Below are positions 1 through 64,000 of a stretch of 64,000 bases of DNA, one piece after another. The DNA is from Bacteroidaceae bacterium (GTDB lineage Bacteria > Bacillota > Clostridia > Oscillospirales > Acutalibacteraceae), in NCBI GenBank assembly GCA_963620305.1, contig CAVFAD010000002.1, positions 2,086-66,085 on the forward strand. Direction: 5' to 3'. Within the stretch, counting starts at the first letter, position 1; every line of letters starts with the position of its first letter. The notes below the pieces were generated by a model. That model ran no database searches. It was not told the DNA's origin and saw only the letters and a list, made by a program, of their open reading frames with translations. A program made the position numbers and the translations under genes.

Positions 1-1
1 G

Positions 2-301
2 ATAAAGCTCGGCAGTGCGTTCGGATATGACCTCGGTACGCGCGTTCCCGTTTTTGACGTCAGCGTCAAGGCTCACAAGCAGAACACGTTTTCACGGGCA
101 AGTCAGAACAACGATGCGCTCAATTTTTACAAGCTCGGATTTTTCGATCCGTCAAAAAGCGTCGAATCGCTTGCGTGCATGCAGCTTATCGACATCGACA
201 ACAAGGATAAGATTGTCCGCATTATCGAGGAGAACGGCAAAAAATACGGCGCAGCCGCGTCGGACGGCGAGGTGACGGGTTATGACATCGGTAAGCCTTA
301 A
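2..301 (+). CDS. Phage protein, C-terminal fragment (probably portal, judged by position)
   Basis: Frame 2 is open from the window edge to TAA at 299-301 (...ALNFYKLGFFDPSKSVESLACMQLIDIDNKDKIVRIIEENGKKYG...). It overlaps the next start by 20 nt. The portal call rests only on synteny upstream of protease-scaffold-capsid. Confidence 0.5.
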   Translation: MKLGSAFGYDLGTRVPVFDVSVKAHKQNTFSRASQNNDALNFYKLGFFDPSKSVESLACMQLIDIDNKDKIVRIIEENGKKYGAAASDGEVTGYDIGKP

Positions 302-608
302 CGAGCTTAACTCCGGTATGCTGTTTGAGTGCTCGGGGCATGCGGGCTCGGGCGAAAAGGGAAAGGATATCGTGTGCGCGGGCGTGTCGGCACTTGTTAT
401 CGCGCTCACGGAGAGGATAAACGACCTTGAATGCGAACACCTTATCCGTGTGGAGAGTTTTTATATTGCCGACGGCGAAATATCGCTTGAAATAAGCTGG
501 CAGGATGCTTTCGGGCGGGCGGCTGCGCTCGGTGTGTTCGAAACGGTTCGCGCGGGACTGACGCGCATAGCGGAGCTGTATCCCGAAAACGTGAGCTGCG
601 ATTTTTAG
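282..608 (+). CDS. prp: Prp-type (ribosomal-processing cysteine protease / DUF464-like) protease, phage-encoded
   Basis: GAGGTG Shine-Dalgarno sequence upstream. The motif FECSGHAGSGEKGKDIVCAGVSALV matches the His/Cys signature of the Prp/YsxB family. 108 aa is the typical size. Confidence 0.75.
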   Translation: MTSVSLNELNSGMLFECSGHAGSGEKGKDIVCAGVSALVIALTERINDLECEHLIRVESFYIADGEISLEISWQDAFGRAAALGVFETVRAGLTRIAELYPENVSCDF

Positions 609-625
609 AGGAAAGGAGGGATGAC

Positions 626-1297
626 ATGAGCTTTTCAGGGGAAGGTTTGCTTCAGCTTTTTGCCGAAGCGGGCGAAAACGGTGCTTCTGCCGAGGTGTCG
701 GCGGATACGCACGGCGGCGGACAGACGGAAAACACGTTGCCGACCGTGACGGACGGCGGAAAGGCGCGTACGGAAAACGGTGCCGAAAAGCCGAAAACGG
801 CGGGAGACGGAGAAAAGTCGGAGAAGTCGGGCGGCGGAGAAAAAAGGCGCACGGAAGAAACCGACAGGGGTCTTTTTGACAGTGTGCGCGAGTCGTTCGG
901 GGAGAGAATGAAAAATGCCGAAGCGGAAGCGGTGCTTGCGTCGTGGCGCAGCGAGGAGCAGTCGACGCGTGAAATCTATCCGTCGTTTTCGATGCGGGAC
1001 GAAATCATTAACGAACCGATGTTCGGAACGCTTCTTAAAAGCGGAGTGGGTGTGCGCCGTGCATACGAGTGCGTGCATCTTGAGGAGATAATCGGCAGTG
1101 CGATTCGCTATGCCGTGACGGACATCGGCAGAAGAAGCGCGCTCAAGCCGCGTCTGCAGCCGGCAAGACCCGGCGAAAATTCAGTGCTCGACAGAGCGGC
1201 GTCCGTAACGCGCAGGGACGTTAATTCGCTCACGGACAGAGACATAAGACGTATCCTGTCGGAAGTGAGCAAAGGCGCGAAAATTTCATTCGGATAA
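626..1297 (+). CDS. Phage scaffolding protein (putative)
   Basis: AAGGAGG RBS. Acidic, low-complexity and helical 223 aa, located directly upstream of the capsid gene. The N-terminus LLQLFAEAG resembles a Prp cleavage site. Confidence 0.55.
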   Translation: MSFSGEGLLQLFAEAGENGASAEVSADTHGGGQTENTLPTVTDGGKARTENGAEKPKTAGDGEKSEKSGGGEKRRTEETDRGLFDSVRESFGERMKNAEAEAVLASWRSEEQSTREIYPSFSMRDEIINEPMFGTLLKSGVGVRRAYECVHLEEIIGSAIRYAVTDIGRRSALKPRLQPARPGENSVLDRAASVTRRDVNSLTDRDIRRILSEVSKGAKISFG

Positions 1298-1326
1298 CCG
1301 AATAAGAAGAAAAAGGAGAAAATTTT

Positions 1327-2613
1327 ATGAATCTTGAAAAAATCACACTTAACTTTTTTGCGGCGGGCGATGTGCTCAACACCACGGGCGGTACGCTCGA
1401 AAACGGCAGCATAACGAATGCCGACGCTCTTTCGCCCGAAATGAAAACATTCTACGATAAGACGCTTATTACACTTGCAGGTGCGAATCTTGTCCATGAA
1501 CAGTTCGGTCAGAAGCGTCCCATTCCCAAAAACGGCGGCAAAACCATCGAGTTCCGCAAGTTTTCAAAGCTCCCGAAAGCACTGAAAGCGATAACGGAGG
1601 GTGTTACCCCGTCCGGAAACAAGCTCAACGTGTCCGCTGTCAGCTGTACGGTAGACCAGTACGGCGATTATGTGGAGCAGACGGACATGCTGGAGCTTAC
1701 GGCAGTCGACAACACGATAGTCGAGGCTACAAAAGAGCTTGCGGCGCAGGCGGGACTTACTCTCGACACCGTTGTCAGAAACGAAATAGTCGGCGGCACC
1801 AATGTTATGTATGTTCCCGCCGTCGATGATAAAAACGTCGAGCGCGAGGTAAATTCACGCGCGGATATCACTTCCGACTGCAGGCTGCGCGTTAAGGATG
1901 TGTTCAAGGCGGCTGCCGAGCTTAAGGCGGTTAACGCACCCAAGATAAACGGCAGTTATGTCGCAATAATTCATCCTTATGTTGCGTATGACCTCATGCA
2001 GGACGCTGCCGAGCAGTGGATAGGTATTCAGAAGTACGCAGACCCCGACAAAATTCTTCGCGGTGAGATAGGCACACTCGGCGGAGTCCGCTTTGTGGAG
2101 AGTACCGAAGCAAAGGTATACGGCCCCGCAGAGCTTGCGGACGGACTTTCCCGTCTTACCGTAAAGACCGCCGTTTCGTCTTCAACGACATCCGTTGCCG
2201 TCAACGAGCCTCTCACGGCAAAGACGTTCGACGCGCCCGTTCCCGTGTATGTGAACGGTGAAGAAAACACGGTCACGGCGATTTCCGTCAGCGGCGGCAC
2301 TGCGACGGTTACTCTCGGAACGGCTGTTTCGAGCCTTGCGTCGGGCGACGTTATCTGCGGCAAGGGCGCAGGCAAGGACGGAAGTGCTGTTTTCTGCACG
2401 CTGTTCATCGGCGAAAATGCCTACGGTGTTACCGATGTCGAGGGCGGCGGACTCGAGCATATAGTAAAGCAGCGCGGCTACGGCAACGACCCGCTGAATC
2501 AGCGTTCGTCCGTCGGCTGGAAAGCGACAAAGGTCGCAAAAAGACTCGTTGAGGAATACCTCATCAGAATGGAATCCGGTTCGGAGTTTTCCTCAAGCGC
2601 GGAAACGAATTAA
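1327..2613 (+). CDS. Major capsid protein (HK97-fold; resembles the N4-gp56-type family)
   Basis: AAGGAG RBS, 428 aa. Position after the scaffold gene. N-terminal MNLEKITLNFFAAG pro-sequence. Capsid-like segments such as YVAIIHPYVAYDL. Confidence 0.8.
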   Translation: MNLEKITLNFFAAGDVLNTTGGTLENGSITNADALSPEMKTFYDKTLITLAGANLVHEQFGQKRPIPKNGGKTIEFRKFSKLPKALKAITEGVTPSGNKLNVSAVSCTVDQYGDYVEQTDMLELTAVDNTIVEATKELAAQAGLTLDTVVRNEIVGGTNVMYVPAVDDKNVEREVNSRADITSDCRLRVKDVFKAAAELKAVNAPKINGSYVAIIHPYVAYDLMQDAAEQWIGIQKYADPDKILRGEIGTLGGVRFVESTEAKVYGPAELADGLSRLTVKTAVSSSTTSVAVNEPLTAKTFDAPVPVYVNGEENTVTAISVSGGTATVTLGTAVSSLASGDVICGKGAGKDGSAVFCTLFIGENAYGVTDVEGGGLEHIVKQRGYGNDPLNQRSSVGWKATKVAKRLVEEYLIRMESGSEFSSSAETN

Positions 2614-2628
2614 AGCAGAGGTAATTTT

Positions 2629-2659
2629 GTCGGTCGGCGGACGGGCATAAAATTGACGG
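2629..2659 (+). repeat. 31-bp direct repeat, copy 1 (gtcggtcggcggacgggcataaaattgacgg)
   Basis: Matches 3049-3079 at 28 of 31 positions. Together the two copies bracket the non-coding island in the head module. Confidence 0.85.
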
Positions 2660-2705
2660 AACATTTTACGCAATGTAAATAATCCATGCAATGTCCGTCC
2701 GTCGA
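2634..2705 (+). other. Long RNA hairpin directly after the capsid gene
   Basis: 15-bp stem: tcggcggacgggcat (2634-2648) pairs with atgtccgtccgtcga (2691-2705), with 13 Watson-Crick and 2 G-U pairs, around a 42-nt loop. No T-run follows, so it is more likely a stabiliser or processing element than a simple terminator. Confidence 0.6.
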
Positions 2706-3048
2706 CGGGGGGTTTGCAATCGTTTTTACGCACATCCGCGCGGGCGGCTACTCGTCGCAAAGACCGCTAAGCTCCGTCCCGCGTGGTGACGCGGGACATC
2801 CGCTCGCGCGTCGGCGCAAACTTCGCTTCGCTTGCGGCTGCGTCCCTCGCCGCTAATGCTCACTCCGTTGCTTCTCCGCTCCGAAAAAAGTCACGCTCGG
2901 CTCGGCTGTTCGCTTATAAATGCGCTCACGACGCCTTGCTGTCGCTACCAACTTTTTTCGGTATGTGGCGGTCAGATACTGTGCATATTTTTTATGTACG
3001 TTGGCAATTTACGTCGTGTAGATATGAAACACGGGCAAACGCCGTTCG

Positions 3049-3079
3049 GTCGGTCGACGGTCGGGCATAATATTGACGG
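3049..3079 (+). repeat. 31-bp direct repeat, copy 2 (gtcggtcgacggtcgggcataatattgacgg)
   Basis: See copy 1. Followed by gcgtttttt. Confidence 0.85.
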
Positions 3080-3127
3080 GCGTTTTTTGTGACGCAAATT
3101 CGAATTTCAAAGAAGAGGTAAATACTT

Positions 3128-3343
3128 ATGAAGCTTAAAAATTTAAATGCACTTGTTCCCGTGTTTATTCCCAAGGAGAACAAAAACGACGATGCGCTGT
3201 TTGTCGCGGTCAACGGCAAGCGCATGCTTATCAAAAAAGGCGAAAATGTGATGCTGCCGATGCCGTTTGCCGAGGCAGTGGAAAATTCTTTCGCGGCAAA
3301 AAGAGAGGCGGAGAGCTTTATAGAATCCGTCAGCAAGGAATAA
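3128..3343 (+). CDS. Small phage structural-module protein, unknown function
   Basis: AGAGGT RBS, 71 aa, with host-like codon usage in the same operon. Confidence 0.6.
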   Translation: MKLKNLNALVPVFIPKENKNDDALFVAVNGKRMLIKKGENVMLPMPFAEAVENSFAAKREAESFIESVSKE

Positions 3344-3355
3344 GGGGGAGAAAAA

Positions 3356-3739
3356 ATGACAGCGGATACCGCAATAGAACGCTTTGACGCGCTTTTTCCG
3401 AACGCGCTGCCCTACAGCGAAAAGCTCAACATGCTGTCTGTGCTCGACGGCAGAATACACAGGGAGATACTTTCACGCTACGGGGATGCGCAGACGGAGT
3501 TTATAGGTTATTCCGAGGGACTGCCGGGTACGACGGTGCTGCTTGTGCGATATCCGTTTGATGAGATATACATAAAATATCTCGCAGCCGAAACGGATAT
3601 TATAAACGGCGACACCGAGCGGTATGCAAATTCGCGTGAAGCGTTCAACAATCTTTATGAGGAATTTGCAGCCGCCTACAACAGGACGCACAGGGTAAAA
3701 AACGGTGTCGGACTGACTTTCGGGAGGAAAACGGTATGA
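3356..3739 (+). CDS. Phage protein, possible head-tail connector/adaptor
   Basis: GGGGGAG RBS, 127 aa. Its stop overlaps the next start (ATGA). The function is guessed from position only. Confidence 0.6.
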   Translation: MTADTAIERFDALFPNALPYSEKLNMLSVLDGRIHREILSRYGDAQTEFIGYSEGLPGTTVLLVRYPFDEIYIKYLAAETDIINGDTERYANSREAFNNLYEEFAAAYNRTHRVKNGVGLTFGRKTV

Positions 3740-5610
3740 GACTTGCCGCGCAAAAGCGTATTTCACGTACGCGCCGCAGCATTACGTCGTTCGGCGGACT
3801 TGACCGCACCGCGAATGCGAGCGGGGCAAAGCTCGGACTTATGCTTAATATGACAAGCGACGACGCGCCGTCACTGATGTCGCGCTCTCCTCGCGGCATA
3901 TGGGCGCCGAGCGGACTGCTCGACGGAGTTACTTCGTCGGGTGTAAAAAAGTACACGGATGAGGAGATATCCGCCGCCGCCTCCGTTAACGGAAAGCTGT
4001 GCTTTGCCACCGAAAACGAAGTCCGCGCGGACGGCTTGCTTATGACGGGAGCACAGCCGGACGGCGAAAAGCACACGCGGACGATAGTACCGTTCGGCAG
4101 AAATTTCTTTCTCGTTCCCGACGGTCTTTATGCCGAAAAATGCGAGACGGGCGGGTATAAGGCGCGAAAGGCGGGAGCGGAATTTTTTTCGCAGACGGCA
4201 GTTACCGTGAACTGCGTCGATGTAAACGGCGACACCGTTACGTCGCAGAAATGTGCCGAATTTCCGACTTCGCCGAACGAAAACGACAGCGTTGTGCTGA
4301 CGGCTGAGGACGAAGCGCACGAATACACCTACACGGACGGCAGCTGGGTGAGGGGACGGCGCGTTTATCCGTCGTTTACGGCGGACGGCATCGGTACGGA
4401 GCTGCGCATAAACGACAGGGTCATTCTGAAAAACGCGTATACCTACGACACCAAGCGTACGTATCTCGTTACGGATGTTTCCGACGGATATGTTACCGTA
4501 GACGCGCCGTACAAGGGCTCGGAGACGGAGCTGCGTTTCGGTATGGCGCGGTACTGTCCGCTGCTCGATTTTGCGGTTGAAAGCAACAACCGTATATGGG
4601 GATGCCGCTACGGAAAAAACGTATACGGCGATTTTGTGAACGAAATTTATGCCTGTTCGCTCGGCGATCCGCTTTCGTGGGATACATATGACGGCATTTC
4701 GTCTGATTCGTACACGGCATCGCTCGGCTGTCCCGGTGCGTTTACGGGTGCGGGGGTGCTCGACGGCAAGCCTGTGTTTTTTAAGGAAGACCGTATTATC
4801 ACCGTATCGGGTACCGTGCCGCAAAATTTCCGTGTCGAGGCGGCTGCGGGCGACGGTGCGGAGAACGGAGCGCACGGCAGCGTTGTCTGCCTGAACGAGA
4901 TGCTGTTTTATAAAAGTCCCAACGGTATAAACGTGTACGACGGCATTTCTTCAAGATGCATTTCGGAGCAGCTCGGCGCGCTGCGCTTTACGGCGGGCGC
5001 AGCCGGTGCCGTCGACGGAAAATACAGAGTGGTGCTCAGCGACAAAAGAGGAGAGAAGGCACAGTATGTGTACGATACGCGAAACGGCATGTGGCACATA
5101 GAGGACGACGACGAAAACGCAAGGTTTTTTGTAAACGTCAACGGCTTTTTGTGCTCGGTCTGTCTGGTGTCCTCGGTTACGTCGGACGGTGAAACGGAAA
5201 ATTCGTATATGTTTTACGCGCACGACTGCAGCGCAGCCGAGAACGGCGTGAATATTTTTTCGGACGGCGAGGACAGTCGGTTGGGGTTTATCGCCGAGCC
5301 GAGCGGGGATTTTTTCGCCGAAACGCGGGAGATAACGGCGCAAAGCGGGAGCGAAGCGGTGCGGACGCTTGTCATAAGAGCGGAAAAGGAAAAGGATGCC
5401 GTGCTGAGAGTCGGAATAGTGTGCGGCAGCGGGCAGTACCGTGAAATATTCTGTTCGGCTGCGGATGTGAACGGTGTTTTTTCCATTCCCGCAAGCACCC
5501 CGCGGTGCGCGTCGTTCAGACTGCGATTCGGCGGGCGCGGCGCGGTGAAAATTCTTTCGGTCGGCATTATAACCGAAAAAACAAGTGAGGTAAACGGATT
5601 TGGATACTAA
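3736..5610 (+). CDS. Large phage structural protein (putative tail/nozzle), unknown family
   Basis: GGGAGG RBS, 624 aa, translationally coupled to the upstream ORF. I recognised no motif. Confidence 0.7.
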   Translation: MRLAAQKRISRTRRSITSFGGLDRTANASGAKLGLMLNMTSDDAPSLMSRSPRGIWAPSGLLDGVTSSGVKKYTDEEISAAASVNGKLCFATENEVRADGLLMTGAQPDGEKHTRTIVPFGRNFFLVPDGLYAEKCETGGYKARKAGAEFFSQTAVTVNCVDVNGDTVTSQKCAEFPTSPNENDSVVLTAEDEAHEYTYTDGSWVRGRRVYPSFTADGIGTELRINDRVILKNAYTYDTKRTYLVTDVSDGYVTVDAPYKGSETELRFGMARYCPLLDFAVESNNRIWGCRYGKNVYGDFVNEIYACSLGDPLSWDTYDGISSDSYTASLGCPGAFTGAGVLDGKPVFFKEDRIITVSGTVPQNFRVEAAAGDGAENGAHGSVVCLNEMLFYKSPNGINVYDGISSRCISEQLGALRFTAGAAGAVDGKYRVVLSDKRGEKAQYVYDTRNGMWHIEDDDENARFFVNVNGFLCSVCLVSSVTSDGETENSYMFYAHDCSAAENGVNIFSDGEDSRLGFIAEPSGDFFAETREITAQSGSEAVRTLVIRAEKEKDAVLRVGIVCGSGQYREIFCSAADVNGVFSIPASTPRCASFRLRFGGRGAVKILSVGIITEKTSEVNGFGY

Positions 5611-5752
5611 AAACAAACGCTCCGAAAGCGCGGGCGGAGAAAAATACGAAAAGCTTTACGCGCTTGTGCAGAAGCTTCTTGCGCAGACGGAAGAAATAAA
5701 AAACGAAACGGGCGAGATAGCTTCGTTTTTGAGGGGGACGGTGAAAAAGTGA
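5600..5752 (+). CDS. Possible 50-aa coiled-coil ORF with a TTG start
   Basis: Fills the gap between the 624-aa and 371-aa ORFs and overlaps both ends (LDTKNKRSESAGGEKYEKLYALVQKLLAQTEEIKNETGEIASFLRGTVKK). Non-ATG start and no clear RBS. Confidence 0.3.
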   Translation: MDTKNKRSESAGGEKYEKLYALVQKLLAQTEEIKNETGEIASFLRGTVKK

Positions 5753-6864
5753 AGAAAAATTATACATCGGCGGAAATTCTCGATATGGCGGTAAAAAAGG
5801 CTGCGGCAAGCTATTATGCCGACCTTGACCGCAACGGCGTTGTGGACGTTGCCGATGCGCGCATTGCGCTGCGCCGCGAACAGGGACTTGAGGAGGAGAC
5901 GAACGCGACGCAGAGCGCGGCGAAAAACACTTCTGCAGGTACCGTCTCACAGACGGTGTCCGCAGACACGCTCGGCGGGGCGGACGAAAGCAGCATCATT
6001 AAAAAGGAGCTGCTCGATTCGGTGATTGCCGACACGGGCAAAAGCTATGACATAGCTGCGGACAGGCTCTATGACGAATACCGCCGCGAGTACGAAAAGA
6101 ATGCGCAGCGTGCCGCAAAGAACGTGTACGGTACGGCTTCATCGAACACAGGCGGATACGGCTCGTCATACGCTGCAAGCGCGGCTGCCGACGCGTACGG
6201 ACGGTATCTCTCCGAGCTTGCGGACAAGCTGCCCGAATTTGCCGAAAGCGCGGCTGCCGTCAAAAAGAGCAGTGTACAGAATAAGCTTAACGTTCTCGAG
6301 GAGATACGCAAGCAGGAGTCCGATACGTATTCACGCTATTCCGATTCACTGAAAAATGCGTGGACGGCAGCGGAAAACGGCGATTATTCGTTTATTGAAG
6401 CGTTCGGTGCGGACACCTCCGCCATGCGCGAGGAAAAGGCAATGGCGGCAGCCGTATCCGCCGCGAAGTACGGCGACTATTCGGGACTGAAATTCATGGG
6501 AGTCGACACCTCCGCCGCCGAATATGCGGACTTGCTCGACACTGCGGCAAAAATAGCGCAGCAGGGCGATTATTCGTATCTTGAAGAGCTCGGAGTGAAT
6601 GTTGAGGGACTTAAAGCGCAGGACAGTCTCGAAAAGGCCGTTGCACTTGCGCGGTACGGAGATTATTCGCTGCTCGGAGATTTTTCGTCCAATATCGCTT
6701 CGATGAAGGAAAAGATAAATTTTACGGTGCAGCGCGGCGCAGCCGCAGCATATGCAGCGGGCGGCAGGAGCGGTCTGAACGCTTATCTCGACCGACAGAT
6801 AAATTACGGTCAGATCACCGAAAAAGGAAAGGAACAGATTATAAAAGCTCTCACGCAGAATTAA
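5749..6864 (+). CDS. Phage protein with a dockerin-like Ca-loop and four YGDYS repeats
   Basis: GTG start after GAGGGGGA. DLDRNGVVDVADARIALR resembles a dockerin segment. Four units of about 32 aa each contain (Y)GDYS. Confidence 0.65.
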   Translation: MKKNYTSAEILDMAVKKAAASYYADLDRNGVVDVADARIALRREQGLEEETNATQSAAKNTSAGTVSQTVSADTLGGADESSIIKKELLDSVIADTGKSYDIAADRLYDEYRREYEKNAQRAAKNVYGTASSNTGGYGSSYAASAAADAYGRYLSELADKLPEFAESAAAVKKSSVQNKLNVLEEIRKQESDTYSRYSDSLKNAWTAAENGDYSFIEAFGADTSAMREEKAMAAAVSAAKYGDYSGLKFMGVDTSAAEYADLLDTAAKIAQQGDYSYLEELGVNVEGLKAQDSLEKAVALARYGDYSLLGDFSSNIASMKEKINFTVQRGAAAAYAAGGRSGLNAYLDRQINYGQITEKGKEQIIKALTQN

Positions 6865-6888
6865 CGGAGAAAGGGGACACAGCATATT

Positions 6889-8826
6889 ATGGAAGTGGCA
6901 TCTTTAAGCGTCAGCTTTAATGCCGGAGAACATAAATACAGGGTGATAAACGTCACGCTTGACAAGGCAATGGAGGGCAAAAGCCTGCGCCTTGCGTTTA
7001 TCACCCCGAAAGGACGCAGCTTTATGAGCGGTGAACTTGAGGTGAATGACCTTAAGGCGTCGTTTGAGGTGCCTGCGATTCTTCTTGACGGCAGGGGCAA
7101 GCTGCTTTGTCAGGCTGTTATATACGAAAACGGCGAGTTTGCCGCAAAAAGCCGAATAGAAGGCTTTTATGTCGACGGCTCGCTCGATGAATGGAGCTAT
7201 ACGGACAAAAACGGAACGGTTTCACCCGAAACGTTTGCCGATACTTTAGACGAGCTGACGGAAACGGCGGCTCAGCTGCGGGAGCGTATAAACACGCTGG
7301 AGGGGAGCTGCTTTGCTCTCGAAACGGCTCTTGAGGATTATTCTCTGAAGACCGACCCGCCCGCACTTATCACTTCGCTCAAAAGCAAAAAATGGCTGGC
7401 TCTCGGCGACGGTCAAACGGAGGAAAACAGCTACAAAACAACACCGTATACCGAAACGGTGCAAGCCGCTTTCGGCATTTCACAGGTGCTCAATTACGGT
7501 GAGGACGGCTCCACGCTTGCAATGAAAAGCGCGGACGATACCGACGCAATGTGCGAACGCGCCCGGTCGCTGCCCGCCGATGCCGACCTTATCACCGTTT
7601 TCGGCGGCGGCGAGGACATGCGTGCGGATATTCCGCTCGGCACCTTGGACGACGGCAGTGCGCAGACGTTTTACGGCGGCGCGGATAAGCTCTGCCGCAC
7701 TTTACTTGAAGCATATGTCGGCAAAACGATTGTTTTTATTACACCGACGCAGCAGAATAAGGACTTTGCCGTCAACGGAGAGGGACTTTCTGCGGCGGAT
7801 TATGCGGACGCTCTGAAAAATGTCTGCCGCAAGTATTCGATTCCCGTATACGATGCGAACGGCGAGGGCGCGATATGCACGGCGGTCGATGCGCACAAAA
7901 ATCTTTACACTGCCGACGGACTGTATCTCAACGACGCAGGGCATGCGCTAATCGCGAACGGACTGTTTAATTTTATCCGAAATCTGTCTACCGTCAAAAC
8001 CGTTTTTCTTGAGGGAGAAGCGCAGCAGACGGCGGTGTCGGCAAAAAGTGTCCGTCTGAACAAAAGCGCGGTTTCGTTTGACACAGAGCACAGCGCAGTC
8101 GTTACCGCCGTTGTTTCGCCGTCAAACGCAGAGGACAAAAGCGTAACCTGGTCATCGTCTCCCGACGGACTTACACTTGCGGCGAACGGCAATGTCTGTA
8201 CCGTTTCGGCTTCGGGGGCGGGTGAATATGTCCTGACGTGTACTTCCGTCGACGGCGGGCATACGGCGAGCTGCAGTGTGACCGTTACCGAGCCGTACGT
8301 TGCGGTGCAGAGCGTAACGCTTGAGTGGCTTGCCGCAGAAATAACGGTCGGCGGCGACCTGCCCCAGACCGTGACGGTTTTGCCGAGCAATGCAAGCGAC
8401 AGCTCCGTTGTGTGGTCGACCGACAGCGATTGCGTTTCGATTACTCCGACCCGCCTTGGGTGTACAATAAGCGGAGTGTCGGAGGGTACTGCGACCGTTA
8501 CATGTACGGCGACTGACGGCGGAATATCGGACAGCTGCACCGTGACGGTAAATCCCGCAGTTGTGCTGCCGACCTCGATAAGATTCGGCAATGCGTCGGT
8601 TTCGTTAAAGCAGGGCGCGACGAAAAAGCTGACGGTGTATTTTCTGCCGACAGGCTCGACAGTGCAGGAGCTTGTATTCAGTGCAGAAAACAGCAACGTG
8701 ACGCTTGACGCGGACGGCACTTCCGTAACGCTGACGGGTGTGACCGCCGGTACGTGCAAGGTGACGGCGACCACCGCAGACGGAGCACTGACGGCAAGCT
8801 GCAGCGTTACCGTTCTTGCGAACTGA
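6889..8826 (+). CDS. Tail fibre / receptor-binding protein: BppU_N-like N-terminus, SGNH-like domain, 3 x Big_2
   Basis: 645 aa. SGNH-like blocks are LALGDGQTEEN, ITVFGGGEDM and ADGLYLNDAGHALIANG. Three Ig-like group-2 repeats follow (e.g. VRLNKSAVSF...KSVTWSSS...CTVSASGAGEYVLTCTSVDGGHTASCSVTV). Confidence 0.75.
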   Translation: MEVASLSVSFNAGEHKYRVINVTLDKAMEGKSLRLAFITPKGRSFMSGELEVNDLKASFEVPAILLDGRGKLLCQAVIYENGEFAAKSRIEGFYVDGSLDEWSYTDKNGTVSPETFADTLDELTETAAQLRERINTLEGSCFALETALEDYSLKTDPPALITSLKSKKWLALGDGQTEENSYKTTPYTETVQAAFGISQVLNYGEDGSTLAMKSADDTDAMCERARSLPADADLITVFGGGEDMRADIPLGTLDDGSAQTFYGGADKLCRTLLEAYVGKTIVFITPTQQNKDFAVNGEGLSAADYADALKNVCRKYSIPVYDANGEGAICTAVDAHKNLYTADGLYLNDAGHALIANGLFNFIRNLSTVKTVFLEGEAQQTAVSAKSVRLNKSAVSFDTEHSAVVTAVVSPSNAEDKSVTWSSSPDGLTLAANGNVCTVSASGAGEYVLTCTSVDGGHTASCSVTVTEPYVAVQSVTLEWLAAEITVGGDLPQTVTVLPSNASDSSVVWSTDSDCVSITPTRLGCTISGVSEGTATVTCTATDGGISDSCTVTVNPAVVLPTSIRFGNASVSLKQGATKKLTVYFLPTGSTVQELVFSAENSNVTLDADGTSVTLTGVTAGTCKVTATTADGALTASCSVTVLAN

Positions 8827-8898
8827 TAAAAGCATCTGAAAATTTCAGTGTGACACGCGAGTCACCGAAAAAATATTTTTGAAAAGGAGATGACTGCA

Positions 8899-9660
8899 AT
8901 GAAGAAAATTTACATTGACCCCGGTCACGGCGGGGCGAACCCCGGCGCATCGTACGGCGGCAGACGTGAAGCGGACGACGTGTTCAGGCTTTCGTCCGCA
9001 GTCGCAGAGCTGCTCGGAGGTCAGTCGGAGGTCGAAGTGCGTTTGAGCCGCAGCGACGGCGAAGACCCCGATATAAGCCGCCGCGCTGCCGAAGCAAACG
9101 AGTGGGGCGCGGATTATTTCATCAGCATCCACCGCAACGCCTTTTTGCCGGAAAAAGCAAGCGGCGCAGAGGTGTGGTGCTATTCAAAAATCGAAAAGGG
9201 CGGCGAGACCTACAGAAAAGCGGAGAGCATTCTGAACGCGCTGTGCCTTGCGGCAGGATTTAAAAACAGAGGCGTACACCTCGGCGCGCCGTCGTATGCC
9301 GATTTCGGAGTTAACAGACTTACGCGCATGCATTCCTGTCTGCTGGAAACGGGATTTATTGACAATTCCGCCGACAATGCGCTGTTTGACGACAATTTCG
9401 GCGCGGCGGCAGCTGCACTTGCCGAAGCGCTTTGCGGTGCTGTCGGTCTAAAATACGAAGCGGCGAAAAAAGTCAGCGGAGACATAAACGGCGACGGCAG
9501 CGTTAGAGCAGAGGATGCGCGTACCGCGCTTCGCGCCGCCGTGGGACTCGAAACGCTCACTCCCGACGAGGAGAAACGCGCGGACGTTGACGGCGACGGC
9601 AAAGTCACGGTCGCGGACGCAAGAAGCATTCTCCGTACGGCAACGGGACTTGAAGAATAA
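8899..9660 (+). CDS. Endolysin: N-acetylmuramoyl-L-alanine amidase (Amidase_3) with a C-terminal dockerin module
   Basis: AAGGAG sits 9 nt upstream of the second ATG. Motifs IYIDPGHGGANPGA, ISIHRNA and LLETGFIDN. The C-terminus has two dockerin segments, DINGDGSVRAEDARTALRAAVGL and DVDGDGKVTVADARSILRTATGL. Confidence 0.85.
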   Translation: MKKIYIDPGHGGANPGASYGGRREADDVFRLSSAVAELLGGQSEVEVRLSRSDGEDPDISRRAAEANEWGADYFISIHRNAFLPEKASGAEVWCYSKIEKGGETYRKAESILNALCLAAGFKNRGVHLGAPSYADFGVNRLTRMHSCLLETGFIDNSADNALFDDNFGAAAAALAEALCGAVGLKYEAAKKVSGDINGDGSVRAEDARTALRAAVGLETLTPDEEKRADVDGDGKVTVADARSILRTATGLEE

Positions 9661-9674
9661 GGGGGTGACGGAAA

Positions 9675-10115
9675 ATGAAAGACGTACTGTGCGCTGCTCT
9701 CGGCGCGGTCGGCGCGGGTATTGCATGGCTTTTCGGAGGTTGGGACGCGTCTATGATTACACTTTTGGTGCTTATGGCAATTGATTACATAACGGGACTT
9801 GTCGTTGCGGGCGTGTTTAAAAAGTCCGAAAAAAGTGAAAACGGCGGACTTGAAAGCCGTGCCGGTTGGAAAGGACTCTGCCGCAAGGGTGTTACACTGC
9901 TTATCGTGTTCGTCGCGGTAAGGCTCGATATGCTCATCGGCACAAGCTATCTGCGCGACGGCGTGTGCATCGCGTTCATCGTCAACGAGGTCATTTCAAT
10001 AACCGAAAACGCGGGACTTATGGGCGTGCCCGTCCCTGCCGTGATTACGAACGCGATTGCGGTGCTGAAGAAAAAGCATGCCGATACGGGAAGTGTCGGC
10101 GAAAATCGGGAATAA
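9675..10115 (+). CDS. Holin (phage_holin_4 / toxin-secretion holin family)
   Basis: GGGGGTG RBS, 146 aa, 3-4 TM segments. Family-like motifs IDYITGLVVAGV, GWKGLCRKG and NEVISITENAGLMGVP. Lies immediately after the endolysin. Confidence 0.85.
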   Translation: MKDVLCAALGAVGAGIAWLFGGWDASMITLLVLMAIDYITGLVVAGVFKKSEKSENGGLESRAGWKGLCRKGVTLLIVFVAVRLDMLIGTSYLRDGVCIAFIVNEVISITENAGLMGVPVPAVITNAIAVLKKKHADTGSVGENRE

Positions 10116-10143
10116 GCAAAAACGCGAATAAGTAAAAGCAAAA

Positions 10144-10176
10144 AGCCGTGACTCAAAACGCGAGTCCCGGCTTTTT
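10144..10176 (+). terminator. Rho-independent terminator of the phage late operon
   Basis: agccgtgactc / gagtcccggct stem (one mismatch), 7-nt loop, then TTTT. Confidence 0.7.
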
Positions 10177-10613
10177 CGGTCGGTCGGAGGCGGAACGGGG
10201 GAGTGATTATTCATTAAAAACACATGGGGAGAGTACTTTTTGTTTGAAAAGCGCACGGCGTTTTTTGTGCGAAGCGGCAGACGTTTTGAAAAAAGTTAAT
10301 TCCCAAAGTAGATGCAGCAGTACGGGAAGACCTGCAGTTATCACAAGAAACAGCTGCATTAAGTCTGAGAAATAACAGTAAAACGCCGCTTTTTTAACTG
10401 TTTTCGGTAGGAAAACGGTATATTGCGGCGAACAATACAATACCAAACCGCCGATTAAACCGCTGCACGGAAAAACAGCCTGTGCGGCAGTGCACATTAC
10501 ACAAAAAAGCAGTTTCTTTTTTGTGTAAAACGAGAATAGTATTTTTTTTCGTGTTGTGTTAAACTATTATCGGAAGGAGTGTATCCGATATATCCGAAGG
10601 AGGGCGGGTTCTC

Positions 10614-11321
10614 ATGAAAAAAGTATATTCTGTTTTTCTCTCGCTTTTCATTTTTGTCGTTTGCCTTGTTTCCTTGTGCGCAACGGAATCACGGCAGATA
10701 ACAGAAGCTGCCGCCGCAGTCTCTGCGTACACGATTGATACTCCCTATTTTTTTCCGATTACTCCCGCCGATTCGGAGTGGCAGAATTTTGAAACAAAAC
10801 AGGAAATGGACAAGGCTTGTCAAATTCCGGAACAAATTTTAACAAAGCTCACAACACGAGCCTTGCTTGAAACGGTGCTGTCTCAGCCGTTTATGTCGAA
10901 TTATGTTGCGTTTAATACGTATGCAGACGCTGCAAAAAATTTTTACGATACTTTTAACGGCTTCAGAGAGCTGATGTCAAGAGAGGATTTGACCGCGGTT
11001 CTGTTGGCAGCATATGACGGCTCGAACGTTTTGCGCGGTGAAGAAAACGAAGAAAGCATCACATACGGTCATTCCCGCGCTTATTTCAGGGTTTCGGACT
11101 TGGAATTTATAATTGCGTATGACAGGATTGCAAACGGCGAGCGGTCGGCAGAAGAAGAAAACACTTTCCGTGCAATTCACAGCGAGAAGAAGATCGCACG
11201 TGAGAACATGGGCACATATTCTGATTTTGATGAAACATATCTCGTGTTTATGAGTCAAGAAAACCTTCTTTCTGTCCAAGACACAGGATATACCGCTTAT
11301 ACACCGAATGTAATCTCTTGA
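10614..11321 (+). CDS. Secreted hypothetical protein (possible prophage cargo gene)
   Basis: GGAGGG RBS and a signal peptide (MKKVYSVFLSLFIFVVCLVSLCA). Visibly AT-richer than its neighbours: hand counts of single 60-nt lines gave 35-43% G+C. Confidence 0.7.
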   Translation: MKKVYSVFLSLFIFVVCLVSLCATESRQITEAAAAVSAYTIDTPYFFPITPADSEWQNFETKQEMDKACQIPEQILTKLTTRALLETVLSQPFMSNYVAFNTYADAAKNFYDTFNGFRELMSREDLTAVLLAAYDGSNVLRGEENEESITYGHSRAYFRVSDLEFIIAYDRIANGERSAEEENTFRAIHSEKKIARENMGTYSDFDETYLVFMSQENLLSVQDTGYTAYTPNVIS

Positions 11322-11485
11322 GCCTGCAATTAAAACCCGAAAGAGGTTGTCGTGCAACATTGGCACGGCACCTTTTTTATTTCGCCTGTTTTTATTAGAA
11401 AGAACGGTGCCGAGAAAATAAAGGGTACAAGAGGTTGATGTCATGTTTGTGCGGTGTTGACAGCAAGATATCGCGGCTGCACATA

Positions 11486-11521
11486 TACGGGCGCATTTTT
11501 TTGTACGGGCGCATTTTTTTG
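11486..11521. repeat. Perfect 18-bp tandem duplication (tacgggcgcatttttttg x2)
   Basis: Read directly from the sequence. Lies between the cargo gene and the MATE gene. Confidence 0.9.
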
Positions 11522-11631
11522 CGAACGTAAGGCAGCCTCGGAAAATACTTTTTTGTCTTTATTTTTTCCGTGCTTTGTGCTACACTCTTGTGAGTAATAT
11601 TTTCAACGGAAACGGAACACGGAAAAGCGGT

Positions 11632-12987
11632 ATGAAACGTACATTTGACAAATATTTTTACAAGACATTTTTCTCACTGTTCGGTATAGTCGCGCTGCAG
11701 AATCTGATAGTTTTCAGCGTAAATCTTGCCGACAGCATCATGCTCGGCTCATACAGCGAGGCGGCAATGAGCGGTGTCAGCCTTGCGAATCAGGTGCAGT
11801 ATCTGCTGCAGTGCGCGGTCAACGGCTTTGCAAGCGGACTTGTTGTCATAGCGTCGCAGTACTGGGGCAAAAAGGATTTTGAGCCTATCAAGAAGGTGTT
11901 TTCGGCGGCTTTCGTTACGGCGTGTCTTGCGTCTTTTGTCATGGGTGCGGTCGTGTTCGCCGTTCCGGACAGGGTGCTCGGAATACTGTCTAACGAAACC
12001 GAAATAGTCGACGCGGCAGTGGAGTATATCCGCATAATGTCGCTTACTTATGTAATATTCGCAGCAACGAATATACTGACGGCGTTGATGCGAAGCGTGG
12101 AAAGTGTAAAAATCGGCTTTGTTTCTTCCGTCCTCGCGCTCGTTACGAACATCGGACTCAATTGGCTGCTCATTTTCGGTAAGGCGGGATTCCCCGAAAT
12201 GGGTGCCGTCGGCGCGGCATACGCGACCTTTGCGGCACGTGTCGCGGAGCTTATTGCGGTCGTTGTTTATGTGTTCTTTATTGACAAAAAGCTGAAAATT
12301 AAGGTGCGGGATCTGTTCTCCTGCGGCAAAATATATTTCCGCGACTTTATAAAAACGGGACTTCCGCTCGTCGGCTCAGGCTCGTCGTGGGGTATTGCGA
12401 TGGCGGTGCAGACCGCGATAATAGGACGTCTCGGAGCGGCTGCCATAGGTGCGAACGCGATAGCGTCACCCGTGTTTCAGGTCGTTGCGGTGCTGTACAC
12501 CTCCTCATCGTCCGCTTCGTCGGTGCTTATCGGAAAAACCGTCGGCGAGGGCGACATTCCGCGTGTAAAGGTCTATGCCGTGCGCCTGCAGAAAATGTTT
12601 CTGCTGATAGGAATAGTGTCCTGCGGATTTTTGCTGCTGATGAAAAATACGATTTTGGGCATATACGACGTGTCGGACGAAACGCGTCGGCTGGCATCGG
12701 CATTTATTGTCATTCTGTCCGTGACCGTTATCGGTTCATCGTATGAAGCGCCGTGCCTTTGCGGTATCGTATCGGGCGGCGGTGAGACAAAATTCGTGCT
12801 GTTCAACGACATAATCTTTATGTGGTGCATGGTGCTGCCGCTGTCGCTGCTGTCGGCTTTTGTTTTTAAGCTGCCGATTCCCGCAACGTTTTTTATACTG
12901 AAATCCGACCAGATAACAAAGTGCGCGGTAGCAGCCGTGAAGGTTAACCGATACAGATGGATAAAAACGCTGACGCGCCGGACGTAA
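11632..12987 (+). CDS. MATE family efflux transporter
   Basis: About 450 aa with 12 predicted TM segments. The N-terminus (KTFFSLFGIVALQNLIVFSVNLADSIMLG) is typical of MATE/NorM-like proteins. The start was chosen at the first ATG (MKRTF). Confidence 0.8.
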   Translation: MKRTFDKYFYKTFFSLFGIVALQNLIVFSVNLADSIMLGSYSEAAMSGVSLANQVQYLLQCAVNGFASGLVVIASQYWGKKDFEPIKKVFSAAFVTACLASFVMGAVVFAVPDRVLGILSNETEIVDAAVEYIRIMSLTYVIFAATNILTALMRSVESVKIGFVSSVLALVTNIGLNWLLIFGKAGFPEMGAVGAAYATFAARVAELIAVVVYVFFIDKKLKIKVRDLFSCGKIYFRDFIKTGLPLVGSGSSWGIAMAVQTAIIGRLGAAAIGANAIASPVFQVVAVLYTSSSSASSVLIGKTVGEGDIPRVKVYAVRLQKMFLLIGIVSCGFLLLMKNTILGIYDVSDETRRLASAFIVILSVTVIGSSYEAPCLCGIVSGGGETKFVLFNDIIFMWCMVLPLSLLSAFVFKLPIPATFFILKSDQITKCAVAAVKVNRYRWIKTLTRRT

Positions 12988-13086
12988 AAAAAGCCGGCGC
13001 GGCAGACGTAAAAAAAGCCGGCGCGGGAAGATTTTTTCTGTCGGTTTTTTGAACACGACAATTTTTTGAATACGGAGAAAAATAAA

Positions 13087-13566
13087 ATGTCACTCGAAAA
13101 AGTAACGTCTTTTCTGCGCGAACGCGGCGCGGAGGATAAAATCAGAATTTTTGACGTTTCGTCGGCGACCGTGGAGCTTGCGGCAAAGGCTCTCGGAACG
13201 GAAGAAGCGCGCATAGCAAAATCAATGGCTTTTCTTGTCGAAAACAAGGCTGTCATAGTCGTGACCGCAGGCGACATGAAGATAGACAATGCAAAATTCA
13301 GGTCGTTTTTTCACTCAAAGGCAAAAATGCTGACCCCCGAGGAGCTTGTCGGACTTGTCGGGCACGCGCCGGGCGGAGTGTGTCCGTTCGCGCTGAACGA
13401 AGGCTGCGCCGTTTATCTTGACGAATCGCTCAAGCGGTTCGATACCGTTTACCCTGCCGCAGGCTCGTCAAACAGCGCGGTTGAGCTTACTGTAGGCGAG
13501 CTTGAAGCGCTTTCGGGTGCGCTCGGTTGGGTATCGGTCTGCAAGCCGAAATCCGAGCAGAAATAA
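13087..13566 (+). CDS. YbaK/EbsC/ProX-type aminoacyl-tRNA deacylase domain protein
   Basis: Motifs KSMAFLV and GHAPGGVCPFAL, about 160 aa. ATG with GGAG upstream. Confidence 0.75.
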   Translation: MSLEKVTSFLRERGAEDKIRIFDVSSATVELAAKALGTEEARIAKSMAFLVENKAVIVVTAGDMKIDNAKFRSFFHSKAKMLTPEELVGLVGHAPGGVCPFALNEGCAVYLDESLKRFDTVYPAAGSSNSAVELTVGELEALSGALGWVSVCKPKSEQK

Positions 13567-13650
13567 GACCGCGCGGACTCACCGCAAAGGACGCAGCCGA
13601 CGGCATGCGCGGTTCCCGAAACACGGGTGTCGGAAATTTTGCGAATTGTG

Positions 13651-13679
13651 TTGACGGCGGTTTTTCTTTGATATATAAT
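13651..13679 (+). promoter_or_regulatory. Sigma-A-type promoter for the Rrf2 gene
   Basis: TTGACG, 17-nt spacer, TATAAT. It covers the ORF-track ATG at 13678, which supports 13705 as the real start. Confidence 0.6.
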
Positions 13680-13704
13680 GAAAATATCAAGGAAGGCGGT
13701 AAAT

Positions 13705-14130
13705 ATGATAACCACAAGAGGCAGATATGCTTTGCGTGTAATGATAGACCTTGCCGAGCAGGGCGGCGCGGGCTTTGTTCCCATGAAGGAAATTGCCTCG
13801 CGACAGGAAATTTCGCTTAAATACGTCGAACGGATTGTTCCGTCACTCACCAAGGCGAAGCTTTTGGAGGGTGTTCACGGCAAGGGCGGCGGCTACAGAC
13901 TGACAAAACCGCCCGCAGACTACACCGTAGGTGAAATTTTACGCGCAACCGAGGGCGACCTCGCGCCCGTTTCGTGCCTGTCGCGCGAAGCCGAACCGTG
14001 TCCGCGCGCATGCGACTGCAAAACTCTCGGCATGTGGAAGCGTTACAACGACATAACAAACGAATACTTCGACGGCATTTCGCTGCAGGACCTTCTCGGC
14101 ACGGAGCCGCCTGCGGATTATGTCATATAA
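13705..14130 (+). CDS. Rrf2 family transcriptional regulator (IscR/CymR-like, 3 Cys)
   Basis: MITTRGRYALRVMIDLA N-terminal wHTH signature. Cys cluster CLSREAEPCPRACDC. Confidence 0.85.
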   Translation: MITTRGRYALRVMIDLAEQGGAGFVPMKEIASRQEISLKYVERIVPSLTKAKLLEGVHGKGGGYRLTKPPADYTVGEILRATEGDLAPVSCLSREAEPCPRACDCKTLGMWKRYNDITNEYFDGISLQDLLGTEPPADYVI

Positions 14131-14210
14131 CTTTTAACGGGCGGCAGAGGTTCGTTTTCCGTCGGGAAAGAGCGTTTCCGTCATAAAAAAACAGGAACAG
14201 GAGCGGAATT

Positions 14211-15560
14211 ATGCAGGCGATAATCACGAAATTTATCTCAATAATCGTATCAATTCTCACACTGCTCGGACTGCCTACGGGTTCGTTCGGAGAATACGGC
14301 GGCAGCGCTGCGGGCGAGATGACGGTCTCGTTCGCCGACAACGAACGCGGCTCCATGGCAGGCTCGGTCACCGTAAAGGCTACGGTCGACGGCGAATACG
14401 ACATCTTCTGGGGCGACGCAAACGGCAGCAAGCTGACCGCGACGGTCAACGGAAAAACGGTTTCCTACTCGGAATTTGCGACGGTCGAAGTCAAATTCGG
14501 CGAGGGCAAGCTTGAATTTAACGATTTTCTTGCCATTCCCGAGGGTGCTCAAACGATGCTTCTTATGAAAGGCGAAAAGGTGCTCGAAACGGAACCCGTT
14601 CCCGAAAACAAGCGTCTTGATTACGGTACGGCAAAATACGCTTTCGGTGCGCTCAGCGACGTGCATTTTAACAGATACAGCGAGCTGTCGGACGACGATG
14701 CGGCGGTTTCGTTCCCCCGTGCGCTTGATTATTTTGATGCTTGGGGCGTTTCGGCGGTCGGTATTTCGGGCGACCTTTCGCTCAACGGTGAGCTTGATTC
14801 GTACGAGCAGTATAACAAAGTTGTTTCGCAGTACGGCTTCCCCGTTTATACCTGCAAGGGCAACCACGACTGCAGAAGATATTATACGCTGTCAAACTGG
14901 CAGCAGAATGTAAACAAGGACATTTACGGCGAAACAAAACCCGCAGGCATTCTTGACGTTTCCGCGAACGGACTCGATTTCGTATACGAATGCAACGGCG
15001 ATATCTTTATTTTCTTCAGCCAGGTGAGCAACACCTATGTGCTCGGCGTGCAGCTTGTGACCGACGAACAGCTCGACTGGCTCGCAGGGCAGCTTGCCGC
15101 GTATAAAGACAGAAACGTCTATTTGTTCTTCCACACGTTCCTCGGCAGCGACGGCATTCCGACAAACATGTGCGAGGGCAATATCATAAATCCCCTCGGA
15201 GCGACCTATACCCTTACGTACGTTAAGGGCAATAAGGACGAAAAGCGTTTTAAGCAGCTTCTCTCGGAATACAAAAACGTTGTGTTCTTCAACGGTCATT
15301 CGCACTGGTCGTATGACATGCAGAAGTACAACAAAGACCTCAATATTTCCGATTACGGCGGAAAGTATGCGACCATGGTGCACGTAAGCTCCGTTGCAGC
15401 ACCCCGAACGGTCACCGACACGTCGATTGTGCAGAAGTCGAACCCCGGATACATGAGCGAGGGACTTTACATGACCGTGTACGATGATATGCTGCTTATC
15501 CGTGCGGTGGATTTCATTGACGGCAAATTCCTTGCCTATGCAACGTATATAGTGAAATAA
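14211..15560 (+). CDS. Secreted/membrane-anchored metallophosphoesterase (calcineurin-like)
   Basis: Motifs GALSDVHFN, GISGDLS, KGNHD and NGHSHW. N-terminal hydrophobic segment. Confidence 0.8.
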   Translation: MQAIITKFISIIVSILTLLGLPTGSFGEYGGSAAGEMTVSFADNERGSMAGSVTVKATVDGEYDIFWGDANGSKLTATVNGKTVSYSEFATVEVKFGEGKLEFNDFLAIPEGAQTMLLMKGEKVLETEPVPENKRLDYGTAKYAFGALSDVHFNRYSELSDDDAAVSFPRALDYFDAWGVSAVGISGDLSLNGELDSYEQYNKVVSQYGFPVYTCKGNHDCRRYYTLSNWQQNVNKDIYGETKPAGILDVSANGLDFVYECNGDIFIFFSQVSNTYVLGVQLVTDEQLDWLAGQLAAYKDRNVYLFFHTFLGSDGIPTNMCEGNIINPLGATYTLTYVKGNKDEKRFKQLLSEYKNVVFFNGHSHWSYDMQKYNKDLNISDYGGKYATMVHVSSVAAPRTVTDTSIVQKSNPGYMSEGLYMTVYDDMLLIRAVDFIDGKFLAYATYIVK

Positions 15561-15871
15561 AACGGCTTTGTGCCGTGAAATATGACAAATTAAGTCGGAC
15601 GGCTGTCGGTCGTTCGGCTTTTGTCGTTCGCCGCGTCCGAGCTGCTCTCCGTGTGCCTGCGGGTTTTTTTGTGCCGCTGCGGCTGATGCGATAAGAGTCG
15701 AGCCTGTGTTAATTCACGCATGCGCCGTCGAAGATGTCATGACGGCGGTGAAATTGCCGCCGCTTTGTCGGCGTGTCCGTTTCGGGCACGAAAAATTTTC
15801 GTTTTCTATTGCAATCCGATGTTCACGCATATATAATAAAATATGTATAATTATGTGAAGTGAGAATCGAA

Positions 15872-16774
15872 ATGGCATTTGACAAAGAGAAATACGGCGG
15901 AGAAGCGCGGCGGTATGCCCGCAGCGAACGCGGCGGCGAGCTTCGCAAAAAATATGACGGCGAACGCGGCGGAAAATACGGTGAGCGGGACGAAAAGCGC
16001 ACCGAAAGTGACATAAAAAGCGATAAACCGTCAAAAAAAGCGTCCGAGCGCGACGATTTGATAATAGGACGCAACGCGGCAAAGGAGGCTTTGCAGAGCG
16101 GCAGAGCCGTCGACAGCGTGCTTGTTGCCAACGGAGAAAAAACGGGAGCACTGCCGCTGCTTATTGCGCAGTGCCGCGACAGGGGACTTCCCGTTAAGGA
16201 GGTTGACCGCAAAAAGCTCGATTTTATGTGCGGTCACGGCAATCATCAGGGCATTATAATGCTTGCGGCGGCGCATGAATACGCGACCGTGGAGGACATA
16301 CTCAATGCGGCACAGGAAAAAAACGAGCCGCCGTTTATAATCATCTGCGATTCGATTGAAGACCCGCACAACCTCGGCGCGATAATACGTTCCGCCGAAT
16401 GCGCGGGTGCGCACGGAGTGATAATCCCCGAAAGACGCAGCGCGGGACTGTCGGGAATAGTCGGAAAAACAAGCGCGGGGGCACTCGAATACATGCCCGT
16501 GGCGCGTGTCAAAAACCTGACGGATACGATAAAGCGGCTCAAAAAAGAGGGGTTATGGGTGTATTGTGCCGATATGGACGGCACACCGTATCTTGAAGCG
16601 GATTTGGCGGGTGCGCTTGCGCTCGTCATAGGCTCCGAGGGCGCGGGAGTCGGCAGGCTGGTCAGAGAAAACTGCGACGGAGTTTTGTCGATTCCGATGA
16701 AAGGAAAGATAAATTCGCTTAACGCCTCCGTCGCGGCGGCAATACTGATGTTCCGTGCGTCCTCGCAGCGGTAA
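15872..16774 (+). CDS. rlmB: 23S rRNA (guanosine-2'-O)-methyltransferase RlmB (SpoU/TrmH family) with a basic N-terminal extension
   Basis: Motifs IIGRNAAKEAL, EDPHNLGAIIRSAECAGAHGVI and SLNASVAAAILMF. The start is uncertain (15860 GTG or 15872 ATG). Confidence 0.85.
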   Translation: MAFDKEKYGGEARRYARSERGGELRKKYDGERGGKYGERDEKRTESDIKSDKPSKKASERDDLIIGRNAAKEALQSGRAVDSVLVANGEKTGALPLLIAQCRDRGLPVKEVDRKKLDFMCGHGNHQGIIMLAAAHEYATVEDILNAAQEKNEPPFIIICDSIEDPHNLGAIIRSAECAGAHGVIIPERRSAGLSGIVGKTSAGALEYMPVARVKNLTDTIKRLKKEGLWVYCADMDGTPYLEADLAGALALVIGSEGAGVGRLVRENCDGVLSIPMKGKINSLNASVAAAILMFRASSQR

Positions 16775-16990
16775 AACCGAACCCGTGCCGTTTTCGGTGC
16801 ATCCGGTCGGATTAAATCCCGTCCCGACGGCGAGCTTTCGGGAAATGAGAGCGAAAATGCCGAAAAAACAAAGCCTGAAGGCGCAGGCTTCGGGCGGAAT
16901 TTCCGTACGAAGTGTTCGGCGCGGCAAAGAAGAACCCCTCGGAGAGAATTGCCGCGAAGATGTTTGTAACAAAAGAAAAGGAGAAAGAGC

Positions 16991-19900
16991 ATGACCGAAG
17001 AAAACCGCAACGTCCCCGCGGACGGATCTCACAGCAGCGGTATATCGCTCCCCGACGGAGCGGCGGACAAGTCACCGAGAAAGATAAATCCCGTGCCCGC
17101 AGTGCATACTACGGGCGGCGACGGGGAAATAAAGCTCCCCGAAACAAAAGCCGATATAATTACCGACACGGGAGCGCAGAGATTCATAAAAACGGGCAGT
17201 GCACCGAGAGTGACGCTGCACGCCGAGGAGAAGTCCGATACCGATGTGGAGAAGTATACGGACAGGCTTTCCGCGCGTCCGCAGCAGCGCATGCGCACAG
17301 GCTACACGGGCAAGATAAGGACATATGACGATAATCATTCCGCCCCGTCCGAGCATACAAAACGCATGATAATGCCCGACCCTTCCGAAAGCGAAATGCG
17401 TCGCGGGACGGAACAAACGGCAAAAGAAGCCGACGGCTTTGAATTTGATTCCGAGAGCCTTGAGCTGGATGAAGCGTCGAAAAAAGCGGCAGAGGCGGCT
17501 TCTTCCGATGAAAACACCGATTTGTCGGAGACTTCGGGCGCACGCGCCGACGGCGAGACTTCGGAAAAAACGGCGAACGGCGGCGCGGCAGACGCAGATG
17601 ACGGAGCGGATGACCGACCGACGAAAAAACTGCCCGAAAAGGGTGAATTGCTGCGCGAGATAGCGGGTACGGCAACGGACGATGTTCCGCATGACCCCGA
17701 TCAGATGATGATGGACGGCTACGGCGGGGACGGCGGCGACGGCTCACGCGAGGAGGCTCTGCGCAAAACCCGTGCGAAAAAAATCAGCAGCTTTCATTTT
17801 TGGGGCAAGGAGCATACGCAGACCTCGGACGGCAGCGCGGACGAAAAATTCACAAGCGGCGGCGGCAGAGAGCTGCCCGGTGCGCTTCAGCGTGCGGCAG
17901 ACCGTTTTTCGGGACTCGCGTCGTCGTTCACTCCCGTAAAGGGTGACGAGTACGGTAATGCCGAGAGCAGAAAAGCCGTTTTCGGCAGGCTTATAAAAAC
18001 GCGCAACGGCTGTCTTTTCAGAGCGGCGGCGGTTGCCCTTGCGGGTATAATTTTGCTTATTATTGACCTTTCGGTGTCGCTGAGCGCATCGAACAACGGC
18101 GGATTTTTTGCGGTTCTCGGCGGAAATTCGCTTGTATACAACATCATAAATTCCGTATTCCTTGCGGGGGCGGCTGCGGTTATGTTCCCCGACCTTAAGG
18201 CGGGCGCGGCATCGCTTTTGAAGGTTCAGCCGAAAGCCGATACTTCTCTTCTTGTTACGTTTGTGTTCGCGGCGGTTCAGAATATTTCCATGTATAACGC
18301 CTCGCTGAAAACGGAATACGACCTGCATCTGCTCACTCCCGCAGTGCTGCTGCTTTCGGTGCCGTACCTTGCGGCGAAGCTGTTTTTCTATGACAGCACG
18401 CGCCAGTGCTTTAAGGCTGTGTCCGCAAAAAGCGAAAAGTTTTATCTGCGGAGAGTTTCCGATACGCTTCTTGTGCGCGAAATGCTGCGCGACAGCGACG
18501 CGGACGAAAGCATAAATGTGGTATATGCAGGCAAAACGAAATTTATCAGCGCATTTTTATCGCGTTCGGCGGATTCGGCTGCGGCTGCAATGCCCGCATC
18601 GCGTCTTGTTTTGATATGTGCGGGAATGTCTGCCGTGCTCGGCATTATTGCACTTATAAAGGGTAAAAGTCTTGCAGCGGGAGCAACGGCGGCAACGCTT
18701 GCTTCGCTCTGCTCGTTCCCCGTCGGCAGTCTGCTGTTCCTCGGCAAGCGCCTTGCGGACGAAAACAAAAAGCTTTCGCTCAAGTCGTCGTTCGTACAAA
18801 GCTATGCCGACGCGCGCGACTTTTCGTACGTTGACGATATCGTTATCGACGATACCGACGTTATTAAGGCTGAGGTCGTCAAGTGCATCAGCGCGAAGGA
18901 CGTAAAAGAGAAGCAGGCGATGTTCGTTGCGGGTGTGCTTACGAGCGTCTCTGGCGGTCTGCTGAAACAAGCGTTCGCGCCCGGTATTGCGGGCTTTGAG
19001 GAGCGTCTGCCCGCTGCGGACGGACTTGTATACGAAGACAGGCTCGGCGTGTCCGCATGGATAAGCGGCTGCAAAATTCTGCTCGGCACGCATGCGCTTC
19101 TTGCAAACCACAACGTGGCAGTGCCCGAGGAGCGGATAGTAAATACGCTTATCGAGGACGGCTGCAAGCCTGTTTACCTCGCGATAGAGGGGCGTTTTGC
19201 CGCGCTGTTTTCGGTAAAATACACGCCGCTTGAGGGAGTTGCGGACAATCTCCGCCAGCTTGCCGACAACGGTGCAAACATACTCATTTCGACGGTTGAC
19301 GGCGATATAACCGACGCTTACGCCGAGCGGCTGCTCGATTTGCCTGCGGATTCCGTGCGTACGCTGCAGAAAAAGGTCACGGACAAGCTCTCGTCCTCGC
19401 GTACTGCGGTGACGGACTCAGAGGAAGCGGGAATCGTATTCGGCGATTCGGTAACGAGTCTTTGCCGCTGCGCCGCAGCTGCCATACGTCTTGACTCGGA
19501 AAAACGCATTTCAAAGCTTATCTGTACGGGCGCCTCCGCGCTCGGACTTATCATTACCGCGCTGCTTGTGCTGACGGGCGCATATGCGAAGGTTTCGTCC
19601 GCAGTGCCGGCTGTGCTGCAGCTGATTTGGATAGCGTTCTGCTTTGTTTCGCCCTTGCTGTTCGGAAATCTGTCGAAGCCGCGCGTGCGCAAGGCTCTTA
19701 AAAAATCCGCGCCCGACGAAAACGGCGGCATGCCGTACGGCGAAATGCTGTCAGACCGTTTCTCCGACGCGGACAGTGCGGCAAATGTGCCGACCGATGC
19801 TCGGTACGATAAAAATGTCGGCAACGAGAACAAAAACGGTGACGGCACAGATAATAATACGGCTGCCTCCGGGGAAGGCTCTGACGGCGACGACCCGATA

Positions 19901-20578
19901 AGCAAGGAAACTTATTCGGCTCTTGACGTTTTTGCCGATGATCAGGAGAAGTACGAACGCAGAAAAAATCGCGGAAAGCGTGCCGCAAAAGCGGCTGCCG
20001 ACGGGGATACGTCGGCGGTTTCCGAAGAAATGAGCGAGGAGGACTCCGATTCGCAGCCGAAGCCGTTCGCCGAAGCTGCCGCTAAACTGAAAAATGTTTT
20101 TGCGGGTGTTATTTCGCGTGAGCCGTACCGAGACGGCGACATCACGGAGGACGCCGACGAAACGGCGTCAGACGGGGAAGAAGCACCCGCAACACCCGAA
20201 AAACGTGCGGGCAGGCAGCGCACAAAACGTGAAACAGACGCTCCCGCGCCGCGCCGCAAGGGGATTTTGATACCCGACGGCACTGCCGCTCCGCGCCGCA
20301 AGGCAAAGGATACCTACAGTACCGCGAACGAAATAGAAGCGGAATACAAGCGCAAAAAAGACGAGGACGAGCGCATGCGCAGTATCTTTACCGCGCCCGA
20401 AATGCCCGCCGCGCCGCATTACGAGCTCGGCGAAAAGCCGCAGGAAAAGGCGCGTTTCGTTCCGCCGACAAACGTCGGCAGTGTGAACGTTTTTGACGAT
20501 TCCGTTTTCAGTCCGTTCGAGGACGATAAGATTTTTGCGGGACTGCACGACACCGAGAGCGAAAAATACGACTTCTGA
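16991..20578 (+). CDS. Large membrane protein with a degenerate P-type-ATPase-like core and long disordered termini
   Basis: AAGGAG RBS, 1195 aa. Acidic N-terminal region of about 330 aa, several TM helices, and P/N-domain-like blocks (VDDIVIDDTDVIK; RLGVSAWISGCKILLGTHALL; ANILISTVDGDITDAYAERL). Charged C-terminal region of about 300 aa. Confidence 0.8.
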   Translation: MTEENRNVPADGSHSSGISLPDGAADKSPRKINPVPAVHTTGGDGEIKLPETKADIITDTGAQRFIKTGSAPRVTLHAEEKSDTDVEKYTDRLSARPQQRMRTGYTGKIRTYDDNHSAPSEHTKRMIMPDPSESEMRRGTEQTAKEADGFEFDSESLELDEASKKAAEAASSDENTDLSETSGARADGETSEKTANGGAADADDGADDRPTKKLPEKGELLREIAGTATDDVPHDPDQMMMDGYGGDGGDGSREEALRKTRAKKISSFHFWGKEHTQTSDGSADEKFTSGGGRELPGALQRAADRFSGLASSFTPVKGDEYGNAESRKAVFGRLIKTRNGCLFRAAAVALAGIILLIIDLSVSLSASNNGGFFAVLGGNSLVYNIINSVFLAGAAAVMFPDLKAGAASLLKVQPKADTSLLVTFVFAAVQNISMYNASLKTEYDLHLLTPAVLLLSVPYLAAKLFFYDSTRQCFKAVSAKSEKFYLRRVSDTLLVREMLRDSDADESINVVYAGKTKFISAFLSRSADSAAAAMPASRLVLICAGMSAVLGIIALIKGKSLAAGATAATLASLCSFPVGSLLFLGKRLADENKKLSLKSSFVQSYADARDFSYVDDIVIDDTDVIKAEVVKCISAKDVKEKQAMFVAGVLTSVSGGLLKQAFAPGIAGFEERLPAADGLVYEDRLGVSAWISGCKILLGTHALLANHNVAVPEERIVNTLIEDGCKPVYLAIEGRFAALFSVKYTPLEGVADNLRQLADNGANILISTVDGDITDAYAERLLDLPADSVRTLQKKVTDKLSSSRTAVTDSEEAGIVFGDSVTSLCRCAAAAIRLDSEKRISKLICTGASALGLIITALLVLTGAYAKVSSAVPAVLQLIWIAFCFVSPLLFGNLSKPRVRKALKKSAPDENGGMPYGEMLSDRFSDADSAANVPTDARYDKNVGNENKNGDGTDNNTAASGEGSDGDDPISKETYSALDVFADDQEKYERRKNRGKRAAKAAADGDTSAVSEEMSEEDSDSQPKPFAEAAAKLKNVFAGVISREPYRDGDITEDADETASDGEEAPATPEKRAGRQRTKRETDAPAPRRKGILIPDGTAAPRRKAKDTYSTANEIEAEYKRKKDEDERMRSIFTAPEMPAAPHYELGEKPQEKARFVPPTNVGSVNVFDDSVFSPFEDDKIFAGLHDTESEKYDF

Positions 20579-20708
20579 GAGGAAAATGCCGAAAAAATTC
20601 GGCGTGTCTGCGGTAACATTCGGCTTGACGGCGGCAGCACCCGGTTTGCCTGAGGGAACGCTCCGCGGAACGCGGTGTTTTGCGCAGATAATAATACAAA
20701 ATAACAAG

Positions 20709-20756
20709 GACTGTATTTCAGCGGGCATATACGCCTTGCGAAATACAGTCTTTTTT
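20709..20756 (+). terminator. Rho-independent terminator
   Basis: 11-bp stem gactgtatttc / gaaatacagtc followed by TTTTTT. Shares the aatacagtctttt arm with the hairpin at 50971-51020. Confidence 0.7.
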
Positions 20757-20796
20757 GCGTTTTATTGTTTTTCTCGGCGGGTTTTAAGAGGGCGCG

Positions 20797-21858
20797 TCAG
20801 CCGCCGATAAGCCACCCGATAAGGTCAATGTCCGAATCAAGGAAAGCAAGGCTCGGCACGGAAAAATGATCCGCGCCGTCGAATACGGTAATTTCCGCGA
20901 CGGCACCCGCTGCCTTTAATGCGGCAACGACCTCTTGTGAGGAGCTCGGCGGCACAACGGTATCCGCCGAACCGACAAACGCGTGAATCGGGATGTTTTT
21001 CAGCTTGCCGATGACGTCCGACGTATTGCGCACACTCCCCGAAAGCGGAGCTATACGGGCAAACAAATTCGGGAAAGCGCAGGCAAGAGACCATGTTCCC
21101 GTGCCGCCCATGCTGTACCCCGTCAGTGAAATATTATTTCTGTCGGTTTTATAGGTATCTGCCGTTTTGCCGATGAGCTCGGAGATTGCCGACGCTGCGT
21201 TGACCCAGCCTTTTTGCGTGCTCGGCAGCTGCGGAATAAGCACATAGGCGCGCACATCGCCGAGCCGACCGTTTTTCAAATATTGCGGGAACCCGTCGAC
21301 AGCCGTAATTAAATTCAGGTCGCTGCCCTTTCCCGTTCCGCCGTGCAGATATACGATAAGCGGCATATTCTCCGTGGGGTCGGACGGGGTGTAGAGCCAA
21401 TACCGAAAAGTGCCGAGCTGCGAAGTACCGATTGAGCAAGCCGTAAATGAGGCGGGAGTACCGCTTTTTGTCGGCACTTCGGTTTTTTCGGAAACAGAGG
21501 AAGTAACGTTTTCCGTCTCCTTTTCCGTCTCCTTTTCAGGCTCTTTTTCCGTATCCTTTTCAGTCTCTTTTTCTGTCTGTTGTGCGGTCGTGTTTTCGCC
21601 CCTTTTCGGCGCTGTGACGGAGGAGTCCGACAGGGCGGCATTTTTCGCCTCTTTTTCCGTCGGTTCAATTCCGTCGGTCGCCGTACGTGCCGCTGCTGCG
21701 GTTGTATTTTTGCCGACCGACTCGGCAGCCTGCGCCGACGCGGCGGTGCTGCTTTTAACTGAAATGTTCTCGGCGTTGTTTTGACAGCCGCAAAGCGACG
21801 ATGCCGTCAGTACGGCAAGCGACAGCAGAACGAACCGTTTGAGAGGTTTATTTTTCAT
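20797..21858 (-). CDS. Lipoprotein esterase (alpha/beta hydrolase, PHB-depolymerase/feruloyl-esterase-like)
   Basis: AAGGAAG RBS before MKNKPLKRFVLLSLAVLTASSLCGC (lipobox). TEKETEKDTEKEPEKETEKETE linker. Motifs LIVYLHGG and GYSMGG (GxSxG). Confidence 0.8.
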   Translation of the reverse strand: MKNKPLKRFVLLSLAVLTASSLCGCQNNAENISVKSSTAASAQAAESVGKNTTAAAARTATDGIEPTEKEAKNAALSDSSVTAPKRGENTTAQQTEKETEKDTEKEPEKETEKETENVTSSVSEKTEVPTKSGTPASFTACSIGTSQLGTFRYWLYTPSDPTENMPLIVYLHGGTGKGSDLNLITAVDGFPQYLKNGRLGDVRAYVLIPQLPSTQKGWVNAASAISELIGKTADTYKTDRNNISLTGYSMGGTGTWSLACAFPNLFARIAPLSGSVRNTSDVIGKLKNIPIHAFVGSADTVVPPSSSQEVVAALKAAGAVAEITVFDGADHFSVPSLAFLDSDIDLIGWLIGG

Positions 21859-21975
21859 TTTGCAGGCTTCCTTAGCTTTTGCCGTGCTTTCGGCTTTTCG
21901 GCAGAAGCGAAATCTTGACAGTGTTTTTATTTGTACTTTTAAGCTGACGGGCGGCATGGTTAAACTCCCGTCGGC

Positions 21976-23175
21976 TCAGTTCGAGGGGACTTCGAGCACG
22001 ATGTCGGACAGGGCAAATGCCGCGCACGGGTGAATATAGCCGTTTTCTCTGTCGGAGTGTCTTCTGCCCTCGTCGTTTTCCTGCGGTACGTAAACATTTC
22101 CCGAAAGGAGTTTTGAACGGCACCAGCCGCATTCGCCGCTTCTGCAGCGTGACGGTGCGGCGATTCCCGCGCGTTCGATTGCGACGAGTATCGGCTCATC
22201 TGCCGAAACGGGTATTGTTTTCTCGACCGTGTTCGTCCGTACCGCGGCGGTGAAGGTTTTTCCTTTGCATTCGGACGGGTAGTCCGCGTTCTCACTCACG
22301 TTTTTGGCAACGCCGAGAAGCTCGCGGCGAATATGTTTTCTGTCAAGACCGAGCTTTGCAAGTTCTTTTTCGGCAAAGCGGTACATTGCCTCGGGACCGC
22401 ACATGAACACGGAAAATTCTTTCCCGTCGGGCGCATATTTTTTGATGATGTCCGCTGTTATAAAGCCGTGCTCGCAGCCGTCCTTTTCTTCGTCGGAAAG
22501 GACGTACACCGTTTTTACGCGGGGGCATTTTGCGGAAATCTCGTCAAGCTCGTCCCTGAACAGAATGCTGTCCGACGTTCTGCTGCCGAAAAGAACCGTG
22601 AGATTGAAGTCCTCCGTGCCGTCGCATACGGCATGCGCCATTGACAGAAACGGAGTGATTCCGCTGCCGCCCGCAAGTGCGACGACGTCCTTGCAGTCGC
22701 GCAGCTCCTCATAAAAGAAGCTGCCGAGCGGCTCGGATACGGTGAGAGTGTCGCCGACCTTTATCTCCGACAGAAGATAATCCGACACGAAGCCGTTCGG
22801 GGCGCGGCGAACGGTTATTTTGTATTGCCCGTTCTTTGCGAGGGACGGCGCGGAGCTTATCGAATACGGGCGCGTTACGGTGCTTTCTCCTATTTTCAGG
22901 CTGACGCTCAGATACTGTCCCGCTCTGAAATACGCCGCACTGTCTGCGGAAAGGGTAAATGTCTTTGCGTTTGCGCCGACGTGCTCGGTTATGTCCGTCA
23001 CTTTCATGATTTGACGGTCGGGGTGAAGCTTTTTCGCGTTTTCGTTTATCGGAAATACCGCCGAAACCGCTCTTTCGGGCGCATTTTTGATAACGCGGTT
23101 TTTCTCCGTTATGTGGCTCACGAGCTTTGCAATGTCGCTGAAGCCGTTTTTGCCTACGTTCAGTTTAAGTGCCAT
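21976..23175 (-). CDS. Ferredoxin-NAD(P) reductase-like flavoprotein with a C-terminal plant-type 2Fe-2S domain
   Basis: Motifs RPYSISS, LAGGSGITP and CRSGECGWCRSKL...C. GGGAGG RBS. The start overlaps the upstream stop (TGATG). Confidence 0.8.
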   Translation of the reverse strand: MALKLNVGKNGFSDIAKLVSHITEKNRVIKNAPERAVSAVFPINENAKKLHPDRQIMKVTDITEHVGANAKTFTLSADSAAYFRAGQYLSVSLKIGESTVTRPYSISSAPSLAKNGQYKITVRRAPNGFVSDYLLSEIKVGDTLTVSEPLGSFFYEELRDCKDVVALAGGSGITPFLSMAHAVCDGTEDFNLTVLFGSRTSDSILFRDELDEISAKCPRVKTVYVLSDEEKDGCEHGFITADIIKKYAPDGKEFSVFMCGPEAMYRFAEKELAKLGLDRKHIRRELLGVAKNVSENADYPSECKGKTFTAAVRTNTVEKTIPVSADEPILVAIERAGIAAPSRCRSGECGWCRSKLLSGNVYVPQENDEGRRHSDRENGYIHPCAAFALSDIVLEVPSN

Positions 23176-24713
23176 CAGTTTTTACCTCCCTTGCCGTTCA
23201 GCTCCTTTAACGCTGCTTTTGCGACAATGCTGCCGCACATGTATGTCGAGCTGTAGCCGTCGCCGCGCTGTCCCGAGGCACCTATGGGTTTGAGTCCTTT
23301 TATCGGGAAGTCCGCGCCCTGCGATGCGATTCTTGAGAGAATGCTGTCCCAGTCCTTTGTCATGTAGCCGTACACGCTGCCCTCGGGCACGCCGAGATAA
23401 CGCGCAAAGGTGAGGGGAGAGGCTATAGATATTTCTTCGATGTACGGAGTGAGCGTTATGCCCGTTTTTCTCTCGAAATTCGCTATGATTTTCTTTGCAA
23501 GGCTGTTTTTTACCCCGATATAGTCTTCGTCCGTCACGTTGTTCCAGTCATCGGCGGCGGTGAACATCGTCGTAAAGCTGCACATCGACGTTCCCTCGGG
23601 AGACGCTTCGGGGTTCGCAATGTTATAACAGAGGAAAATCGAGTAGTTGTTTGTGCCGATTTTCTTCAAGCTGTTAAATTCCTTTTCCGAGTCCGCCGAA
23701 TCGGCAAGGAAAATGCTGTAGTCTTTTATGCCGAGCTGCTCGGCGGTTTTGTTAAGACCGAGATACACGGTGAACATTCTCGCGCCGAAATCGCGGTTTC
23801 GCGCTGCGGAAAGCTTCTTTTCTCTTGCGGGCACGAGGCTTTTCGGCATCATTGTGCCGTAGATTATGTCGGGGTTGATATCGGCGAAAACAACATCGGC
23901 ATAAAAATCGCCCGCGGTCGTTTTCACTCCGCAGCAGCTTTCGCCCTCAAAGAGAAATTCTTCGGCGCGGCAGTTGAATTTTATGTCGCCGCCGAGCGAA
24001 CGGAAGCGTTCCGTCATTGCACAGCTTATTTCGTGTGAAGTGTGTGTCGGAATGTACGCGCCGAGGGTGACGTAGTTATAAACCATTGACGCGTAATGAA
24101 AAAACGAAAGGCGCTTGAGGTCAACTCCGAGATATGACCAGTAGACCGAGAGAATGTCTCGGCATTTTTGCGGAAGTCCGAGTGCTTCGAATACTTCTTC
24201 CGACGAATATCCCGCAGATTTGAACACGTTTTTGTAGCTTTTCAGCAGGTGACCGACGGATATTTTCGGACTGTCAAGGTATGTTACAAGGTCGTTAAGT
24301 TCATGCAGAAGGTCGAAAAAATCGGTCATCGGCTTGCGGCTGCCGGGCACGTATTCTTCCGTTTTGTCTATAAAAGCGTCAACACCTGCGGGCATCGTAA
24401 CATCCATGGGAGTCCCGTCACTGTAGCGGGAAATGCACCTGAAGCAGTCGTCGACGCGCTGCCAGCGAACCTTTACGCCGTATCTGTCCATGAGCCTGCG
24501 CACGTCGCCCGGTTTTTCTTCGCTGCCGACTCCGCAAAGCTCGTGCAGAGACGGCTCAAATTCAAATCTGCCTCTGCAAAAGCTTGACGCGCAGCCGCCC
24601 GGCAGATTGTGCTTTTCAATGAGCAAGGTTTTTTTGCCCGATGTTATCATTTCGAGAGCGGCGGCAAGTCCGGCGCAGCCCGAGCCGACAACAATTGCAT
24701 CGTATTTTTTCAT
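23175..24713 (-). CDS. NAD(P)/FAD-dependent oxidoreductase, phytoene-desaturase (CrtI/COG1233)-like
   Basis: N-terminal dinucleotide fold KKYDAIVVGSGCAGLAAALEM...LIEKHNLPGG. About 510 aa. GAGGTG RBS before the ATG at 24713. Confidence 0.8.
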   Translation of the reverse strand: MKKYDAIVVGSGCAGLAAALEMITSGKKTLLIEKHNLPGGCASSFCRGRFEFEPSLHELCGVGSEEKPGDVRRLMDRYGVKVRWQRVDDCFRCISRYSDGTPMDVTMPAGVDAFIDKTEEYVPGSRKPMTDFFDLLHELNDLVTYLDSPKISVGHLLKSYKNVFKSAGYSSEEVFEALGLPQKCRDILSVYWSYLGVDLKRLSFFHYASMVYNYVTLGAYIPTHTSHEISCAMTERFRSLGGDIKFNCRAEEFLFEGESCCGVKTTAGDFYADVVFADINPDIIYGTMMPKSLVPAREKKLSAARNRDFGARMFTVYLGLNKTAEQLGIKDYSIFLADSADSEKEFNSLKKIGTNNYSIFLCYNIANPEASPEGTSMCSFTTMFTAADDWNNVTDEDYIGVKNSLAKKIIANFERKTGITLTPYIEEISIASPLTFARYLGVPEGSVYGYMTKDWDSILSRIASQGADFPIKGLKPIGASGQRGDGYSSTYMCGSIVAKAALKELNGKGGKN

Positions 24714-24929
24714 AAGACACCTCAAGCGGTATAATTTTGCAATACCATTTTAACACAAGCCGAGCGGGAATACAACCTGTGAATGTCTGAAAATCGCAGT
24801 CTCGCCTGACGAAAAGTCCCGCACGCGCTCCCGTCAAAAAAACCGCAGCTTCGCGTGGTGCATCTTACGGCAAAAAAACACGCCCCTCCGAAGTCGGCGA
24901 AGCGTGCTGTAAATGTAAGTTTTTCGATC

Positions 24930-25754
24930 CTATTCGGCGGTAAATGCGGTATATACCGTCGTCGTGTCGTTTTTATATGTATAGGTAAATGAGAAGCGGT
25001 AGGTTTTTCCGCTTTCGAGCGGCTCGACCTTGTGAAAATCGAGCGATGCGGTTTCGGTCAGGCTTTCGCCGCTTTTTACGGTTTTGATTGCCGTAAATAC
25101 ATTTGCGCCGTCTATGAGCTTTGTATATTTGCCGTCCGCTTCGACGCGGTCGACCCACGGCACGAACGAGTACGGAATATCAATATCGTGTGCGGATTTA
25201 TTCTCGATAAGCGCACTTACTTCGTTCTTTTCCGCATTGTATGACCACGTTATGCGGACATCTTCGCTTTTCGCCGTGTTGCCTTCGGCATTTTGCGCGT
25301 CGGTCATTTTTCGCGGAGTAAAGCTGTGCATTATCACTGTTTTGTCAATGTCGGTGACTGCACCGCCCGCATCACTGCGGAAATAGGGGAGCGTCAGGCG
25401 GTAAACCGTGTCGGATTCAAGCGGCGAGATTCCTTCGCGGGAGAGGGAAATTTCCGCCGTGCCCGTTTTCCCTTTTTCGACGGTCAGCCTGTCGGAAAAC
25501 TGTGACATTTTTTCGGCTGCCGCCGCAAAATCGCCGTTTTCGTCGGCTTTTTCGAGCGAGACGGCTGCAAGGTCTGCTTCGATACCGTGTGACGAAAAGT
25601 TGTCAATATTAACGGAAAGCTCGTTTTTCTCCGCATTGTATGACCATGTCACGCGGACATCTTCGCTTTTGCCGTCGTCCTTTTCGGTCGCGCAGGAGCA
25701 GAACAGCATGACAAAAAGCAGCATAACGGAACACAATCGCACGGTGATTTTCAT
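24930..25754 (-). CDS. Lipoprotein with an internal two-fold domain duplication, unknown function
   Basis: Lipobox LFCSC. Duplicated segments SEDVRVTWSYNAEKNELSVNIDNFSSHGIE and SEDVRITWSYNAEKNEVSALIENKSAHDID. Confidence 0.7.
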   Translation of the reverse strand: MKITVRLCSVMLLFVMLFCSCATEKDDGKSEDVRVTWSYNAEKNELSVNIDNFSSHGIEADLAAVSLEKADENGDFAAAAEKMSQFSDRLTVEKGKTGTAEISLSREGISPLESDTVYRLTLPYFRSDAGGAVTDIDKTVIMHSFTPRKMTDAQNAEGNTAKSEDVRITWSYNAEKNEVSALIENKSAHDIDIPYSFVPWVDRVEADGKYTKLIDGANVFTAIKTVKSGESLTETASLDFHKVEPLESGKTYRFSFTYTYKNDTTTVYTAFTAE

Positions 25755-26059
25755 TGCAGAACAACTTCCTTCCTGTTTTTTTCTTGTATATAAATGTTAC
25801 CACAAACGAACCTTTTTTGAAAACGGCAAAAGTTCACAAAATTTCGGGGGGGGATTTGTGCATATTTTTCGGCGGGGGCATTTTGCGGCGCGGGTGCCGA
25901 ACGGGCAAAAAATTTTTGCGGAGTGCCGCAGAATACGGGCGGCACGGGTTTTTCTTTTGTCGGATTGCGGAGCGTCTCCGGTACGGGCGGCGGGTGTTGT
26001 TACAATCCACAAAACACGCGTTTGCAATTTGTGGAACATACCGAAAATCCCGCAGCCGA

Positions 26060-26088
26060 TTGCAAACGAATGTGCGAAGTGTTATAAT
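26060..26088 (+). promoter_or_regulatory. Sigma-A-type promoter with an upstream inverted repeat
   Basis: TTGCAA, 17-nt spacer, TATAAT. An 8-bp inverted repeat tccacaaa/tttgtgga lies at 26006-26035, just upstream. Confidence 0.55.
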
Positions 26089-26139
26089 CATGATATATTA
26101 TTTTAACTTAATTTAAACAAACGGAGTTGAGAAAGCATC

Positions 26140-28056
26140 ATGAAAAAAACGGCAAAGTCATTTATCGCGCTTGTGCTCTCGCTGTGTCTCGCGTTTTCGT
26201 GCGCTGCGCCCGCGCTTGCCGCGCCGTTATCTTCGGGAACGGGTATCACGGTCGCGGAGGCTGCGGCTGACAGTGTTTCCGCTTCGACGGCAAGGGTTGT
26301 CGGCACTGCGTCGAATAAGCTCGGCAGCTTCGGAAACGATCTGCCCGATGTAGGCGAATCGGGCAAGTCGGATTTCGCGATTAGCGTTAAAAAGCTTTTT
26401 GCGAAATTCATCAATATGCTGAGCAATTTTCTTATCAACTTTGTTGTTGCGGGGTCGCTCAAAACGGTGATTCCCAACGCAAATACGGTTGAGAGCCTCG
26501 ACGATTTCGACCTTGACGCTTATGCGGGATTTTTGCCCGGTATGGAGACGTTTATTGTTGAACCCGCCGAGGGAGCGGAGTGGAGCCTCGGCTATTCGCG
26601 CAGGTCGGTAATGCCCGCGAATTTCGGCGAAAAGTCCTATGCGAAGGGGGCGTATCTTCCGTATATTTTCGGCAACACGATGTATAAGGACGATGACGGC
26701 GTTGACGAGGAGCTGAGAGTGCGCACCGTTGTCATGAACGACGGCTCGGGCAGAGGGAGCGTCGCGTTCTGCGCGATAGATGCCATGGGTCTTTGCAATG
26801 CCGACGTGAGAAAAATACGTGTCGCGCTTGAGGATTTTGCGGCGGCAAACAACATTGTGAGCATAAACGTGTCGTGCACACATATTCACACGGGTATTGA
26901 TTCGCAGGGTGTCTGGACAAATCCTGCAGGCGATCTGTTCCACAATACTCTAAAACAGAACGAAGATGTTACGACGGGTGTCGATCCCGATTTCCTTGAA
27001 GCCGTGATAAAGGGCTGCAAGGAGTCCGTCATCGAAGCGTTCGGCGGCATGACAAAGGGCAAGCTCATGTACTCAAAAATTGACATTTCCGAGTATCTTC
27101 GCGACCGCACTTCTCCCAAGAGCTACGACGAAAATCTCTATAAGCTTGCGTTTGTCCCGTCCGATGTGTCCGTGACTCCGACAATTATTGCGACGTTCGG
27201 CTGTCACCCCGAGTCCTCAAGCTATGACTGGAACAACGGCGACGGCACGAAGTACGACGAGAAATTCACCGCCGACTTTGTGTGGTATATCGAAAAGCTG
27301 CTCAATTCGCAGGGGTATAATTTCATCTATCTTCAGGGCAATGTCAGCACGACCACTTCTTCGAGAGGACTTACCGACGACGGAATTGACGGCAATGCGC
27401 ATTATTCGGCTGTTCGCTACGGCTATGAGATAGGCTATATTCTTCTCGGTATGGAGCTGGATGAAGCCGGCAGAATCGCGCTCAACACTGCGACGGGCGA
27501 CAGGCTCGGAGTAAACGAAAACGCGGGCAAAGGGGGATATTCCGTTTGGTATGAGGGACTTCCGACGGTAACGGCACAGGAGGTAAAACCCGTGCTTAAC
27601 GTCGCGAACCGTGCATTTACGGTTGAAATATCCAACAATGCTATGGCAATTATAGGCAAAACGTCAATATCAAATAACCTCGTTTTGCGCGGCAAGCTCG
27701 GAAAGTACTACACCGTGTCCGAGGTCGGCTACATGGAAATAGGTGACGTACTAAAGGTTTACATGAGTCCCGGTGAGACTTTCACCGAGCTGCTCAAGGG
27801 CGGCTACGGTGCGGACGGCTTCAAGTTTAAGCCGCTGCGTGAAGAATACGGCGAAAACGTCATAATAATGGACCTTATGAACGATGCCGCAGGCTATGTC
27901 GCGAACCCCGAAAACTACGTTATGGCGGGCGTTCAGTATAACCCCGAAACGGGCAAGTACGACAGCGACACATGGTGCCTTATCTCTTACGGCAAGAATG
28001 CCGCAAGCGATTTTATAGGCAATTTCCGCGAGCTTGTCGGGAGCAAACGCGGATAA
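26140..28056 (+). CDS. Secreted protein, neutral/alkaline ceramidase-like N-terminal fold (tentative)
   Basis: Signal peptide ending PALAAP. The segment LRVRTVVMNDGSGRGSVAFCAIDAMGL...NIVSINVSCTHIHTGIDSQG resembles the ceramidase_alk metal-site block. Confidence 0.6.
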   Translation: MKKTAKSFIALVLSLCLAFSCAAPALAAPLSSGTGITVAEAAADSVSASTARVVGTASNKLGSFGNDLPDVGESGKSDFAISVKKLFAKFINMLSNFLINFVVAGSLKTVIPNANTVESLDDFDLDAYAGFLPGMETFIVEPAEGAEWSLGYSRRSVMPANFGEKSYAKGAYLPYIFGNTMYKDDDGVDEELRVRTVVMNDGSGRGSVAFCAIDAMGLCNADVRKIRVALEDFAAANNIVSINVSCTHIHTGIDSQGVWTNPAGDLFHNTLKQNEDVTTGVDPDFLEAVIKGCKESVIEAFGGMTKGKLMYSKIDISEYLRDRTSPKSYDENLYKLAFVPSDVSVTPTIIATFGCHPESSSYDWNNGDGTKYDEKFTADFVWYIEKLLNSQGYNFIYLQGNVSTTTSSRGLTDDGIDGNAHYSAVRYGYEIGYILLGMELDEAGRIALNTATGDRLGVNENAGKGGYSVWYEGLPTVTAQEVKPVLNVANRAFTVEISNNAMAIIGKTSISNNLVLRGKLGKYYTVSEVGYMEIGDVLKVYMSPGETFTELLKGGYGADGFKFKPLREEYGENVIIMDLMNDAAGYVANPENYVMAGVQYNPETGKYDSDTWCLISYGKNAASDFIGNFRELVGSKRG

Positions 28057-28110
28057 AAGACGCGGTCACGAAATTAAGGCGGTACGGGTTCGGCTCCGTC
28101 AAAAATTCAC

Positions 28111-28142
28111 AAAAAAAAGAGTCGTAAGCACGGCTCTTTTTT
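28111..28142. terminator. Bidirectional terminator between convergent genes
   Basis: A-run, then stem aagagtcg / cggctctt, then T-run. Confidence 0.6.
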
Positions 28143-28188
28143 GTTCGGCTGCACGGCGGCGGAAACGGAAAATGCGGAAATTCCTCCG

Positions 28189-29055
28189 TCATAACCCGAG
28201 CCTTTTGCGGACAGCGTTCAGGACGCGTTTTTTGTCCGCGCTCCACAGCGGTGCGGCAAGCGTGCGCTTGCTGCCGTCGCCTGTCAGGCGGTGTAATGCT
28301 ACACCGTCGGGAATAAGAGGAACTAAACGCGCAAGAATGTCAAGATATTCGTCAAGTGAGAGTGTTGAAAACTCGCCGTTGAGCCACTTTTCGTAGAGGT
28401 CGGAGTCCTTAAGAACGTGCAGCAGCTGGAGCTTTACGCCGTTTACGCCGCTGTCGAGCATGTAACGAAGCGTGTTTTCCATGTCATCCGACGATTCGTT
28501 CGGCAGACCGATTATCATGTGCGAAATTACGTAAATGCCGCAGGAGGTGAGACGGCGAACCGCGTCGCGAAATACTTCGTTTTCGTATCCGCGTCTGATA
28601 AACTCCGCGCTTTCGGGTTTTGAAGTCTGAAAGCCTAATTCGACCCACACGGGTTTTATTCCGTTCAGTTCTTTCAGCAGGGCAAGCGTTTCGTCGGGCA
28701 GACAGTCGGGACGCGTTGCAACAGACAGTACGTCGATGTCATCTCTTTGCACGGCGGGCAAAAATTTGCGCCGAAGCTCGTCTGTCGGCGCGTAGGTGTT
28801 GGTGTAGCTTTGAAAATAGGCGATATATCCGCCGTTTTTGTTTTTTTGTGCGACGCGTTTTTTTGCACGTTCGATCTGCTCGCCGATATCGTTTCCGCCT
28901 TCGGCAAAGTCTCCCGAGCCGCCGCGCGAACAGAAAATGCAGCCGCCGGTGCCGAGTGTGCCGTCGCGGTTCGGACATGTGAAGCCGCCGTCAAGCGCAA
29001 GCTTATAGAGTTTTTTGCCGTATGTTTTGCGGCAGTAGTCGTTGACTGTGAGCAT
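28189..29055 (-). CDS. TIGR01212-family radical SAM protein (YhcC-like)
   Basis: YKLALDGGFTCPNRDGTLGTGGCIFC N-terminal signature. 288 aa. Confidence 0.8.
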   Translation of the reverse strand: MLTVNDYCRKTYGKKLYKLALDGGFTCPNRDGTLGTGGCIFCSRGGSGDFAEGGNDIGEQIERAKKRVAQKNKNGGYIAYFQSYTNTYAPTDELRRKFLPAVQRDDIDVLSVATRPDCLPDETLALLKELNGIKPVWVELGFQTSKPESAEFIRRGYENEVFRDAVRRLTSCGIYVISHMIIGLPNESSDDMENTLRYMLDSGVNGVKLQLLHVLKDSDLYEKWLNGEFSTLSLDEYLDILARLVPLIPDGVALHRLTGDGSKRTLAAPLWSADKKRVLNAVRKRLGL

Positions 29056-29057
29056 AG

Positions 29058-29936
29058 CTACACTCCCGAGCAGTCAAATTCCGGTGTATATTCCGCCTCT
29101 GCGCTCGACTTCTCCTGAACAAAGCCGCTGTCCCAACCGAGCAGACACAGATAACCGACCGCTTCGTCGTATTCCTCTTTTGTCAGCCGACGGTTGAGCG
29201 AGTCGATGTCAAGCGGTTCTTTCGGCGGGGTGTACTGGCTCATAAGGCTTATCATAATATCATCTTCGGAAAACATATCCGTCAGAATGTCAAGACAATC
29301 GAGTGTGTTTTCGACAAATCCCGGCAGAACGAGGTGACGCACGATAAGCCCGCGCTTCATCATTCCGCTGCCGTCAAGCTCAAATTTGCCTGTCTGACGG
29401 AACATTTCGCGCAGAGCAGTCACAGCCGTCCGAGGGTAGTTCGCCGCCCCGGAAAGACGCAGCGCAAGTGCGCCGTCGGAATACTTAAAATCGGGCAGAT
29501 AGATGTCTACAAGACCCTCGAGCCGCTTGAGCGTTTCTGCCTTTTCGTAGCCGCTTGAATTCCACACGACGGGAATCGGCGGCTTTTCTTCTGCCAGTGC
29601 GTCGGCGATAATGTCGGTGTAATGCGTTGGGGTGACGAGGTCTATCGTGTCCGCGCCCTGCCACACAAGGTCGTTTATTATTTCGCGCAGACGCTTAACG
29701 GTTATTTCTTTGCCGTCGCAGTCGCGGCTTATTTTAACATTTTGACAGAACTTGCAGCGAAGATTGCATCCGCTGAAAAAAATCGCGCCTGCGCCGCCCG
29801 TCGAGCAGATGCACGGTTCTTCCCAAAAATGAAGACCTGCTCGCGCCGCTTTGAGCCTTGCGCCGACTCCGCAAAAGCCGTTTTGCGCTGTTCTGTCCGT
29901 GCCGCAGCTTCGCGGACACAAAGTGCATTTGTCCAC
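29058..29936 (-). CDS. Radical SAM protein, PflX / pyruvate-formate-lyase-activase-like (COG1313)
   Basis: GTG start after GGGGGT. Motifs CTLCPRSCGTDR...GFCG and GCNLRCKFCQN (CX3CX2C). Confidence 0.75.
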   Translation of the reverse strand: MDKCTLCPRSCGTDRTAQNGFCGVGARLKAARAGLHFWEEPCICSTGGAGAIFFSGCNLRCKFCQNVKISRDCDGKEITVKRLREIINDLVWQGADTIDLVTPTHYTDIIADALAEEKPPIPVVWNSSGYEKAETLKRLEGLVDIYLPDFKYSDGALALRLSGAANYPRTAVTALREMFRQTGKFELDGSGMMKRGLIVRHLVLPGFVENTLDCLDILTDMFSEDDIMISLMSQYTPPKEPLDIDSLNRRLTKEEYDEAVGYLCLLGWDSGFVQEKSSAEAEYTPEFDCSGV

Positions 29937-29979
29937 ACCGAACCCCCGTTTTGTTTATTTGTTTACCCTTTTGCCGACT

Positions 29980-30075
29980 GTGCGCGAAAGAGGAACGCGC
30001 TCTTGCGGTGACCGCCTACCGTGCGCGAAAGAGGAACGCACTCTTGCGGTGACCGCCTACCGTGCGCGAAAGAAG
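29980..30075. repeat. 41-bp tandem repeat, 2.3 copies
   Basis: The unit gtgcgcgaaagaggaacgc[g/a]ctcttgcggtgaccgcctacc occurs at 29980-30020 and 30021-30061, with a partial copy at 30062-30075. Confidence 0.9.
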
Positions 30076-30088
30076 CGTGAGCCGACGG

Positions 30089-31615
30089 TTATATTTTCCA
30101 CTTGTCGATTGTCCGGAAAATGTTGTCCTCGGTCACTTCGACCGTGCCGCCGACCGTGCGTGCGTAGCAAAACTGACCGTTGCGAAAACACAGCGGCACA
30201 AACGGAACGGATTCGTTGAACGAGCGAATGAACGCGTCAAGGCTTTCCGCACCGCTTTGGTATTCAAAATATTTCGTGCGTACCGTCGCCTCCGCCGCAA
30301 TGCCGTAAGAAACGCTGCCGTCCTCGGCAAAAAAGCAGCCGAGATCCATGTTTTTTGTCAGCTTGACTTCGCCGAGATACAGGTCGTACTCGCCGTTCGC
30401 AAGCGCGGTTTCGTAAGCGTCCTTTTCGAGTTTTTCAAGCTCGAGCGTTATGTTCACTTTTTTGAAGCTTTCCGCAAGCAGTGACGCGGTGTTGCGTGTG
30501 AAAGACCCCGTGTCGGTGTAGATAAGCTTCAGCGTGAGCGGATTTCCGTCCGTGCCGTAGCCGAGTGTTTTGAGCAGCGCGTTTGCCGCAACTGCGTCGC
30601 TGTCGGTCGCGGTGTATATCTGTTCCTTGGAATTTATGACGCTTGTCCACGCGGTGTTAAGCGGAATTTCGGTGATTCGTGCATGATTCATGAATGCATT
30701 TTCAACAATATGCTGTCTGTCGCACGCCATTGAGAGAGCCTTTCGCATGTCGGCGGTATTGAGCGGAAACTCTGCGGAGTTCACTCCGATAAAGACGAGG
30801 TCGTTCAGATACACTTCGCTCACGCTCGAATACGTGCGCTTTGCCGAGCCTTCGGACAGATCCGTAAAAAAGCAGTCGATTTCGCCTATGTCCAAAAGGT
30901 GCATGAGCGATTCGGTCACGGTGACGCTGTAAAGGCGAATTGTGCCTATTTTGGGAATTTCTCCGCCGTATCTCGGATTGTAAACGAGATTGGTGCGCAG
31001 CTCGCCCTTTTGGTACATGTACCGCCCCGTACCGACGGGGAGCGAGTCGGAGGTCTCTGCCGTGCCGTTTTTTGCAACGGGAAAGGTGAGCACCGACAAT
31101 ACGTTTACGTCTGCGGAAGTGAGCGTGAAGGTCAGGTCATATCTGCCAGCCGAAACGCAGTCTTCGATGTTTTTGAGGGACTGCGCGTACACCGTCGACG
31201 GCTTTGCCTTGGTGAAGGAATAAACAACATCCGCCGCCGTAAGCTCGGTGCCGTCCGAAAAATATATGCCGTCCGTCAGCGTTACCGTCACCGTTTTTCC
31301 CTGAACCGTGCCTGTTTTTGCGAGGTCGGCGACGGGCATAAAGCCCGCGTCCGTGACGTACAGCGAACGGAAAATGAGCGAGGTGAGCGACGAATTGAGA
31401 AGCGACCCCGTTACGAACGGATTAAGCGAATCGAGCGCGGTGTAGGGCACCGTCAGTACCCCTGCGGGAACGGTGCCTTCCGAGGACAGCTCGGCTGCGG
31501 CGGTAGTTTGTTCGGCGGACGGCGGCTGCGTTTTGCAGGACGAAAGAAACGCGGCGGCAAGCGCGATTACCGTCATAAACGATGTCAGTCTGACGAAAAA
31601 TTTACATGATTTCAT
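30089..31615 (-). CDS. ABC transporter substrate-binding lipoprotein, family 5 (peptide/nickel type), orphan
   Basis: Lipobox FLSSC. 508 aa with SBP_bac_5-like length and composition. No permease or ATPase genes nearby. Confidence 0.7.
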   Translation of the reverse strand: MKSCKFFVRLTSFMTVIALAAAFLSSCKTQPPSAEQTTAAAELSSEGTVPAGVLTVPYTALDSLNPFVTGSLLNSSLTSLIFRSLYVTDAGFMPVADLAKTGTVQGKTVTVTLTDGIYFSDGTELTAADVVYSFTKAKPSTVYAQSLKNIEDCVSAGRYDLTFTLTSADVNVLSVLTFPVAKNGTAETSDSLPVGTGRYMYQKGELRTNLVYNPRYGGEIPKIGTIRLYSVTVTESLMHLLDIGEIDCFFTDLSEGSAKRTYSSVSEVYLNDLVFIGVNSAEFPLNTADMRKALSMACDRQHIVENAFMNHARITEIPLNTAWTSVINSKEQIYTATDSDAVAANALLKTLGYGTDGNPLTLKLIYTDTGSFTRNTASLLAESFKKVNITLELEKLEKDAYETALANGEYDLYLGEVKLTKNMDLGCFFAEDGSVSYGIAAEATVRTKYFEYQSGAESLDAFIRSFNESVPFVPLCFRNGQFCYARTVGGTVEVTEDNIFRTIDKWKI

Positions 31616-32384
31616 AGCTTTCGATTGACACCGCCTTTCCGCTTTTGCTGTCGATTTCGATAACGGCGCAGCACATGGAGCACTGCCCCTCGGGAGTCAA
31701 AAACCTCACGGGCAGACCCGTGCGCAGCCTTTTTATGACGCACTGCGCTTCGACTCCGAGCACCGAGTTTACGGGACCGGTCATGCCGACATCGGTAATG
31801 TATGCCGTTTTGTTCGGGAGTATCTGCGCGTCGGCGGTTCTGACGTGCGTGTGCGTGCCGACAAGTGCACTCAGCCTGCCGTCCGCATAAAAGCCGAGAG
31901 CGCGTTTTTCGCCCGTTGCCTCCGCGTGAAAATCCGCAACGGTGCACGTTACTCCGTCCGCTTTCATCTGCGACAGCACCTCGTCAAGGCAGTCGAACGG
32001 GTCGGTGACGCGCATGTCCATAAAAGACATTCCGAGTAAATTTATCACACCGAGCCGCATTCCTCCGCGCGACAGCACGGTATACCCGACCCCCGGCGCG
32101 GAGCGGTGGACATTGGCGGGGCGAATCGCGGGCGAAAAGCTCTTGTCCAAAAAATCGGCAAACTCGGGTCGTCTGAACGTGTGATTGCCGCCCGTTACGA
32201 CATCCGCGCCCGCAGAAAGAATCATGCCGCACGACACGGGCGTTATGCCGTTGCCGACGGCGGAGTTTTCGCCGTTGACTATGCAAAAGTCGATATTGTG
32301 TTTTTTCTTCATCTGCGGCAGAGTACGCATCAGAAAATTACAGCCGATTTCCGATACGACATCGCCGACAAAAAGTACGCGCAC
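31602..32384 (-). CDS. ymdB: YmdB-type metallophosphoesterase (2',3'-cyclic-nucleotide phosphodiesterase, TIGR00282)
   Basis: VRVLFVGDVV...VNGENSAVGNGITP...GNHTF. GTG start after GGGGG. The upstream part of the ORF-track ORF is not protein-like. Confidence 0.8.
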   Translation of the reverse strand: MRVLFVGDVVSEIGCNFLMRTLPQMKKKHNIDFCIVNGENSAVGNGITPVSCGMILSAGADVVTGGNHTFRRPEFADFLDKSFSPAIRPANVHRSAPGVGYTVLSRGGMRLGVINLLGMSFMDMRVTDPFDCLDEVLSQMKADGVTCTVADFHAEATGEKRALGFYADGRLSALVGTHTHVRTADAQILPNKTAYITDVGMTGPVNSVLGVEAQCVIKRLRTGLPVRFLTPEGQCSMCCAVIEIDSKSGKAVSIESYEIM

Positions 32385-32719
32385 CGCGCTGCCCCCGTTC
32401 GTTAAGGTTTTGTTCGCCGTGCCGCGACGCAGGCGAACCGTGTCAACAGTAATTTTAGCACATCCGCGCCCGCCTTTCAAGCCGCAGAGGTAATAACGCA
32501 CGGAAAAATTCAGCCGAGCGGCGGTCGGCGGTGAGAGAGCGATTTGCGCGGGTTCGTTGTGTGCGGCGGTCGGTACGGAGATCGCGCTTTGTACGGGAGC
32601 GAAGCCGCAGGGAACGCGCTTTGTGTGTTTTGCGCGGGAAGAACGGCGCGGGGATAATTTTACGCGGCGGCGGGAGTAGTTGCGGGAAAACGGGGTATAA
32701 TCCGAACGGGTGAGAAGTT

Positions 32720-33526
32720 GTGAAAAACAGAAAGAATCAGGAAAAACATAAAAAAGAAACGGGAAAAAGCGGGCAAAAAGATATTATATGCCGCATTGTG
32801 CTGCTGCGAAGGCTTGCGCGACTGATGCATTTCGGTGCGGCGGTCATGCTCTTGCCGTGCTGTCTGCGTGTTGAATATTCTGCTGAGGAAATACTCGGCG
32901 GACTGCTGCTGCCGTCGTTTTTTATGAAGCATCCCGATGCGGCAGGGGCGGTGCTTTTCTTTTTCGTGCTTGTCGGGTTGTTTTTGACCGTGTGCGGATT
33001 TTCCGCGCTTTTTGCGGCGGAGTGCGAGAGCATGTACACGGCGGGTGCGGAGCTTTCGCCGCCGAAAAATATGATGACGCTGAGAAACGGCATTCGGTAC
33101 GGTGCGTTCTGCGCTGTGAGGACGGCGAGCAGAATGCGCGATGCCGCGTGCTTTTTTGCACCGACGGCGGCTGCGGCTGTGCTGCTTGCGGCAGTGCTTT
33201 TTTACGGTGTCGAACGTGCTGCCGCCGTTCTTGCAGCGGTGTCGTTTGCGCTGATATTCGCGCTCGGGGTCGGTTTTTTCGCGTGCGGCGGGGCAGGCAG
33301 AGAGAGGGGCACGGCGGTGCTGTACGTCAGTCTCCCCGCAACACCGCTCACGGCGGCAAGAGCGTCACGGGTTCGGCGGGGAGATATACCGCGCGCGCTG
33401 AAAAGGGAGGTGCTCTTTGCTTTTCTGCGGCTGCTGCTGCCCGTGCCTGCGGTTAGGCTTTTTGCCGATGCCGTAATGCGCAGAAAACGCGGAACGGACG
33501 CGATAGCTGCGCTGTTCGGGCAGTGA
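32720..33526 (+). CDS. Hypothetical polytopic membrane protein
   Basis: Several hydrophobic helices (e.g. AVLFFFVLVGLFLTVCGFSALFAA). The Ala/Arg-rich composition means a shadow ORF cannot be excluded. Confidence 0.4.
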   Translation: MKNRKNQEKHKKETGKSGQKDIICRIVLLRRLARLMHFGAAVMLLPCCLRVEYSAEEILGGLLLPSFFMKHPDAAGAVLFFFVLVGLFLTVCGFSALFAAECESMYTAGAELSPPKNMMTLRNGIRYGAFCAVRTASRMRDAACFFAPTAAAAVLLAAVLFYGVERAAAVLAAVSFALIFALGVGFFACGGAGRERGTAVLYVSLPATPLTAARASRVRRGDIPRALKREVLFAFLRLLLPVPAVRLFADAVMRRKRGTDAIAALFGQ

Positions 33527-33713
33527 CGCACTGCCGACGTGCGCGTTAAAATAAAAAAGCCGACGTTTATGTCGGCGAAAAGCGTCTGAAAAGAAAACGC
33601 ACAGGCCCCGGGATAAGAGCCTGTGTGTTTCAAAAAAAGAAGGGGAAATTGCGAGGACCCAAACCCAAGCATAACGTCGATGCGGTCATCACTCGCATCG
33701 GCGGAAAGAGGCT

Positions 33714-33848
33714 TTATGCGAAATGCAGAAAGCCTGCGGGGGAAATCTCATTGAAAAATGCCGTCAGAACAGCCGAAACGCAAAAGACAGCTAAAATAAC
33801 GGCAAGGGATATGAGCGTTGTTTTGTTGTCGTCGATAAACTTACGCAT
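33714..33848 (-). CDS. 44-aa single-TM small protein
   Basis: Strong AAGGAGG RBS 8 nt upstream. Sequence MRKFIDDNKTTLISLAVILAVFCVSAVLTAFFNEISPAGFLHFA. A hairpin plus T-run terminator lies downstream on the - strand (33595-33626). Confidence 0.55.
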   Translation of the reverse strand: MRKFIDDNKTTLISLAVILAVFCVSAVLTAFFNEISPAGFLHFA

Positions 33849-34145
33849 AGTCTGTTCCTCCTTGTTTTTTCAATTTCATTATATATCACATTTCACAAAA
33901 ATGCGATTAAAATTTGGTTACAAATTACTACATCTTTGTAATAATCGGACGGTATAAACGGGTGTTTTTCTGTTTCGCGGCGGTGCGGCTGCGAAAAATG
34001 CACAATTTTTTTGCGCGGCGCGGGCGGTTTTTCACATTGTGCGATTGCAATTTGAATTTACGTGTGCTATTATTGATTATGTATCAGTATAATCTTTTAA
34101 TTTCACCGTTCGGGATTTGCCCGAACAGAGAAAGGGAGAGCTATT

Positions 34146-37100
34146 ATGAAAAACAAAAACTCCGTTTTCAAAAAGGCATTGTCGGTTTTGTTGACCGCGC
34201 TGCTTGTTTTCGGCACGGTGTCGCTCGGCATCGTCTTCCCCGAAACAAAAATAACGGCGAAGGCACTTGAAAGCTTCGGCGATGTAGCATTGTATGTGCC
34301 TGAAGCTGTCTATTTGTATCCAAACGTTTCTTCTTGGACGGCAACAACATCGTCTAACTTTCAGTATTTCATTGAAAACAGTGTTGACACGGAGGATTTT
34401 TCAAACACCCCGACTCCCTCTGCCGAAACGAGCACGACGAGTACGATTTATTTTAATTATTCAAAAACAACCGGAACGCCTACGCTTTCATACAAGTGGA
34501 TAAAAGCCGACGGCTCAACGGAAATGAATGATTCTAAGGGAAAAATCAATTTCGGCGGGAGTGCTCATGCCTACGGCGTTGCAGTCAACATGTCAAAAAC
34601 AGGTGGTTATTACACGGCGGCACTTGACAGAACTTCGTCGGTTTCTCCCGATATTGCGGCAGCGGACACCGGTTGTTACATCGAGTGGACTGTTACCTTT
34701 GATGATTCGGTGGACGGAGAGACGAAGACAGCAGTAGCTTATACCTATGTATACAAACCGTATGTTCTTCCCGTCGGAGCGGCAGGTAAGGTAAGATGTA
34801 CGGATTGGGATGACCACGATAATTCACAGATAACATGGATAACCGGTGTGCATTGTGTTGATGCACTTCCGGAGTACAAATCGCATTACCCGAACTATAT
34901 CACAACATCTGAAGCTCCCGGAACAAACGGACTTGCGGTGTTCCTCTCTCGGGAGGATATTTCAGGTACCGGCTTTTTCGGCAGATCATCTTCCGGAAAT
35001 AATGAAGACAGAATGTACTTCCCGTTTTACAATTCCGATTCCTCAAAGTCATACGCTCATGTCAACGGTTACGGCAAAGCTGATCCCGATGTTTGGATGA
35101 AAAGCGGTTTATCTTCCAAAACATTTGATGTAGCGTCTTTCATATACCGAACATGGGATAAAGGCAATGATATAACCATGACCGTCAAAGAAGGCGGTGT
35201 CGGCGGAATATATATCGACACGAGTCGGTATGCAAATCTAAACCAAATACCGAACCTCGGTGTCGGTATGATGATGACGGATAACGAAGACACTAAAGCA
35301 TCTGATGACGGCGCATGGAAAATAGGTGACTACACAAATTATGCAAATGCGAAGTTCGACGGAGACAACAGTCAAAAAAACGGCGACTACATGCGCGGCA
35401 CATGGAAGGAATTTAATTATACGATTGCCGGAGAAGGAGACCCCGACAACCGAAACGGTTCTTACGATACATGCGTACTAAAGTATGCAGGAGCATGGTA
35501 TCGCGAGATTCTGTCGGGTTCTTCGGTAACCTACAAAATCAAAGCAAGCCAGATGAACAATCAGAAAAACGACTGGATAACCGTTTCTTGTATTGTTTCT
35601 CTTAATGCTACTCAGACGGACAAAAGCGATCTTCGTGACGCGGTTCATAAGGCAAGTGCGGCTTTTGCAAAGCTTGCAATGCGCAGCGGCTATAATTCAA
35701 TATACTACTATAATGACACAGCGTACCAAAATTTTGTAGCTAAGTATAAACAGGCATATATGGAGCTTACAAAGGTTGACGGCGGTGTTACAGAAGGACT
35801 TGCAGCAGATTTGCTTGCGTCTCTGGAAAAACTTAACATAAAGGTAACTCTTCACGGAAACGGCGCAACACTTACACCCAACTATAAAATAGTTACGGTC
35901 GGACTTAACGATTTGGTAAGTGTTAAGGTTTCCGAGTTCGGCACTCCGACGCGCAAGGGTTACACCTTTAAGGGTTGGACGCTCACCGAAAACAGCGGCG
36001 ACGCAACCGACGGGAAAACGGACGGAGAGCTTGAAGTAGGTCCCCGTCAGAAGGACGTTTACGCGACATGGGAGCTGAATGACTACACCGTGACGTTCAG
36101 GGCAATGCCCTACGGCAAATTCGGCGAATCAACAGAGGACGTTGTAATTCACTACAACGTTGAGAATACATTCACCGTGCCCGAAAATTACACACGCGAC
36201 TACTACATTTTCAACAATACATGGAACATAGTTTCAACCGACAGTGCCGATTGGAGCATGGGAGTAAGTCTTGCTCCCGGCTATACGTCCCCTGCGCGCA
36301 GTATAGGCAACCTTGTGCTTGAGCCGAACGTTACCCCGATTCAGTACACTGTAACATACAATTCCGACGGCGGCAGCAACATTGAGGACACGAGCGTCAT
36401 GGCGTACAACATTGAGAGTACGCACTCTCTCCCCGTGTCTACACGTCAGGGTTACAAGCTCGTCGGCTGGCAGGTTGTCACGACAGACGATGAAAAGTGG
36501 AGCAAGGACACAACATACGCCGCAGGCTACAAGTTCACCGGCATGCACGGCAACGTTTCTCTTAAAGCGGTATGGGAGACTATGACTTCAACCGTGACGC
36601 TGAACATCGGCGCGGATGAATCCATCTCCGGCAACACCGTGCTTACATACGCGTATTCGAGTTCTCTCGCGCTTAACACTCCCTCCAAAAAGGGTTACAC
36701 CTTTAAGGGTTGGCGCGTAAGTGCCAAGGGCGACGGCGAAAACACATGGAACATCGGTGACGAGTATCTTCTCGCTGCCGGTGAAACGGGCGTTACTCTG
36801 CCCGGCGGCAAGCTCGGTGACGTTACGCTCACGCCGATTTGGGAAATAAACACCTATACCGTCAATTTCAACTCCGACGGCGGCACGGCATATGACGCAA
36901 AAACTTTCACGGTGACGGACAGTATTACACTTCCCTCACCCGAAAAGAACGGCTACACTTTTGCGGGTTGGAGCGTTCCGATTCACGACACCGAGTACAA
37001 CTGGACGGATACCGTCTACAACGGCAATCAGACTCTCACGGGCATGTACGGTTCGGTCACGCTGAAAGCCAACTGGACAAAGACACCCTACACCGTGACG

Positions 37101-40100
37101 TTTGACGCGAACGGCGGCACGGTAACCGTCGCATCACTCCCCTACGACATCGAGAGCGGCACTCCGAACCTGCCCACTCCCTCCAAAACGGGATATGAAT
37201 TTGACCGCTGGGTCGTGGATTCAGCCGACGCGCAGTCCTCGTGGACGAAAGGCGCGGAGTATACCGATGCACTTCCTGCGGGCAATTACGGCAGTATGAC
37301 GCTTAAAGCTCAGTGGAAACCCGTTGAATACACCGTAAACTTCTCCGACGGCACTACAAAAACCTACACGATAGAAGAAACGTTTACGCTCCCCGAATCC
37401 GTAAAGGACGGCTATGAATTCGTCAAATGGACGCTTACTTCCACCAACGGCAACTGGGGCGAAACCGGCAAGGAATATGCCGCCGGCGAGGAGCTTTCCG
37501 GCATGTGGGGCGCGGCTGTGCTTCAAGCCGAGTACACCCCGTGCAGCTACACCGTGACATATCTTGACACGGACGGCAGCCAAATCGCGGCGCAGACATT
37601 CAAGACGGGCGACGAAATAACGCTCAGAGACTACTCGAAGGACGGTTATATCTTCCGCGGCTGGACGGTGCAAAGCTCCGCAGGCAACTGGGGCGGCGAG
37701 GGCAGCGTTATCACCGACAAAACCGTTGCGGCGAAGTACGGCGATGTTACGCTTGAGCCGAAGCTCGAAGCGATAGAATACACCGTGACATTCCTGCCCG
37801 ACGGCGGCGATGCAGTTCCCGCGATTACCTACACGGCGGAAGATACAATTACCATGCCCTCAACCGCGAAGTACGGCTATGACCTCGCGGGTTGGACGGT
37901 TGAAACTCCCGTCGGCAGCTGGACGGACGGCGAAATTTTCGCGGCGGCAGAGGAAGTCACGGGCAAATGGGGCAACGTTACGCTCAAGGCGAAATGGACA
38001 CCCAAGAAATACAACATTACATTTATAACAGGCATGGGCGAACAAGTTGTTCAGTCGGAATACGGTCAGGCGACGCCTACCCTGCCCGACGATTATTCGA
38101 AACCTGCCGACGCGCAGTATACCTATACGTTTGACCACTGGGAACCCGCTCTCACGAAAGTTACGGCAGATGCGACATACACCGCCGTCTACAAGGAAGA
38201 GCTTAATTCCTACACTGTGACGTGGCGCGTGCTCAAAACCGAGGGCGGCACGGACTGGGAAGAAACGACGGCAACGTGGAAGTACGGCGAAGAACCCAAA
38301 TTTGACGGCGTTCCGACGCAGAATGCAAGCAGTGCCGACCACAGAATGCGTTTTGTAAGGTGGAATCCCGATGTGACCGCCGTCACAGGAAACGCAACAT
38401 ACACGGCGGAATTTGAAAGTGTTGAAAATCCGCAGACGGTCGAATGGTACAACGGTTCAACGCTTCTTGCGTCCACGGAATGGGCAAAGGGCGAAACTCC
38501 GTCGTACAGCGGCGCAGTTCCCGCGAGAGCGGACGAGGGCGGCTATAAGTTCGTGTTCGTCGGCTGGGCAGCGACCGACGGCGGCGAAAAGCTCGACGCG
38601 ATACCGACGGTAGAAACCGTTTCAACCGAACCCGTAAAATACTATGCGGTGTTCGACAAACAGCCGCAGTCATACACTCTCACGCTTGACACCGACGGCG
38701 GAACGATTTCCGGCGGCAGCACGGTAAGCTACACCTACGGCGGCGAAAATACAAAAATAACACTCCCCTCTCCCGTTAAAGACGGCTATGTCTTCAAAGG
38801 CTGGCTCGTTGCATCGACGGACGGCGACGGCACATTGACGGTCGGCAGCGTTTACAACGCAGGTGAAAACACTGCGGATGTTTACGGCAGCGCATCGCTC
38901 AAGGCGCAGTGGGAGACAGTCACCTACACGCTTACATTCGACGGCGAGGGCGTGCCGGTCGAACCCATGAATTATACGATAGAATCGACGGATACTCTCC
39001 CGACAGCCGAAAAAGAAGGCTGCGAACATATCGGCTGGCTCGTTTTCGAAGCGGACGGCAGCTGGACGCTCGGAGCAAGCATTTCGACGGATTTTGTCCT
39101 CACGGGCACCTACGGCAACGCGACGCTCACACCTGTTTACACGGCGAAGACCTACACAATAAAGTGGGTAAGCGGCGAATATGTTCAGACTTCCGAAGTT
39201 CAGTTCGGTTCGGTGATATTCGCGTTTGAGCCTGTTTCGAAGCAGGGTTACACCGCCGAGTGGGATGCGGAAATTCCCGCGACGATGCCTGCAACTGACC
39301 TTACTTTCACGGCGGTTTACAAGCCGATTGAATACTACCTGCGTCTTGAGCTTAACGGCGGCACGGGCGCGGAGAGCTTCTACTACACCTTTGACGGCGA
39401 CGATGTCCTGCCGACACCCGCACGCGACGGCGCAACGTTCGACGGCTGGCGCGTCGTGTCCTCAAACGGCAACTGGACGGTCGGCACGGTTCTTGCGGGC
39501 GGTACGGCTCTTACGGGCAGGTACGGCAGCACGACTCTTTCGGCGCAGTGGCAGTTTGAAATCCACACGGTAACGTGGGTCGCGGGCGACGAAACACGCG
39601 TCACGCGCTGGTACCACGGCATGACTCCGTCCTTCGACGGCACGCCGTACAAGTCGACCGACGAAAACTATTCTTACGTGTTCACCGGTTGGGATAAGGA
39701 AATTCTCCCCGTCACGGCTGATGTTACATATACCGCACAATTTGAAAAAACGGAACGTGTTTATACGGTAAAATGGGTTGTCGACGGCGTTACGACGGAG
39801 CAGAAATACTCCTACGGCGACACTCCCGTTTACGGCGGCGAAACTCCGTCGCGTCCGTCAACGTCCGAGTATGACTTCACGTTTGACGGCTGGTCGCCCG
39901 AAGTCACTGAGGTAACAGCCGACGCGACGTATGTGGCGCAGTTCAGAGTTTTCGTAAAACTTCAGGGACTGTCGCTCAATAAGAGCGCGATGTTCCTCGA
40001 TATAGGTGCGGGCGAGAGCCTTACGGCGAATATTTATCCTGCGGCGGCATCCAGCAAAGATGTAATCTGGACTTCGTCCGACACGTCTAAAGCGACGGTG

Positions 40101-40835
40101 GACGCTTACGGTAAGGTTACGGCGGTAGATGCGGGCATGGCGATAATTTCCGCGTCGTCGGGCGACGGCAGCTTTAAGTCATACTGCGTCGTTACCGTTT
40201 CGCCGAAGCTGACGACCTACATTGAAATTACCGCAAAGGGCGTTTCGACAACGAATCAGAAGGGAACGTCAGTTCAGCTTTACGCCACGGTTAAACCCGA
40301 CGACGCAACGGACAGGACGTTTACGTGGTCGTCAGACAAGCCCGGCATCGCGTCGGTTGACGAATTCGGCATGGTTCGCTTTAACTCAAAGGGCACTGCG
40401 ACCATAAGCGTCGTTACGACAGACGGCTATGCGCGGGGCAGCATTGAAGTGACCGTAACGGAGGACGCGACCGAGGACGAAACGCAGAAGACATACACGG
40501 TTCGTTTCCTGAACCTCATGTGCACAATGTATCTTATTGACGACAACGGCAACTCGCACACTTTCGGCAGCAACGAAGTTGTGGTAGTGCCCGAGGGCGC
40601 AAGCGTCCGTATCCGTCCGTCGCGTTCGTGCTATGTCATTGCGAACGGCGAACAGCTCGCGCAGCAGGACGAGTACGTTATCGAAAACATTCAAAAGAAC
40701 TACATTATTTCCAATTCCAAGGTGGAGATAATAACTCCCGACGACAGTGACAGCGCACCGTCGTTCATGAAAAAGCTGCAGGAGTTCTTCAGAAAGATCG
40801 TCGAATTCTTCAGAAAGCTTTTCGGTGCAAAATAA
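34146..40835 (+). CDS. Giant secreted cell-surface protein: unknown ~570-aa head, ~18 Listeria-Bacteroides (Flg_new) repeats, 2 Big_2 domains, C-terminal amphipathic helix
   Basis: GGGAGAG RBS and signal peptide. Recurrent motif YTVTF..DGG...TLP.P.K.GY.F.GW...W..G...G..G.VTL.A.W. Big_2 segments at about 39.96-40.44 kb. No LPXTG, SLH or dockerin. Confidence 0.9.
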   Translation: MKNKNSVFKKALSVLLTALLVFGTVSLGIVFPETKITAKALESFGDVALYVPEAVYLYPNVSSWTATTSSNFQYFIENSVDTEDFSNTPTPSAETSTTSTIYFNYSKTTGTPTLSYKWIKADGSTEMNDSKGKINFGGSAHAYGVAVNMSKTGGYYTAALDRTSSVSPDIAAADTGCYIEWTVTFDDSVDGETKTAVAYTYVYKPYVLPVGAAGKVRCTDWDDHDNSQITWITGVHCVDALPEYKSHYPNYITTSEAPGTNGLAVFLSREDISGTGFFGRSSSGNNEDRMYFPFYNSDSSKSYAHVNGYGKADPDVWMKSGLSSKTFDVASFIYRTWDKGNDITMTVKEGGVGGIYIDTSRYANLNQIPNLGVGMMMTDNEDTKASDDGAWKIGDYTNYANAKFDGDNSQKNGDYMRGTWKEFNYTIAGEGDPDNRNGSYDTCVLKYAGAWYREILSGSSVTYKIKASQMNNQKNDWITVSCIVSLNATQTDKSDLRDAVHKASAAFAKLAMRSGYNSIYYYNDTAYQNFVAKYKQAYMELTKVDGGVTEGLAADLLASLEKLNIKVTLHGNGATLTPNYKIVTVGLNDLVSVKVSEFGTPTRKGYTFKGWTLTENSGDATDGKTDGELEVGPRQKDVYATWELNDYTVTFRAMPYGKFGESTEDVVIHYNVENTFTVPENYTRDYYIFNNTWNIVSTDSADWSMGVSLAPGYTSPARSIGNLVLEPNVTPIQYTVTYNSDGGSNIEDTSVMAYNIESTHSLPVSTRQGYKLVGWQVVTTDDEKWSKDTTYAAGYKFTGMHGNVSLKAVWETMTSTVTLNIGADESISGNTVLTYAYSSSLALNTPSKKGYTFKGWRVSAKGDGENTWNIGDEYLLAAGETGVTLPGGKLGDVTLTPIWEINTYTVNFNSDGGTAYDAKTFTVTDSITLPSPEKNGYTFAGWSVPIHDTEYNWTDTVYNGNQTLTGMYGSVTLKANWTKTPYTVTFDANGGTVTVASLPYDIESGTPNLPTPSKTGYEFDRWVVDSADAQSSWTKGAEYTDALPAGNYGSMTLKAQWKPVEYTVNFSDGTTKTYTIEETFTLPESVKDGYEFVKWTLTSTNGNWGETGKEYAAGEELSGMWGAAVLQAEYTPCSYTVTYLDTDGSQIAAQTFKTGDEITLRDYSKDGYIFRGWTVQSSAGNWGGEGSVITDKTVAAKYGDVTLEPKLEAIEYTVTFLPDGGDAVPAITYTAEDTITMPSTAKYGYDLAGWTVETPVGSWTDGEIFAAAEEVTGKWGNVTLKAKWTPKKYNITFITGMGEQVVQSEYGQATPTLPDDYSKPADAQYTYTFDHWEPALTKVTADATYTAVYKEELNSYTVTWRVLKTEGGTDWEETTATWKYGEEPKFDGVPTQNASSADHRMRFVRWNPDVTAVTGNATYTAEFESVENPQTVEWYNGSTLLASTEWAKGETPSYSGAVPARADEGGYKFVFVGWAATDGGEKLDAIPTVETVSTEPVKYYAVFDKQPQSYTLTLDTDGGTISGGSTVSYTYGGENTKITLPSPVKDGYVFKGWLVASTDGDGTLTVGSVYNAGENTADVYGSASLKAQWETVTYTLTFDGEGVPVEPMNYTIESTDTLPTAEKEGCEHIGWLVFEADGSWTLGASISTDFVLTGTYGNATLTPVYTAKTYTIKWVSGEYVQTSEVQFGSVIFAFEPVSKQGYTAEWDAEIPATMPATDLTFTAVYKPIEYYLRLELNGGTGAESFYYTFDGDDVLPTPARDGATFDGWRVVSSNGNWTVGTVLAGGTALTGRYGSTTLSAQWQFEIHTVTWVAGDETRVTRWYHGMTPSFDGTPYKSTDENYSYVFTGWDKEILPVTADVTYTAQFEKTERVYTVKWVVDGVTTEQKYSYGDTPVYGGETPSRPSTSEYDFTFDGWSPEVTEVTADATYVAQFRVFVKLQGLSLNKSAMFLDIGAGESLTANIYPAAASSKDVIWTSSDTSKATVDAYGKVTAVDAGMAIISASSGDGSFKSYCVVTVSPKLTTYIEITAKGVSTTNQKGTSVQLYATVKPDDATDRTFTWSSDKPGIASVDEFGMVRFNSKGTATISVVTTDGYARGSIEVTVTEDATEDETQKTYTVRFLNLMCTMYLIDDNGNSHTFGSNEVVVVPEGASVRIRPSRSCYVIANGEQLAQQDEYVIENIQKNYIISNSKVEIITPDDSDSAPSFMKKLQEFFRKIVEFFRKLFGAK
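35837..39948 (+). repeat. Array of diverged ~70-75-codon coding repeats inside the giant gene
   Basis: About 18 units by my count of the GY.F.GW core. They are diverged at the DNA level. Confidence 0.8.
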
Positions 40836-40896
40836 TCCGAACAAAAGCATCGGAGCCGTGCCGATTAAACGGTAACGACCGATAAAAAGCAAATTG

Positions 40897-40925
40897 CCCG
40901 CCGTATTATTTCGGCGGGTTTTTTG
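40897..40925 (+). terminator. Rho-independent terminator after the giant gene
   Basis: cccgccg / cggcggg stem, 9-nt loop, TTTTTT. Confidence 0.8.
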
Positions 40926-41028
40926 CATACGCGAAAAAAGACCGCGCCGACGGCTGAAAACGGTCGGATTCAACGCATTTTCGCGTGTTTTCGGGCGTTT
41001 TTTTGTACGGTTTTAAAGCTATTTGCAA

Positions 41029-41057
41029 TTGACATTTTTCTGCGGTTTAAGTAAAAT
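41029..41057 (+). promoter_or_regulatory. Sigma-A-type promoter for the paralog pair
   Basis: TTGACA, 17-nt spacer, TAAAAT. Gives a 5' UTR of about 165 nt. Confidence 0.55.
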
Positions 41058-41226
41058 TAAGGGTAGTGTCATATCGAGTCTTTTTTCGGTTTTTTTCGGA
41101 AAGTAAGCTGACTGCGGTGCGCCTTACGACCGCTGCGGCGCGGGGAGAATACGTCTTTTGCCTGTCGCGGTGTGCCGTTTTTCGCGGTGCATGCGGCAGA
41201 AATATATACGAAAGGGATGTGCAGAA

Positions 41227-43464
41227 ATGAAACATTCTGTTAAAACAATCATTGCGCTGCTTCTCACCCTGGCTTGCATCGTGCAGCCGTGCAGCGCACT
41301 TGCGGCATCTTCAAAAAAGACATACGTCAAGGAATTTATGCTGAGCTACGGCAATACCGCCGACGAAGCCAAAAAGTGGCTCAAGGACAACGGCTACGAG
41401 GTGCTCGACTACGACCTCAATGAGGGCGCGGACGATACCTTCTCCAAAAAACGCGCCGTTTACCTCGGCTACAAAACGACGACCGACGCCGCAGACGCCG
41501 TTACCGACATGCGTCTTATGAACATGAAGGGCGGCTACAGCGTTCAGGATTATCAGATTATGCTCGACGAGCAAAAGGCGAATATCGAGCTGTTCATCGG
41601 GGATTTTGTTGTTGCGGTGAACGAGTACAGAGCGAATTACGCAAAGGGTCAGGAGCGCGCGAAGGCGGCTCACGACATGCTCAACTACCTGTATGACGAC
41701 GATACGCAGGCGCAGATGGGCGACCTGCTTCTCAATAAGATTAAGGAAGAATATACAGAGGAGGAATATAACGCGCTCGACGGGGACGTTAAGGCAAAGA
41801 CCGCCGACATGACGACGATTCTCATGCAGGGCAACGCCGACGCGGTGCTTGCGATAGAGCAGACGATAGCGACGGCTTCGGACAGCAGCGACACTCTCTG
41901 GACGGAGAGATATGCAGAGGCTTCGACTTATGACGAGATGCTCGACGAGCTTATGGAAGCCGAAAATATGACGGTAAACGAAGCCGAAAAGTTTCTTGCA
42001 GCCGAGTACGACGAGGACGCAAGGGCGATAGCGTCCAAAATCGACGGATACATTGAATATCTTGAAAACTATACAAAAGAGGACATAACGCTCCTGTCGT
42101 CGGCGGAGGAAATAAAAGCGTACGAAGCGGAGCACACCGACTTTTCGTACACGGACTGGTTTACGGCGGGAACGCAGTACGAGCTGCTTAAGGTGCTTAT
42201 GAACGACGACGTATCGCTGCTTGAGCTGATGACGGGCGAGGATTTTGACGTTCTGGGCGATGACCGCTGCATGCTTTATCCGCTTGTCGCGTCGCTTACA
42301 AAGGGTCAGAGAGCCTGTCTTGACTTTATGACGCTTTACGGAATCGTTGCACTCGGCATAAACGGCGACGAGGCAACGGCGGAGACAATGACCGATTTTA
42401 AGCTGAAGCCGACCGACGAAAAGGGCGTTTCCGTTTACGACGGTGTCGACCGTACTCTTTTCGGCGGCGAAGTCGCGCTTACGAATGACGCAATAAGGCT
42501 CCGCGCTTCGACCGGCAAAGAGGCTGTACGAAGCAGGGAAAGCTACATTTCCGCGACCTCGTACGTTCTTTACGGCGTCTTCTGCCTTTCGGCAATATGT
42601 GCCGTTGCCGCGTGGAAGCACAGCGCGTCGCTTGCCGCCTTCGCTGCGGAAGTAAAGAAAAACGTAGCACAGATTGAGTCGGAGGCAGCCGAAGCATATG
42701 CAATGTACGAGAGGCTGGGTACCGAGCAGGAGTGGGCGCCGTACAAAACAAAGTACGACGACCTGATGTCGAAATCCGAAACTGCGCGGACGGGTCTCGG
42801 CAAGACAAACACAATGACGAAATATTTCCGCTATGCGGGCATCGCGCTGACATGCATTTCGATAATAATCATGGGTATTTCGCTCTGGAACACCTACAAT
42901 GACCTTAAGGAATATTATAAGTCCGATTTCACACCCATTCCGATGCACATGGTGGATGAGGGTGTCGATGAAAATGACGAGAAGGTCTATACGTACTATA
43001 CGGCGGTCGCCTGCAACCGTAAGGACGCGGGTATGGTGACATCCGAAACCGAAATTCTCGAGGATTACGGCGACCTCAACGGCGATGTCGGCAGACAGTG
43101 GGTCGCGCTCTATACCACAAAGGACAAGGCTGCGGGTTATCCCGTTCAGACAAATATGCTCGTGCGCTACGAGGACTCAAAGCTCCCCGACGAGGATTCG
43201 ACCGCGCTTTCGATGTTCGGCGAAAAATCCGCGCAGAACCTCACTAACGAAACGGCGGGTTATACGTACAACGACGGAAAGAGCGGAATTTACATGTTCT
43301 TCAGCGTCGATACGGCAGCCTTCGCCGGCAGCGTATTCTCCGGCAGCAGGTACGTCCTTATGGGCGGCGCGGCAGCCGTTTTGCTTGCAGCCGCCTTCGC
43401 TGCGGGCATGTATACGGAGAAAAAGGGCAAAAAAAAGACAAAAAATAATGTTCAAGAGGTCTAA
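41227..43464 (+). CDS. Three-TM surface protein, unknown family, paralog A
   Basis: Signal peptide (ALAASS), ectodomain of about 440 aa, TM, helical loop of about 65 aa, TM, second ectodomain of about 165 aa, TM, Lys-rich tail. Start chosen at MKHSVKT with AAAGGGA upstream. Confidence 0.85.
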   Translation: MKHSVKTIIALLLTLACIVQPCSALAASSKKTYVKEFMLSYGNTADEAKKWLKDNGYEVLDYDLNEGADDTFSKKRAVYLGYKTTTDAADAVTDMRLMNMKGGYSVQDYQIMLDEQKANIELFIGDFVVAVNEYRANYAKGQERAKAAHDMLNYLYDDDTQAQMGDLLLNKIKEEYTEEEYNALDGDVKAKTADMTTILMQGNADAVLAIEQTIATASDSSDTLWTERYAEASTYDEMLDELMEAENMTVNEAEKFLAAEYDEDARAIASKIDGYIEYLENYTKEDITLLSSAEEIKAYEAEHTDFSYTDWFTAGTQYELLKVLMNDDVSLLELMTGEDFDVLGDDRCMLYPLVASLTKGQRACLDFMTLYGIVALGINGDEATAETMTDFKLKPTDEKGVSVYDGVDRTLFGGEVALTNDAIRLRASTGKEAVRSRESYISATSYVLYGVFCLSAICAVAAWKHSASLAAFAAEVKKNVAQIESEAAEAYAMYERLGTEQEWAPYKTKYDDLMSKSETARTGLGKTNTMTKYFRYAGIALTCISIIIMGISLWNTYNDLKEYYKSDFTPIPMHMVDEGVDENDEKVYTYYTAVACNRKDAGMVTSETEILEDYGDLNGDVGRQWVALYTTKDKAAGYPVQTNMLVRYEDSKLPDEDSTALSMFGEKSAQNLTNETAGYTYNDGKSGIYMFFSVDTAAFAGSVFSGSRYVLMGGAAAVLLAAAFAAGMYTEKKGKKKTKNNVQEV

Positions 43465-43469
43465 AAAGT

Positions 43470-45707
43470 ATGAACAGTAAAATATTTAAAGCGATTTTGA
43501 GTGTTTTTCTTTCCGTTACCGTCTGTCTTCTCACCTGCACGAGCGCGTTTGCGGCATCGTCAAATAAGACATACGTCAAGGAAACGGTGCTCAGCTACGG
43601 CAAAACGGAAGACGAAGCCAAAAAGTGGCTCAAGGACAACGGCTACGAGGTGCTCGACCACAACCTCAACGAGGGTGCGGACGACATTTTCTCGAAAAAG
43701 CGCGCCGTTTATCTCGGCTACAAAACGACGAACAACGCGGACGAAGCCATTACCGACATGCGTCTTATGAACATGAACGGCGGCTACAGCGTTCAGGATT
43801 ATCAGATTTTGCTCGAAGAGCAGAAGGCGAGCATCGGGGCGTTTATTGACAGCTTTATTGTTGCCGTGAACGAGTACAGAGCGAACTACGAAAAGGGTCA
43901 GGAGCGTGCAAGGGCGGCTCACGACATGCTCAACATGTTCCTTGAGGACGACACTCAGCAGAAAATGGGCGACCTGCTTCTCAATAAGATTAAAGAAGAA
44001 TATACCGAGGACGAATACAACGCGCTGTCCGATGAAGTCAAGGGCAAAACAGCCGACATGACGACGGTTCTCATGCAGGGCAACGCAGACATCGTGCTCT
44101 CGATTGAGCAGATTATCGCAATAGCGACGGACAGCGGCGAAGACCTTTGGATTGAAAGATACAGCACGGCGGCGACATATGACGATATGCTCGACGAGCT
44201 TATGGAAAGCGAAAATCTGACGGTTAACGAAGCCGAAAAGAAGCTTGCCGCCGAATACGACGAGCAGGCAAGGTCGTTGGCGTCAAAGCTTGAAGCGTAT
44301 AAGGACTATCTCGACGCATACACGAACGAGGAGCTGACCCTTACAAGCACGAAGGAGGAGCTGGACGCGTATGCGGAGGCTCATTCCGATTTCGATTCGG
44401 CGATATGGTTTGCGGCAGGCGTGCAGTATGAGCTGCTCGACGTGCTTGAAAACGACGGCATTACACTGCGCGAGCTTATATTCGGAGACGAATTTGACGT
44501 TGCGAACACGGACAGATATTTGCTCTATCCTCTTATTGCGTCCCTTTCAAAGGGTCAGAGAGCATGTCTCGATTTTCTGTCGATGTATCAGATAGTTTCT
44601 CTCGGCATTAACGGCGACGAAACCTACAAAGAGGTCGCTCAGAGCCTGAAGCTCGAAACGGTCGGAGACGGGGCGACTTCGGTTTATACGGGCATTGACC
44701 GCACGGTATTCGGAGACGAGGTCGCTCTTACGGGGGATGCCTACAAGCTTCAAAATTCCACAGGCAAGAGTGTTATGTCGCGCTGGGAATCCATCACCGT
44801 TTTCACGAAGGCGTTGTATATTGCCTTCGGTGTTTCTCTTGCGGCTTCTGCGCTTTCGGCTGCATCGACGCATCTTATGGATTTTCTTGCGCAAAAGCTC
44901 GACTCCGCAAGTGAAAATTATATAAAGATGGCGGATTCGTGCCTCAACCAAGCCCGAAGCGATTACGGCATCCTGGACGAAGCCGAAATGATGAGCAACA
45001 AATATATGGCAAAGAGCAGGGCATCAGTGCGCGGAATCGGCACTGCGCAGACAATGCAGGACGTGTTCTACTATGCGGGCATAGTCTTTGCGTGCGTGGG
45101 CATCGTTCTGGCGGTTGCCTCGATTTGGCGCACCGTTGTCGATATTAAAAGGTATTACGATTCCGAATTTACGCCCATCCCGATGCACATGGTGGACGAG
45201 AGTGTCAACGAAAACGACGAAAAGGTTTATACTTATTACACTGCGGTCACCTGCAACCGCAAGGACGCCGGCATGGTGACGGAGGAAACCGAAATTCTCA
45301 AGGACTTCGGCGACCTAAACGGCGACGTCGGCAAGCAGTGGGTCGCGCTCTACACCACAAAGGACAAGGCTGCGGGCAACCCGATAACAACCGATTTTAA
45401 GGTGCAGTACGAGAACAGCAGCATTCCGGGCGAAAGGACGCCTCTCTCGATTTTCTGCGAAAACACGGCGCAGAACCTGACCGACGAAAAATCCGGTTAC
45501 ACATACTCGGACGACAGAAACGGCATTTATCTGTTCTTCGGCACCGATGTCAATGCCTACGCGGGCAGCGTTTTCTCCGGAAACAGATATGCTCTTGTGG
45601 GCGGTGCGGCGATAGTACTGCTTGCGCTGTCTTTCTTCGCGGGAACAAAAGCAGGCAAAAAGGGCAGCGGCAGAAAAAATAAAGAGGGCGGCGCCGTCAC
45701 GGCGTAA
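43470..45707 (+). CDS. Three-TM surface protein, unknown family, paralog B
   Basis: Lies 5 nt after paralog A, with an AGAGGT RBS. Same architecture as A, with long identical stretches (e.g. DEAKKWLKDNGYEVLD, KKRAVYLGYKTT, FTPIPMHMVDE, NDEKVYTYYTAV). Confidence 0.85.
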   Translation: MNSKIFKAILSVFLSVTVCLLTCTSAFAASSNKTYVKETVLSYGKTEDEAKKWLKDNGYEVLDHNLNEGADDIFSKKRAVYLGYKTTNNADEAITDMRLMNMNGGYSVQDYQILLEEQKASIGAFIDSFIVAVNEYRANYEKGQERARAAHDMLNMFLEDDTQQKMGDLLLNKIKEEYTEDEYNALSDEVKGKTADMTTVLMQGNADIVLSIEQIIAIATDSGEDLWIERYSTAATYDDMLDELMESENLTVNEAEKKLAAEYDEQARSLASKLEAYKDYLDAYTNEELTLTSTKEELDAYAEAHSDFDSAIWFAAGVQYELLDVLENDGITLRELIFGDEFDVANTDRYLLYPLIASLSKGQRACLDFLSMYQIVSLGINGDETYKEVAQSLKLETVGDGATSVYTGIDRTVFGDEVALTGDAYKLQNSTGKSVMSRWESITVFTKALYIAFGVSLAASALSAASTHLMDFLAQKLDSASENYIKMADSCLNQARSDYGILDEAEMMSNKYMAKSRASVRGIGTAQTMQDVFYYAGIVFACVGIVLAVASIWRTVVDIKRYYDSEFTPIPMHMVDESVNENDEKVYTYYTAVTCNRKDAGMVTEETEILKDFGDLNGDVGKQWVALYTTKDKAAGNPITTDFKVQYENSSIPGERTPLSIFCENTAQNLTDEKSGYTYSDDRNGIYLFFGTDVNAYAGSVFSGNRYALVGGAAIVLLALSFFAGTKAGKKGSGRKNKEGGAVTA

Positions 45708-45760
45708 AAGACGGATTCCGTCCTCCGACGGAGCGGACGGCAAATCAGCCTGTAAAAAAC

Positions 45761-45830
45761 GGCACGGGTTTGCTTCCCGTCCGACAGAAATAAACACAAA
45801 CCGACGGGCGGCACGGGTTTGCTTCCCGTC
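45761..45830. repeat. Perfect 21-bp direct repeat ggcacgggtttgcttcccgtc (x2, 49 bp apart), tRNA T-arm-like
   Basis: Copies at 45761-45781 and 45810-45830. Related to 56266-56306 and, more weakly, to 28084-28100. Confidence 0.85.
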
Positions 45831-46018
45831 GGCACAAATCACCGAGCGGCTTCGCAGCGGAGCCGTTACGGTGGTTTTTCGTTTTACGCTCGGGGAAGGC
45901 TGCGGCGGCGCAAAAATGTCCCGAAAAACTTGTTCCAATCAGCTCTTTCTTTTTCTTTTTTTGGTCTCACATCATTGACTAATGTACAGAAAAATCGCAA
46001 AAAAACAGAAAAAAGGTA

Positions 46019-46047
46019 TTGACAAACGAAAAAATCGGGTCTATAAT
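46019..46047 (+). promoter_or_regulatory. Consensus sigma-A promoter upstream of cysK
   Basis: TTGACA, 17-nt spacer, TATAAT (perfect hexamers). Confidence 0.7.
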
Positions 46048-46372
46048 ACAACCAACCTACGAGGTAAGTAGATAAAACAAAAAGGAGACGGCGACGATGA
46101 GTTTGTATTTGCCCGCAGTGCGAATGTGTATACGGCGGCATCGGCCGCACGCCGTATAGGCGCACGAAGAAAAAAACGGCAGGGACGGAGCTTTGCCGAC
46201 GGAAATGAATACGGCGGAGACGGCGGGTTGCCGAAAAAGAAAATACCGCCGAACAGCACAAGCGGCTTGCTGAAAAAGCCGTTGTCGGGCGGTGAAAACG
46301 CGGGGCAGAAGCAAGGTACCGCAGAGAACGCAAAAAAAGCCTTCACAAAAATATAAAAAAGGAGTAATTACA
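46048..46372 (+). promoter_or_regulatory. Long (~320 nt) structured 5' leader of cysK; class unresolved
   Basis: Several stems (e.g. tatacggc/gccgtata, cggctt/aagccg) and a GGTACCGC element near the 3' end. Canonical T-box or SAM-box cores were not convincingly found. Confidence 0.4.
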
Positions 46373-47305
46373 ATGTCAAAAATATATACATCAGCCGATC
46401 AGCTTATAGGAAAAACACCTTTGCTTGAACTCACTCACATAGAAAAAAAACTCGGTCTTAAGGCGCATTTACTTGCAAAGCTCGAATATTTCAATCCCGC
46501 AGGTTCCGTAAAGGACAGGATAGCTAAGGCGATGATAGACGATGCCGAAGCAAAAGGACTTCTCAAAGAGGGTTCGGTCATAATCGAGCCGACTTCCGGC
46601 AACACGGGTATCGGACTTTCGAGCGTTGCTGCGGCAAGGGGTTACCGCATTATCATCGTTATGCCCGAAACCATGTCGGTTGAACGCCGTCAGCTTATGA
46701 AGGCATACGGCGCGGAGCTTGTGCTCACCGAGGGCGCAAAGGGCATGAAAGGCGCGATTGCAAAGGCTGAGGAGCTTGCAAAAGAAATTCCCGACTCGTT
46801 TATTCCGGGGCAGTTTGTCAATGAAGCCAACCCGAAGGCGCATTATTCCTCAACCGGTCCCGAAATTTTTGAGGATACCGACGGAAAACTAGATTATTTT
46901 GTCGCGGGTGTCGGCACCGGCGGTACGGTCACGGGTACGGGCAAATTCCTTAAAGAGAAGATTGCAGGCGTGAAGGTGGCTGCTGTCGAACCGGAAACCT
47001 CTCCGGTGCTCTCGCAGGGCAAAGCCGGTTCGCACAAGATTCAGGGAATCGGCGCGGGTTTCGTTCCCGATGTTCTCGACACAAAGGTGTATGACGAGGT
47101 CATTCCCGTTTCGAATGAAAACGCTTTCGAATACGGCAAGCTTATCGGGAAGACAGAGGGCATTCTTGTCGGAATTTCCTCCGGTGCGGCTCTTTTCGCC
47201 GCAATAGAAATCGCAAAGCGTCCCGAAAACGAGGGCAAAAATATAGTTGTTTTGTTCCCCGACACGGGCGACAGATATCTTTCGACTCCGCTGTTTGCGG
47301 ACTGA
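46373..47305 (+). CDS. cysK: Cysteine synthase A (O-acetylserine sulfhydrylase)
   Basis: AAGGAG RBS. Motifs [19 protein letters not shown] (PLP lysine) and TSGNTGIGL. Confidence 0.9.
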
Positions 47306-47409
47306 CACACACAGACTGCGGATATGTCTGCGCGGCGCGCAGTCGGCAAAAAATATAATGACGATGTTTGATTGCGGTCGGGCATTTTGCGGAAAAGGAG
47401 AGCTTTTCA

Positions 47410-48327
47410 ATGACAGTTTCCCAGATGCAGCAGGAAATTCTGCGGCTGAAAAAAGAAAAAGATATCTGTATTCTTGCGCATTCATATCAGGCTGCCGAGA
47501 TACAGGAAATTGCGGATTTTTGCGGTGATTCGTTCGCACTGAGCAAGAAAGCTGCAGCGGTTGCGAACAAGACCGTTGTCATGTGCGGTGTACGTTTCAT
47601 GGCTGAAACCGTGAAATTGCTGTCCCCGGAGAAAAAAGTCGTGCTTGCGTCACCCGATGCCGGATGTCCGATGGCGGAGCAGCTTGACGCGGAATTGCTG
47701 CTTTCTCTTAAAGAAGCGTTGCCGGAATATACCGTTGTGGCGTATATAAACACCACGGCGGAGCTGAAGGCGCATTGCGATGTCTGTGTTACGTCATCGT
47801 CGGCGGTTGATGTTGTCCGCAAAATCAAGAATAACAAAATCTTGTTCATACCGGATTGTAACTTAGGCGACTGGGTGTCAAAGCGGATTCCCGAAAAGGA
47901 GTTTAAGTTTGTAAACGGCGGCTGTCCCATTCATGCGCGTGTGAGCGAGAACGACGTAAAAGCGGCAAAAGCGGCGCATCCCGACGCGCTGCTGCTTGTT
48001 CACCCCGAGTGCAGACCCGCCGTCGCCGCGCTTGCGGATTATGTCGGGTCGACTTCAGGCATCGTTGACTTTGCGAAAAAGAGCAGTGCGCGTGAATTTA
48101 TAATCGGCACGGAAATCAGCATTGTCGAAACACTCAAATATGCGTGTCCCGACAAAAAATTCTATCCGCTGTCGAAAAATTTGATTTGTCCCAACATGAA
48201 ATTGACAACCCTTCCCGACGTGCTCGATTCGCTCGTCGGCGGCGGGAAAGAAATTTCGCTCGACGGTGACATAATGAAAAAAGCGCGTGTGTGCATCGAC
48301 CGAATGCTCGACGCGGAAAAGCCGTGA
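47410..48327 (+). CDS. nadA: Quinolinate synthase NadA
   Basis: AAGGAGAG RBS. Motifs ILAHSYQ...IADFCGDS, VRFMAET and LVHPEC. About 305 aa. Confidence 0.85.
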   Translation: MTVSQMQQEILRLKKEKDICILAHSYQAAEIQEIADFCGDSFALSKKAAAVANKTVVMCGVRFMAETVKLLSPEKKVVLASPDAGCPMAEQLDAELLLSLKEALPEYTVVAYINTTAELKAHCDVCVTSSSAVDVVRKIKNNKILFIPDCNLGDWVSKRIPEKEFKFVNGGCPIHARVSENDVKAAKAAHPDALLLVHPECRPAVAALADYVGSTSGIVDFAKKSSAREFIIGTEISIVETLKYACPDKKFYPLSKNLICPNMKLTTLPDVLDSLVGGGKEISLDGDIMKKARVCIDRMLDAEKP

Positions 48328-49394
48328 AAAAACGTGCGCTTATTGCAATGAGCGGCGGAGTCGATTCCTCCGTTGCCGCTCTTTTGATGCAGAAAAACGG
48401 TTTTGACTGCGTCGGTGTGACCATGAAGCTGTACGATAACGGCGATGTCGGTATCGACCGCAGCAACACCTGTTGTTCTCTTGATGATATTGAGGACGCG
48501 CGAAGCGTTGCCGCAAGGCTGAATATTCCGTATTATGTTTTTAATTTTACGGACGAGTTTCGCGAAAAAGTGATATCCCGTTTTGTTTCGGCGTACGAAA
48601 ACGGTTTTACTCCGAATCCGTGCATAGACTGCAACCGATTTCTCAAATTCCGTCGGCTTTATCTCCGCGCAGCGGAGCTTGGCTTTGACTGCACAGTTAC
48701 GGGGCATTATGCCGCAGTCGAAGAAAAAGACGGTCGGTTTTTTCTGAAAAAGGCTGCCGATGAAACGAAAGATCAGAGCTACGTGCTCTATTCGATGACG
48801 CAGGATGAACTTGCGCACACGGTGTTTCCTCTCGGCGAACTGACAAAAAACGATGTCCGCAAAATCGCACGTGAGAACGGTTTTTTGAATGCCGAAAAAA
48901 CCGACAGTCAGGATATCTGTTTCGTTCCCAACGGCGATTATGCGTCCGCGATAGAGCGTTTCAGCGGCAAAAACTACGCAAAGGGGTTGTTTACGGATAC
49001 CGACGGCAACGTTCTCGGGGAACATCGCGGAATTATTCGTTACACGGTCGGTCAGCGAAAGGGACTTTTGCCGACGCTGCCAAAAAAGATGTACGTTTGC
49101 CGTGTCTGCGCCGAAAACAACACCGTTGTACTCGGCACGGAGCGGGAGCTTTATACCGACAAAATAACCGTTTCGGACGTGAACTGGATATCGGGCGAGT
49201 GTCCGGTGAAGCCGTTTTTGTGCACGGTAGTGACGCGCTATCATCGGCGCGAAGCGGCTGCGGAAGTTACTCCGCTCCCGAACGGGAGAGCGTTTATCCG
49301 TTTTGACGAGCCGCAGCGCGCAGTCGCTCCCGGTCAGGCGGCTGTCATGTATGACGGCGATTATGTTATCGGCGGCGGCACCGCGGAACAGTGA
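48324..49394 (+). CDS. mnmA: tRNA 2-thiouridine(34) synthase MnmA
   Basis: The GTG start overlaps the nadA stop (GTGA). Motifs ALIAMSGGVDSSVAA (PP-loop), NPCIDCN and KDQSY. Confidence 0.9.
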   Translation: MKKRALIAMSGGVDSSVAALLMQKNGFDCVGVTMKLYDNGDVGIDRSNTCCSLDDIEDARSVAARLNIPYYVFNFTDEFREKVISRFVSAYENGFTPNPCIDCNRFLKFRRLYLRAAELGFDCTVTGHYAAVEEKDGRFFLKKAADETKDQSYVLYSMTQDELAHTVFPLGELTKNDVRKIARENGFLNAEKTDSQDICFVPNGDYASAIERFSGKNYAKGLFTDTDGNVLGEHRGIIRYTVGQRKGLLPTLPKKMYVCRVCAENNTVVLGTERELYTDKITVSDVNWISGECPVKPFLCTVVTRYHRREAAAEVTPLPNGRAFIRFDEPQRAVAPGQAAVMYDGDYVIGGGTAEQ

Positions 49395-49404
49395 AAACGG
49401 TGAA

Positions 49405-49447
49405 AAAAGACGTACGGCAGTCTGTTCGGCTGAAGGTACGTCTTTTT
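49405..49447 (+). terminator. Rho-independent terminator after mnmA
   Basis: aaaagacgtac / gtacgtctttt stem with a trailing T-run. Confidence 0.75.
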
Positions 49448-49512
49448 CCGTATGAAATATTCGAAAGGGGTTTTGGGCTTTTTGTACCGAGGATATTTTC
49501 GGTTTTTTCTTT

Positions 49513-50163
49513 TTATTCCACCTTTTTTGAGTTTGCATAGATTTTGTGCATGCGCTCATCGGTAAAATGCTTGTCGAGATATATTTCCACTGAGTTTTTC
49601 GGCGCAATGCCCTCATCGCGCTTGTTCATTCGCGTTGCTGCCGCCGCAGACAGCGCGGAGTCATATACGAAAAATGCACAGAACAAAACGACAAGTGCCG
49701 TTCCGATGTGTTCGGGAACCATGCCGCACAGTTTGTCCGTCATCGGCATGACAAATTTTACCCACAGAACGCCGAGCGCGCCCCAAAAGAGAGAATATAA
49801 AAGGCATACTCTGCCGTTGATGTTGAGCGGCAGATGGCTGTAGTCCCACGCGACCGAGCCGAAAACTATTTCCTGTCCGAGTGAGCAGATGTATTCGGCG
49901 ACCGAGCCGACGAGAAACGACACCCAAAAGACCGTGTACCACTTGCAGTCCGTGAAATGATAGAGTACGAGCGTGAGCAGCACACCGCCCATGCCGTATG
50001 CGACGCTTAACGGACCGTACACAAGCGATTTGCGGCTTTCGATATAGCCGTTTTTGAAATAGCACCATGCCGTTTCGGCAATAAAACCTACCACGCAGCA
50101 TGCCGCGAACATCGCAACGAGCTTATTAAAGCCGATGCTTTTGATTGCAAGACCGCGCTTCAT
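49513..50163 (-). CDS. Membrane protein, putative ABC-transporter type IV (CmpB/PF06541-like)
   Basis: Segment FNKLVAMFAACCVVGFIAETAWCYFKNGYIESRKSLVYGP. About 5 TM segments. Confidence 0.65.
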   Translation of the reverse strand: MKRGLAIKSIGFNKLVAMFAACCVVGFIAETAWCYFKNGYIESRKSLVYGPLSVAYGMGGVLLTLVLYHFTDCKWYTVFWVSFLVGSVAEYICSLGQEIVFGSVAWDYSHLPLNINGRVCLLYSLFWGALGVLWVKFVMPMTDKLCGMVPEHIGTALVVLFCAFFVYDSALSAAAATRMNKRDEGIAPKNSVEIYLDKHFTDERMHKIYANSKKVE

Positions 50164-50302
50164 ATCAGTCACACCCTTTTTGATTTTACGGGTGCATGAT
50201 ACCGCCGTTTTATAAACCTACTGTAAACTTTCGGCATTTCATACGGTTTTTCGGCAAAAAAAGTCCCCTTTGCTTTAATTCGAGGTGAAATCATGATGCC
50301 CG

Positions 50303-50776
50303 TCAGCCGCTGTTTGAGCATTTTTCGGCATCAATTGCCAAAACGAGCATCACGGCGTGAAGTGCGTCGGACGGATTTGCGACGTCAATGGTATAGGTGT
50401 CCGTCCAATGCCACAGCTCCTTTGATACGGTTGCCGTAATTTCGTTATATTCATTTATTACGGAGTAGTCCCAGCCGAGGAAGTTGCCCTCAACATGCCA
50501 GCCGTTAAAATCAATGTTGTAGCGCGGCTTGAAGAAGCAAAACTCCTTGCATATGCAGCCGAGGTAATTATCCGCTTCGTAAAGCTCAAATTTCGGCAGA
50601 AAAGTTAAAACGCGCTGCTTTACCGTGCCGAGCTCGACACCGTCCGTGTCGTATATTTTCAGCAGGTGTCCCCATGAAAGCTGTCCTTTTACAACAAAAA
50701 CCGAGCTGCCCGATTCGTCAAAAATATCATAGCTGTCAAACCATGAGAACATTCTTTGTTTAAATAGTAGTTTCAT
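50303..50776 (-). CDS. LURP-one-related / YxjI (tubby-like) family protein
   Basis: GGAGA RBS. MKLLFKQRMFSWFDSYDIFDESGSSVFVVKG...LTFLPKFELY pattern. Confidence 0.65.
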   Translation of the reverse strand: MKLLFKQRMFSWFDSYDIFDESGSSVFVVKGQLSWGHLLKIYDTDGVELGTVKQRVLTFLPKFELYEADNYLGCICKEFCFFKPRYNIDFNGWHVEGNFLGWDYSVINEYNEITATVSKELWHWTDTYTIDVANPSDALHAVMLVLAIDAEKCSNSG

Positions 50777-50963
50777 GCCGCCGTCTCCGTTTCCCGTGTG
50801 CGGGGGCATTTTGCCCCTCTGTATATATGATAAAATGACTGATGCGGTTTGTCAACGGCGGATATTATGACGAAAAAAGGTCATATCGCCGCCGCCGGAG
50901 AGCGTTTTTTGTTTTTATGCCGTGCGGAGGGAAAAACAGAACAACGCTGTTTTGCCGCATTTT

Positions 50964-51030
50964 ACAAAAAAGACCGTATTCGCAGCGCACGTTTTTAATG
51001 CCGTAAGCGGAATACAGTCTTTTGCTTTTT
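50964..51030 (-). terminator. Hairpin terminator (A-run/T-run flanked) after the esterase gene
   Basis: agaccgtattcgc ... gcggaatacagtct stem with a T-run on the - strand. One arm resembles the 20709-20756 terminator. Confidence 0.55.
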
Positions 51031-51043
51031 GTCGAAAAATGAG

Positions 51044-51940
51044 TTATCGGTTGAGATATGTCTGCATGTACTCAAGCAGCTTATCGTTGAACGCCTTGCG
51101 CACGTCCTCGTCCGCATCCAGATTGTGACCCGAATTCGGGAATGTAAAGAAGTCGTGCGTCACACCCGCCTCGGTCAGAGCCCTGTCGAGCGAAAGGGCA
51201 TTTTCATACGTTACCAGCTCATCCTTCATGCCGTAAGCCATAACGGTGGGTACGGAGGACGCATTGACATATGTAACGGGTGATATTGCCCTGAGAACCT
51301 TTTGCACCCCGTCGGATTCAATATTTTCGTCTGTTACTGTTATGCCCGACAGCTCGGAGAGAATAAGCAGCGCAGTCGATCTGTCCATTCCTGTGCATGC
51401 ATCAAGGAACGTACGCCCCGAAAAGTCGGAGGGACCCACCTCGTCAAAAATGAACTTTATCGGTACGGGCGATTCGTCGGCTCTCGAATACGCGTAGAGC
51501 AGTGTAAGATGTCCGCCTGCCGAATTGCCGCCTATCGCGACGTCCTTTATTGTTATGCCCTGTTCCCGCGCTTTGGCGACCGCCGCCTTTATGCCCGCTG
51601 TTATGTCGTCGAGCATTTCGCTGCAGTGCACGCTGCCGCCTTCGGTAAGTAATCTGTAATTGAGCGATGCCGCCGCAAGCTTCAAATCGCTTGCACAGTA
51701 CGTTGTAAGATTGCGTCCTTCTTCTTTGTCGCCGGCTACCCACGAACCGCCGTGAATGTACACAAAAAGGCTTGTTTCACTGCCGGCATTTGTCGGAAGT
51801 ACAAGGTCGACGGTTTGATTTACGTCCGAGCCGTAGGAAATATCACGAAATTCACTGTAGGTCTTTTTACCGTTCAGGCCTAAAAGCTGCATAAAAAATG
51901 CTACTATTGCCATAAAAAACGACAAAATCTTTTGAAGCAT
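51044..51940 (-). CDS. Alpha/beta hydrolase (esterase/lipase, HGG + GxSxG type) with an N-terminal anchor
   Basis: Motifs VYIHGGSWVAGDK and GGNSAGGHL. Confidence 0.8.
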   Translation of the reverse strand: MLQKILSFFMAIVAFFMQLLGLNGKKTYSEFRDISYGSDVNQTVDLVLPTNAGSETSLFVYIHGGSWVAGDKEEGRNLTTYCASDLKLAAASLNYRLLTEGGSVHCSEMLDDITAGIKAAVAKAREQGITIKDVAIGGNSAGGHLTLLYAYSRADESPVPIKFIFDEVGPSDFSGRTFLDACTGMDRSTALLILSELSGITVTDENIESDGVQKVLRAISPVTYVNASSVPTVMAYGMKDELVTYENALSLDRALTEAGVTHDFFTFPNSGHNLDADEDVRKAFNDKLLEYMQTYLNR

Positions 51941-52056
51941 AAAAACACCGCCTTTTCAATATATATTTTCACACGTATATATTACCACATTATACTCGGT
52001 TTTTCAAGATGCTTTTGTGAAATTACACAATGCTGCCGTAAAAATGTGCATAAGTT

Positions 52057-53409
52057 TCAGGCGGAATATATCTCGCCGAGCCTGTTTTTGCTTATGTTGT
52101 AAACAAACCCCAAAAGCAGTGCCATGAGCAGGCATGCGGCGGCGGGAACGGCAGCGGAGACGGTATAAAGACCGTTTACGGCTTCGTCCGTCAGATTTTT
52201 TGCGTCATAGCCGATAAGTCCGATAACACCCGTGCTCATGATTGCCGATAACGTTTGACCGAGCTTGCGCCCGAAAGAAAATACGGCGTATGTTGTGCCC
52301 TCCTCGCGCTGTCCGGAGTGCTTTTCCTGATAGTTTATCACGTCCGTCGCCATTGCCCAAATTTCGAGAATAAAAAACATCATGCCGAATCCCGATATGA
52401 ATGTCAGCGCAAAGAAAACGTACACATTCTGAGTTCTGATAAACAGAAGTATTGCGTTCGCGGCAGCCGCGGCAGCCATGCCGAAGGTGCACAGCTCCTT
52501 TTTTCCGTATTTTCTTACAAGCTTGCCGATAAACGGGAACAGTATCAGCATCGGCAGGTATGTGATTACGGTCACCGCCGCATAAAGCTCGGGTTTTTTG
52601 AAATAGTTGAGAAAAAGGTAGTTGTACATTGTCTGTGTGTACTGCTGCGTTGCCAGAAGCAGCATTGACGCAAGACTCAAACCGATGAACGGGCGGTTCG
52701 TGAGCAGCACCCTCACCGTTTTTTTCCAATCCTTTTTTTCGGGGACGGGCGGAGACACAACGCGTTCCGTTGTCATTGCGTAGCAAGCCTGATACACGAA
52801 AACACTCAGAACCGACAGCACCGCAACACCGATGAGCAGCTTGCTGCCGTCGAGCACCTTTTTGCCCGCGTCCGTTGTCGAATATACAAATAGCGGCAGT
52901 ATGACCTGTCCCGGCAGACCGCCGAGACCCGCACCGACGGAGCGGAATACCGACAGCGCGGAGCGTTCGTCCTTGTCGGACGTGACCACGCTTGCGAGCG
53001 AACCGTAGGGAATCGTTACGACAGTGTACATCATGCCGTACATGATATACGTGACATATGCGATTATCAGATACTGATTTTCGGTCAGCGAACCGAATTT
53101 TGTGAACGTGAGCACAGCCGAAACGGCAAGCGGAATACTGCCCCATCTGATGTACTGCAAAAATTTACCTTTTTTCCCTGAACGGCGGAGGTCAACCACC
53201 GCGCCCCACATAGGGTCGTTTATTGCGTCCCAGAGCCGTGCAACGGTGAAAAGCACCATTATTTTTCCGTAGGGAAGACCGAGCACGTTCGTGTAGAACA
53301 TTTGAAGAAACGAGCCGATGATGCCGAACGTAAGACATCCGCCCGTGTCGCCGAGCGCGTAGCCTATTTTGTCCTTGAGTGTAATTCCGTATGTTTTTGC
53401 TTCGCTCAT
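52057..53409 (-). CDS. Glycoside-pentoside-hexuronide (GPH):cation symporter, MFS superfamily
   Basis: GGAGG RBS. LKDKIGYALGDTGGCLTFGIIGSFLQMFYTNVLGL N-terminal signature. 12 TM segments. Confidence 0.85.
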   Translation of the reverse strand: MSEAKTYGITLKDKIGYALGDTGGCLTFGIIGSFLQMFYTNVLGLPYGKIMVLFTVARLWDAINDPMWGAVVDLRRSGKKGKFLQYIRWGSIPLAVSAVLTFTKFGSLTENQYLIIAYVTYIMYGMMYTVVTIPYGSLASVVTSDKDERSALSVFRSVGAGLGGLPGQVILPLFVYSTTDAGKKVLDGSKLLIGVAVLSVLSVFVYQACYAMTTERVVSPPVPEKKDWKKTVRVLLTNRPFIGLSLASMLLLATQQYTQTMYNYLFLNYFKKPELYAAVTVITYLPMLILFPFIGKLVRKYGKKELCTFGMAAAAAANAILLFIRTQNVYVFFALTFISGFGMMFFILEIWAMATDVINYQEKHSGQREEGTTYAVFSFGRKLGQTLSAIMSTGVIGLIGYDAKNLTDEAVNGLYTVSAAVPAAACLLMALLLGFVYNISKNRLGEIYSA

Positions 53410-53590
53410 ATAAAAACCTCCGTTCTCATTCAGGATACACTATTCCGCATAAAAAAACAACTGTACATGCTGTATAAAACGAACGCATCCGTTTTGTATT
53501 TATTACCGAAAAAAGGCTCACGGTTTTTTTCGTCTGTTTCGCATAAAAAACGGTTCGTCGGGCAGAATTTTTATCGGGAGGTATCGTGCA

Positions 53591-54361
53591 ATGATGATAA
53601 ATGACGAAAGAAAAAAAAGAGGAAACAGGATAAAGGCGGGGCACGCGGTGTATATCGCGCTCGGTGTGTGCGTTTTGGCTGCGGGAATGATAGGTTATAT
53701 ATCCTCGCTGCAGCTGCCCGATGTCGATACGGATATTACGCAGCCGAGAGTGACATATTCTCAGTCCGACGAGCCGACATACCGCAGCGAAAAGGTGACG
53801 GTAGACATGAATGCGGCTTTTACTCAGCTGCCCGCAGAGCCTGTAACGCAGAGCGAGACAGCGGAAACGGAGGCGGACGCGCAGGCGGTCTTCGGCAGCG
53901 AAAACGAGAGCCTTACGGAAGAAGCCGACACTGCGCCGACACAGTATCAGCTGCCGCTGTCTGCCGACATGGGCAAGGATTATTCGATGGGTGTGCCTGT
54001 TTTCAGCGCGACAATGAGCGACTACAGAACGCATAACGGTGTCGACTTTGTCGGCAAGCCGGGAGATGCGGTGAAGCCTATTGCGGCGGGACGCGTTATC
54101 TCGGTCGAAAACGATACGGTGCGCGGAAATGTCGTAGCGGTCGATCACGGCGGCGGTGTCGTTTCTTATGTGTGGGGACTGGCGGATGAGGGTCTCGTCG
54201 CCGATGGAGTCGAGGTCATCGAAGAATCGGTCATAGGTACACTCGGAACGGTGCCGTGCGAAAGTAAGGACGGCGATCATATTCATCTTGAGGTGCGTGT
54301 GAACGGCGCGCTTGCCGATCCGCTTGAGGTTATGGGACTTGCCGAAAATCCGACGGAATAA
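53591..54361 (+). CDS. M23 family metallopeptidase (membrane-anchored)
   Basis: GGGAGG RBS. Motifs HNGVDF, VDHGGG and HIHLEVRVNG. Confidence 0.85.
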   Translation: MMINDERKKRGNRIKAGHAVYIALGVCVLAAGMIGYISSLQLPDVDTDITQPRVTYSQSDEPTYRSEKVTVDMNAAFTQLPAEPVTQSETAETEADAQAVFGSENESLTEEADTAPTQYQLPLSADMGKDYSMGVPVFSATMSDYRTHNGVDFVGKPGDAVKPIAAGRVISVENDTVRGNVVAVDHGGGVVSYVWGLADEGLVADGVEVIEESVIGTLGTVPCESKDGDHIHLEVRVNGALADPLEVMGLAENPTE

Positions 54362-54452
54362 ATCAAAAAAGGCAAAAAAACCTTTGACAACCGAGACGGT
54401 ATGTGCTACCCTTTTCTTTGTTGATTCTATACAGAGAAAAGGGTGCATTTTT

Positions 54453-55385
54453 ATGCAAAAAACACAACTCAAGGGCGTATTTATGCTTTTGCTTACCGCG
54501 TTTATCTGGGGGTCGTCGTTTGTCGCACAGGGAATGGGCATGGAACAGGTGCAGGCCTTCACGTTTAACGGCATACGAACGCTGCTCGGCGCAGCCGTGC
54601 TGCTGCCCGTTATCGCGGCGGGTGAAATACGCAAAAACAAAAAAGCACCCGTTTCAAAGGAAGTCAAAAAAGCGGAAAACAAAAAAGTGCTCAAAAAAGG
54701 TACCGTACTCGGTATAATGCTCTGTGTTGCGGGAAATCTTCAGCAGTTTGCTTTTAACTGGACTTCTGCGGGAAAAATCGCATTCATCACCGCGTTCTAT
54801 ATGCTGTTCGTGCCCGTGCTCGGACTTTTTCTCAAAAAGAAAGTTGCGCTGCCGACATGGCTGTGCATTGTCGCGGGGGTCGTGGGTCTGTATTTTCTGT
54901 GCATATGCGGAAAAGGTCTGTCGGGCATAAATTTCGGCGATTTTCTCGCATTTCTGTGCAGTATTGCTTTTGCCGTTCACATTCTCACTGTGGAGCGCAT
55001 TGCGGGGGATGTCGATTCCGTAAAGCTGTCCTGTGTGCAGTTCGCCGTGGCGGGCTCCGTTACATGCATACTTATGTTTATATTTGAAGAACCGACCGCC
55101 GCCGCGCTGAAGGCATCCGCCGTGCCTATAATGTATTCGGGATTTTTGAGCTGCGGTGTGGCATATACGCTGCAGATAGTCGGTCAGAAGTACACCGAAA
55201 GCACCGTCGCGTCGCTTCTGATGTGTATGGAGTCCGTGTTCGGGGTCGTGTGCTCCGCGATAATCTTAAAAGAAAAAATGACCGCTTGGGAAGTGCTCGG
55301 CTGTGTTATTATGTTCGTTGCCATTATTGTTTCCCAAATAAATTTCAAAACGCTGTTCGCTCACCGAAAAGCCGCTCGGCTGTGA
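54453..55385 (+). CDS. DMT/EamA family transporter
   Basis: LLTAFIWGSSFVAQ signature. 10 TM segments and two EamA halves. Confidence 0.8.
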   Translation: MQKTQLKGVFMLLLTAFIWGSSFVAQGMGMEQVQAFTFNGIRTLLGAAVLLPVIAAGEIRKNKKAPVSKEVKKAENKKVLKKGTVLGIMLCVAGNLQQFAFNWTSAGKIAFITAFYMLFVPVLGLFLKKKVALPTWLCIVAGVVGLYFLCICGKGLSGINFGDFLAFLCSIAFAVHILTVERIAGDVDSVKLSCVQFAVAGSVTCILMFIFEEPTAAALKASAVPIMYSGFLSCGVAYTLQIVGQKYTESTVASLLMCMESVFGVVCSAIILKEKMTAWEVLGCVIMFVAIIVSQINFKTLFAHRKAARL

Positions 55386-55477
55386 GTAAAAAACCGTTGA
55401 AAAACGAAGAAAGCCGCACGGCAGCGGCCTTGTCCTTCATAAATAAAAACAGGCTCCCGATACACGGGAGCTTATTT

Positions 55478-56215
55478 TCAGCCGTTCAGCTCGTCTTCCA
55501 CCGAGGGGAAGATGAGATTTTTTATGATAACGTTTATGCAGAACCAGTTTTCCACTGCGGAGATGTTTTCTTTTTCGCTTGCCTTTTTCGCGGCGACACC
55601 TGTTATTTTTCCGTTCGCGTCGATAAGATAAACCCGCCGAAGATCGTCCGCAGTGCGCCCCGTTTTCGAAGAAAATTCAAACACGTAATTCTGTCCGCTG
55701 TCGGGTACGCTGTACACCGCCGCAAGGAGAGACGCGTCTATGCCGCGTTCCTCGCTTACGATTACGGTGAATTTATTGCCGCGAGAGGTGTCTACTTCCA
55801 TTTTTCCGTTTGCGCTCGGCAGCTCAATGCTCAGGTCGACCTCGGTCGAAGCGGGTTTTTGACCTTTTTCCGTCGTCGGCTCGTTTGCCGCAGAGGGCAT
55901 TTCGGTTTTTCGTTCGGAGGGCGACTCCGTTTTCGGCTCCGTCGTCTGCGCTTTTGTTTCTGCGGCTGTCGACGGAAGCGCGGCAGGGACGGTAAGAGTG
56001 CCGTCACCGTTTTGCGTGACGGTTTCGGAAATGTCGGTTGTACCGTCGCTTTGTGCTTCGCTCTGCGCGGACGGCTCGGACGCACGGTAGACATACGACG
56101 AGGTTTCGGACACGGAGGTATGCGCCGGGGCGACAACCTGTCGGCACGACGTTATCAGTGTTGTTATTACGGACAATGAAATTGTCACGGATAAAAACGG
56201 TAAAAGATGTTTCAT
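55478..56215 (-). CDS. Lipoprotein, unknown function
   Basis: Lipobox LITSC. Ser/Thr/Glu-rich linker followed by a C-terminal domain of about 110 aa. Confidence 0.7.
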   Translation of the reverse strand: MKHLLPFLSVTISLSVITTLITSCRQVVAPAHTSVSETSSYVYRASEPSAQSEAQSDGTTDISETVTQNGDGTLTVPAALPSTAAETKAQTTEPKTESPSERKTEMPSAANEPTTEKGQKPASTEVDLSIELPSANGKMEVDTSRGNKFTVIVSEERGIDASLLAAVYSVPDSGQNYVFEFSSKTGRTADDLRRVYLIDANGKITGVAAKKASEKENISAVENWFCINVIIKNLIFPSVEDELNG

Positions 56216-56265
56216 AAAAAAATCCTTTTGAATGTCACAGGCTGTTTCGCTTCCGACGGGCGGCG

Positions 56266-56306
56266 AAAATCAGCCTGTCAAAACCGACACGGGTTCGACT
56301 CCCGTC
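56266..56306. repeat. 41-nt element related to 45741-45781 (34/41 identical), tRNA T-arm-like
   Basis: Compare aaaatcagcctgtcaaaaccgacacgggttcgactcccgtc with caaatcagcctgtaaaaaacggcacgggtttgcttcccgtc. Confidence 0.8.
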
Positions 56307-56548
56307 AGCTTAATTATACGGTGCAGAGCCGATTTATTCAAGTGCGATATTGTGAACAAAATTTGTCGCTTTTTTTACTGCGGAAAACGCTGCGCAGAAA
56401 AAGAAAGCGTCGCCTTGTCGGGTGTAAAACAAAAACCGTACGTCGCAAAGCTCGTGGTTTGATGCGAAATGCGAAATACGGTCTAATCTTTTCTTTTGTT
56501 TTTTGACGCACGGCAGGCGGTACGCGTCCGACTGAGAGCGTGCGGTTA

Positions 56549-56821
56549 TTATGCGCCCGTGATGGTTGAAAGTACGGTGGAGGCACCCGATGAAGAAAGC
56601 ACATCGATTACGCCGGTTACGAGCGACGCTATAACGCTGCTGATGTCCGTTGCACTGACACCCGTGAACACGGACAGAATGCCGGTTGCGATGTTGCCGA
56701 GTCCTTCAAGCGATTTTGTGTCACCTGCGCGAACGGTGGCGATTGCCGCGTTGAAAGAATTGTTGATGGCATCGGAATCAAAACCGAGATTAGCCAAAGT
56801 CTGAATTAAAGCCTGTAGCAT
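56549..56821 (-). CDS. 90-aa G/S/T/I/V/A-rich small protein, unknown function
   Basis: AAGGAG lies 8 nt upstream of the ATG. An AT-rich promoter region lies upstream. Sequence begins MLQALIQTLANLGFDSDAINN and ends VIDVLSSSGASTVLSTITGA. Confidence 0.65.
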   Translation of the reverse strand: MLQALIQTLANLGFDSDAINNSFNAAIATVRAGDTKSLEGLGNIATGILSVFTGVSATDISSVIASLVTGVIDVLSSSGASTVLSTITGA

Positions 56822-56948
56822 TTTCACCACTCCTTGTTTTCAATAGCATTGTACCATTATTTTTTTACTTTATTGTTCCGAAAAAGAAAATAACCATAAA
56901 AATATTACGAAAATATTGCCAAACCGTAAATATTCATACAAAAACGCT

Positions 56949-58319
56949 TTATTCGTCGGATTCACCCGCCGATGCGCCGATATTTATGTCTTCCGATACG
57001 GCTGCGCCGCAGTCGGTGCCGCCGCAAAGGTTGTCGCAGAGGTCGGCTCCGTCGGTGTCGCCGCACGGTTCGCCGCAGTCGGGTTCGCAGCAGAGGTCAT
57101 TTTCTTTGTCGGTGCCGCTTTCGTCGGGGGAATCACCGTTTCGGCTGTCGGCGGACGAAAGGGAGACATCCGCTTTCGTTTTGAAAAGATGAATTATTCC
57201 CTCGTCATTGAGCTGCTTTATCACGATTACCGCAAACGGAAGTATGAAAAAGCCGAGGATGCCGAGCGTTTTTGTTCCGATATACATGGCGGTTATGGTG
57301 ACTATCGGCGAAAGTCCCGCCTGACCCGCTACGAGCTTCGGCTCTATTATCTGTCGGATAACAAGGATTATCGCGTATATTATCAGCAGTCCTATGCCCA
57401 TCGGAATATTGCCCGTTATAAAGCTGTAAATTGCCCACGGAATAAGCACCGTGCCCGTGCCGAGTACGGGAACTATGTCGATTACGGCAATGACGAGAGC
57501 TATCATGAAAATGTAGGACGAATCGTAGATTTTCAGCAGCTTGAGCGTATAAAGTCCGATGCAAAGCTCCGTTGTGGTTATGAGCACGATAAGAGAATAA
57601 GCCTTGAGCATTTTGCGGAGCGAACCGAAAACGACGTGCTTTGTGTTCAGTATTTTGCGGCGCGTGTCGGCCGACACCTGACGCAGGATAAAGTCGCGTA
57701 TTCTTTCGTAGTCCGCGCAGATGAACACTGTGGCTATTATCGTAATAAGGATGCTTATGAGCACCGACGGAAGCTGACCGACCGTTTTTTTGATGACACC
57801 GCCGCCCTTGGAGAGAATGCTTGACCAGTCGATGCCTATGGAATCGAGAGAGAAGTCCGAAACGCCGTTTTCCGTAAGATTGTCGAAAAACGAGGTTATG
57901 CTCTGTGTCGCTGCCGTGCGCAGCGCGTCGGGCAGAAAGCCTACGGCATTTACGGCATAGGTCTTAAGTGTTTCGCATATTCCGCTGATGTTGTGGAATT
58001 TCAGCTTTATAAATTCGATGAACCCCTTTATCTGTTCCGCTATCTCCATGCCGAGCAGCATAAAAAGCGTCACGACGGCTCCGAGAATGAGTACCACGAA
58101 CAGCGCACTGAGCGGTGAACGCGGAATTTTGAGTTTTTTGTTGAAAAATGTTATGGGACGGTGCAGCAGTATTGCAAAAATGAACGCAAAAACAAACGGC
58201 ATCAGGATTCCCGCAAAGGTGCGGAAAACGAGATAGAAAGCTGCCAAAATCATGATGAAGTATGCGACGTTTATCAGTGCCGACAGTCTTTTTTGTGTCG
58301 ACGGACTCAATCCCTGCAT
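56949..58319 (-). CDS. AI-2E family transporter (YtvI/PerM-like) with a Cys/Asp-rich C-terminal tail
   Basis: AAGGGGA RBS, about 8 TM segments, family-like core. The tail is DLCCEPDCGEPCGDTDGADLCDNLCGGTDCG. Confidence 0.75.
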   Translation of the reverse strand: MQGLSPSTQKRLSALINVAYFIMILAAFYLVFRTFAGILMPFVFAFIFAILLHRPITFFNKKLKIPRSPLSALFVVLILGAVVTLFMLLGMEIAEQIKGFIEFIKLKFHNISGICETLKTYAVNAVGFLPDALRTAATQSITSFFDNLTENGVSDFSLDSIGIDWSSILSKGGGVIKKTVGQLPSVLISILITIIATVFICADYERIRDFILRQVSADTRRKILNTKHVVFGSLRKMLKAYSLIVLITTTELCIGLYTLKLLKIYDSSYIFMIALVIAVIDIVPVLGTGTVLIPWAIYSFITGNIPMGIGLLIIYAIILVIRQIIEPKLVAGQAGLSPIVTITAMYIGTKTLGILGFFILPFAVIVIKQLNDEGIIHLFKTKADVSLSSADSRNGDSPDESGTDKENDLCCEPDCGEPCGDTDGADLCDNLCGGTDCGAAVSEDINIGASAGESDE

Positions 58320-58629
58320 TGCTGTGATTCCCCTTTAATTTTTCGGAAAATATACTGTACTGTTATTTTACACCCTTTTATACCGATATACAATACCGCA
58401 GGCTTTTAAAAAACCTTTAATTTTGCCTTTTTAAGTGCAAAACATGTATTTTGCGCCGCAGTGCGTCCGGGTTCGGAGATGTCTTTTGTGCAGCGGCGCG
58501 CCCGCGTTCGGAGCCGTCGTGAGACGGATGCCGCACCGCAGTCCGAAAAAAGCAGCGCGAAAAAGGCGGCGTGAAAAAGGCAAGCTGCGGCGGTGAAGCG
58601 GCGGTGAAGCGGCGCGGAGAAAAAAACTG

Positions 58630-58659
58630 TTGACATATACGGTTCTTCTGTTATATAAT
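58630..58659 (+). promoter_or_regulatory. Sigma-A-type promoter upstream of rpmH
   Basis: TTGACA, 18-nt spacer, TATAAT. A second TATAAT lies at 58743-58748. Confidence 0.5.
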
Positions 58660-58766
58660 TGGGTACTGTAGAAATAGGGGCACTGCGCCTTTTTTTCGGT
58701 ATGCGGCATGCTTTCTCTGTGTTTTTTTTGCCGCAGTAATGATATAATGAAATGGAGGGGTAACCG

Positions 58767-58901
58767 ATGAAAAGAACTTACCAGCCCAAAAAGCGTCAGC
58801 GCAAGATGGAGCACGGTTTCCGTAAGAGAATGTCTGACCGCAACGGACGCAAGGTTCTCGCCCGCCGCAGAGCAAAGGGCAGAAAGATGCTCACTTACTG
58901 A
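58767..58901 (+). CDS. rpmH: 50S ribosomal protein L34
   Basis: Not in the ORF track because it is under 60 aa. GGAGGGG RBS. Sequence [44 protein letters not shown]. Confidence 0.95.
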
Positions 58902-58929
58902 TTACCGATCCGAAAGGACAGGGTGAAAA

Positions 58930-59265
58930 TTGACCCATACTCAAACGCTTAAAAAAAACTGCGATTTCCGCCGCGCCTACGGCAGAGGAAAAGTGTACAC
59001 AAATCCTGCGTTGGTAACTTACGTAGTCAGAAACCGCGCGGGAGTTTGTCGTATGGGGATCACCACGGGAAAAAAGATCGGCAATGCGGTTCGGCGCAAC
59101 CGCGCCCGCAGGGTCATCAGGGCGGCGGCAGAGATGCTGCCCGTGACAAAGGGCGGGTACGACATCGTTTTTGTGGCTCGCGCCAAAACGGTGTACAAAA
59201 AAAGCACCGATATCTATGCGGTGATGAAAAAGCAGCTTGCTTCGGCGGGTGTTATAGATGCGTAA
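58930..59265 (+). CDS. rnpA: Ribonuclease P protein component
   Basis: TTG start after AGGGTG. LKKNCDFRRAYGRGK...RNRARRVIR pattern. Position directly after rpmH. Confidence 0.9.
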   Translation: MTHTQTLKKNCDFRRAYGRGKVYTNPALVTYVVRNRAGVCRMGITTGKKIGNAVRRNRARRVIRAAAEMLPVTKGGYDIVFVARAKTVYKKSTDIYAVMKKQLASAGVIDA

Positions 59266-59530
59266 AGCGGCTCTTAAAATGATAGAGTTTTACATGCGGC
59301 GCATATCCCCTCTTTTCCCCGCGCGCTGCAGATATTATCCTACCTGTTCGCAATACACCTACGAGGCTGTCGAGCGTTACGGCTTTATTGTCGGTTCGCT
59401 GCTCGGCGCGCTGAGGCTGCTGCGATGCAATCCGCTTTGGCCGGGAGGAGTGGATCCCGTGCCGGTGTTCAAGCGGATAGACTACACGAAAAAGAAAAAA
59501 CACCACGAAACTCCCGGAGGTTCTAAATGA
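59258..59530 (+). CDS. yidD: Membrane protein insertion efficiency factor YidD
   Basis: Motif RRISPLFPARCRYYPTCSQYTYEAVERYG. Confidence 0.9.
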   Translation: MRKAALKMIEFYMRRISPLFPARCRYYPTCSQYTYEAVERYGFIVGSLLGALRLLRCNPLWPGGVDPVPVFKRIDYTKKKKHHETPGGSK

Positions 59531-60513
59531 CGATATTAAGAGATTTTTTGGCTGTCCCGTTCGGGTGGGCACTCGGCGTATTTTACAGCTTCAGCGGAAA
59601 TTATCTGCTTTCGCTTGTTATTATTACGCTCATTCTGAAGCTTTTGCTTCTCCCGCTCGGCATAAAGCAGCAAAAGGGCGCTGCCAAGCAGATGCGGCTT
59701 CAGGCGAAGGTAAACAAGATAAGAGCCAAATATGCGGGTGCCGGCAGAGAGGGTCAGATGAAAATCTCCGAGGAGACACAGGAGCTTTACAGGCGCGAGG
59801 GCTTCAATCCCGCAAGTGCGGGCTGCGCCCCGATGCTTTTGCAGCTCGTTGTCATGATGGGTCTGTACGGAGCCATCTATTCGCCCATTTCAAAGGTGCT
59901 TATGTTTAAGGATGCGGTCATAGAGGAGCTTACGCGCGTGTACCTTACACTGCCCAATCTCCCCGAAAACGCCGCAAAAGACACCTACAGAATGGAGCTT
60001 AACATTCTCAACCGTTTCAGCGAGATCATCCCCAACGCAGACACTTCGATAGTGTCGCAGGAGACGGTCGAAAAAATTCAGAATTTTATAAGTCACTTTA
60101 CCATTTTCGGCGTAAATCTTACCGAACTGCCCAAAAACTTCAAGGGCAGAGAAGATGCCGTCGCGCTTATTCTTATCCCCGTTCTTGCGGGTGTGTCGGC
60201 TATGCTTACGGCTGTTTACAGCTACATAAAGCAGCGCAAGACCAACCCCGAAACCGCCAAGAACCCCGCAATGGGCTGCATGATGCTGTTTTCTCCCGCG
60301 CTCAGCGTTTATTTCGCGTATTCGCTCCCCGCAGGCGTCGGATTTTATTGGATAATTTCCAACATTCTCGCATTTATTCAGACTGTTGCGCTTGCGGTGG
60401 CCATAAAACCCGAAAAGGTTATAGCGGGGCAGATGATAGACGAAACCGTCGAACGGCGGTCGAGAGAAGAAAGCATTAAAAAACGCGTCGCATTTTCAGA
60501 GAAAAAACAGTAA
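59527..60513 (+). CDS. yidC: YidC/Oxa1 family membrane protein insertase
   Basis: GGAGG RBS. The start overlaps the yidD stop. LPLGIKQQKGAAKQMRLQ...ELYRREGFNP pattern. Confidence 0.9.
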   Translation: MTILRDFLAVPFGWALGVFYSFSGNYLLSLVIITLILKLLLLPLGIKQQKGAAKQMRLQAKVNKIRAKYAGAGREGQMKISEETQELYRREGFNPASAGCAPMLLQLVVMMGLYGAIYSPISKVLMFKDAVIEELTRVYLTLPNLPENAAKDTYRMELNILNRFSEIIPNADTSIVSQETVEKIQNFISHFTIFGVNLTELPKNFKGREDAVALILIPVLAGVSAMLTAVYSYIKQRKTNPETAKNPAMGCMMLFSPALSVYFAYSLPAGVGFYWIISNILAFIQTVALAVAIKPEKVIAGQMIDETVERRSREESIKKRVAFSEKKQ

Positions 60514-60555
60514 CGGTAAAAGCGAAACGGTTAGCCAAAAGAAAGGATTTTCGTC

Positions 60556-61662
60556 ATGATAATCGAAAAAATCGGCACCGGTGCCACTGTCGAAGAAGCA
60601 TTCGCGGATGCGAAGGCTCTTCTTACCCCTCCCGAGGAGGCGGAGCTTCATCAGGAGATACTTGAGTATCCCAAAAAGAAGCTTTTCAGCAGAGTTCCGG
60701 CTAAAATAAAGGTCTGGTATGAGATACCCGATGCCCCCGCTGCCAAAGCCGAGGCAGGTTTTACCGCTCCCGCTCCCAAGGCGGAAGCTGCGGAGACGTT
60801 TTCCGTAAAGGCGTCACCCGCCGAGAAAAAGAATCGCCCCGCCGCAAAAAAGACGGCTGCCGCAGATAAAAAGCCGACAGCCGCACCCGCAAAGTCTGCC
60901 GCTCCTGCGGCACAAACAGCCGCGCCTGCGGAAGCTTCGGCACAAACCGCCGCCCCCGCAGCCGAAACACGCGTTCCGTTTGAGATAAGCGAGAATGACG
61001 GCACGGCAAGGCTGCTTAAGCTTATCCTTGCGGGAATGAATATCGAACAGTACGAGCTTACCGGTGAAAAGGCAGAAGAAACAGGCGAGATAATCTACAA
61101 TCTGTCGTGCGGCGACGCGGACGGCGCGATTATCGGCAGACGCGGTGAAACGCTTGATTCGATACAGTATATTCTCCGTCTTGCCGTTAACAGAGGCATC
61201 GACGAGGACAAGCACCGTAAGGTGTCCGTAAACGTCGGCAGCTATCGCCAGAAAAGAAACGACAATCTTCGTGCTCTTGCTGCGAAGAATGCGCGTCAGG
61301 TACTCAAATACGGCAGAAACGCCGTGCTTGAACCCATGAACCCTTACGAAAGAAGAATTATTCATACCGCGATTCAGGGCATTGAGGGTGTTACTTCTCA
61401 TTCCGTCGGTTCGGACGGCAACCGCAAGGTTGTCATTTCCCTCGAAGAAGGTGTGCAGCCTACTCACGCTTCGCGCGGCTACAATAACCGCGGCAGGGGC
61501 GGCTATAACAAAGGCGGCTACAACAAGGGCGGCAGAGGAAACGGCAGAGGCGGCTATCAGAAAAGAGAACCGTATAAGCCTGCCGTTACGCGTGAACCCC
61601 GTCAGGATTCAGCCGGCAGTCTTTACGGCAGAATAGATATTCCCGCAAAGACCGAGGAATAA
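60556..61662 (+). CDS. khpB: KhpB/Jag RNA-binding protein (Jag_N + KH + R3H) with an A/P/K-rich linker and an RGG-like tail
   Basis: GATVEEAFADAKALL (Jag_N), GRRGETLDSIQYILRLAV (KH), YERRIIHTAIQGIEGVTSHSVG (R3H). The tail is GYNNRGRGGYNKGGYNKGGRGNGRGGYQ. Confidence 0.9.
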   Translation: MIIEKIGTGATVEEAFADAKALLTPPEEAELHQEILEYPKKKLFSRVPAKIKVWYEIPDAPAAKAEAGFTAPAPKAEAAETFSVKASPAEKKNRPAAKKTAAADKKPTAAPAKSAAPAAQTAAPAEASAQTAAPAAETRVPFEISENDGTARLLKLILAGMNIEQYELTGEKAEETGEIIYNLSCGDADGAIIGRRGETLDSIQYILRLAVNRGIDEDKHRKVSVNVGSYRQKRNDNLRALAAKNARQVLKYGRNAVLEPMNPYERRIIHTAIQGIEGVTSHSVGSDGNRKVVISLEEGVQPTHASRGYNNRGRGGYNKGGYNKGGRGNGRGGYQKREPYKPAVTREPRQDSAGSLYGRIDIPAKTEE

Positions 61663-61751
61663 TCGGTTATACGTACAAAGCAGGCGAAATATTCGTTTTC
61701 GCCGCAAAAAAACAGATGAGCGTTTTATTTCGCCCACCTGTTTTTTGTTTT

Positions 61752-61826
61752 GTTCGGCAAAAGCTTTTTGTTCGGCTGAAGCTTTTTTTTGTTCGGCTGA
61801 AGCTTTTTGTTCAGCAGAAGCTTTTT
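61752..61826. repeat. Four tandem 18-21-bp units (gttcggctgaagcttttt-like)
   Basis: Units at 61752-61769, 61770-61790, 61791-61808 and 61809-61826. Each contains the palindrome aaaagctttt. The last unit overlaps the pepT stop. Confidence 0.9.
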
Positions 61827-63016
61827 ATTATTTTGACGACAGCGTCCGTCATTATCCCGAGTGTTTTGACCGGGATGTATTCGCGAACACCGTGGAAATT
61901 CATGCCGCCCGTCGGGAGATTGGGGCAGGGAAGTCCCTGCCACGACAGTAATGCACCGTCCGTGCCGCCTCTTATCGGCAGACACACAGGCTCGACACCG
62001 CATTCACGCAGCGCAGTTTCGGCGCGTTCTATGAGGTGCATGTGCGGCAGTATCTTTTCTTTCATGTTATAGTAGCTGTCGGTCAGCGTGAGCGATACTG
62101 TATCGTTTCCGTATTTGCCGTTGAATTTGTCGACAAGTTCCGTTATAAATGATTTCTTTGCGGCAAATTTTTCTGCGTCGTGGTCGCGGATTAAAAGTTG
62201 CAGATGCGCGGCGGTCATCGACGCGTTTATGTCGCAGACGTGATAGAAACCCTCGCGGCATTCCGTATTTTCGGGACGTTCGTTTTCGGGCAGGCTCATG
62301 ACAAATTCACTCGCAATGAGAGCGGCGTTTTTCATAACGCCTTTTGCCGAGCCGGGGTGAACTCCGACGCCTTTGATGTCGATAACCGCGCTTGCCGCGT
62401 TGAAATTTTCGTATTCTATTTCGTTAATGCGTCCGCCGTCGACGGTGTAGGCATAGTCGCAGCCGAGTGTTTTTACGTCAAGTCCCTCTGCGCCGCGTCC
62501 CACTTCTTCGTCCGTTGTAAAAATCGCCCTTATTTCGGTGTGATCGCAGTCGGATGCGATAAGCTTGTCGAGTGCGGTCATTATCTCCGCTATGCCCGCC
62601 TTGTCGTCTGCTCCGAGAAGTGTCGTTCCGTCCGTTACGACAAGCTCCTCTCCGATGTATTCTTCTATGCCGGGGCACAGCTCCGGTGTCAGCGACACGC
62701 TGTCGCTGAGCTTTAATTCGCCGCCGTTATACACCGCTATGCGCGGACGCACGTTTTCGCCGGGTGCGTCGGGCGCGGTGTCCATGTGCGCGATAAGTCC
62801 GAGCACGGGCGCGTTTTCGAGCCCTTTTGCGGGGAGAGTTGCGATAACGTTGCCGCAGCCGTCGGTGTGTACATCCTTGAGTCCGAGCGCGGTAAGCTCG
62901 TCCGAGAGATATTTTCCGAGTGCGTTCTGACGCTCCGTCGAAGGGGAAGTGTCGGAATTTTCGTCGGAGGTGGTATAAAAGCACACGTATTTCAAAAATC
63001 TGTCAAGTGCGTTCAT
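61811..63016 (-). CDS. pepT: Peptidase T (tripeptide aminopeptidase, M20B)
   Basis: AAAGGA RBS before MNALDRFLKYV. Motifs IAHMDTAPD, GADDKAGIAEIM and TTDEEVGRG. Confidence 0.9.
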   Translation of the reverse strand: MNALDRFLKYVCFYTTSDENSDTSPSTERQNALGKYLSDELTALGLKDVHTDGCGNVIATLPAKGLENAPVLGLIAHMDTAPDAPGENVRPRIAVYNGGELKLSDSVSLTPELCPGIEEYIGEELVVTDGTTLLGADDKAGIAEIMTALDKLIASDCDHTEIRAIFTTDEEVGRGAEGLDVKTLGCDYAYTVDGGRINEIEYENFNAASAVIDIKGVGVHPGSAKGVMKNAALIASEFVMSLPENERPENTECREGFYHVCDINASMTAAHLQLLIRDHDAEKFAAKKSFITELVDKFNGKYGNDTVSLTLTDSYYNMKEKILPHMHLIERAETALRECGVEPVCLPIRGGTDGALLSWQGLPCPNLPTGGMNFHGVREYIPVKTLGIMTDAVVKIIKSFC

Positions 63017-63109
63017 TTCTGTTTTTCCTTTTGCCTTAAATTCACAGCGCGCGAAACGGCGCATTTGTACGGAGGTCACCCTGTGCCGCAGCATTCCTAC
63101 GCGAATCGG

Positions 63110-64000
63110 TTATTTCTTCGGAATGGTTTCCGTTTGGAGTTTTTCTCCGCAGACGGTGCACTTTTTGTAACGGGAACCTTCTTTAGTGCTTGTTGCGGCA
63201 TACTCGATTATCCAGCCGGAGGGCGTGTGTCCGCGAGTCGGAATTGTTTCGCGTGATTTTTCGTCCTCATAGCCGCAGGCGGCGCATTTTTGTATTCTTT
63301 CGCCGTCCTCGGTGCAGGTCGCTTCTTTTACGGTCACGTATCGGAAGTCATGGTACCCGACAGGATTTATGACGATATTTTTCGCCGCATCGCAGTTTTT
63401 GCAGATGAGCGTCGAATTTATCTTTTCCAGACACGATACCGTTACACCCGTCCATTCGTGTTCTACGGTCGGCACAACGGCGGTTTCAATGAGCAAGTCG
63501 CAGAATTTGCAGCGGTATTCGTATGCGCCTTGTTCGGTGCAGGTCGCTTTCTTGATGAGTTTGCGGACTCCCGCCACGTGACCGGGATTCGGCAGTACGG
63601 TGTATCCGTATATTTTTCCGCAGTGTGCACACAGGAATGCTCCCTTGCCGTTTTGGTAGCAGGTTGCCTGTGTCAGTGTGACGACTTCCTTTTTTGAATG
63701 TGTTGCGCGGGAGTCGAGTCCCACGGCAATGCGCAGAGAATCGCGTGCGTCGTCAACGCCTATCGTACCGTCGGCATTGACATCGTACGCACCGAAGTCA
63801 CCGTCGTCAATGTCGGTCAGTCCGACTGCCGCGCGCAGGATGTTTCTTGCGTCGGCTACGGTAACATAGCCGTCGCCGTCGGTGTCGGCGCAGCTGCTGC
63901 AATAAGTGCTGTCCGCAGCCACATCGTAATTGACGGTTGCCTGTGCAGCTTCGACTGTGCAGACCGCCGAAACGGCGAGAAGAAGCGACAGTGATGCAGC
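63110..64000 (-). CDS. Secreted dockerin protein with four Cys-rich (zinc-ribbon-like) repeats; N-terminus beyond the window
   Basis: The frame stays open to the window edge (..AASLSLLLAVSAVCTVEAAQA signal-like). Dockerin segments DTDGDGYVTVADARNILRAAVGL and DVNADGTIGVDDARDSLRIAVGL. Repeats of the ATCTE.G....C..CG type. Confidence 0.8.
   Translation of the reverse strand, partial: AASLSLLLAVSAVCTVEAAQATVNYDVAADSTYCSSCADTDGDGYVTVADARNILRAAVGLTDIDDGDFGAYDVNADGTIGVDDARDSLRIAVGLDSRATHSKKEVVTLTQATCYQNGKGAFLCAHCGKIYGYTVLPNPGHVAGVRKLIKKATCTEQGAYEYRCKFCDLLIETAVVPTVEHEWTGVTVSCLEKINSTLICKNCDAAKNIVINPVGYHDFRYVTVKEATCTEDGERIQKCAACGYEDEKSRETIPTRGHTPSGWIIEYAATSTKEGSRYKKCTVCGEKLQTETIPKK

Follow-up and report, generated by a model that had tools for sequence, protein, structure and literature searches.

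A predicted prophage endolysin of gut Clostridia with a C-terminal dockerin that may dock onto host cohesins

The DNA stretch analyzed here, 64 kb in length and hereafter called the window, encodes an Amidase_3 protein ending in a dockerin, and its sequence and gene context identify this protein as the endolysin of a prophage whose portal is of the P22 type. The host of the prophage belongs to gut Clostridia and is Oscillospirales/Acutalibacteraceae-like, and the relatives of the protein come from Acutalibacteraceae and Clostridia MAGs. Dockerins normally dock onto cohesins of cellulosomes or amylosomes. Judging from its sequence and its modelled fold, the lysin dockerin is likely to dock onto cohesins as well. 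The coordinates of the features discussed below are given in Table 1.

Table 1. Features of the window that bear on the dockerin-bearing endolysin.
Feature	Position	Strand	Details
Phage protein with N-terminal EF/dockerin-like segment	5749..6864	+	Ca loop D25-D36 at 5821-5856, helix to about 5889
Tail-associated protein	6889..8826	+	N-terminal virion-attachment part, GDSL esterase, three Big_2 domains; Pfam
Endolysin gene	8890..9660	+	256 aa from ATG 8890; stop codon included; ORF list
Amidase_3 catalytic domain (N-acetylmuramoyl-L-alanine amidase)	8908..9432	+	aa 7-181; Pfam E 1.3e-34
Interdomain linker, Amidase_3 to dockerin	9433..9477	+	aa 182-196
Dockerin module	9478..9657	+	aa 197-256; Pfam Dockerin_1, AF2, Foldseek
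Dockerin segment 1	9481-9549	+	D198-L220
Dockerin inter-segment linker with short helix	9550-9582	+	E221-A231, 11 residues
Dockerin segment 2	9583-9651	+	D232-L254
Holin (Phage_holin_4_1), lysis partner of the endolysin	9675..10115	+	Pfam E 3.4e-38; PHROG holin phrog_199
Host secreted protein	63110..64000	-	N-terminus cut by window end; 302 aa in full

Gene callers start the endolysin at ATG 8899, which gives a product of 253 aa, and an identical copy of this product is called in the NCBI assemblies GCA_963613185.1 and GCA_963613415.1. The open reading frame matched PHROG endolysin families, with phrog_435 as the top match (E = 9e-49). Its Amidase_3 domain (PF01520) scored 120.2 bits against a cut-off of 27. 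In an alignment of 20 relatives no variation was observed at H13, E27, H81 and E153, which we take, from established Amidase_3 structures, to be the zinc ligands (His, Glu, His) and the catalytic Glu. The N-terminal domain is predicted to be a zinc amidase cutting the MurNAc-L-Ala bond of peptidoglycan. No signal peptide was found in the protein, the catalytic domain already beginning at residue 7. The holin gene begins 15 bases 3' of the endolysin gene; capsid, portal and tail genes were recognized upstream by Pfam and PHROG, and the last structural gene ahead of the lysis cassette codes for the tail-associated protein, which matched PHROG tail fibre and structural families. Scans of the window for tRNAs and Rfam families gave no matches. 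The assignment as an endolysin was made because a holin adjoins, a signal peptide is absent, and phage structural genes lie upstream. Canonical dockerin proteins are Sec-secreted, and this lysin, lacking a signal peptide, would be exported via the holin; we counted this against docking. The deviation concerns the carrier and not the dockerin itself.

The same gene context bears on a different reading of the protein, namely a host-secreted "lyticome" or cellulosomal enzyme directed against competing bacteria. Rumen cellulosomal lysozymes and carboxypeptidases fused to dockerins have been reported and interpreted in this way (PMC6487960, PMC6403190). Nevertheless, the absence of a signal peptide, the immediate proximity of the holin gene, and the location of the gene within a prophage structural/lysis module kept across many assemblies and three phage types make this reading very improbable.

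The C-terminal 60 residues are assigned, on the basis of sequence and predicted fold, to a canonical two-segment Ca2+-type dockerin. An earlier note on this DNA had described an Amidase_3 domain followed by a complete two-segment dockerin at 9478-9657; the boundaries were right, as they run from the codon of G197 to the final sense codon, Pfam supports the two-domain architecture, and AF2 and Foldseek support the dockerin. The comparison with Pfam Dockerin_1 (PF00404), which the note had proposed as a check, yielded 36.0 bits at aa 197-245 (E = 8e-9; gathering score 22.9). The inter-segment linker had been given as 10 residues, and has to be corrected to 11. Each segment consists of a Ca loop (D-x-[DN]-x-D-G-x5-D) and an F-helix, and both 12-residue loops are intact (D198-x-N-x-D-G-x-x-x-x-x-D209 and D232-x-D-x-D-G-x-x-x-x-x-D243). 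Past residue 181, only Dockerin_1 and EF-hand models were matched by Pfam, and none of SPOR, LysM, SH3, CW_7, PG_binding or CW_binding. The AF2 model of the C-terminal 64 residues (aa 193-256) reached a pLDDT of 93.4. When this model was compared with the PDB using Foldseek, the top 31 matches were all dockerins (TMq 0.67-0.90, rmsd 1.0-3.2 Å), 29 of them solved in complex with a cohesin and the other two as free modules.

An EF-hand pair or calcium sensor was considered for the C-terminus and rejected. The EF-hand models of Pfam stayed below their cut-offs (22.1 vs. 25 and 18.3 vs. 25.4), and Foldseek set the dockerins (TM 0.67-0.90) apart from calmodulin, parvalbumin and troponin C (TM about 0.3, rmsd about 11 Å).

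Like the type I dockerins of C. thermocellum Xyn10B (1OHZ/2CCL), A. cellulolyticus ScaB (4UYP/4UYQ), R. flavefaciens and R. bromii, the module is built of two segments of 22-23 residues, each with a 12-residue Ca loop and a helix, connected by a short linker helix, and has a two-fold symmetry compatible with dual binding. Both segments carry DARxxLRxA[VT]GLE, and this symmetry suggests that the module binds in the dual mode known from type I dockerins. This motif also sets the module apart from them as a subtype of its own, as does its carrier, a phage lysis enzyme without signal peptide.

PF01520 and PF00404 were present together in all of the 120 best relatives, and the loop pattern was matched twice in 108 of these. 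Among 117 family members, the dockerin is conserved as strongly as the catalytic domain, with a mean identity of 64% and a column entropy of 1.02 bits, compared with 60% and 1.14 bits. The most variable part of the family is the interdomain linker (1.79 bits). Besides the Ca ligands, residues A210, R211, R215, V218, A244 and R245 of the dockerin are invariant in the alignment of 20 sequences, and this invariance points to a conserved interaction surface.

Such conservation has to be weighed against the possibility that the dockerin is no anchor but a switch or stabiliser that depends on Ca2+. It would be unfolded in the cytoplasm, where Ca2+ is low, would keep the amidase inactive or compact there, and would fold only after holin-mediated release. 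Dockerin folding requires Ca2+, and the two Ca loops are complete and invariant. Also, the activity of the phage lysin LysGH15 is under the control of a Ca2+-dependent EF-hand-like site (PMC4022735). The window lysin resembles LysGH15 in having an EF-hand-type Ca2+-binding loop, but the site of LysGH15 lies inside the CHAP catalytic domain and governs its activity (PMC4022735), whereas the dockerin is a separate C-terminal module. The switch is moreover at odds with the variable linker to the catalytic domain and with the conservation of the helix surfaces (DARxxLRxAVGLE) beyond the Ca ligands. Finally, module shuffling has placed the dockerin on five catalytic classes as well as on tail proteins, a distribution more in keeping with a portable binding module than with a regulator specific to one enzyme. 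We therefore judge the switch to be quite unlikely and retain docking onto a cohesin as the favored function.

The family of dockerin-bearing Amidase_3 lysins comprises hundreds of sequence clusters, and their sole current annotation is "N-acetylmuramoyl-L-alanine amidase". It spans at least three unrelated phage types: phages with a P22-type portal (window, L181, L002-L009), a myovirus-like phage with a P2-like baseplate (L177), and a phage of the MuF/ART-PolyVal type whose holin belongs to the same family as that of the window (L179). On viral contigs of IMG/VR, dockerins are fused to GH25, Amidase_2 (in part with CW_7), M23 and M15+GH25 lysins, and holin-like ORFs flank these dockerin-fused lysins. 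Dockerin_1 is also found there on tail-type proteins, so that the earlier suggestion of dockerins on virion parts is true of other phages. Since related phages repeat the fusion of lysin and dockerin, it seems from these sequences that the anchors of their lysis enzymes are probably surface proteins of the host and not wall sugars.

No dockerin on a lysin was found among 50,697 deposited phage genomes (INPHARED). Four dockerin matches in this collection were discarded, as they were ordinary secreted bacterial proteins on short scaffolds labelled "UNVERIFIED Bacteriophage sp.". Literature searches combining dockerin with endolysin, prophage, amidase, lysin or virome retrieved no description of dockerin-bearing phage endolysins; a 2026 paper mentions a putative archaeal virus contig with dockerin domains, in a context of adhesion (PMC13452462). 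The dockerin-bearing lysin is a real and apparently undescribed variant of endolysin architecture.

Modular Amidase_3 endolysins are known from phages of Gram-positive bacteria, for example PlyPSA of the Listeria phage PSA and CD27L of a Clostridioides phage. The window lysin shares with them the N-terminal Amidase_3 domain with its His/Glu/His and Glu residues, the lack of a signal peptide, the adjacent holin, and a C-terminal module attached through a variable linker. With the Clostridium, Bacillus and Paenibacillus phage lysins in INPHARED, its catalytic domain shares 35-43% identity. In contrast, its C-terminus is a dockerin, and theirs is a carbohydrate- or peptidoglycan-binding domain.

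A second group of comparable proteins is found in cellulosomes. According to the accounts of Morais 2016 given in PMC6403190 and PMC13463774, the R. champanellensis cellulosome includes a dockerin-bearing GH25 lysozyme. Dockerin proteins with lysozyme or D-Ala-D-Ala carboxypeptidase domains were observed in a rumen metagenome (PMC6487960), and an NlpC/P60-like X-dockerin protein in R. flavefaciens (PMC3573020). These proteins also combine a wall hydrolase with a C-terminal dockerin within the Ruminococcus/Oscillospirales world, and scaffoldin cohesins have been shown or proposed to be their docking partners. They are read, however, as secreted, competitor-directed components, whereas the window lysin is cytoplasmic, holin-dependent and phage-encoded.

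Close relatives of the endolysin comprise Amidase_3+SPOR, Amidase_3+SPOR+dockerin and Amidase_3+dockerin architectures, in which the peptidoglycan-binding SPOR domain either occupies the slot of the dockerin or adjoins it. More generally, the dockerin of relatives often occurs together with SPOR, CW_7 or LysM. The earlier idea of a dockerin standing where a cell-wall-binding domain is expected holds for the SPOR slot, but a general replacement is too strong a statement, as relatives combine both. Some relatives present just one dockerin segment, placed after SPOR. A lone segment cannot make a normal dockerin, and these relatives were counted against docking.

The exchange with SPOR would also suit a dockerin fold that binds a non-protein wall ligand (peptidoglycan, secondary wall polymer or capsule) directly, without a cohesin. 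The same can be said of a distant homologue of the 5749-6864 protein, in which PG_binding_1 replaces the dockerin-like segment, and of the window being without a detected cohesin. On the other hand, sequence and predicted fold match ordinary dockerins that bind cohesins, and the most similar cellular dockerins are found together with cohesins. Several lysins combine the dockerin with SPOR, CW_7 or LysM, which argues for a different, not a redundant, ligand. We know of no dockerin for which binding to a wall polymer has been described. Direct wall binding is thus considered unlikely, and a cohesin remains the ligand that we favor.

The 5749-6864 protein probably is a virion or ejection protein. 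The dockerin-like loop that had been reported in it proved to be a single conserved segment, which matched the dockerin profile of the lysin family (E = 2.7e-4) but was not recognized by Pfam; neither Pfam, Dockerin_1 included, nor PHROG gave any match to the protein. The N-terminal helix-loop-helix is retained by most of its 79 homologue clusters, and the remainder of the protein is helical with GDYS repeats. AF2 modelled aa 1-50 with a pLDDT of 78-88 and the rest as all-helical, and the model as a whole is extended (pTM 0.32). Against viral models, Foldseek matched this model solely to uncharacterised proteins of uncultured phages.

The persistence of this segment raises the question of a partner within the phage itself, in which case the lysin dockerin would join the 5749-6864 segment or another virion or phage protein, and the particle could in this way carry a wall hydrolase for use during entry. 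The single-segment lysin variants and the dockerins on tail-type proteins of other phages are consistent with such a partner. But no cohesin-like domain was detected in the phage proteins of the window, the gene sits in a classic lysin-holin cassette, and within the flanks read of L177 (myovirus-like) and of L179/L180 (MuF-type) the dockerin occurs on the lysin only. A phage-internal partner appears decidedly improbable.

At the end of the window, the host protein has a signal peptide, a two-segment dockerin and Cys-rich CxxC repeats. The earlier note had listed it as a dockerin protein. Although its score against Pfam Dockerin_1 lies below the cut-off (15.7 bits), the dockerin profile of the lysin family matched both segments (E = 2e-17), and these are of the same DARxxLRxAVGL subtype as in the lysin. 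A full-length relative, P0386, is 97% identical to it. The six best cellular matches to the lysin dockerin (P0297, P0352, P0321, P0351, P0309, P0332) are from other assemblies, and Pfam Cohesin was matched in all six, above the cut-off in five. Cys-rich repeats are common to the host protein and to cohesin-bearing proteins; P0397, for instance, is built of a signal peptide, a cohesin, Cys-rich repeats and a membrane anchor. Cohesins anchored by sortase or in the membrane have been described in ruminococci and in relatives of R. bromii (PMC4611034, PMC13463774).

The search for cohesins covered the 64 kb window, including 54 kb of the host. Pfam, run with E up to 10 on most of the large unannotated proteins, found none among the candidate ORFs examined; many cohesins of ruminococci escape HMM searches (PMC13463774). 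Nor did phmmer, when six dockerin-masked cohesin proteins of the lineage were searched against the six-frame translation of the window and all loci; the lone match outside dockerins was to the Cys-rich repeats of the 63.1 kb host protein. That no cohesin was detected within the window was counted against docking. So was the report of at least one Acutalibacteraceae member whose glycoside hydrolases are without dockerin or cohesin (PMC8726730).

We propose that, at the end of infection, the holin would let the amidase through the membrane, and that the dockerin would fold once outside the Ca2+-poor cytoplasm and plug into cohesin modules of membrane- or wall-anchored surface proteins of the host. 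The dockerin would then be a protein-directed anchoring module, the counterpart of a cell-wall-binding domain, and would concentrate the amidase on the envelope of its own host. Most plausibly, the docked amidase would stay on the debris after lysis and not diffuse to neighbouring potential hosts. The topology counts against docking, as an endolysin acts on the wall from inside, whereas cohesins sit on or past its outer face. Docking may thus come into play only after the wall has been opened, and serve to retain the enzyme, not to target it. For this proposal as a whole, a holin-released prophage amidase anchored through its dockerin on surface cohesins of the host, we consider the chances to be even.

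Phages of gut and rumen Clostridia that use cohesins and dockerins might, more broadly, be plugged into the cohesin-dockerin network of their hosts, with surface cohesins anchoring lysins and docking virions, and with the specificity of the pairing helping to set host range. The dockerin carriers considered here are tail proteins, an ejection-type virion protein, and lysins that span at least five catalytic classes. We put this forward tentatively, and are inclined to doubt it. If it were true, scaffold cohesins of amylosomes and cellulosomes would serve as lysin anchors and as docking points or receptors for virions, and cohesin-dockerin specificity would help determine both phage host range and lysin specificity.

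To our knowledge, the targeting modules of endolysins described so far have wall carbohydrates or peptidoglycan as ligands, and almost no cultured phages exist for Oscillospirales. A protein-protein plug, potentially of very high affinity, would represent a different targeting logic for endolysins. If docking is true, it would connect the biology of phages with the amylosomes and cellulosomes by which keystone species of the gut and rumen degrade fibre and starch. It would also provide a clue, readable from sequence, to the host specificity of the lysin and possibly of the phage, as well as ready-made parts for species-specific lysins or cohesin-based display in Oscillospirales.

The Amidase_3 ORF of the window is the endolysin in the lysis cassette of a prophage, because it has no signal peptide (the catalytic domain starts at residue 7), adjoins a holin and has virion genes upstream. 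The latter encode a tail-type GDSL esterase carrying three Big_2 domains, a protein of internal-virion type and the major capsid protein; a portal of P22 type and the protease Prp lie immediately beyond the window edge. Ordinary host genes run from ~10.6 kb on. The first gene past the prophage end (235 aa, signal peptide, no family) differs among assemblies carrying the same prophage (235 aa, a 143+73 aa split, or 372 aa), and no attachment-site mark (tRNA gene or repeat) was seen within the window.

The C-terminal module of the lysin is a canonical dockerin, at the position of a wall-binding module. Pfam Dockerin_1, the check proposed in the earlier note, scored above its gathering score, and residues G197-E256 coincide exactly with 9478-9657. 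Both segments (D198-L220 and D232-L254) hold a complete calcium loop of 12 residues followed by a helix; the complete two-segment dockerin described in that note therefore stands, with its 10-residue linker corrected to 11. The module was aligned with 13 relatives and its structure predicted (mean pLDDT 93.4), giving two loop-helix units joined by a short linker helix. The best 31 PDB matches in Foldseek were dockerins without exception, all but two in cohesin complexes (TMq 0.67-0.90, rmsd 1.0-3.2 Å), from C. thermocellum, A. cellulolyticus, R. flavefaciens, C. acetobutylicum and C. cellulolyticum. An EF-hand identity was rejected: Pfam EF-hand models stayed below their cut-offs, and polcalcin, parvalbumin, troponin C and calmodulin reached a TM of only ~0.3 (rmsd ~11 Å). 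The PDB sequence-profile search could not separate dockerin from EF-hand, because the calcium loops dominate its score, whereas the predicted fold separates both.

Features of the window, related loci and viral contigs (L) and relative proteins (P)
Feature	Location or members	Strand	Details
Endolysin ORF	8890..9660	+	256 aa; start ATG 8899 in public-assembly gene calls (253 aa)
Amidase_3	lysin residues 7-181		Pfam E 1.3e-34
Dockerin_1	lysin residues 197-245		Pfam E 8e-9; 36.0 bits (gathering score 22.9)
Holin Phage_holin_4_1	9675-10115		15 bases 3' of lysin; Pfam E 3.4e-38
First gene past prophage end	10614-11321
Variants past prophage end	window 10116-11321; L082, L169
Second phage protein	5749-6864	+	start probably GTG 5749; gene callers' ATG 5785
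Secreted repeat protein	34146-40835	+	2229 aa
Adjoining ~745-aa pair	41158-43464; 43470-45707	+
Host dockerin protein	63110-64000	-	cut by window end; 302 aa in full
Cys-rich repeat examples	window 63110-64000; P0386, P0387, P0397, P0297	- (window)
C-terminus, two-segment dockerin	window lysin type
C-terminus, SPOR alone	L089, L092
C-terminus, SPOR + complete dockerin	P0118, P0236
C-terminus, SPOR + single segment	L005-L007, P0237
SPOR + one segment cassette	L005 9992-10786; L006 6265-7056; L007 1156-1956; P0237; L195, L196, L199
P22-portal virion type	window; L002, L004, L005, L006, L009		capsids 70-76% identical
P22-portal virion type	L181		gene order in common with window
P2-like baseplate virion type	L177
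MuF/ART-PolyVal virion type	L179		giant MuF/ART-PolyVal protein; holin family as in window
Extra Amidase_3-like ORF	L002 8054-8605; L004 8488-9045; L005 6879-7442; L006 4470-5036
IMG/VR dockerin lysins	L183, L185-L187, L200, L203, L207
IMG/VR dockerin tail-type or large proteins	L198, L201, L202, L206, L209
IMG/VR dockerin-only or dockerin+transmembrane	L188-L191		91-102 aa

A search of 5.8 billion proteins returned 494 relatives of the lysin, and the best 120 of these (244-335 aa) all carried both PF01520 and PF00404. Compared over 117 family members of about the same length, dockerin and catalytic domain were conserved to the same degree (in that order, mean identity to the window protein 64% vs 60%; column entropy 1.02 and 1.14 bits), the linker being variable (1.79 bits). 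The calcium ligands are invariant, as are helix residues A210, R211, R215, V218, A244 and R245; these helix positions would fit a conserved binding surface. That the dockerin is instead a calcium-dependent switch or stabiliser seems distinctly unlikely to us. Full-length relatives in species-representative genomes came from Acutalibacteraceae and unclassified Clostridia MAGs of animal or human gut. This prophage occupies the same site in at least 8 metagenome assemblies (chimpanzee in one record name) and 2 NCBI MAGs, and lysins of this family accompany three mutually unrelated virion types. In related phages, but not in that of the window, the structural module contains a further short ORF of Amidase_3 type (~185 aa; 26-30% identity with the lysin). 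It lies directly behind the homologue of the second phage protein and may encode a virion-associated wall hydrolase.

The second phage protein, also credited earlier with a dockerin-like loop, carries a single N-terminal helix / calcium loop / helix unit (YTSAEILDMAV ... DLDRNGVVDVAD ARIALRREQGL); the family dockerin profile recovers it (E 2.7e-4), and Pfam does not recognise this unit. The loop pattern occurs in 43 of the 79 homologue clusters, down to 29% identity and within the first 27 residues in all but one, and in several further clusters the loop at that place has diverged slightly. AF2 gave pLDDT 78-88 for the unit and long helices with helical repeats for the remainder. This family of helical phage proteins (P0150-P0235), with GDYS repeats and a helix of ~70 residues, numbers at least 79 clusters; most keep the single EF/dockerin-like segment at the extreme N-terminus, and the versions in L192-L194 have a nearly complete two-segment module. 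In the distant homologue P0229 (core 36% identical), PG_binding_1 takes the N-terminal place, which echoes the lysin, with a dockerin-type piece where relatives have a wall-binding module. Within the flanks read, myovirus-like and MuF-type phages carry the dockerin on the lysin only; the lysin dockerin is therefore independent of this protein. That the lysin dockerin has its partner inside the phage, or pairs with this single-segment protein, is quite improbable.

The host dockerin protein reported at 63.1-64 kb was borne out: it has a signal peptide, then a dockerin of two segments that shares the DARxxLRxAVGL signature of the lysin (E 2e-17 to the lysin-family profile, Pfam Dockerin_1 below cut-off) and Cys-rich CxxC repeats. 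No cohesin was detectable within the 64 kb window. The lysin was searched exhaustively against 1.84 billion representatives; the cellular proteins that best matched its dockerin (P0297, P0352, P0321, P0351, P0309, P0332; 51-54% identity) all matched Pfam Cohesin too, five of the six above cut-off. The Cys-rich repeats recur in cohesin proteins, and P0397 combines a signal peptide, a cohesin, these repeats and a C-terminal membrane anchor. In ruminococci, including relatives of R. bromii, both single-cohesin proteins with a membrane anchor and ScaE-type cohesins anchored by sortase have been described (PMC4611034, PMC13463774). We infer that a cohesin partner is present in this host.

The Cys-rich unit (CxxC ... 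CxxC ... P-x-x-G-H, ~45 residues) stands behind the dockerin in the host protein, and behind cohesins, LRR, CAP, SLH and PG_binding in many secreted Clostridia proteins; it belongs to no Pfam family and resembles a zinc-ribbon-like stalk. Also, we observed unusual cellular poly-dockerin arrays of a related subtype, with signal peptide or membrane anchor (P0238, 762 aa, and P0243, 522 aa, nearly all tandem dockerins with 10 and 8 Pfam Dockerin_1 stretches; P0245, P0249). Another secreted protein encoded in the window combines Big_2 domains with eight repeats of the Listeria-Bacteroides type (Flg_new); its first ~980 residues are unannotated. Two adjoining ~745-aa proteins, paralogous-looking by their similar termini, each have a signal peptide and a C-terminal membrane anchor. 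This pair had zero Pfam matches, even at E up to 10, and both are candidate surface proteins.

Dockerin-fused peptidoglycan hydrolases are already known as secreted cellulosome components (PMC6403190, PMC6487960, PMC3573020): a GH25 lysozyme of R. champanellensis (cited in PMC6403190), rumen metagenome proteins (PMC6487960) and an NlpC/P60-like protein of R. flavefaciens (PMC3573020). A GH73 enzyme of R. bicirculans has dockerin and cohesin (PMC4611034), and a putative archaeal virus contig carries dockerin domains in an adhesion context (PMC13452462, 2026). In contrast to the secreted cellulosomal enzymes, the window lysin is a holin-dependent phage endolysin without signal peptide; both features contradict the reading as a secreted host 'lyticome' enzyme, which is extremely improbable. 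No published account of phage endolysins bearing a dockerin was found, nor any such endolysin among 50,697 deposited phage genomes.

The window lysin is an Amidase_3 endolysin that depends on a holin and bears a dockerin, conserved and canonical, at the wall-binding module's position; judged by its domains, it would be a modular endolysin with the dockerin as putative anchor. We consider it an even call that the dockerin of the released lysin folds, docks onto host surface cohesins and anchors the enzyme. After release, Ca2+ would fold the dockerin, which would bind surface cohesins and serve as a protein-directed anchor. Because cohesins lie outside the wall and the lysin comes from inside, the gain would most plausibly come not from initial targeting but from keeping the enzyme firmly attached to the lysed cell's envelope or debris and from confining it in a host-specific way.

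The closest catalytic-domain relatives have four kinds of C-terminus: dockerin, SPOR, SPOR with dockerin, and SPOR with a single segment. The SPOR domain binds peptidoglycan; that the dockerin likewise binds a wall polymer directly is unlikely. The cassette of SPOR and one segment recurs on Amidase_3 and Amidase_2 lysins alike; a normal dockerin cannot form from a single segment, and dimerisation or pairing in trans are possibilities. When the dockerin alignment was used to scan IMG/VR viral contigs, 27 loci emerged, with Pfam-confirmed Dockerin_1 on GH25 muramidases, GH25+LysM, Peptidase_M15_3+GH25, Amidase_2+CW_7 and Peptidase_M23 lysins; Dockerin_1 was also present on Phage-tail_3 and tip-attachment-J Ig-like (Ig_J-type) proteins, and on proteins of 795-1362 aa. 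Small holin-type membrane proteins flank most of these lysins, one clearly resembling the window holin, and tiny dockerin-only or dockerin+transmembrane proteins also occur. The dockerin is portable: phage lysis cassettes have it as a module, tail proteins do so in other phages, and it can occur alone or next to classical wall-binding domains. This breadth, across lysin classes and tail proteins, makes the finding more interesting.

Follow-up and report, generated by a model that had tools for sequence, protein, structure and literature searches.

Genes A and B form a tandem pair directly downstream of gene G, which encodes a giant surface protein. The original prediction regarded the pair as part of a candidate novel system with the giant protein. 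We analysed the 64,000-nucleotide stretch of DNA that contains the three genes, referred to below as the window, together with the loci of homologues. The window probably stems from the genome of an uncultured gut bacterium of the Oscillospiraceae; a YidC cluster-mate bears the name Oscillospiraceae bacterium. The best explanation of A and B is that they are paralogues, transcribed together, and belong to a large family without a name, whose members are multi-pass surface proteins anchored in the membrane of uncultured Clostridia. To this explanation as a whole we assign a probability of about 55%. A and B are real, well-conserved members of this family and not a system with the adjoining giant adhesin. 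The features of the locus are listed in Table 1.

Table 1. Features of the A–B locus and regions of the A protein, in window coordinates.
Feature	Position	Strand	Description and basis
Gene G, giant surface protein	34146..40835	+	2229 aa; Pfam: 10 Flg_new repeats, 2 Big_2 domains
Intrinsic terminator, 3′ of G	40896..40919	+	GCCCGCCG-loop-CGGCGGGT, then TTTTTG
Predicted promoter of A–B operon	41029..41057	+	sigma-70-type, TTGACA-17-TAAAAT; sequence read, function inferred
5′ leader of A	41058..41226	+	~170 nt; sequence read; AAAGGGA immediately before ATG
Gene A	41227..43464	+	ORF, 745 aa; hydropathy, AlphaFold2 model, homologues
N-piece of A, residues 28-104	41308..41538	+	first beta-module unit; pLDDT 87-98
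Helical ectodomain of A, residues 105-440	41539..42546	+	pLDDT mostly >90; conserved columns
TM1, cytoplasmic helical hairpin and TM2 of A, residues 441-556	42547..42894	+	poorly conserved
C-piece of A, residues 557-708	42895..43350	+	beta strands; pLDDT 87-97
Ribosome-binding site of B	43454..43459	+	AAGAGG; inside 3′ end of A; sequence read
Gene B	43470..45707	+	ORF, 745 aa; paralogue of A, same architecture, hydropathy

The longest reading of the A frame begins with a TTG codon at position 41158. The ATG at 41227 directly follows an AAAGGGA ribosome-binding site and agrees with the N-termini of the homologues. The TAA stop codon of A (43462-43464) is separated from the ATG of B (43470) by a 5-nt spacer, the ribosome-binding site of B lies within A, and the pair is preceded by one near-consensus promoter with 11 of 12 consensus positions matched. 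Judged from these signals, A and B are very probably co-transcribed, as had been proposed. An intrinsic terminator downstream of G, absent from the original prediction, has an 8-bp stem with seven G-C pairs and is classed as strong. It is predicted to end the G transcript and to separate G from the A/B unit. No Rfam family was matched anywhere in the window, the 5′ leader of A included.

The proposal that A, B and the anchor-less G act as a functional trio in the anchoring, export or signalling of G is consistent with the adjacency of the three genes on the same strand, both here and in four conspecific contigs. G has neither an LPXTG motif nor a C-terminal TM helix, its C-terminal end being an amphipathic helix, and the family genes of other species usually lie near another very large surface protein. 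However, this large protein is a ~1500-aa paralogue of A/B, unrelated to G, and not a Flg_new giant. G itself adjoins A/B only in the conspecific strains (L022-L025). Beside the family in other-species loci, G-like proteins are missing with two exceptions: an incomplete Flg_new ORF of weak similarity, located at the edge of locus L015, and a Flg_new protein in the opposite (divergent) orientation in L001. Between strains G is 82% identical, and its N-terminal ~560 aa are unalignable as DNA, whereas A and B are 98.9% and 98.8% identical; with G diverging fast and A and B at ~99%, there is no sign of co-evolution. Like the Flg_new/Big_2 adhesins of Gram-positive bacteria, to which G belongs, A and B are exported Firmicutes surface proteins, but they have no domain in common with G, hold to the membrane through TM helices of their own and form a separate unnamed family. 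The membership of G in the A/B unit is not supported, since the terminator and the separate promoter part the genes and the adjacency is confined to conspecifics. G is regarded as neighbourhood context, and we give the trio hardly any credence. Among the circumstances named beforehand as speaking against it was that homologues are never linked to giant repeat proteins and occur elsewhere as single copies. Linkage to Flg_new giants is indeed missing, whereas the family genes are usually present in several copies.

In other species, the family genes form arrays of 1-5 tandem copies, of which one to at least four are full-length; L017 and L018 are single-copy loci. Most of these arrays are part of a conserved gene cluster that also encodes a PrsW-type intramembrane protease (Pfam PrsW, E 1.6e-15), a PMP-like beta-helix protein (Chlam_PMP, E 7.8e-11), the ~1500-aa paralogue and two further secreted proteins; the neighbours in most loci include a ~430-aa secreted protein. 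Of 25 other-species loci, 19 have at least one partner gene next to the family genes, among them loci of relatives at only 34-39% identity, and five of the six remaining loci are on contigs no longer than 5.3 kb. This neighbourhood, together with a module shared among the co-clustered proteins (see below), suggests that the family most likely supplies a subunit, structural or for interaction, to a surface assembly of the cell envelope, and that PrsW possibly processes it. None of the partner genes is present in the window, so that this role may fail here, or the partners may sit elsewhere in the genome. The A/B pair, the only family genes in the window, is a satellite copy beside an unrelated, strain-variable Flg_new adhesin.

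As summarised by Zhang et al. 2012 (PMC3482391), who proposed PrsW-dependent processing, PrsW proteases are known from anti-sigma factor signalling, as with RsiW of B. subtilis. Similar to the PrsW/RsiW system, most relatives of A/B are clustered with a stand-alone PrsW-family protease, and like known PrsW substrates the family proteins are membrane-embedded and have large ectodomains. In contrast to it, there is neither a sigma/anti-sigma pair nor a toxin domain, PrsW is not fused to the family proteins, and its gene is absent from the window. Cleavage of the family proteins by PrsW can at most be conjectured.

The topology of A and B was assessed by hydropathy and structure prediction. Kyte-Doolittle peaks are found at the N-terminus and at residues ~443-461, 536-554 and 710-728, with K-rich tails after the last. 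The signal peptide ends in ALA↓AS in A and in AFA↓AS in B. The AlphaFold2 model of A (mean pLDDT 86.9, pTM 0.72) agrees with this layout: signal peptide (1-27), beta/alpha N-piece (28-104), helical ectodomain (105-440), TM1 (441-462), cytoplasmic helical hairpin (463-535), TM2 (536-556), C-terminal beta piece (557-708) and TM3 (709-730) with the Lys-rich tail. Long helices span residues 443-496 and 500-564. The predicted arrangement of a signal peptide, three TM helices and a Lys-rich tail is thus supported by both methods, and the sizes of the regions (~415 aa for ectodomain 1, ~74 for the cytoplasmic loop and ~155 for ectodomain 2) are close to the earlier estimates. Across 63 family proteins, 22 have three and not four hydrophobic peaks at the threshold used; the missing peak is often, not always, TM1, which is marginally hydrophobic in some members. 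The helical ectodomain carries the conserved polar motifs EYRxNY, AHDxLN, DDDT, LGDLLL, LMQxN, LYPLVAxLSxGQRA and SVYxGVDR.

The family is large: a first search gave over 600 homologues at E <= 1e-3, and an exhaustive one gave 894 clusters at 50% identity. It was described as unrecognised, and indeed Pfam, NCBIfam, PADLOC and PHROGs contain no match to it; none of the more than 600 homologues bears a functional name, and no consistent Pfam family occurs among the 63 members. The model of A has no structural neighbours, the best Foldseek E values being 0.55 in PDB and 0.18 in BFVD, and the weak matches look like generic long-helix or coiled-coil proteins. The tripartite alpha-helical pore-forming toxins of the ClyA family (Hbl/Nhe/AhlABC) are likewise encoded by tandem paralogous genes and are largely helical proteins with signal peptides and a hydrophobic helical hairpin. 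A and B differ from them in the lack of a Pfam or structural match (AhlC is found at a Foldseek E of 2.1), in having a beta module as well as a third TM helix followed by a K-rich cytoplasmic tail, and in the spacing of their hydrophobic segments, which lie a ~74-residue polar hairpin apart.

A and B share 60% identity over 735 aa. As originally noted, the conservation is uneven: identity reaches 68% in ectodomain 1 and 70% in ectodomain 2, compared with 32% in TM1, 24% in the loop and 43% in TM2. The same holds for the whole family, in which the frequency of the majority residue is 0.18 in the TM1-loop-TM2 region versus 0.43-0.57 in the ectodomains; the length of this region varies from 74 to 207 aa, and the N-piece is the most conserved region. 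The divergence between the copies had been taken to suggest a sensor pair or heteromer. Such a heteromeric transmembrane sensor or transducer would sense through its ectodomains and give a paralogue-specific cytoplasmic output through the diverged region. Apart from the identity values, it could draw on the distant cluster L026, after which come partner-switching genes of the STAS and SpoIIE/HATPase_c_2 types, and on the signalling function of PrsW proteases. However, the cytoplasmic part consists of a ~74-aa helical hairpin and a short K-rich tail, in which no signalling or output domain is recognised. As conservation is lowest and length most variable in this region across the whole family, its divergence points to low constraint and not to specialisation. 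An obligate pair is also at odds with the varying copy number, from the single-copy genomes (L017, L018) to at least four, and no regulator gene is adjacent to A/B in the window. We therefore consider a sensor very unlikely.

Tandem duplication has recurred in several lineages of the family. The B ortholog in L001 differs from the A ortholog there, indicating that the A/B duplication predates the split from L001. Recurrent duplication, as well as the position of A/B next to an adhesin that varies between strains and to a break in synteny associated with IS110, would also be expected of variable surface antigens or receptors whose tandem copies diversify under phage or host pressure and have no role in an assembly. 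Yet the ectodomains are the conserved part of these proteins, both between the paralogues and between strains, and many polar residues are invariant among the 63 diverse members, which fits purifying selection on a defined function. A variable antigen family is accordingly a highly improbable reading, and the surface-assembly subunit is preferred.

The two beta pieces of A probably form one module, into which the helical domain and the TM hairpin are interposed. The N-piece carries the motif DLNEG...VYLGYKTT...AVTDMRLMNM, and the C-piece comprises units 2 and 3 of the module (GDLNGDVGRQWVALYTTKD; AQNLT...GIYMFF). The DLN-G...YL-Y motif reported earlier exists, but at three sites (residues 63-85, 616-633 and 671-695) and not two. 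The ~430-aa protein of the conserved cluster contains a contiguous 157-aa form of the module. It aligns end-to-end with a joined N+C chimera of A (hhalign probability 98%, E 1.6e-13); with native A it aligns at residues 32-149 through its unit 1 (96%, E 3.8e-9) and at residues 564-696 through its units 2-3 (E 7.8e-5). A natural 306-aa protein, P0269, encoded on a single 4.5-kb metagenomic contig, consists of a signal peptide, the N-piece, the C-piece, a TM helix and KKKK, with the two pieces joined directly. It shares 41% identity with A over A residues 1-107 and 36% over 495-708, and in its confident model (pLDDT 84, pTM 0.76) the strands fall into about three groups, each with three to four of them. 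In A, the predicted topology puts both pieces on one (outer) side of the membrane. The fold of the split module is deduced from the alignments, P0269 and this topology. Covariation between the pieces is weakly enriched (10 of the top 120 pairs versus 4.2 expected, at an effective sequence number of ~165). The module recurs in the co-clustered ~430-aa and ~1500-aa surface proteins and in the 306-aa "unsplit" form.

The beta pieces had given the impression of MABP (MVB12-associated beta-prism) domains. True MABP domains would imply direct lipid or membrane binding, possibly in a toxin-like or contact-dependent membrane attack. By sequence and alignment, the unit, repeated three times as a hydrophobic strand, an acidic/Asn-Leu turn and a YL-aromatic strand, resembles the GY-V...DL...K..YL-F-R...V-DM-L-I pattern of human MVB12B (PDB 3TOW), a MABP protein like Photorhabdus plu1415 (PDB 2QP2). 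As in MABP, an all-beta fold of about three sheets is predicted for the module, in agreement with the P0269 model, as is a location at the membrane surface. De Souza and Aravind 2010 (PMC2881412) report Clostridium proteins of the cell-wall type that have both MABP domains and beta-helix repeats, and the A/B module likewise occurs in clostridial surface proteins alongside the Chlam_PMP beta-helix protein of related clusters. The likeness does not extend beyond the motif. PF10240, which detects the MABP domain of MVB12B at E 2e-62, matches none of A, B, P0269 and the ~430-aa cluster protein at E <= 1. The hhalign probability is 3% against 3TOW alone and 5.6% against an MVB12B profile, and Foldseek of the P0269 model against PDB gives a best E of 1.2, with no MABP among the 50 matches listed. 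The A/B module further differs in an extra helix within the first unit and in its interruption by ~450 residues including two TM helices. To our knowledge, an interruption of this kind is undescribed for MABP domains. Neither a MACPF nor any other toxin domain is present, and the surroundings contain no immunity-like gene. True MABP domains in A and B are thus unlikely.

For the preferred surface-assembly subunit, we propose the following arrangement. A and B would be exported by Sec and their signal peptides cleaved. They would be fixed in the membrane by a helical hairpin, made up of TM1, a short variable cytoplasmic coiled coil and TM2, and by TM3 with its Lys-rich tail. In this arrangement, residues 28-104 and 557-708 would meet extracellularly in a composite three-unit beta module just outside the membrane. 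The ~330-residue all-helical domain would in effect be an insertion into this module and would face outward; as the bearer of the conserved polar motifs, it is the probable partner- or ligand-binding face.

The two tandem reading frames A and B, their 5-nt spacing and the promoter in front of them were confirmed by coordinates and sequence (see the table of features). The TAA stop codon of A lies at 43462-43464 and the ATG of B at 43470, and the AAGAGG ribosome-binding site of B is located within the 3′ end of A. The membrane layout predicted for both products also agrees with hydropathy: each starts with a signal peptide bearing Ala-x-Ala sites, has three more hydrophobic stretches (about residues 443-461, 536-554 and 710-728) and ends in a Lys-rich tail. 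Lipoprotein signal peptides were considered for both and rejected because a proper lipobox is missing, Ala-x-Ala sites being found instead. The products of A and B share 60% identity overall. The identity amounts to 68% in ectodomain 1 and 70% in ectodomain 2, as against 32% in TM1, 24% in the loop and 43% in TM2, so that the conserved ectodomains and the diverged TM1-loop-TM2 region of the original prediction stand.

Features of the A/B locus, the model of A and the related loci (nucleotide positions refer to the window unless a locus is named; residue numbers refer to A)
Feature	Position	Strand	Basis or remark
YmdB gene	31602-32501	-	immediately upstream of the G-A-B block
268-aa ORF	32720-33526	+	hydrophobic, Ala/Leu-rich
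Gene G, 2229 aa	34146-40835	+	giant protein
Intrinsic terminator	40896-40919		8-bp stem with 7 G-C pairs, then T-run
Promoter of A/B	41029-41057		TTGACA-17-TAAAAT
Gene A, 745 aa	41227-43464	+	ORF
Gene B, 745 aa	43470-45707	+	ORF
Direct repeat GGCACGGGTTTGCTTCCCGTC	45761-45781 and 45810-45830		exact, 21 nt
Promoter upstream of cysK	46019-46047		TTGACA-17-TATAAT, perfect 12/12 sigma-70
Small beta/alpha piece	residues 33-99		AlphaFold2 model
All-helical ectodomain	residues 106-430		AlphaFold2 model
Two very long antiparallel helices	residues 443-496 and 500-564		AlphaFold2 model; contain TM1/TM2, polar hairpin between
Beta-rich piece	residues 574-694		AlphaFold2 model
TM3	residues 708-734		AlphaFold2 model
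P0269, 306 aa	L031 3529-4449		signal peptide, N-piece, C-piece, TM helix, KKKK tail
PrsW-linked cluster, 7-9 genes	L002 5913-20554; L006 5094-19829; L028 467-12719; L029 554-12332		other Clostridia
Cluster member			222-aa membrane protein
Cluster member			PrsW-family intramembrane protease (Pfam E 1.6e-15)
Cluster member			~430-480-aa two-module protein, signal peptide and C-terminal TM helix
Cluster member			745-aa A/B-family genes, one to at least four full-length
Cluster member			~450-490-aa Chlam_PMP-like beta-helix protein (E 7.8e-11)
Cluster member			~1500-1700-aa protein, N-terminal half a 25%-identical A/B paralogue
Cluster member			~410-460-aa secreted protein, internal duplication

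The proteins had been assigned to an unrecognised family, and this assignment holds. Pfam and NCBIfam contain no domain for A or B, and the PADLOC defence and PHROGs phage models, searched at E <= 0.1, gave nothing except an insignificant PHROG match (E 0.073). A Pfam scan of 63 family members individually showed no recurring family, a full-text literature search with the family motifs found no papers, and Rfam and tRNA scans of the window were without matches. A single homologue search returned more than 600 homologues, none of them functionally named, and an exhaustive search (E <= 1e-3) gave 894 clusters at 50% identity. All homologues found come from metagenome-assembled genomes, and the family occurs in many gut and rumen assemblies. 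Where related proteins bear a name at all, it is "hypothetical protein [Clostridia bacterium]" or "Firmicutes bacterium". For the species of the window, a YidC sequence that is nearly identical carries the label Oscillospiraceae bacterium. The family is truly unannotated and structurally unmatched: with about 900 clusters at 50% identity, it is yet missing from every curated domain library examined.

The divergence of the TM1-loop-TM2 region between A and B had been taken as the sign of a specialised pair, either a heteromer or a sensor pair. Across the family this region is the least conserved, with a majority-residue frequency of 0.18 compared with 0.43-0.57 in the ectodomains, and it ranges from 74 to 207 aa in size. 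What is seen between A and B thus reflects the family at large and is no signature of a specialised pair. The cytoplasmic part of both proteins consists of a non-conserved hairpin of about 74 aa and a short tail, and no output domain of a two-component or anti-sigma transmembrane sensor (HisKA/HATPase or zf-HC2 type) was found in A or B with Pfam and NCBIfam. A sensor pair, to which the divergent membrane regions had pointed, is accordingly very unlikely. On the most plausible reading, A and B represent membrane-anchored paralogous surface proteins of an uncharacterised clostridial family. Conserved polar motifs span the entire extracellular part in the family alignment. The functional part would be this conserved ectodomain, a composite beta module with an inserted helical domain, while the TM hairpin and the tail would act as anchors.

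An AlphaFold2 model of A, built on an alignment of 63 diverse homologues, was confident (mean pLDDT 86.9, pTM 0.72). Foldseek with the whole model, a check proposed in the original prediction, gave no significant neighbour (best E 0.55 in PDB and 0.18 in BFVD), and the top weak matches resemble generic long-helix or coiled-coil proteins. A ClyA-family alpha pore-forming toxin (HBL, Nhe, Ahl) was rejected, as Pfam gave no match and AhlC was reached by Foldseek at E 2.1 with a TM-score of 0.08. Being large, without a curated domain and with confident models lacking a PDB neighbour, the family makes up a sizeable part of the "dark" surface proteome of uncultured Clostridia. The immediate value of the family lies in annotation and in generating hypotheses.

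The two pieces of A that flank the helical and membrane parts, the N-piece (residues 28-104) and the C-piece (residues 557-708), are both extracellular in the predicted topology. Related loci encode a protein of about 430 aa that starts with a contiguous module of 157 aa, in which three similar units each close with an LN-x-G...YL-x-Y motif. In hhalign the N- and C-pieces of the A family, once joined, align with this module over its full length (probability 98%, E 1.6e-13). On the native alignment of A the match falls into two separate parts, residues 32-149 (E 3.8e-9) and residues 564-696 (E 7.8e-5). A natural un-split form is represented by P0269, which has neither the helical domain nor the TM hairpin. 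It is encoded in a related cluster, on a single 4.5-kb contig, downstream of a protein of the ~1500-aa type and a secreted-type protein of about 430 aa. Its model is confident (pLDDT 84, pTM 0.76), with one helix and with strands in roughly three groups of three or four. With an effective sequence number of about 165, covariation between the N- and C-pieces (MI with APC) is enriched no more than about 2-fold and is only weakly supportive. From the module alignments, the un-split P0269 and the extracellular position of both pieces, we infer that the part of A and B running from the helical ectodomain through TM1 and the cytoplasmic hairpin to TM2 forms one large insertion in a single beta module. 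Two membrane passes inside a beta domain would make this an unusual domain insertion. A PDB sequence search with a profile of the N+C chimera hit only engineered mini-G proteins, which matched the inserted GGSGG linker, and was discarded as an artefact.

A resemblance of the ectodomains to MABP domains had also been noted as an impression. The references used were PROSITE PS51498, the MVB12 region of Pfam PF10240, and PDB entries 3TOW and 2QP2. The likeness of the A/B motif to the MABP domain of MVB12B is visible by eye, and three motif units can be located in A (residues 63-85, 616-633 and 671-695), although shifted hhalign alignments between the units reach only E 0.005-0.008. The profile and structure searches did not bear the likeness out. 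PF10240, which detects MVB12B with an E-value of 2e-62, gave no match at E <= 1 to A, B, P0269 or the cluster protein of about 430 aa. The module profiles reached at most 3% probability against 3TOW in hhalign. Against a profile of 17 MVB12B sequences from a dedicated homologue search, shallow and restricted to vertebrates, the probability was 5.6% with a pairwise E of 0.007. Among 350,542 PDB chains, Foldseek with the P0269 model reached no better than E 1.2, with no MABP entry among the matches listed. A UniProt-type MABP label was sought on homologues of the ~1500-aa paralogue; these come from metagenome-assembled genomes of Clostridia or Firmicutes, and all are named "hypothetical protein". 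MABP membership of A and B can therefore not be claimed. The strand groups predicted for P0269 would be compatible with a beta-prism, and De Souza and Aravind described MABP domains in clostridial cell-wall-type proteins (PMC2881412). In view of that report and of the shallow MVB12B profile, the beta module may still be remotely homologous to the MABP domain.

The tandem pair had further been combined with the upstream giant protein G into a candidate system. In Pfam, G matches Flg_new, the Listeria-Bacteroides repeat, in 10 copies (E 1.9e-55) and Big_2 in 2 copies (E 2.9e-26), the composition of a Flg_new/Big_2 surface adhesin; neither domain was found in A or B. The order SBP - YmdB - 268-aa ORF - G - A - B is preserved in the conspecific contigs L022-L025, which favours a common system at the level of synteny. 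A strong terminator, which the original prediction had overlooked, lies between the stop codon of G and the A/B promoter, so that G and A are separated transcriptionally. In addition, G is only 82% identical between strains, as opposed to 98.9% for A and 98.8% for B, and it is absent from the loci of other species that carry A/B homologues (L001-L021 and L026-L031). A system of G with A and B is thus improbable: A and B are here an isolated satellite pair next to an unrelated, fast-evolving adhesin. The variation of G is concentrated in its N-terminal ~560 aa (34146-35832), where the DNA stretch 34327-35832 has no match in L022, while the remainder is 97% identical. This region contains no Pfam domain and may be the specificity tip of the adhesin. 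The 268-aa ORF upstream of G keeps its position in the conspecific strains with 91% identity, and was without match in Pfam, PADLOC and PHROGs.

Conspecific synteny stops 254 nt past B (45708-45961). Beyond this point, the conspecific strains carry an IS110-family transposase followed by rny, encoding RNase Y (L022 15043-18288), and the window carries cysK and nadA. The direct repeat GGCACGGGTTTGCTTCCCGTC just 3′ of B occurs nowhere else in the window, in which no exact 21-nt repeat is expected by chance. In the conspecific strains rny (L022 16729-18288) is shortly downstream of the block, on the opposite strand. In Bacillus subtilis, rny and ymdB are co-oriented neighbours. If this adjacency is ancestral, the block of the 268-aa ORF, G, A and B may occupy a rearranged or inserted site. 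Between the perfect sigma-70 promoter beyond the break and the likely cysK start at 46373 lies a leader of about 325 nt. As Rfam gave no family at threshold for 46019-46372, a so far undescribed leader or riboswitch-like element is possible.

The more interesting lead, a PrsW-linked gene cluster together with the split-module architecture, lies mostly outside the window. In other species (L001-L021 and L026-L031), the genes of the family stand in tandem arrays, with full-length copies numbering from one to at least four. Most of these arrays lie within a conserved cluster that has not been described before and is defined here by gene content. Its products are all unnamed, and a literature search for clusters of PrsW and PMP proteins gave nothing specific. 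Relatives with as little as 34-39% identity to A (L028, L029) still have the cluster. Of the 25 other-species loci, 19 carry one partner gene or more; among the remaining six, five are contigs of at most 5.3 kb. Clear exceptions are L009, with a lone pair, and L017, where a single copy neighbours type IV pilus-like genes. In the window, tblastn with all six partner proteins detected none of them, the sole matches being those of the A/B-homologous parts of two queries to A and B; module HMMs likewise match only A and B. In a distance tree, A and B each group with their own ortholog in L001, which implies that their duplication is old, and other lineages duplicated independently.

The known role of PrsW is summarised in PMC3482391. 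The recurrence of the family in a conserved PrsW-linked cluster with several module-bearing proteins suggests a surface assembly with possible proteolytic processing, judged from the cluster in relatives. We tentatively propose, with a probability of about 0.3, that the 745-aa proteins are core subunits of an undescribed multi-protein envelope apparatus of uncultured gut and rumen Clostridia. It would comprise the tandem 745-aa proteins, the ~1500-aa paralogue, the PMP-like beta-helix protein, two more secreted proteins and a PrsW-type intramembrane protease of its own. Its common element would be a new beta module close to the membrane, perhaps a very remote bacterial relative of MABP, that is uniquely split in A and B by the helical ectodomain and the TM hairpin. 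Should the cluster encode a real assembly, it would add a new type of envelope structure to those of Gram-positive bacteria, and the family would be a new class of candidate PrsW substrate.

Genome titles of the "cleanbin" type at L003, L005, L007, L009, L012, L014 and L019-L021, which include Escherichia coli, Bacteroidaceae, Collinsella, Hallerella and Phascolarctobacterium, are implausible for a cluster of clostridial type and were left unused for taxonomy. In one distant relative (L026 14041-16528), genes for a STAS-domain protein and a SpoIIE/HATPase_c_2 protein, both partner-switching regulators, are located directly 3′ of a three-gene family array, a 721-aa protein with a PMP-like C-terminal half and a ~1566-aa paralogue.
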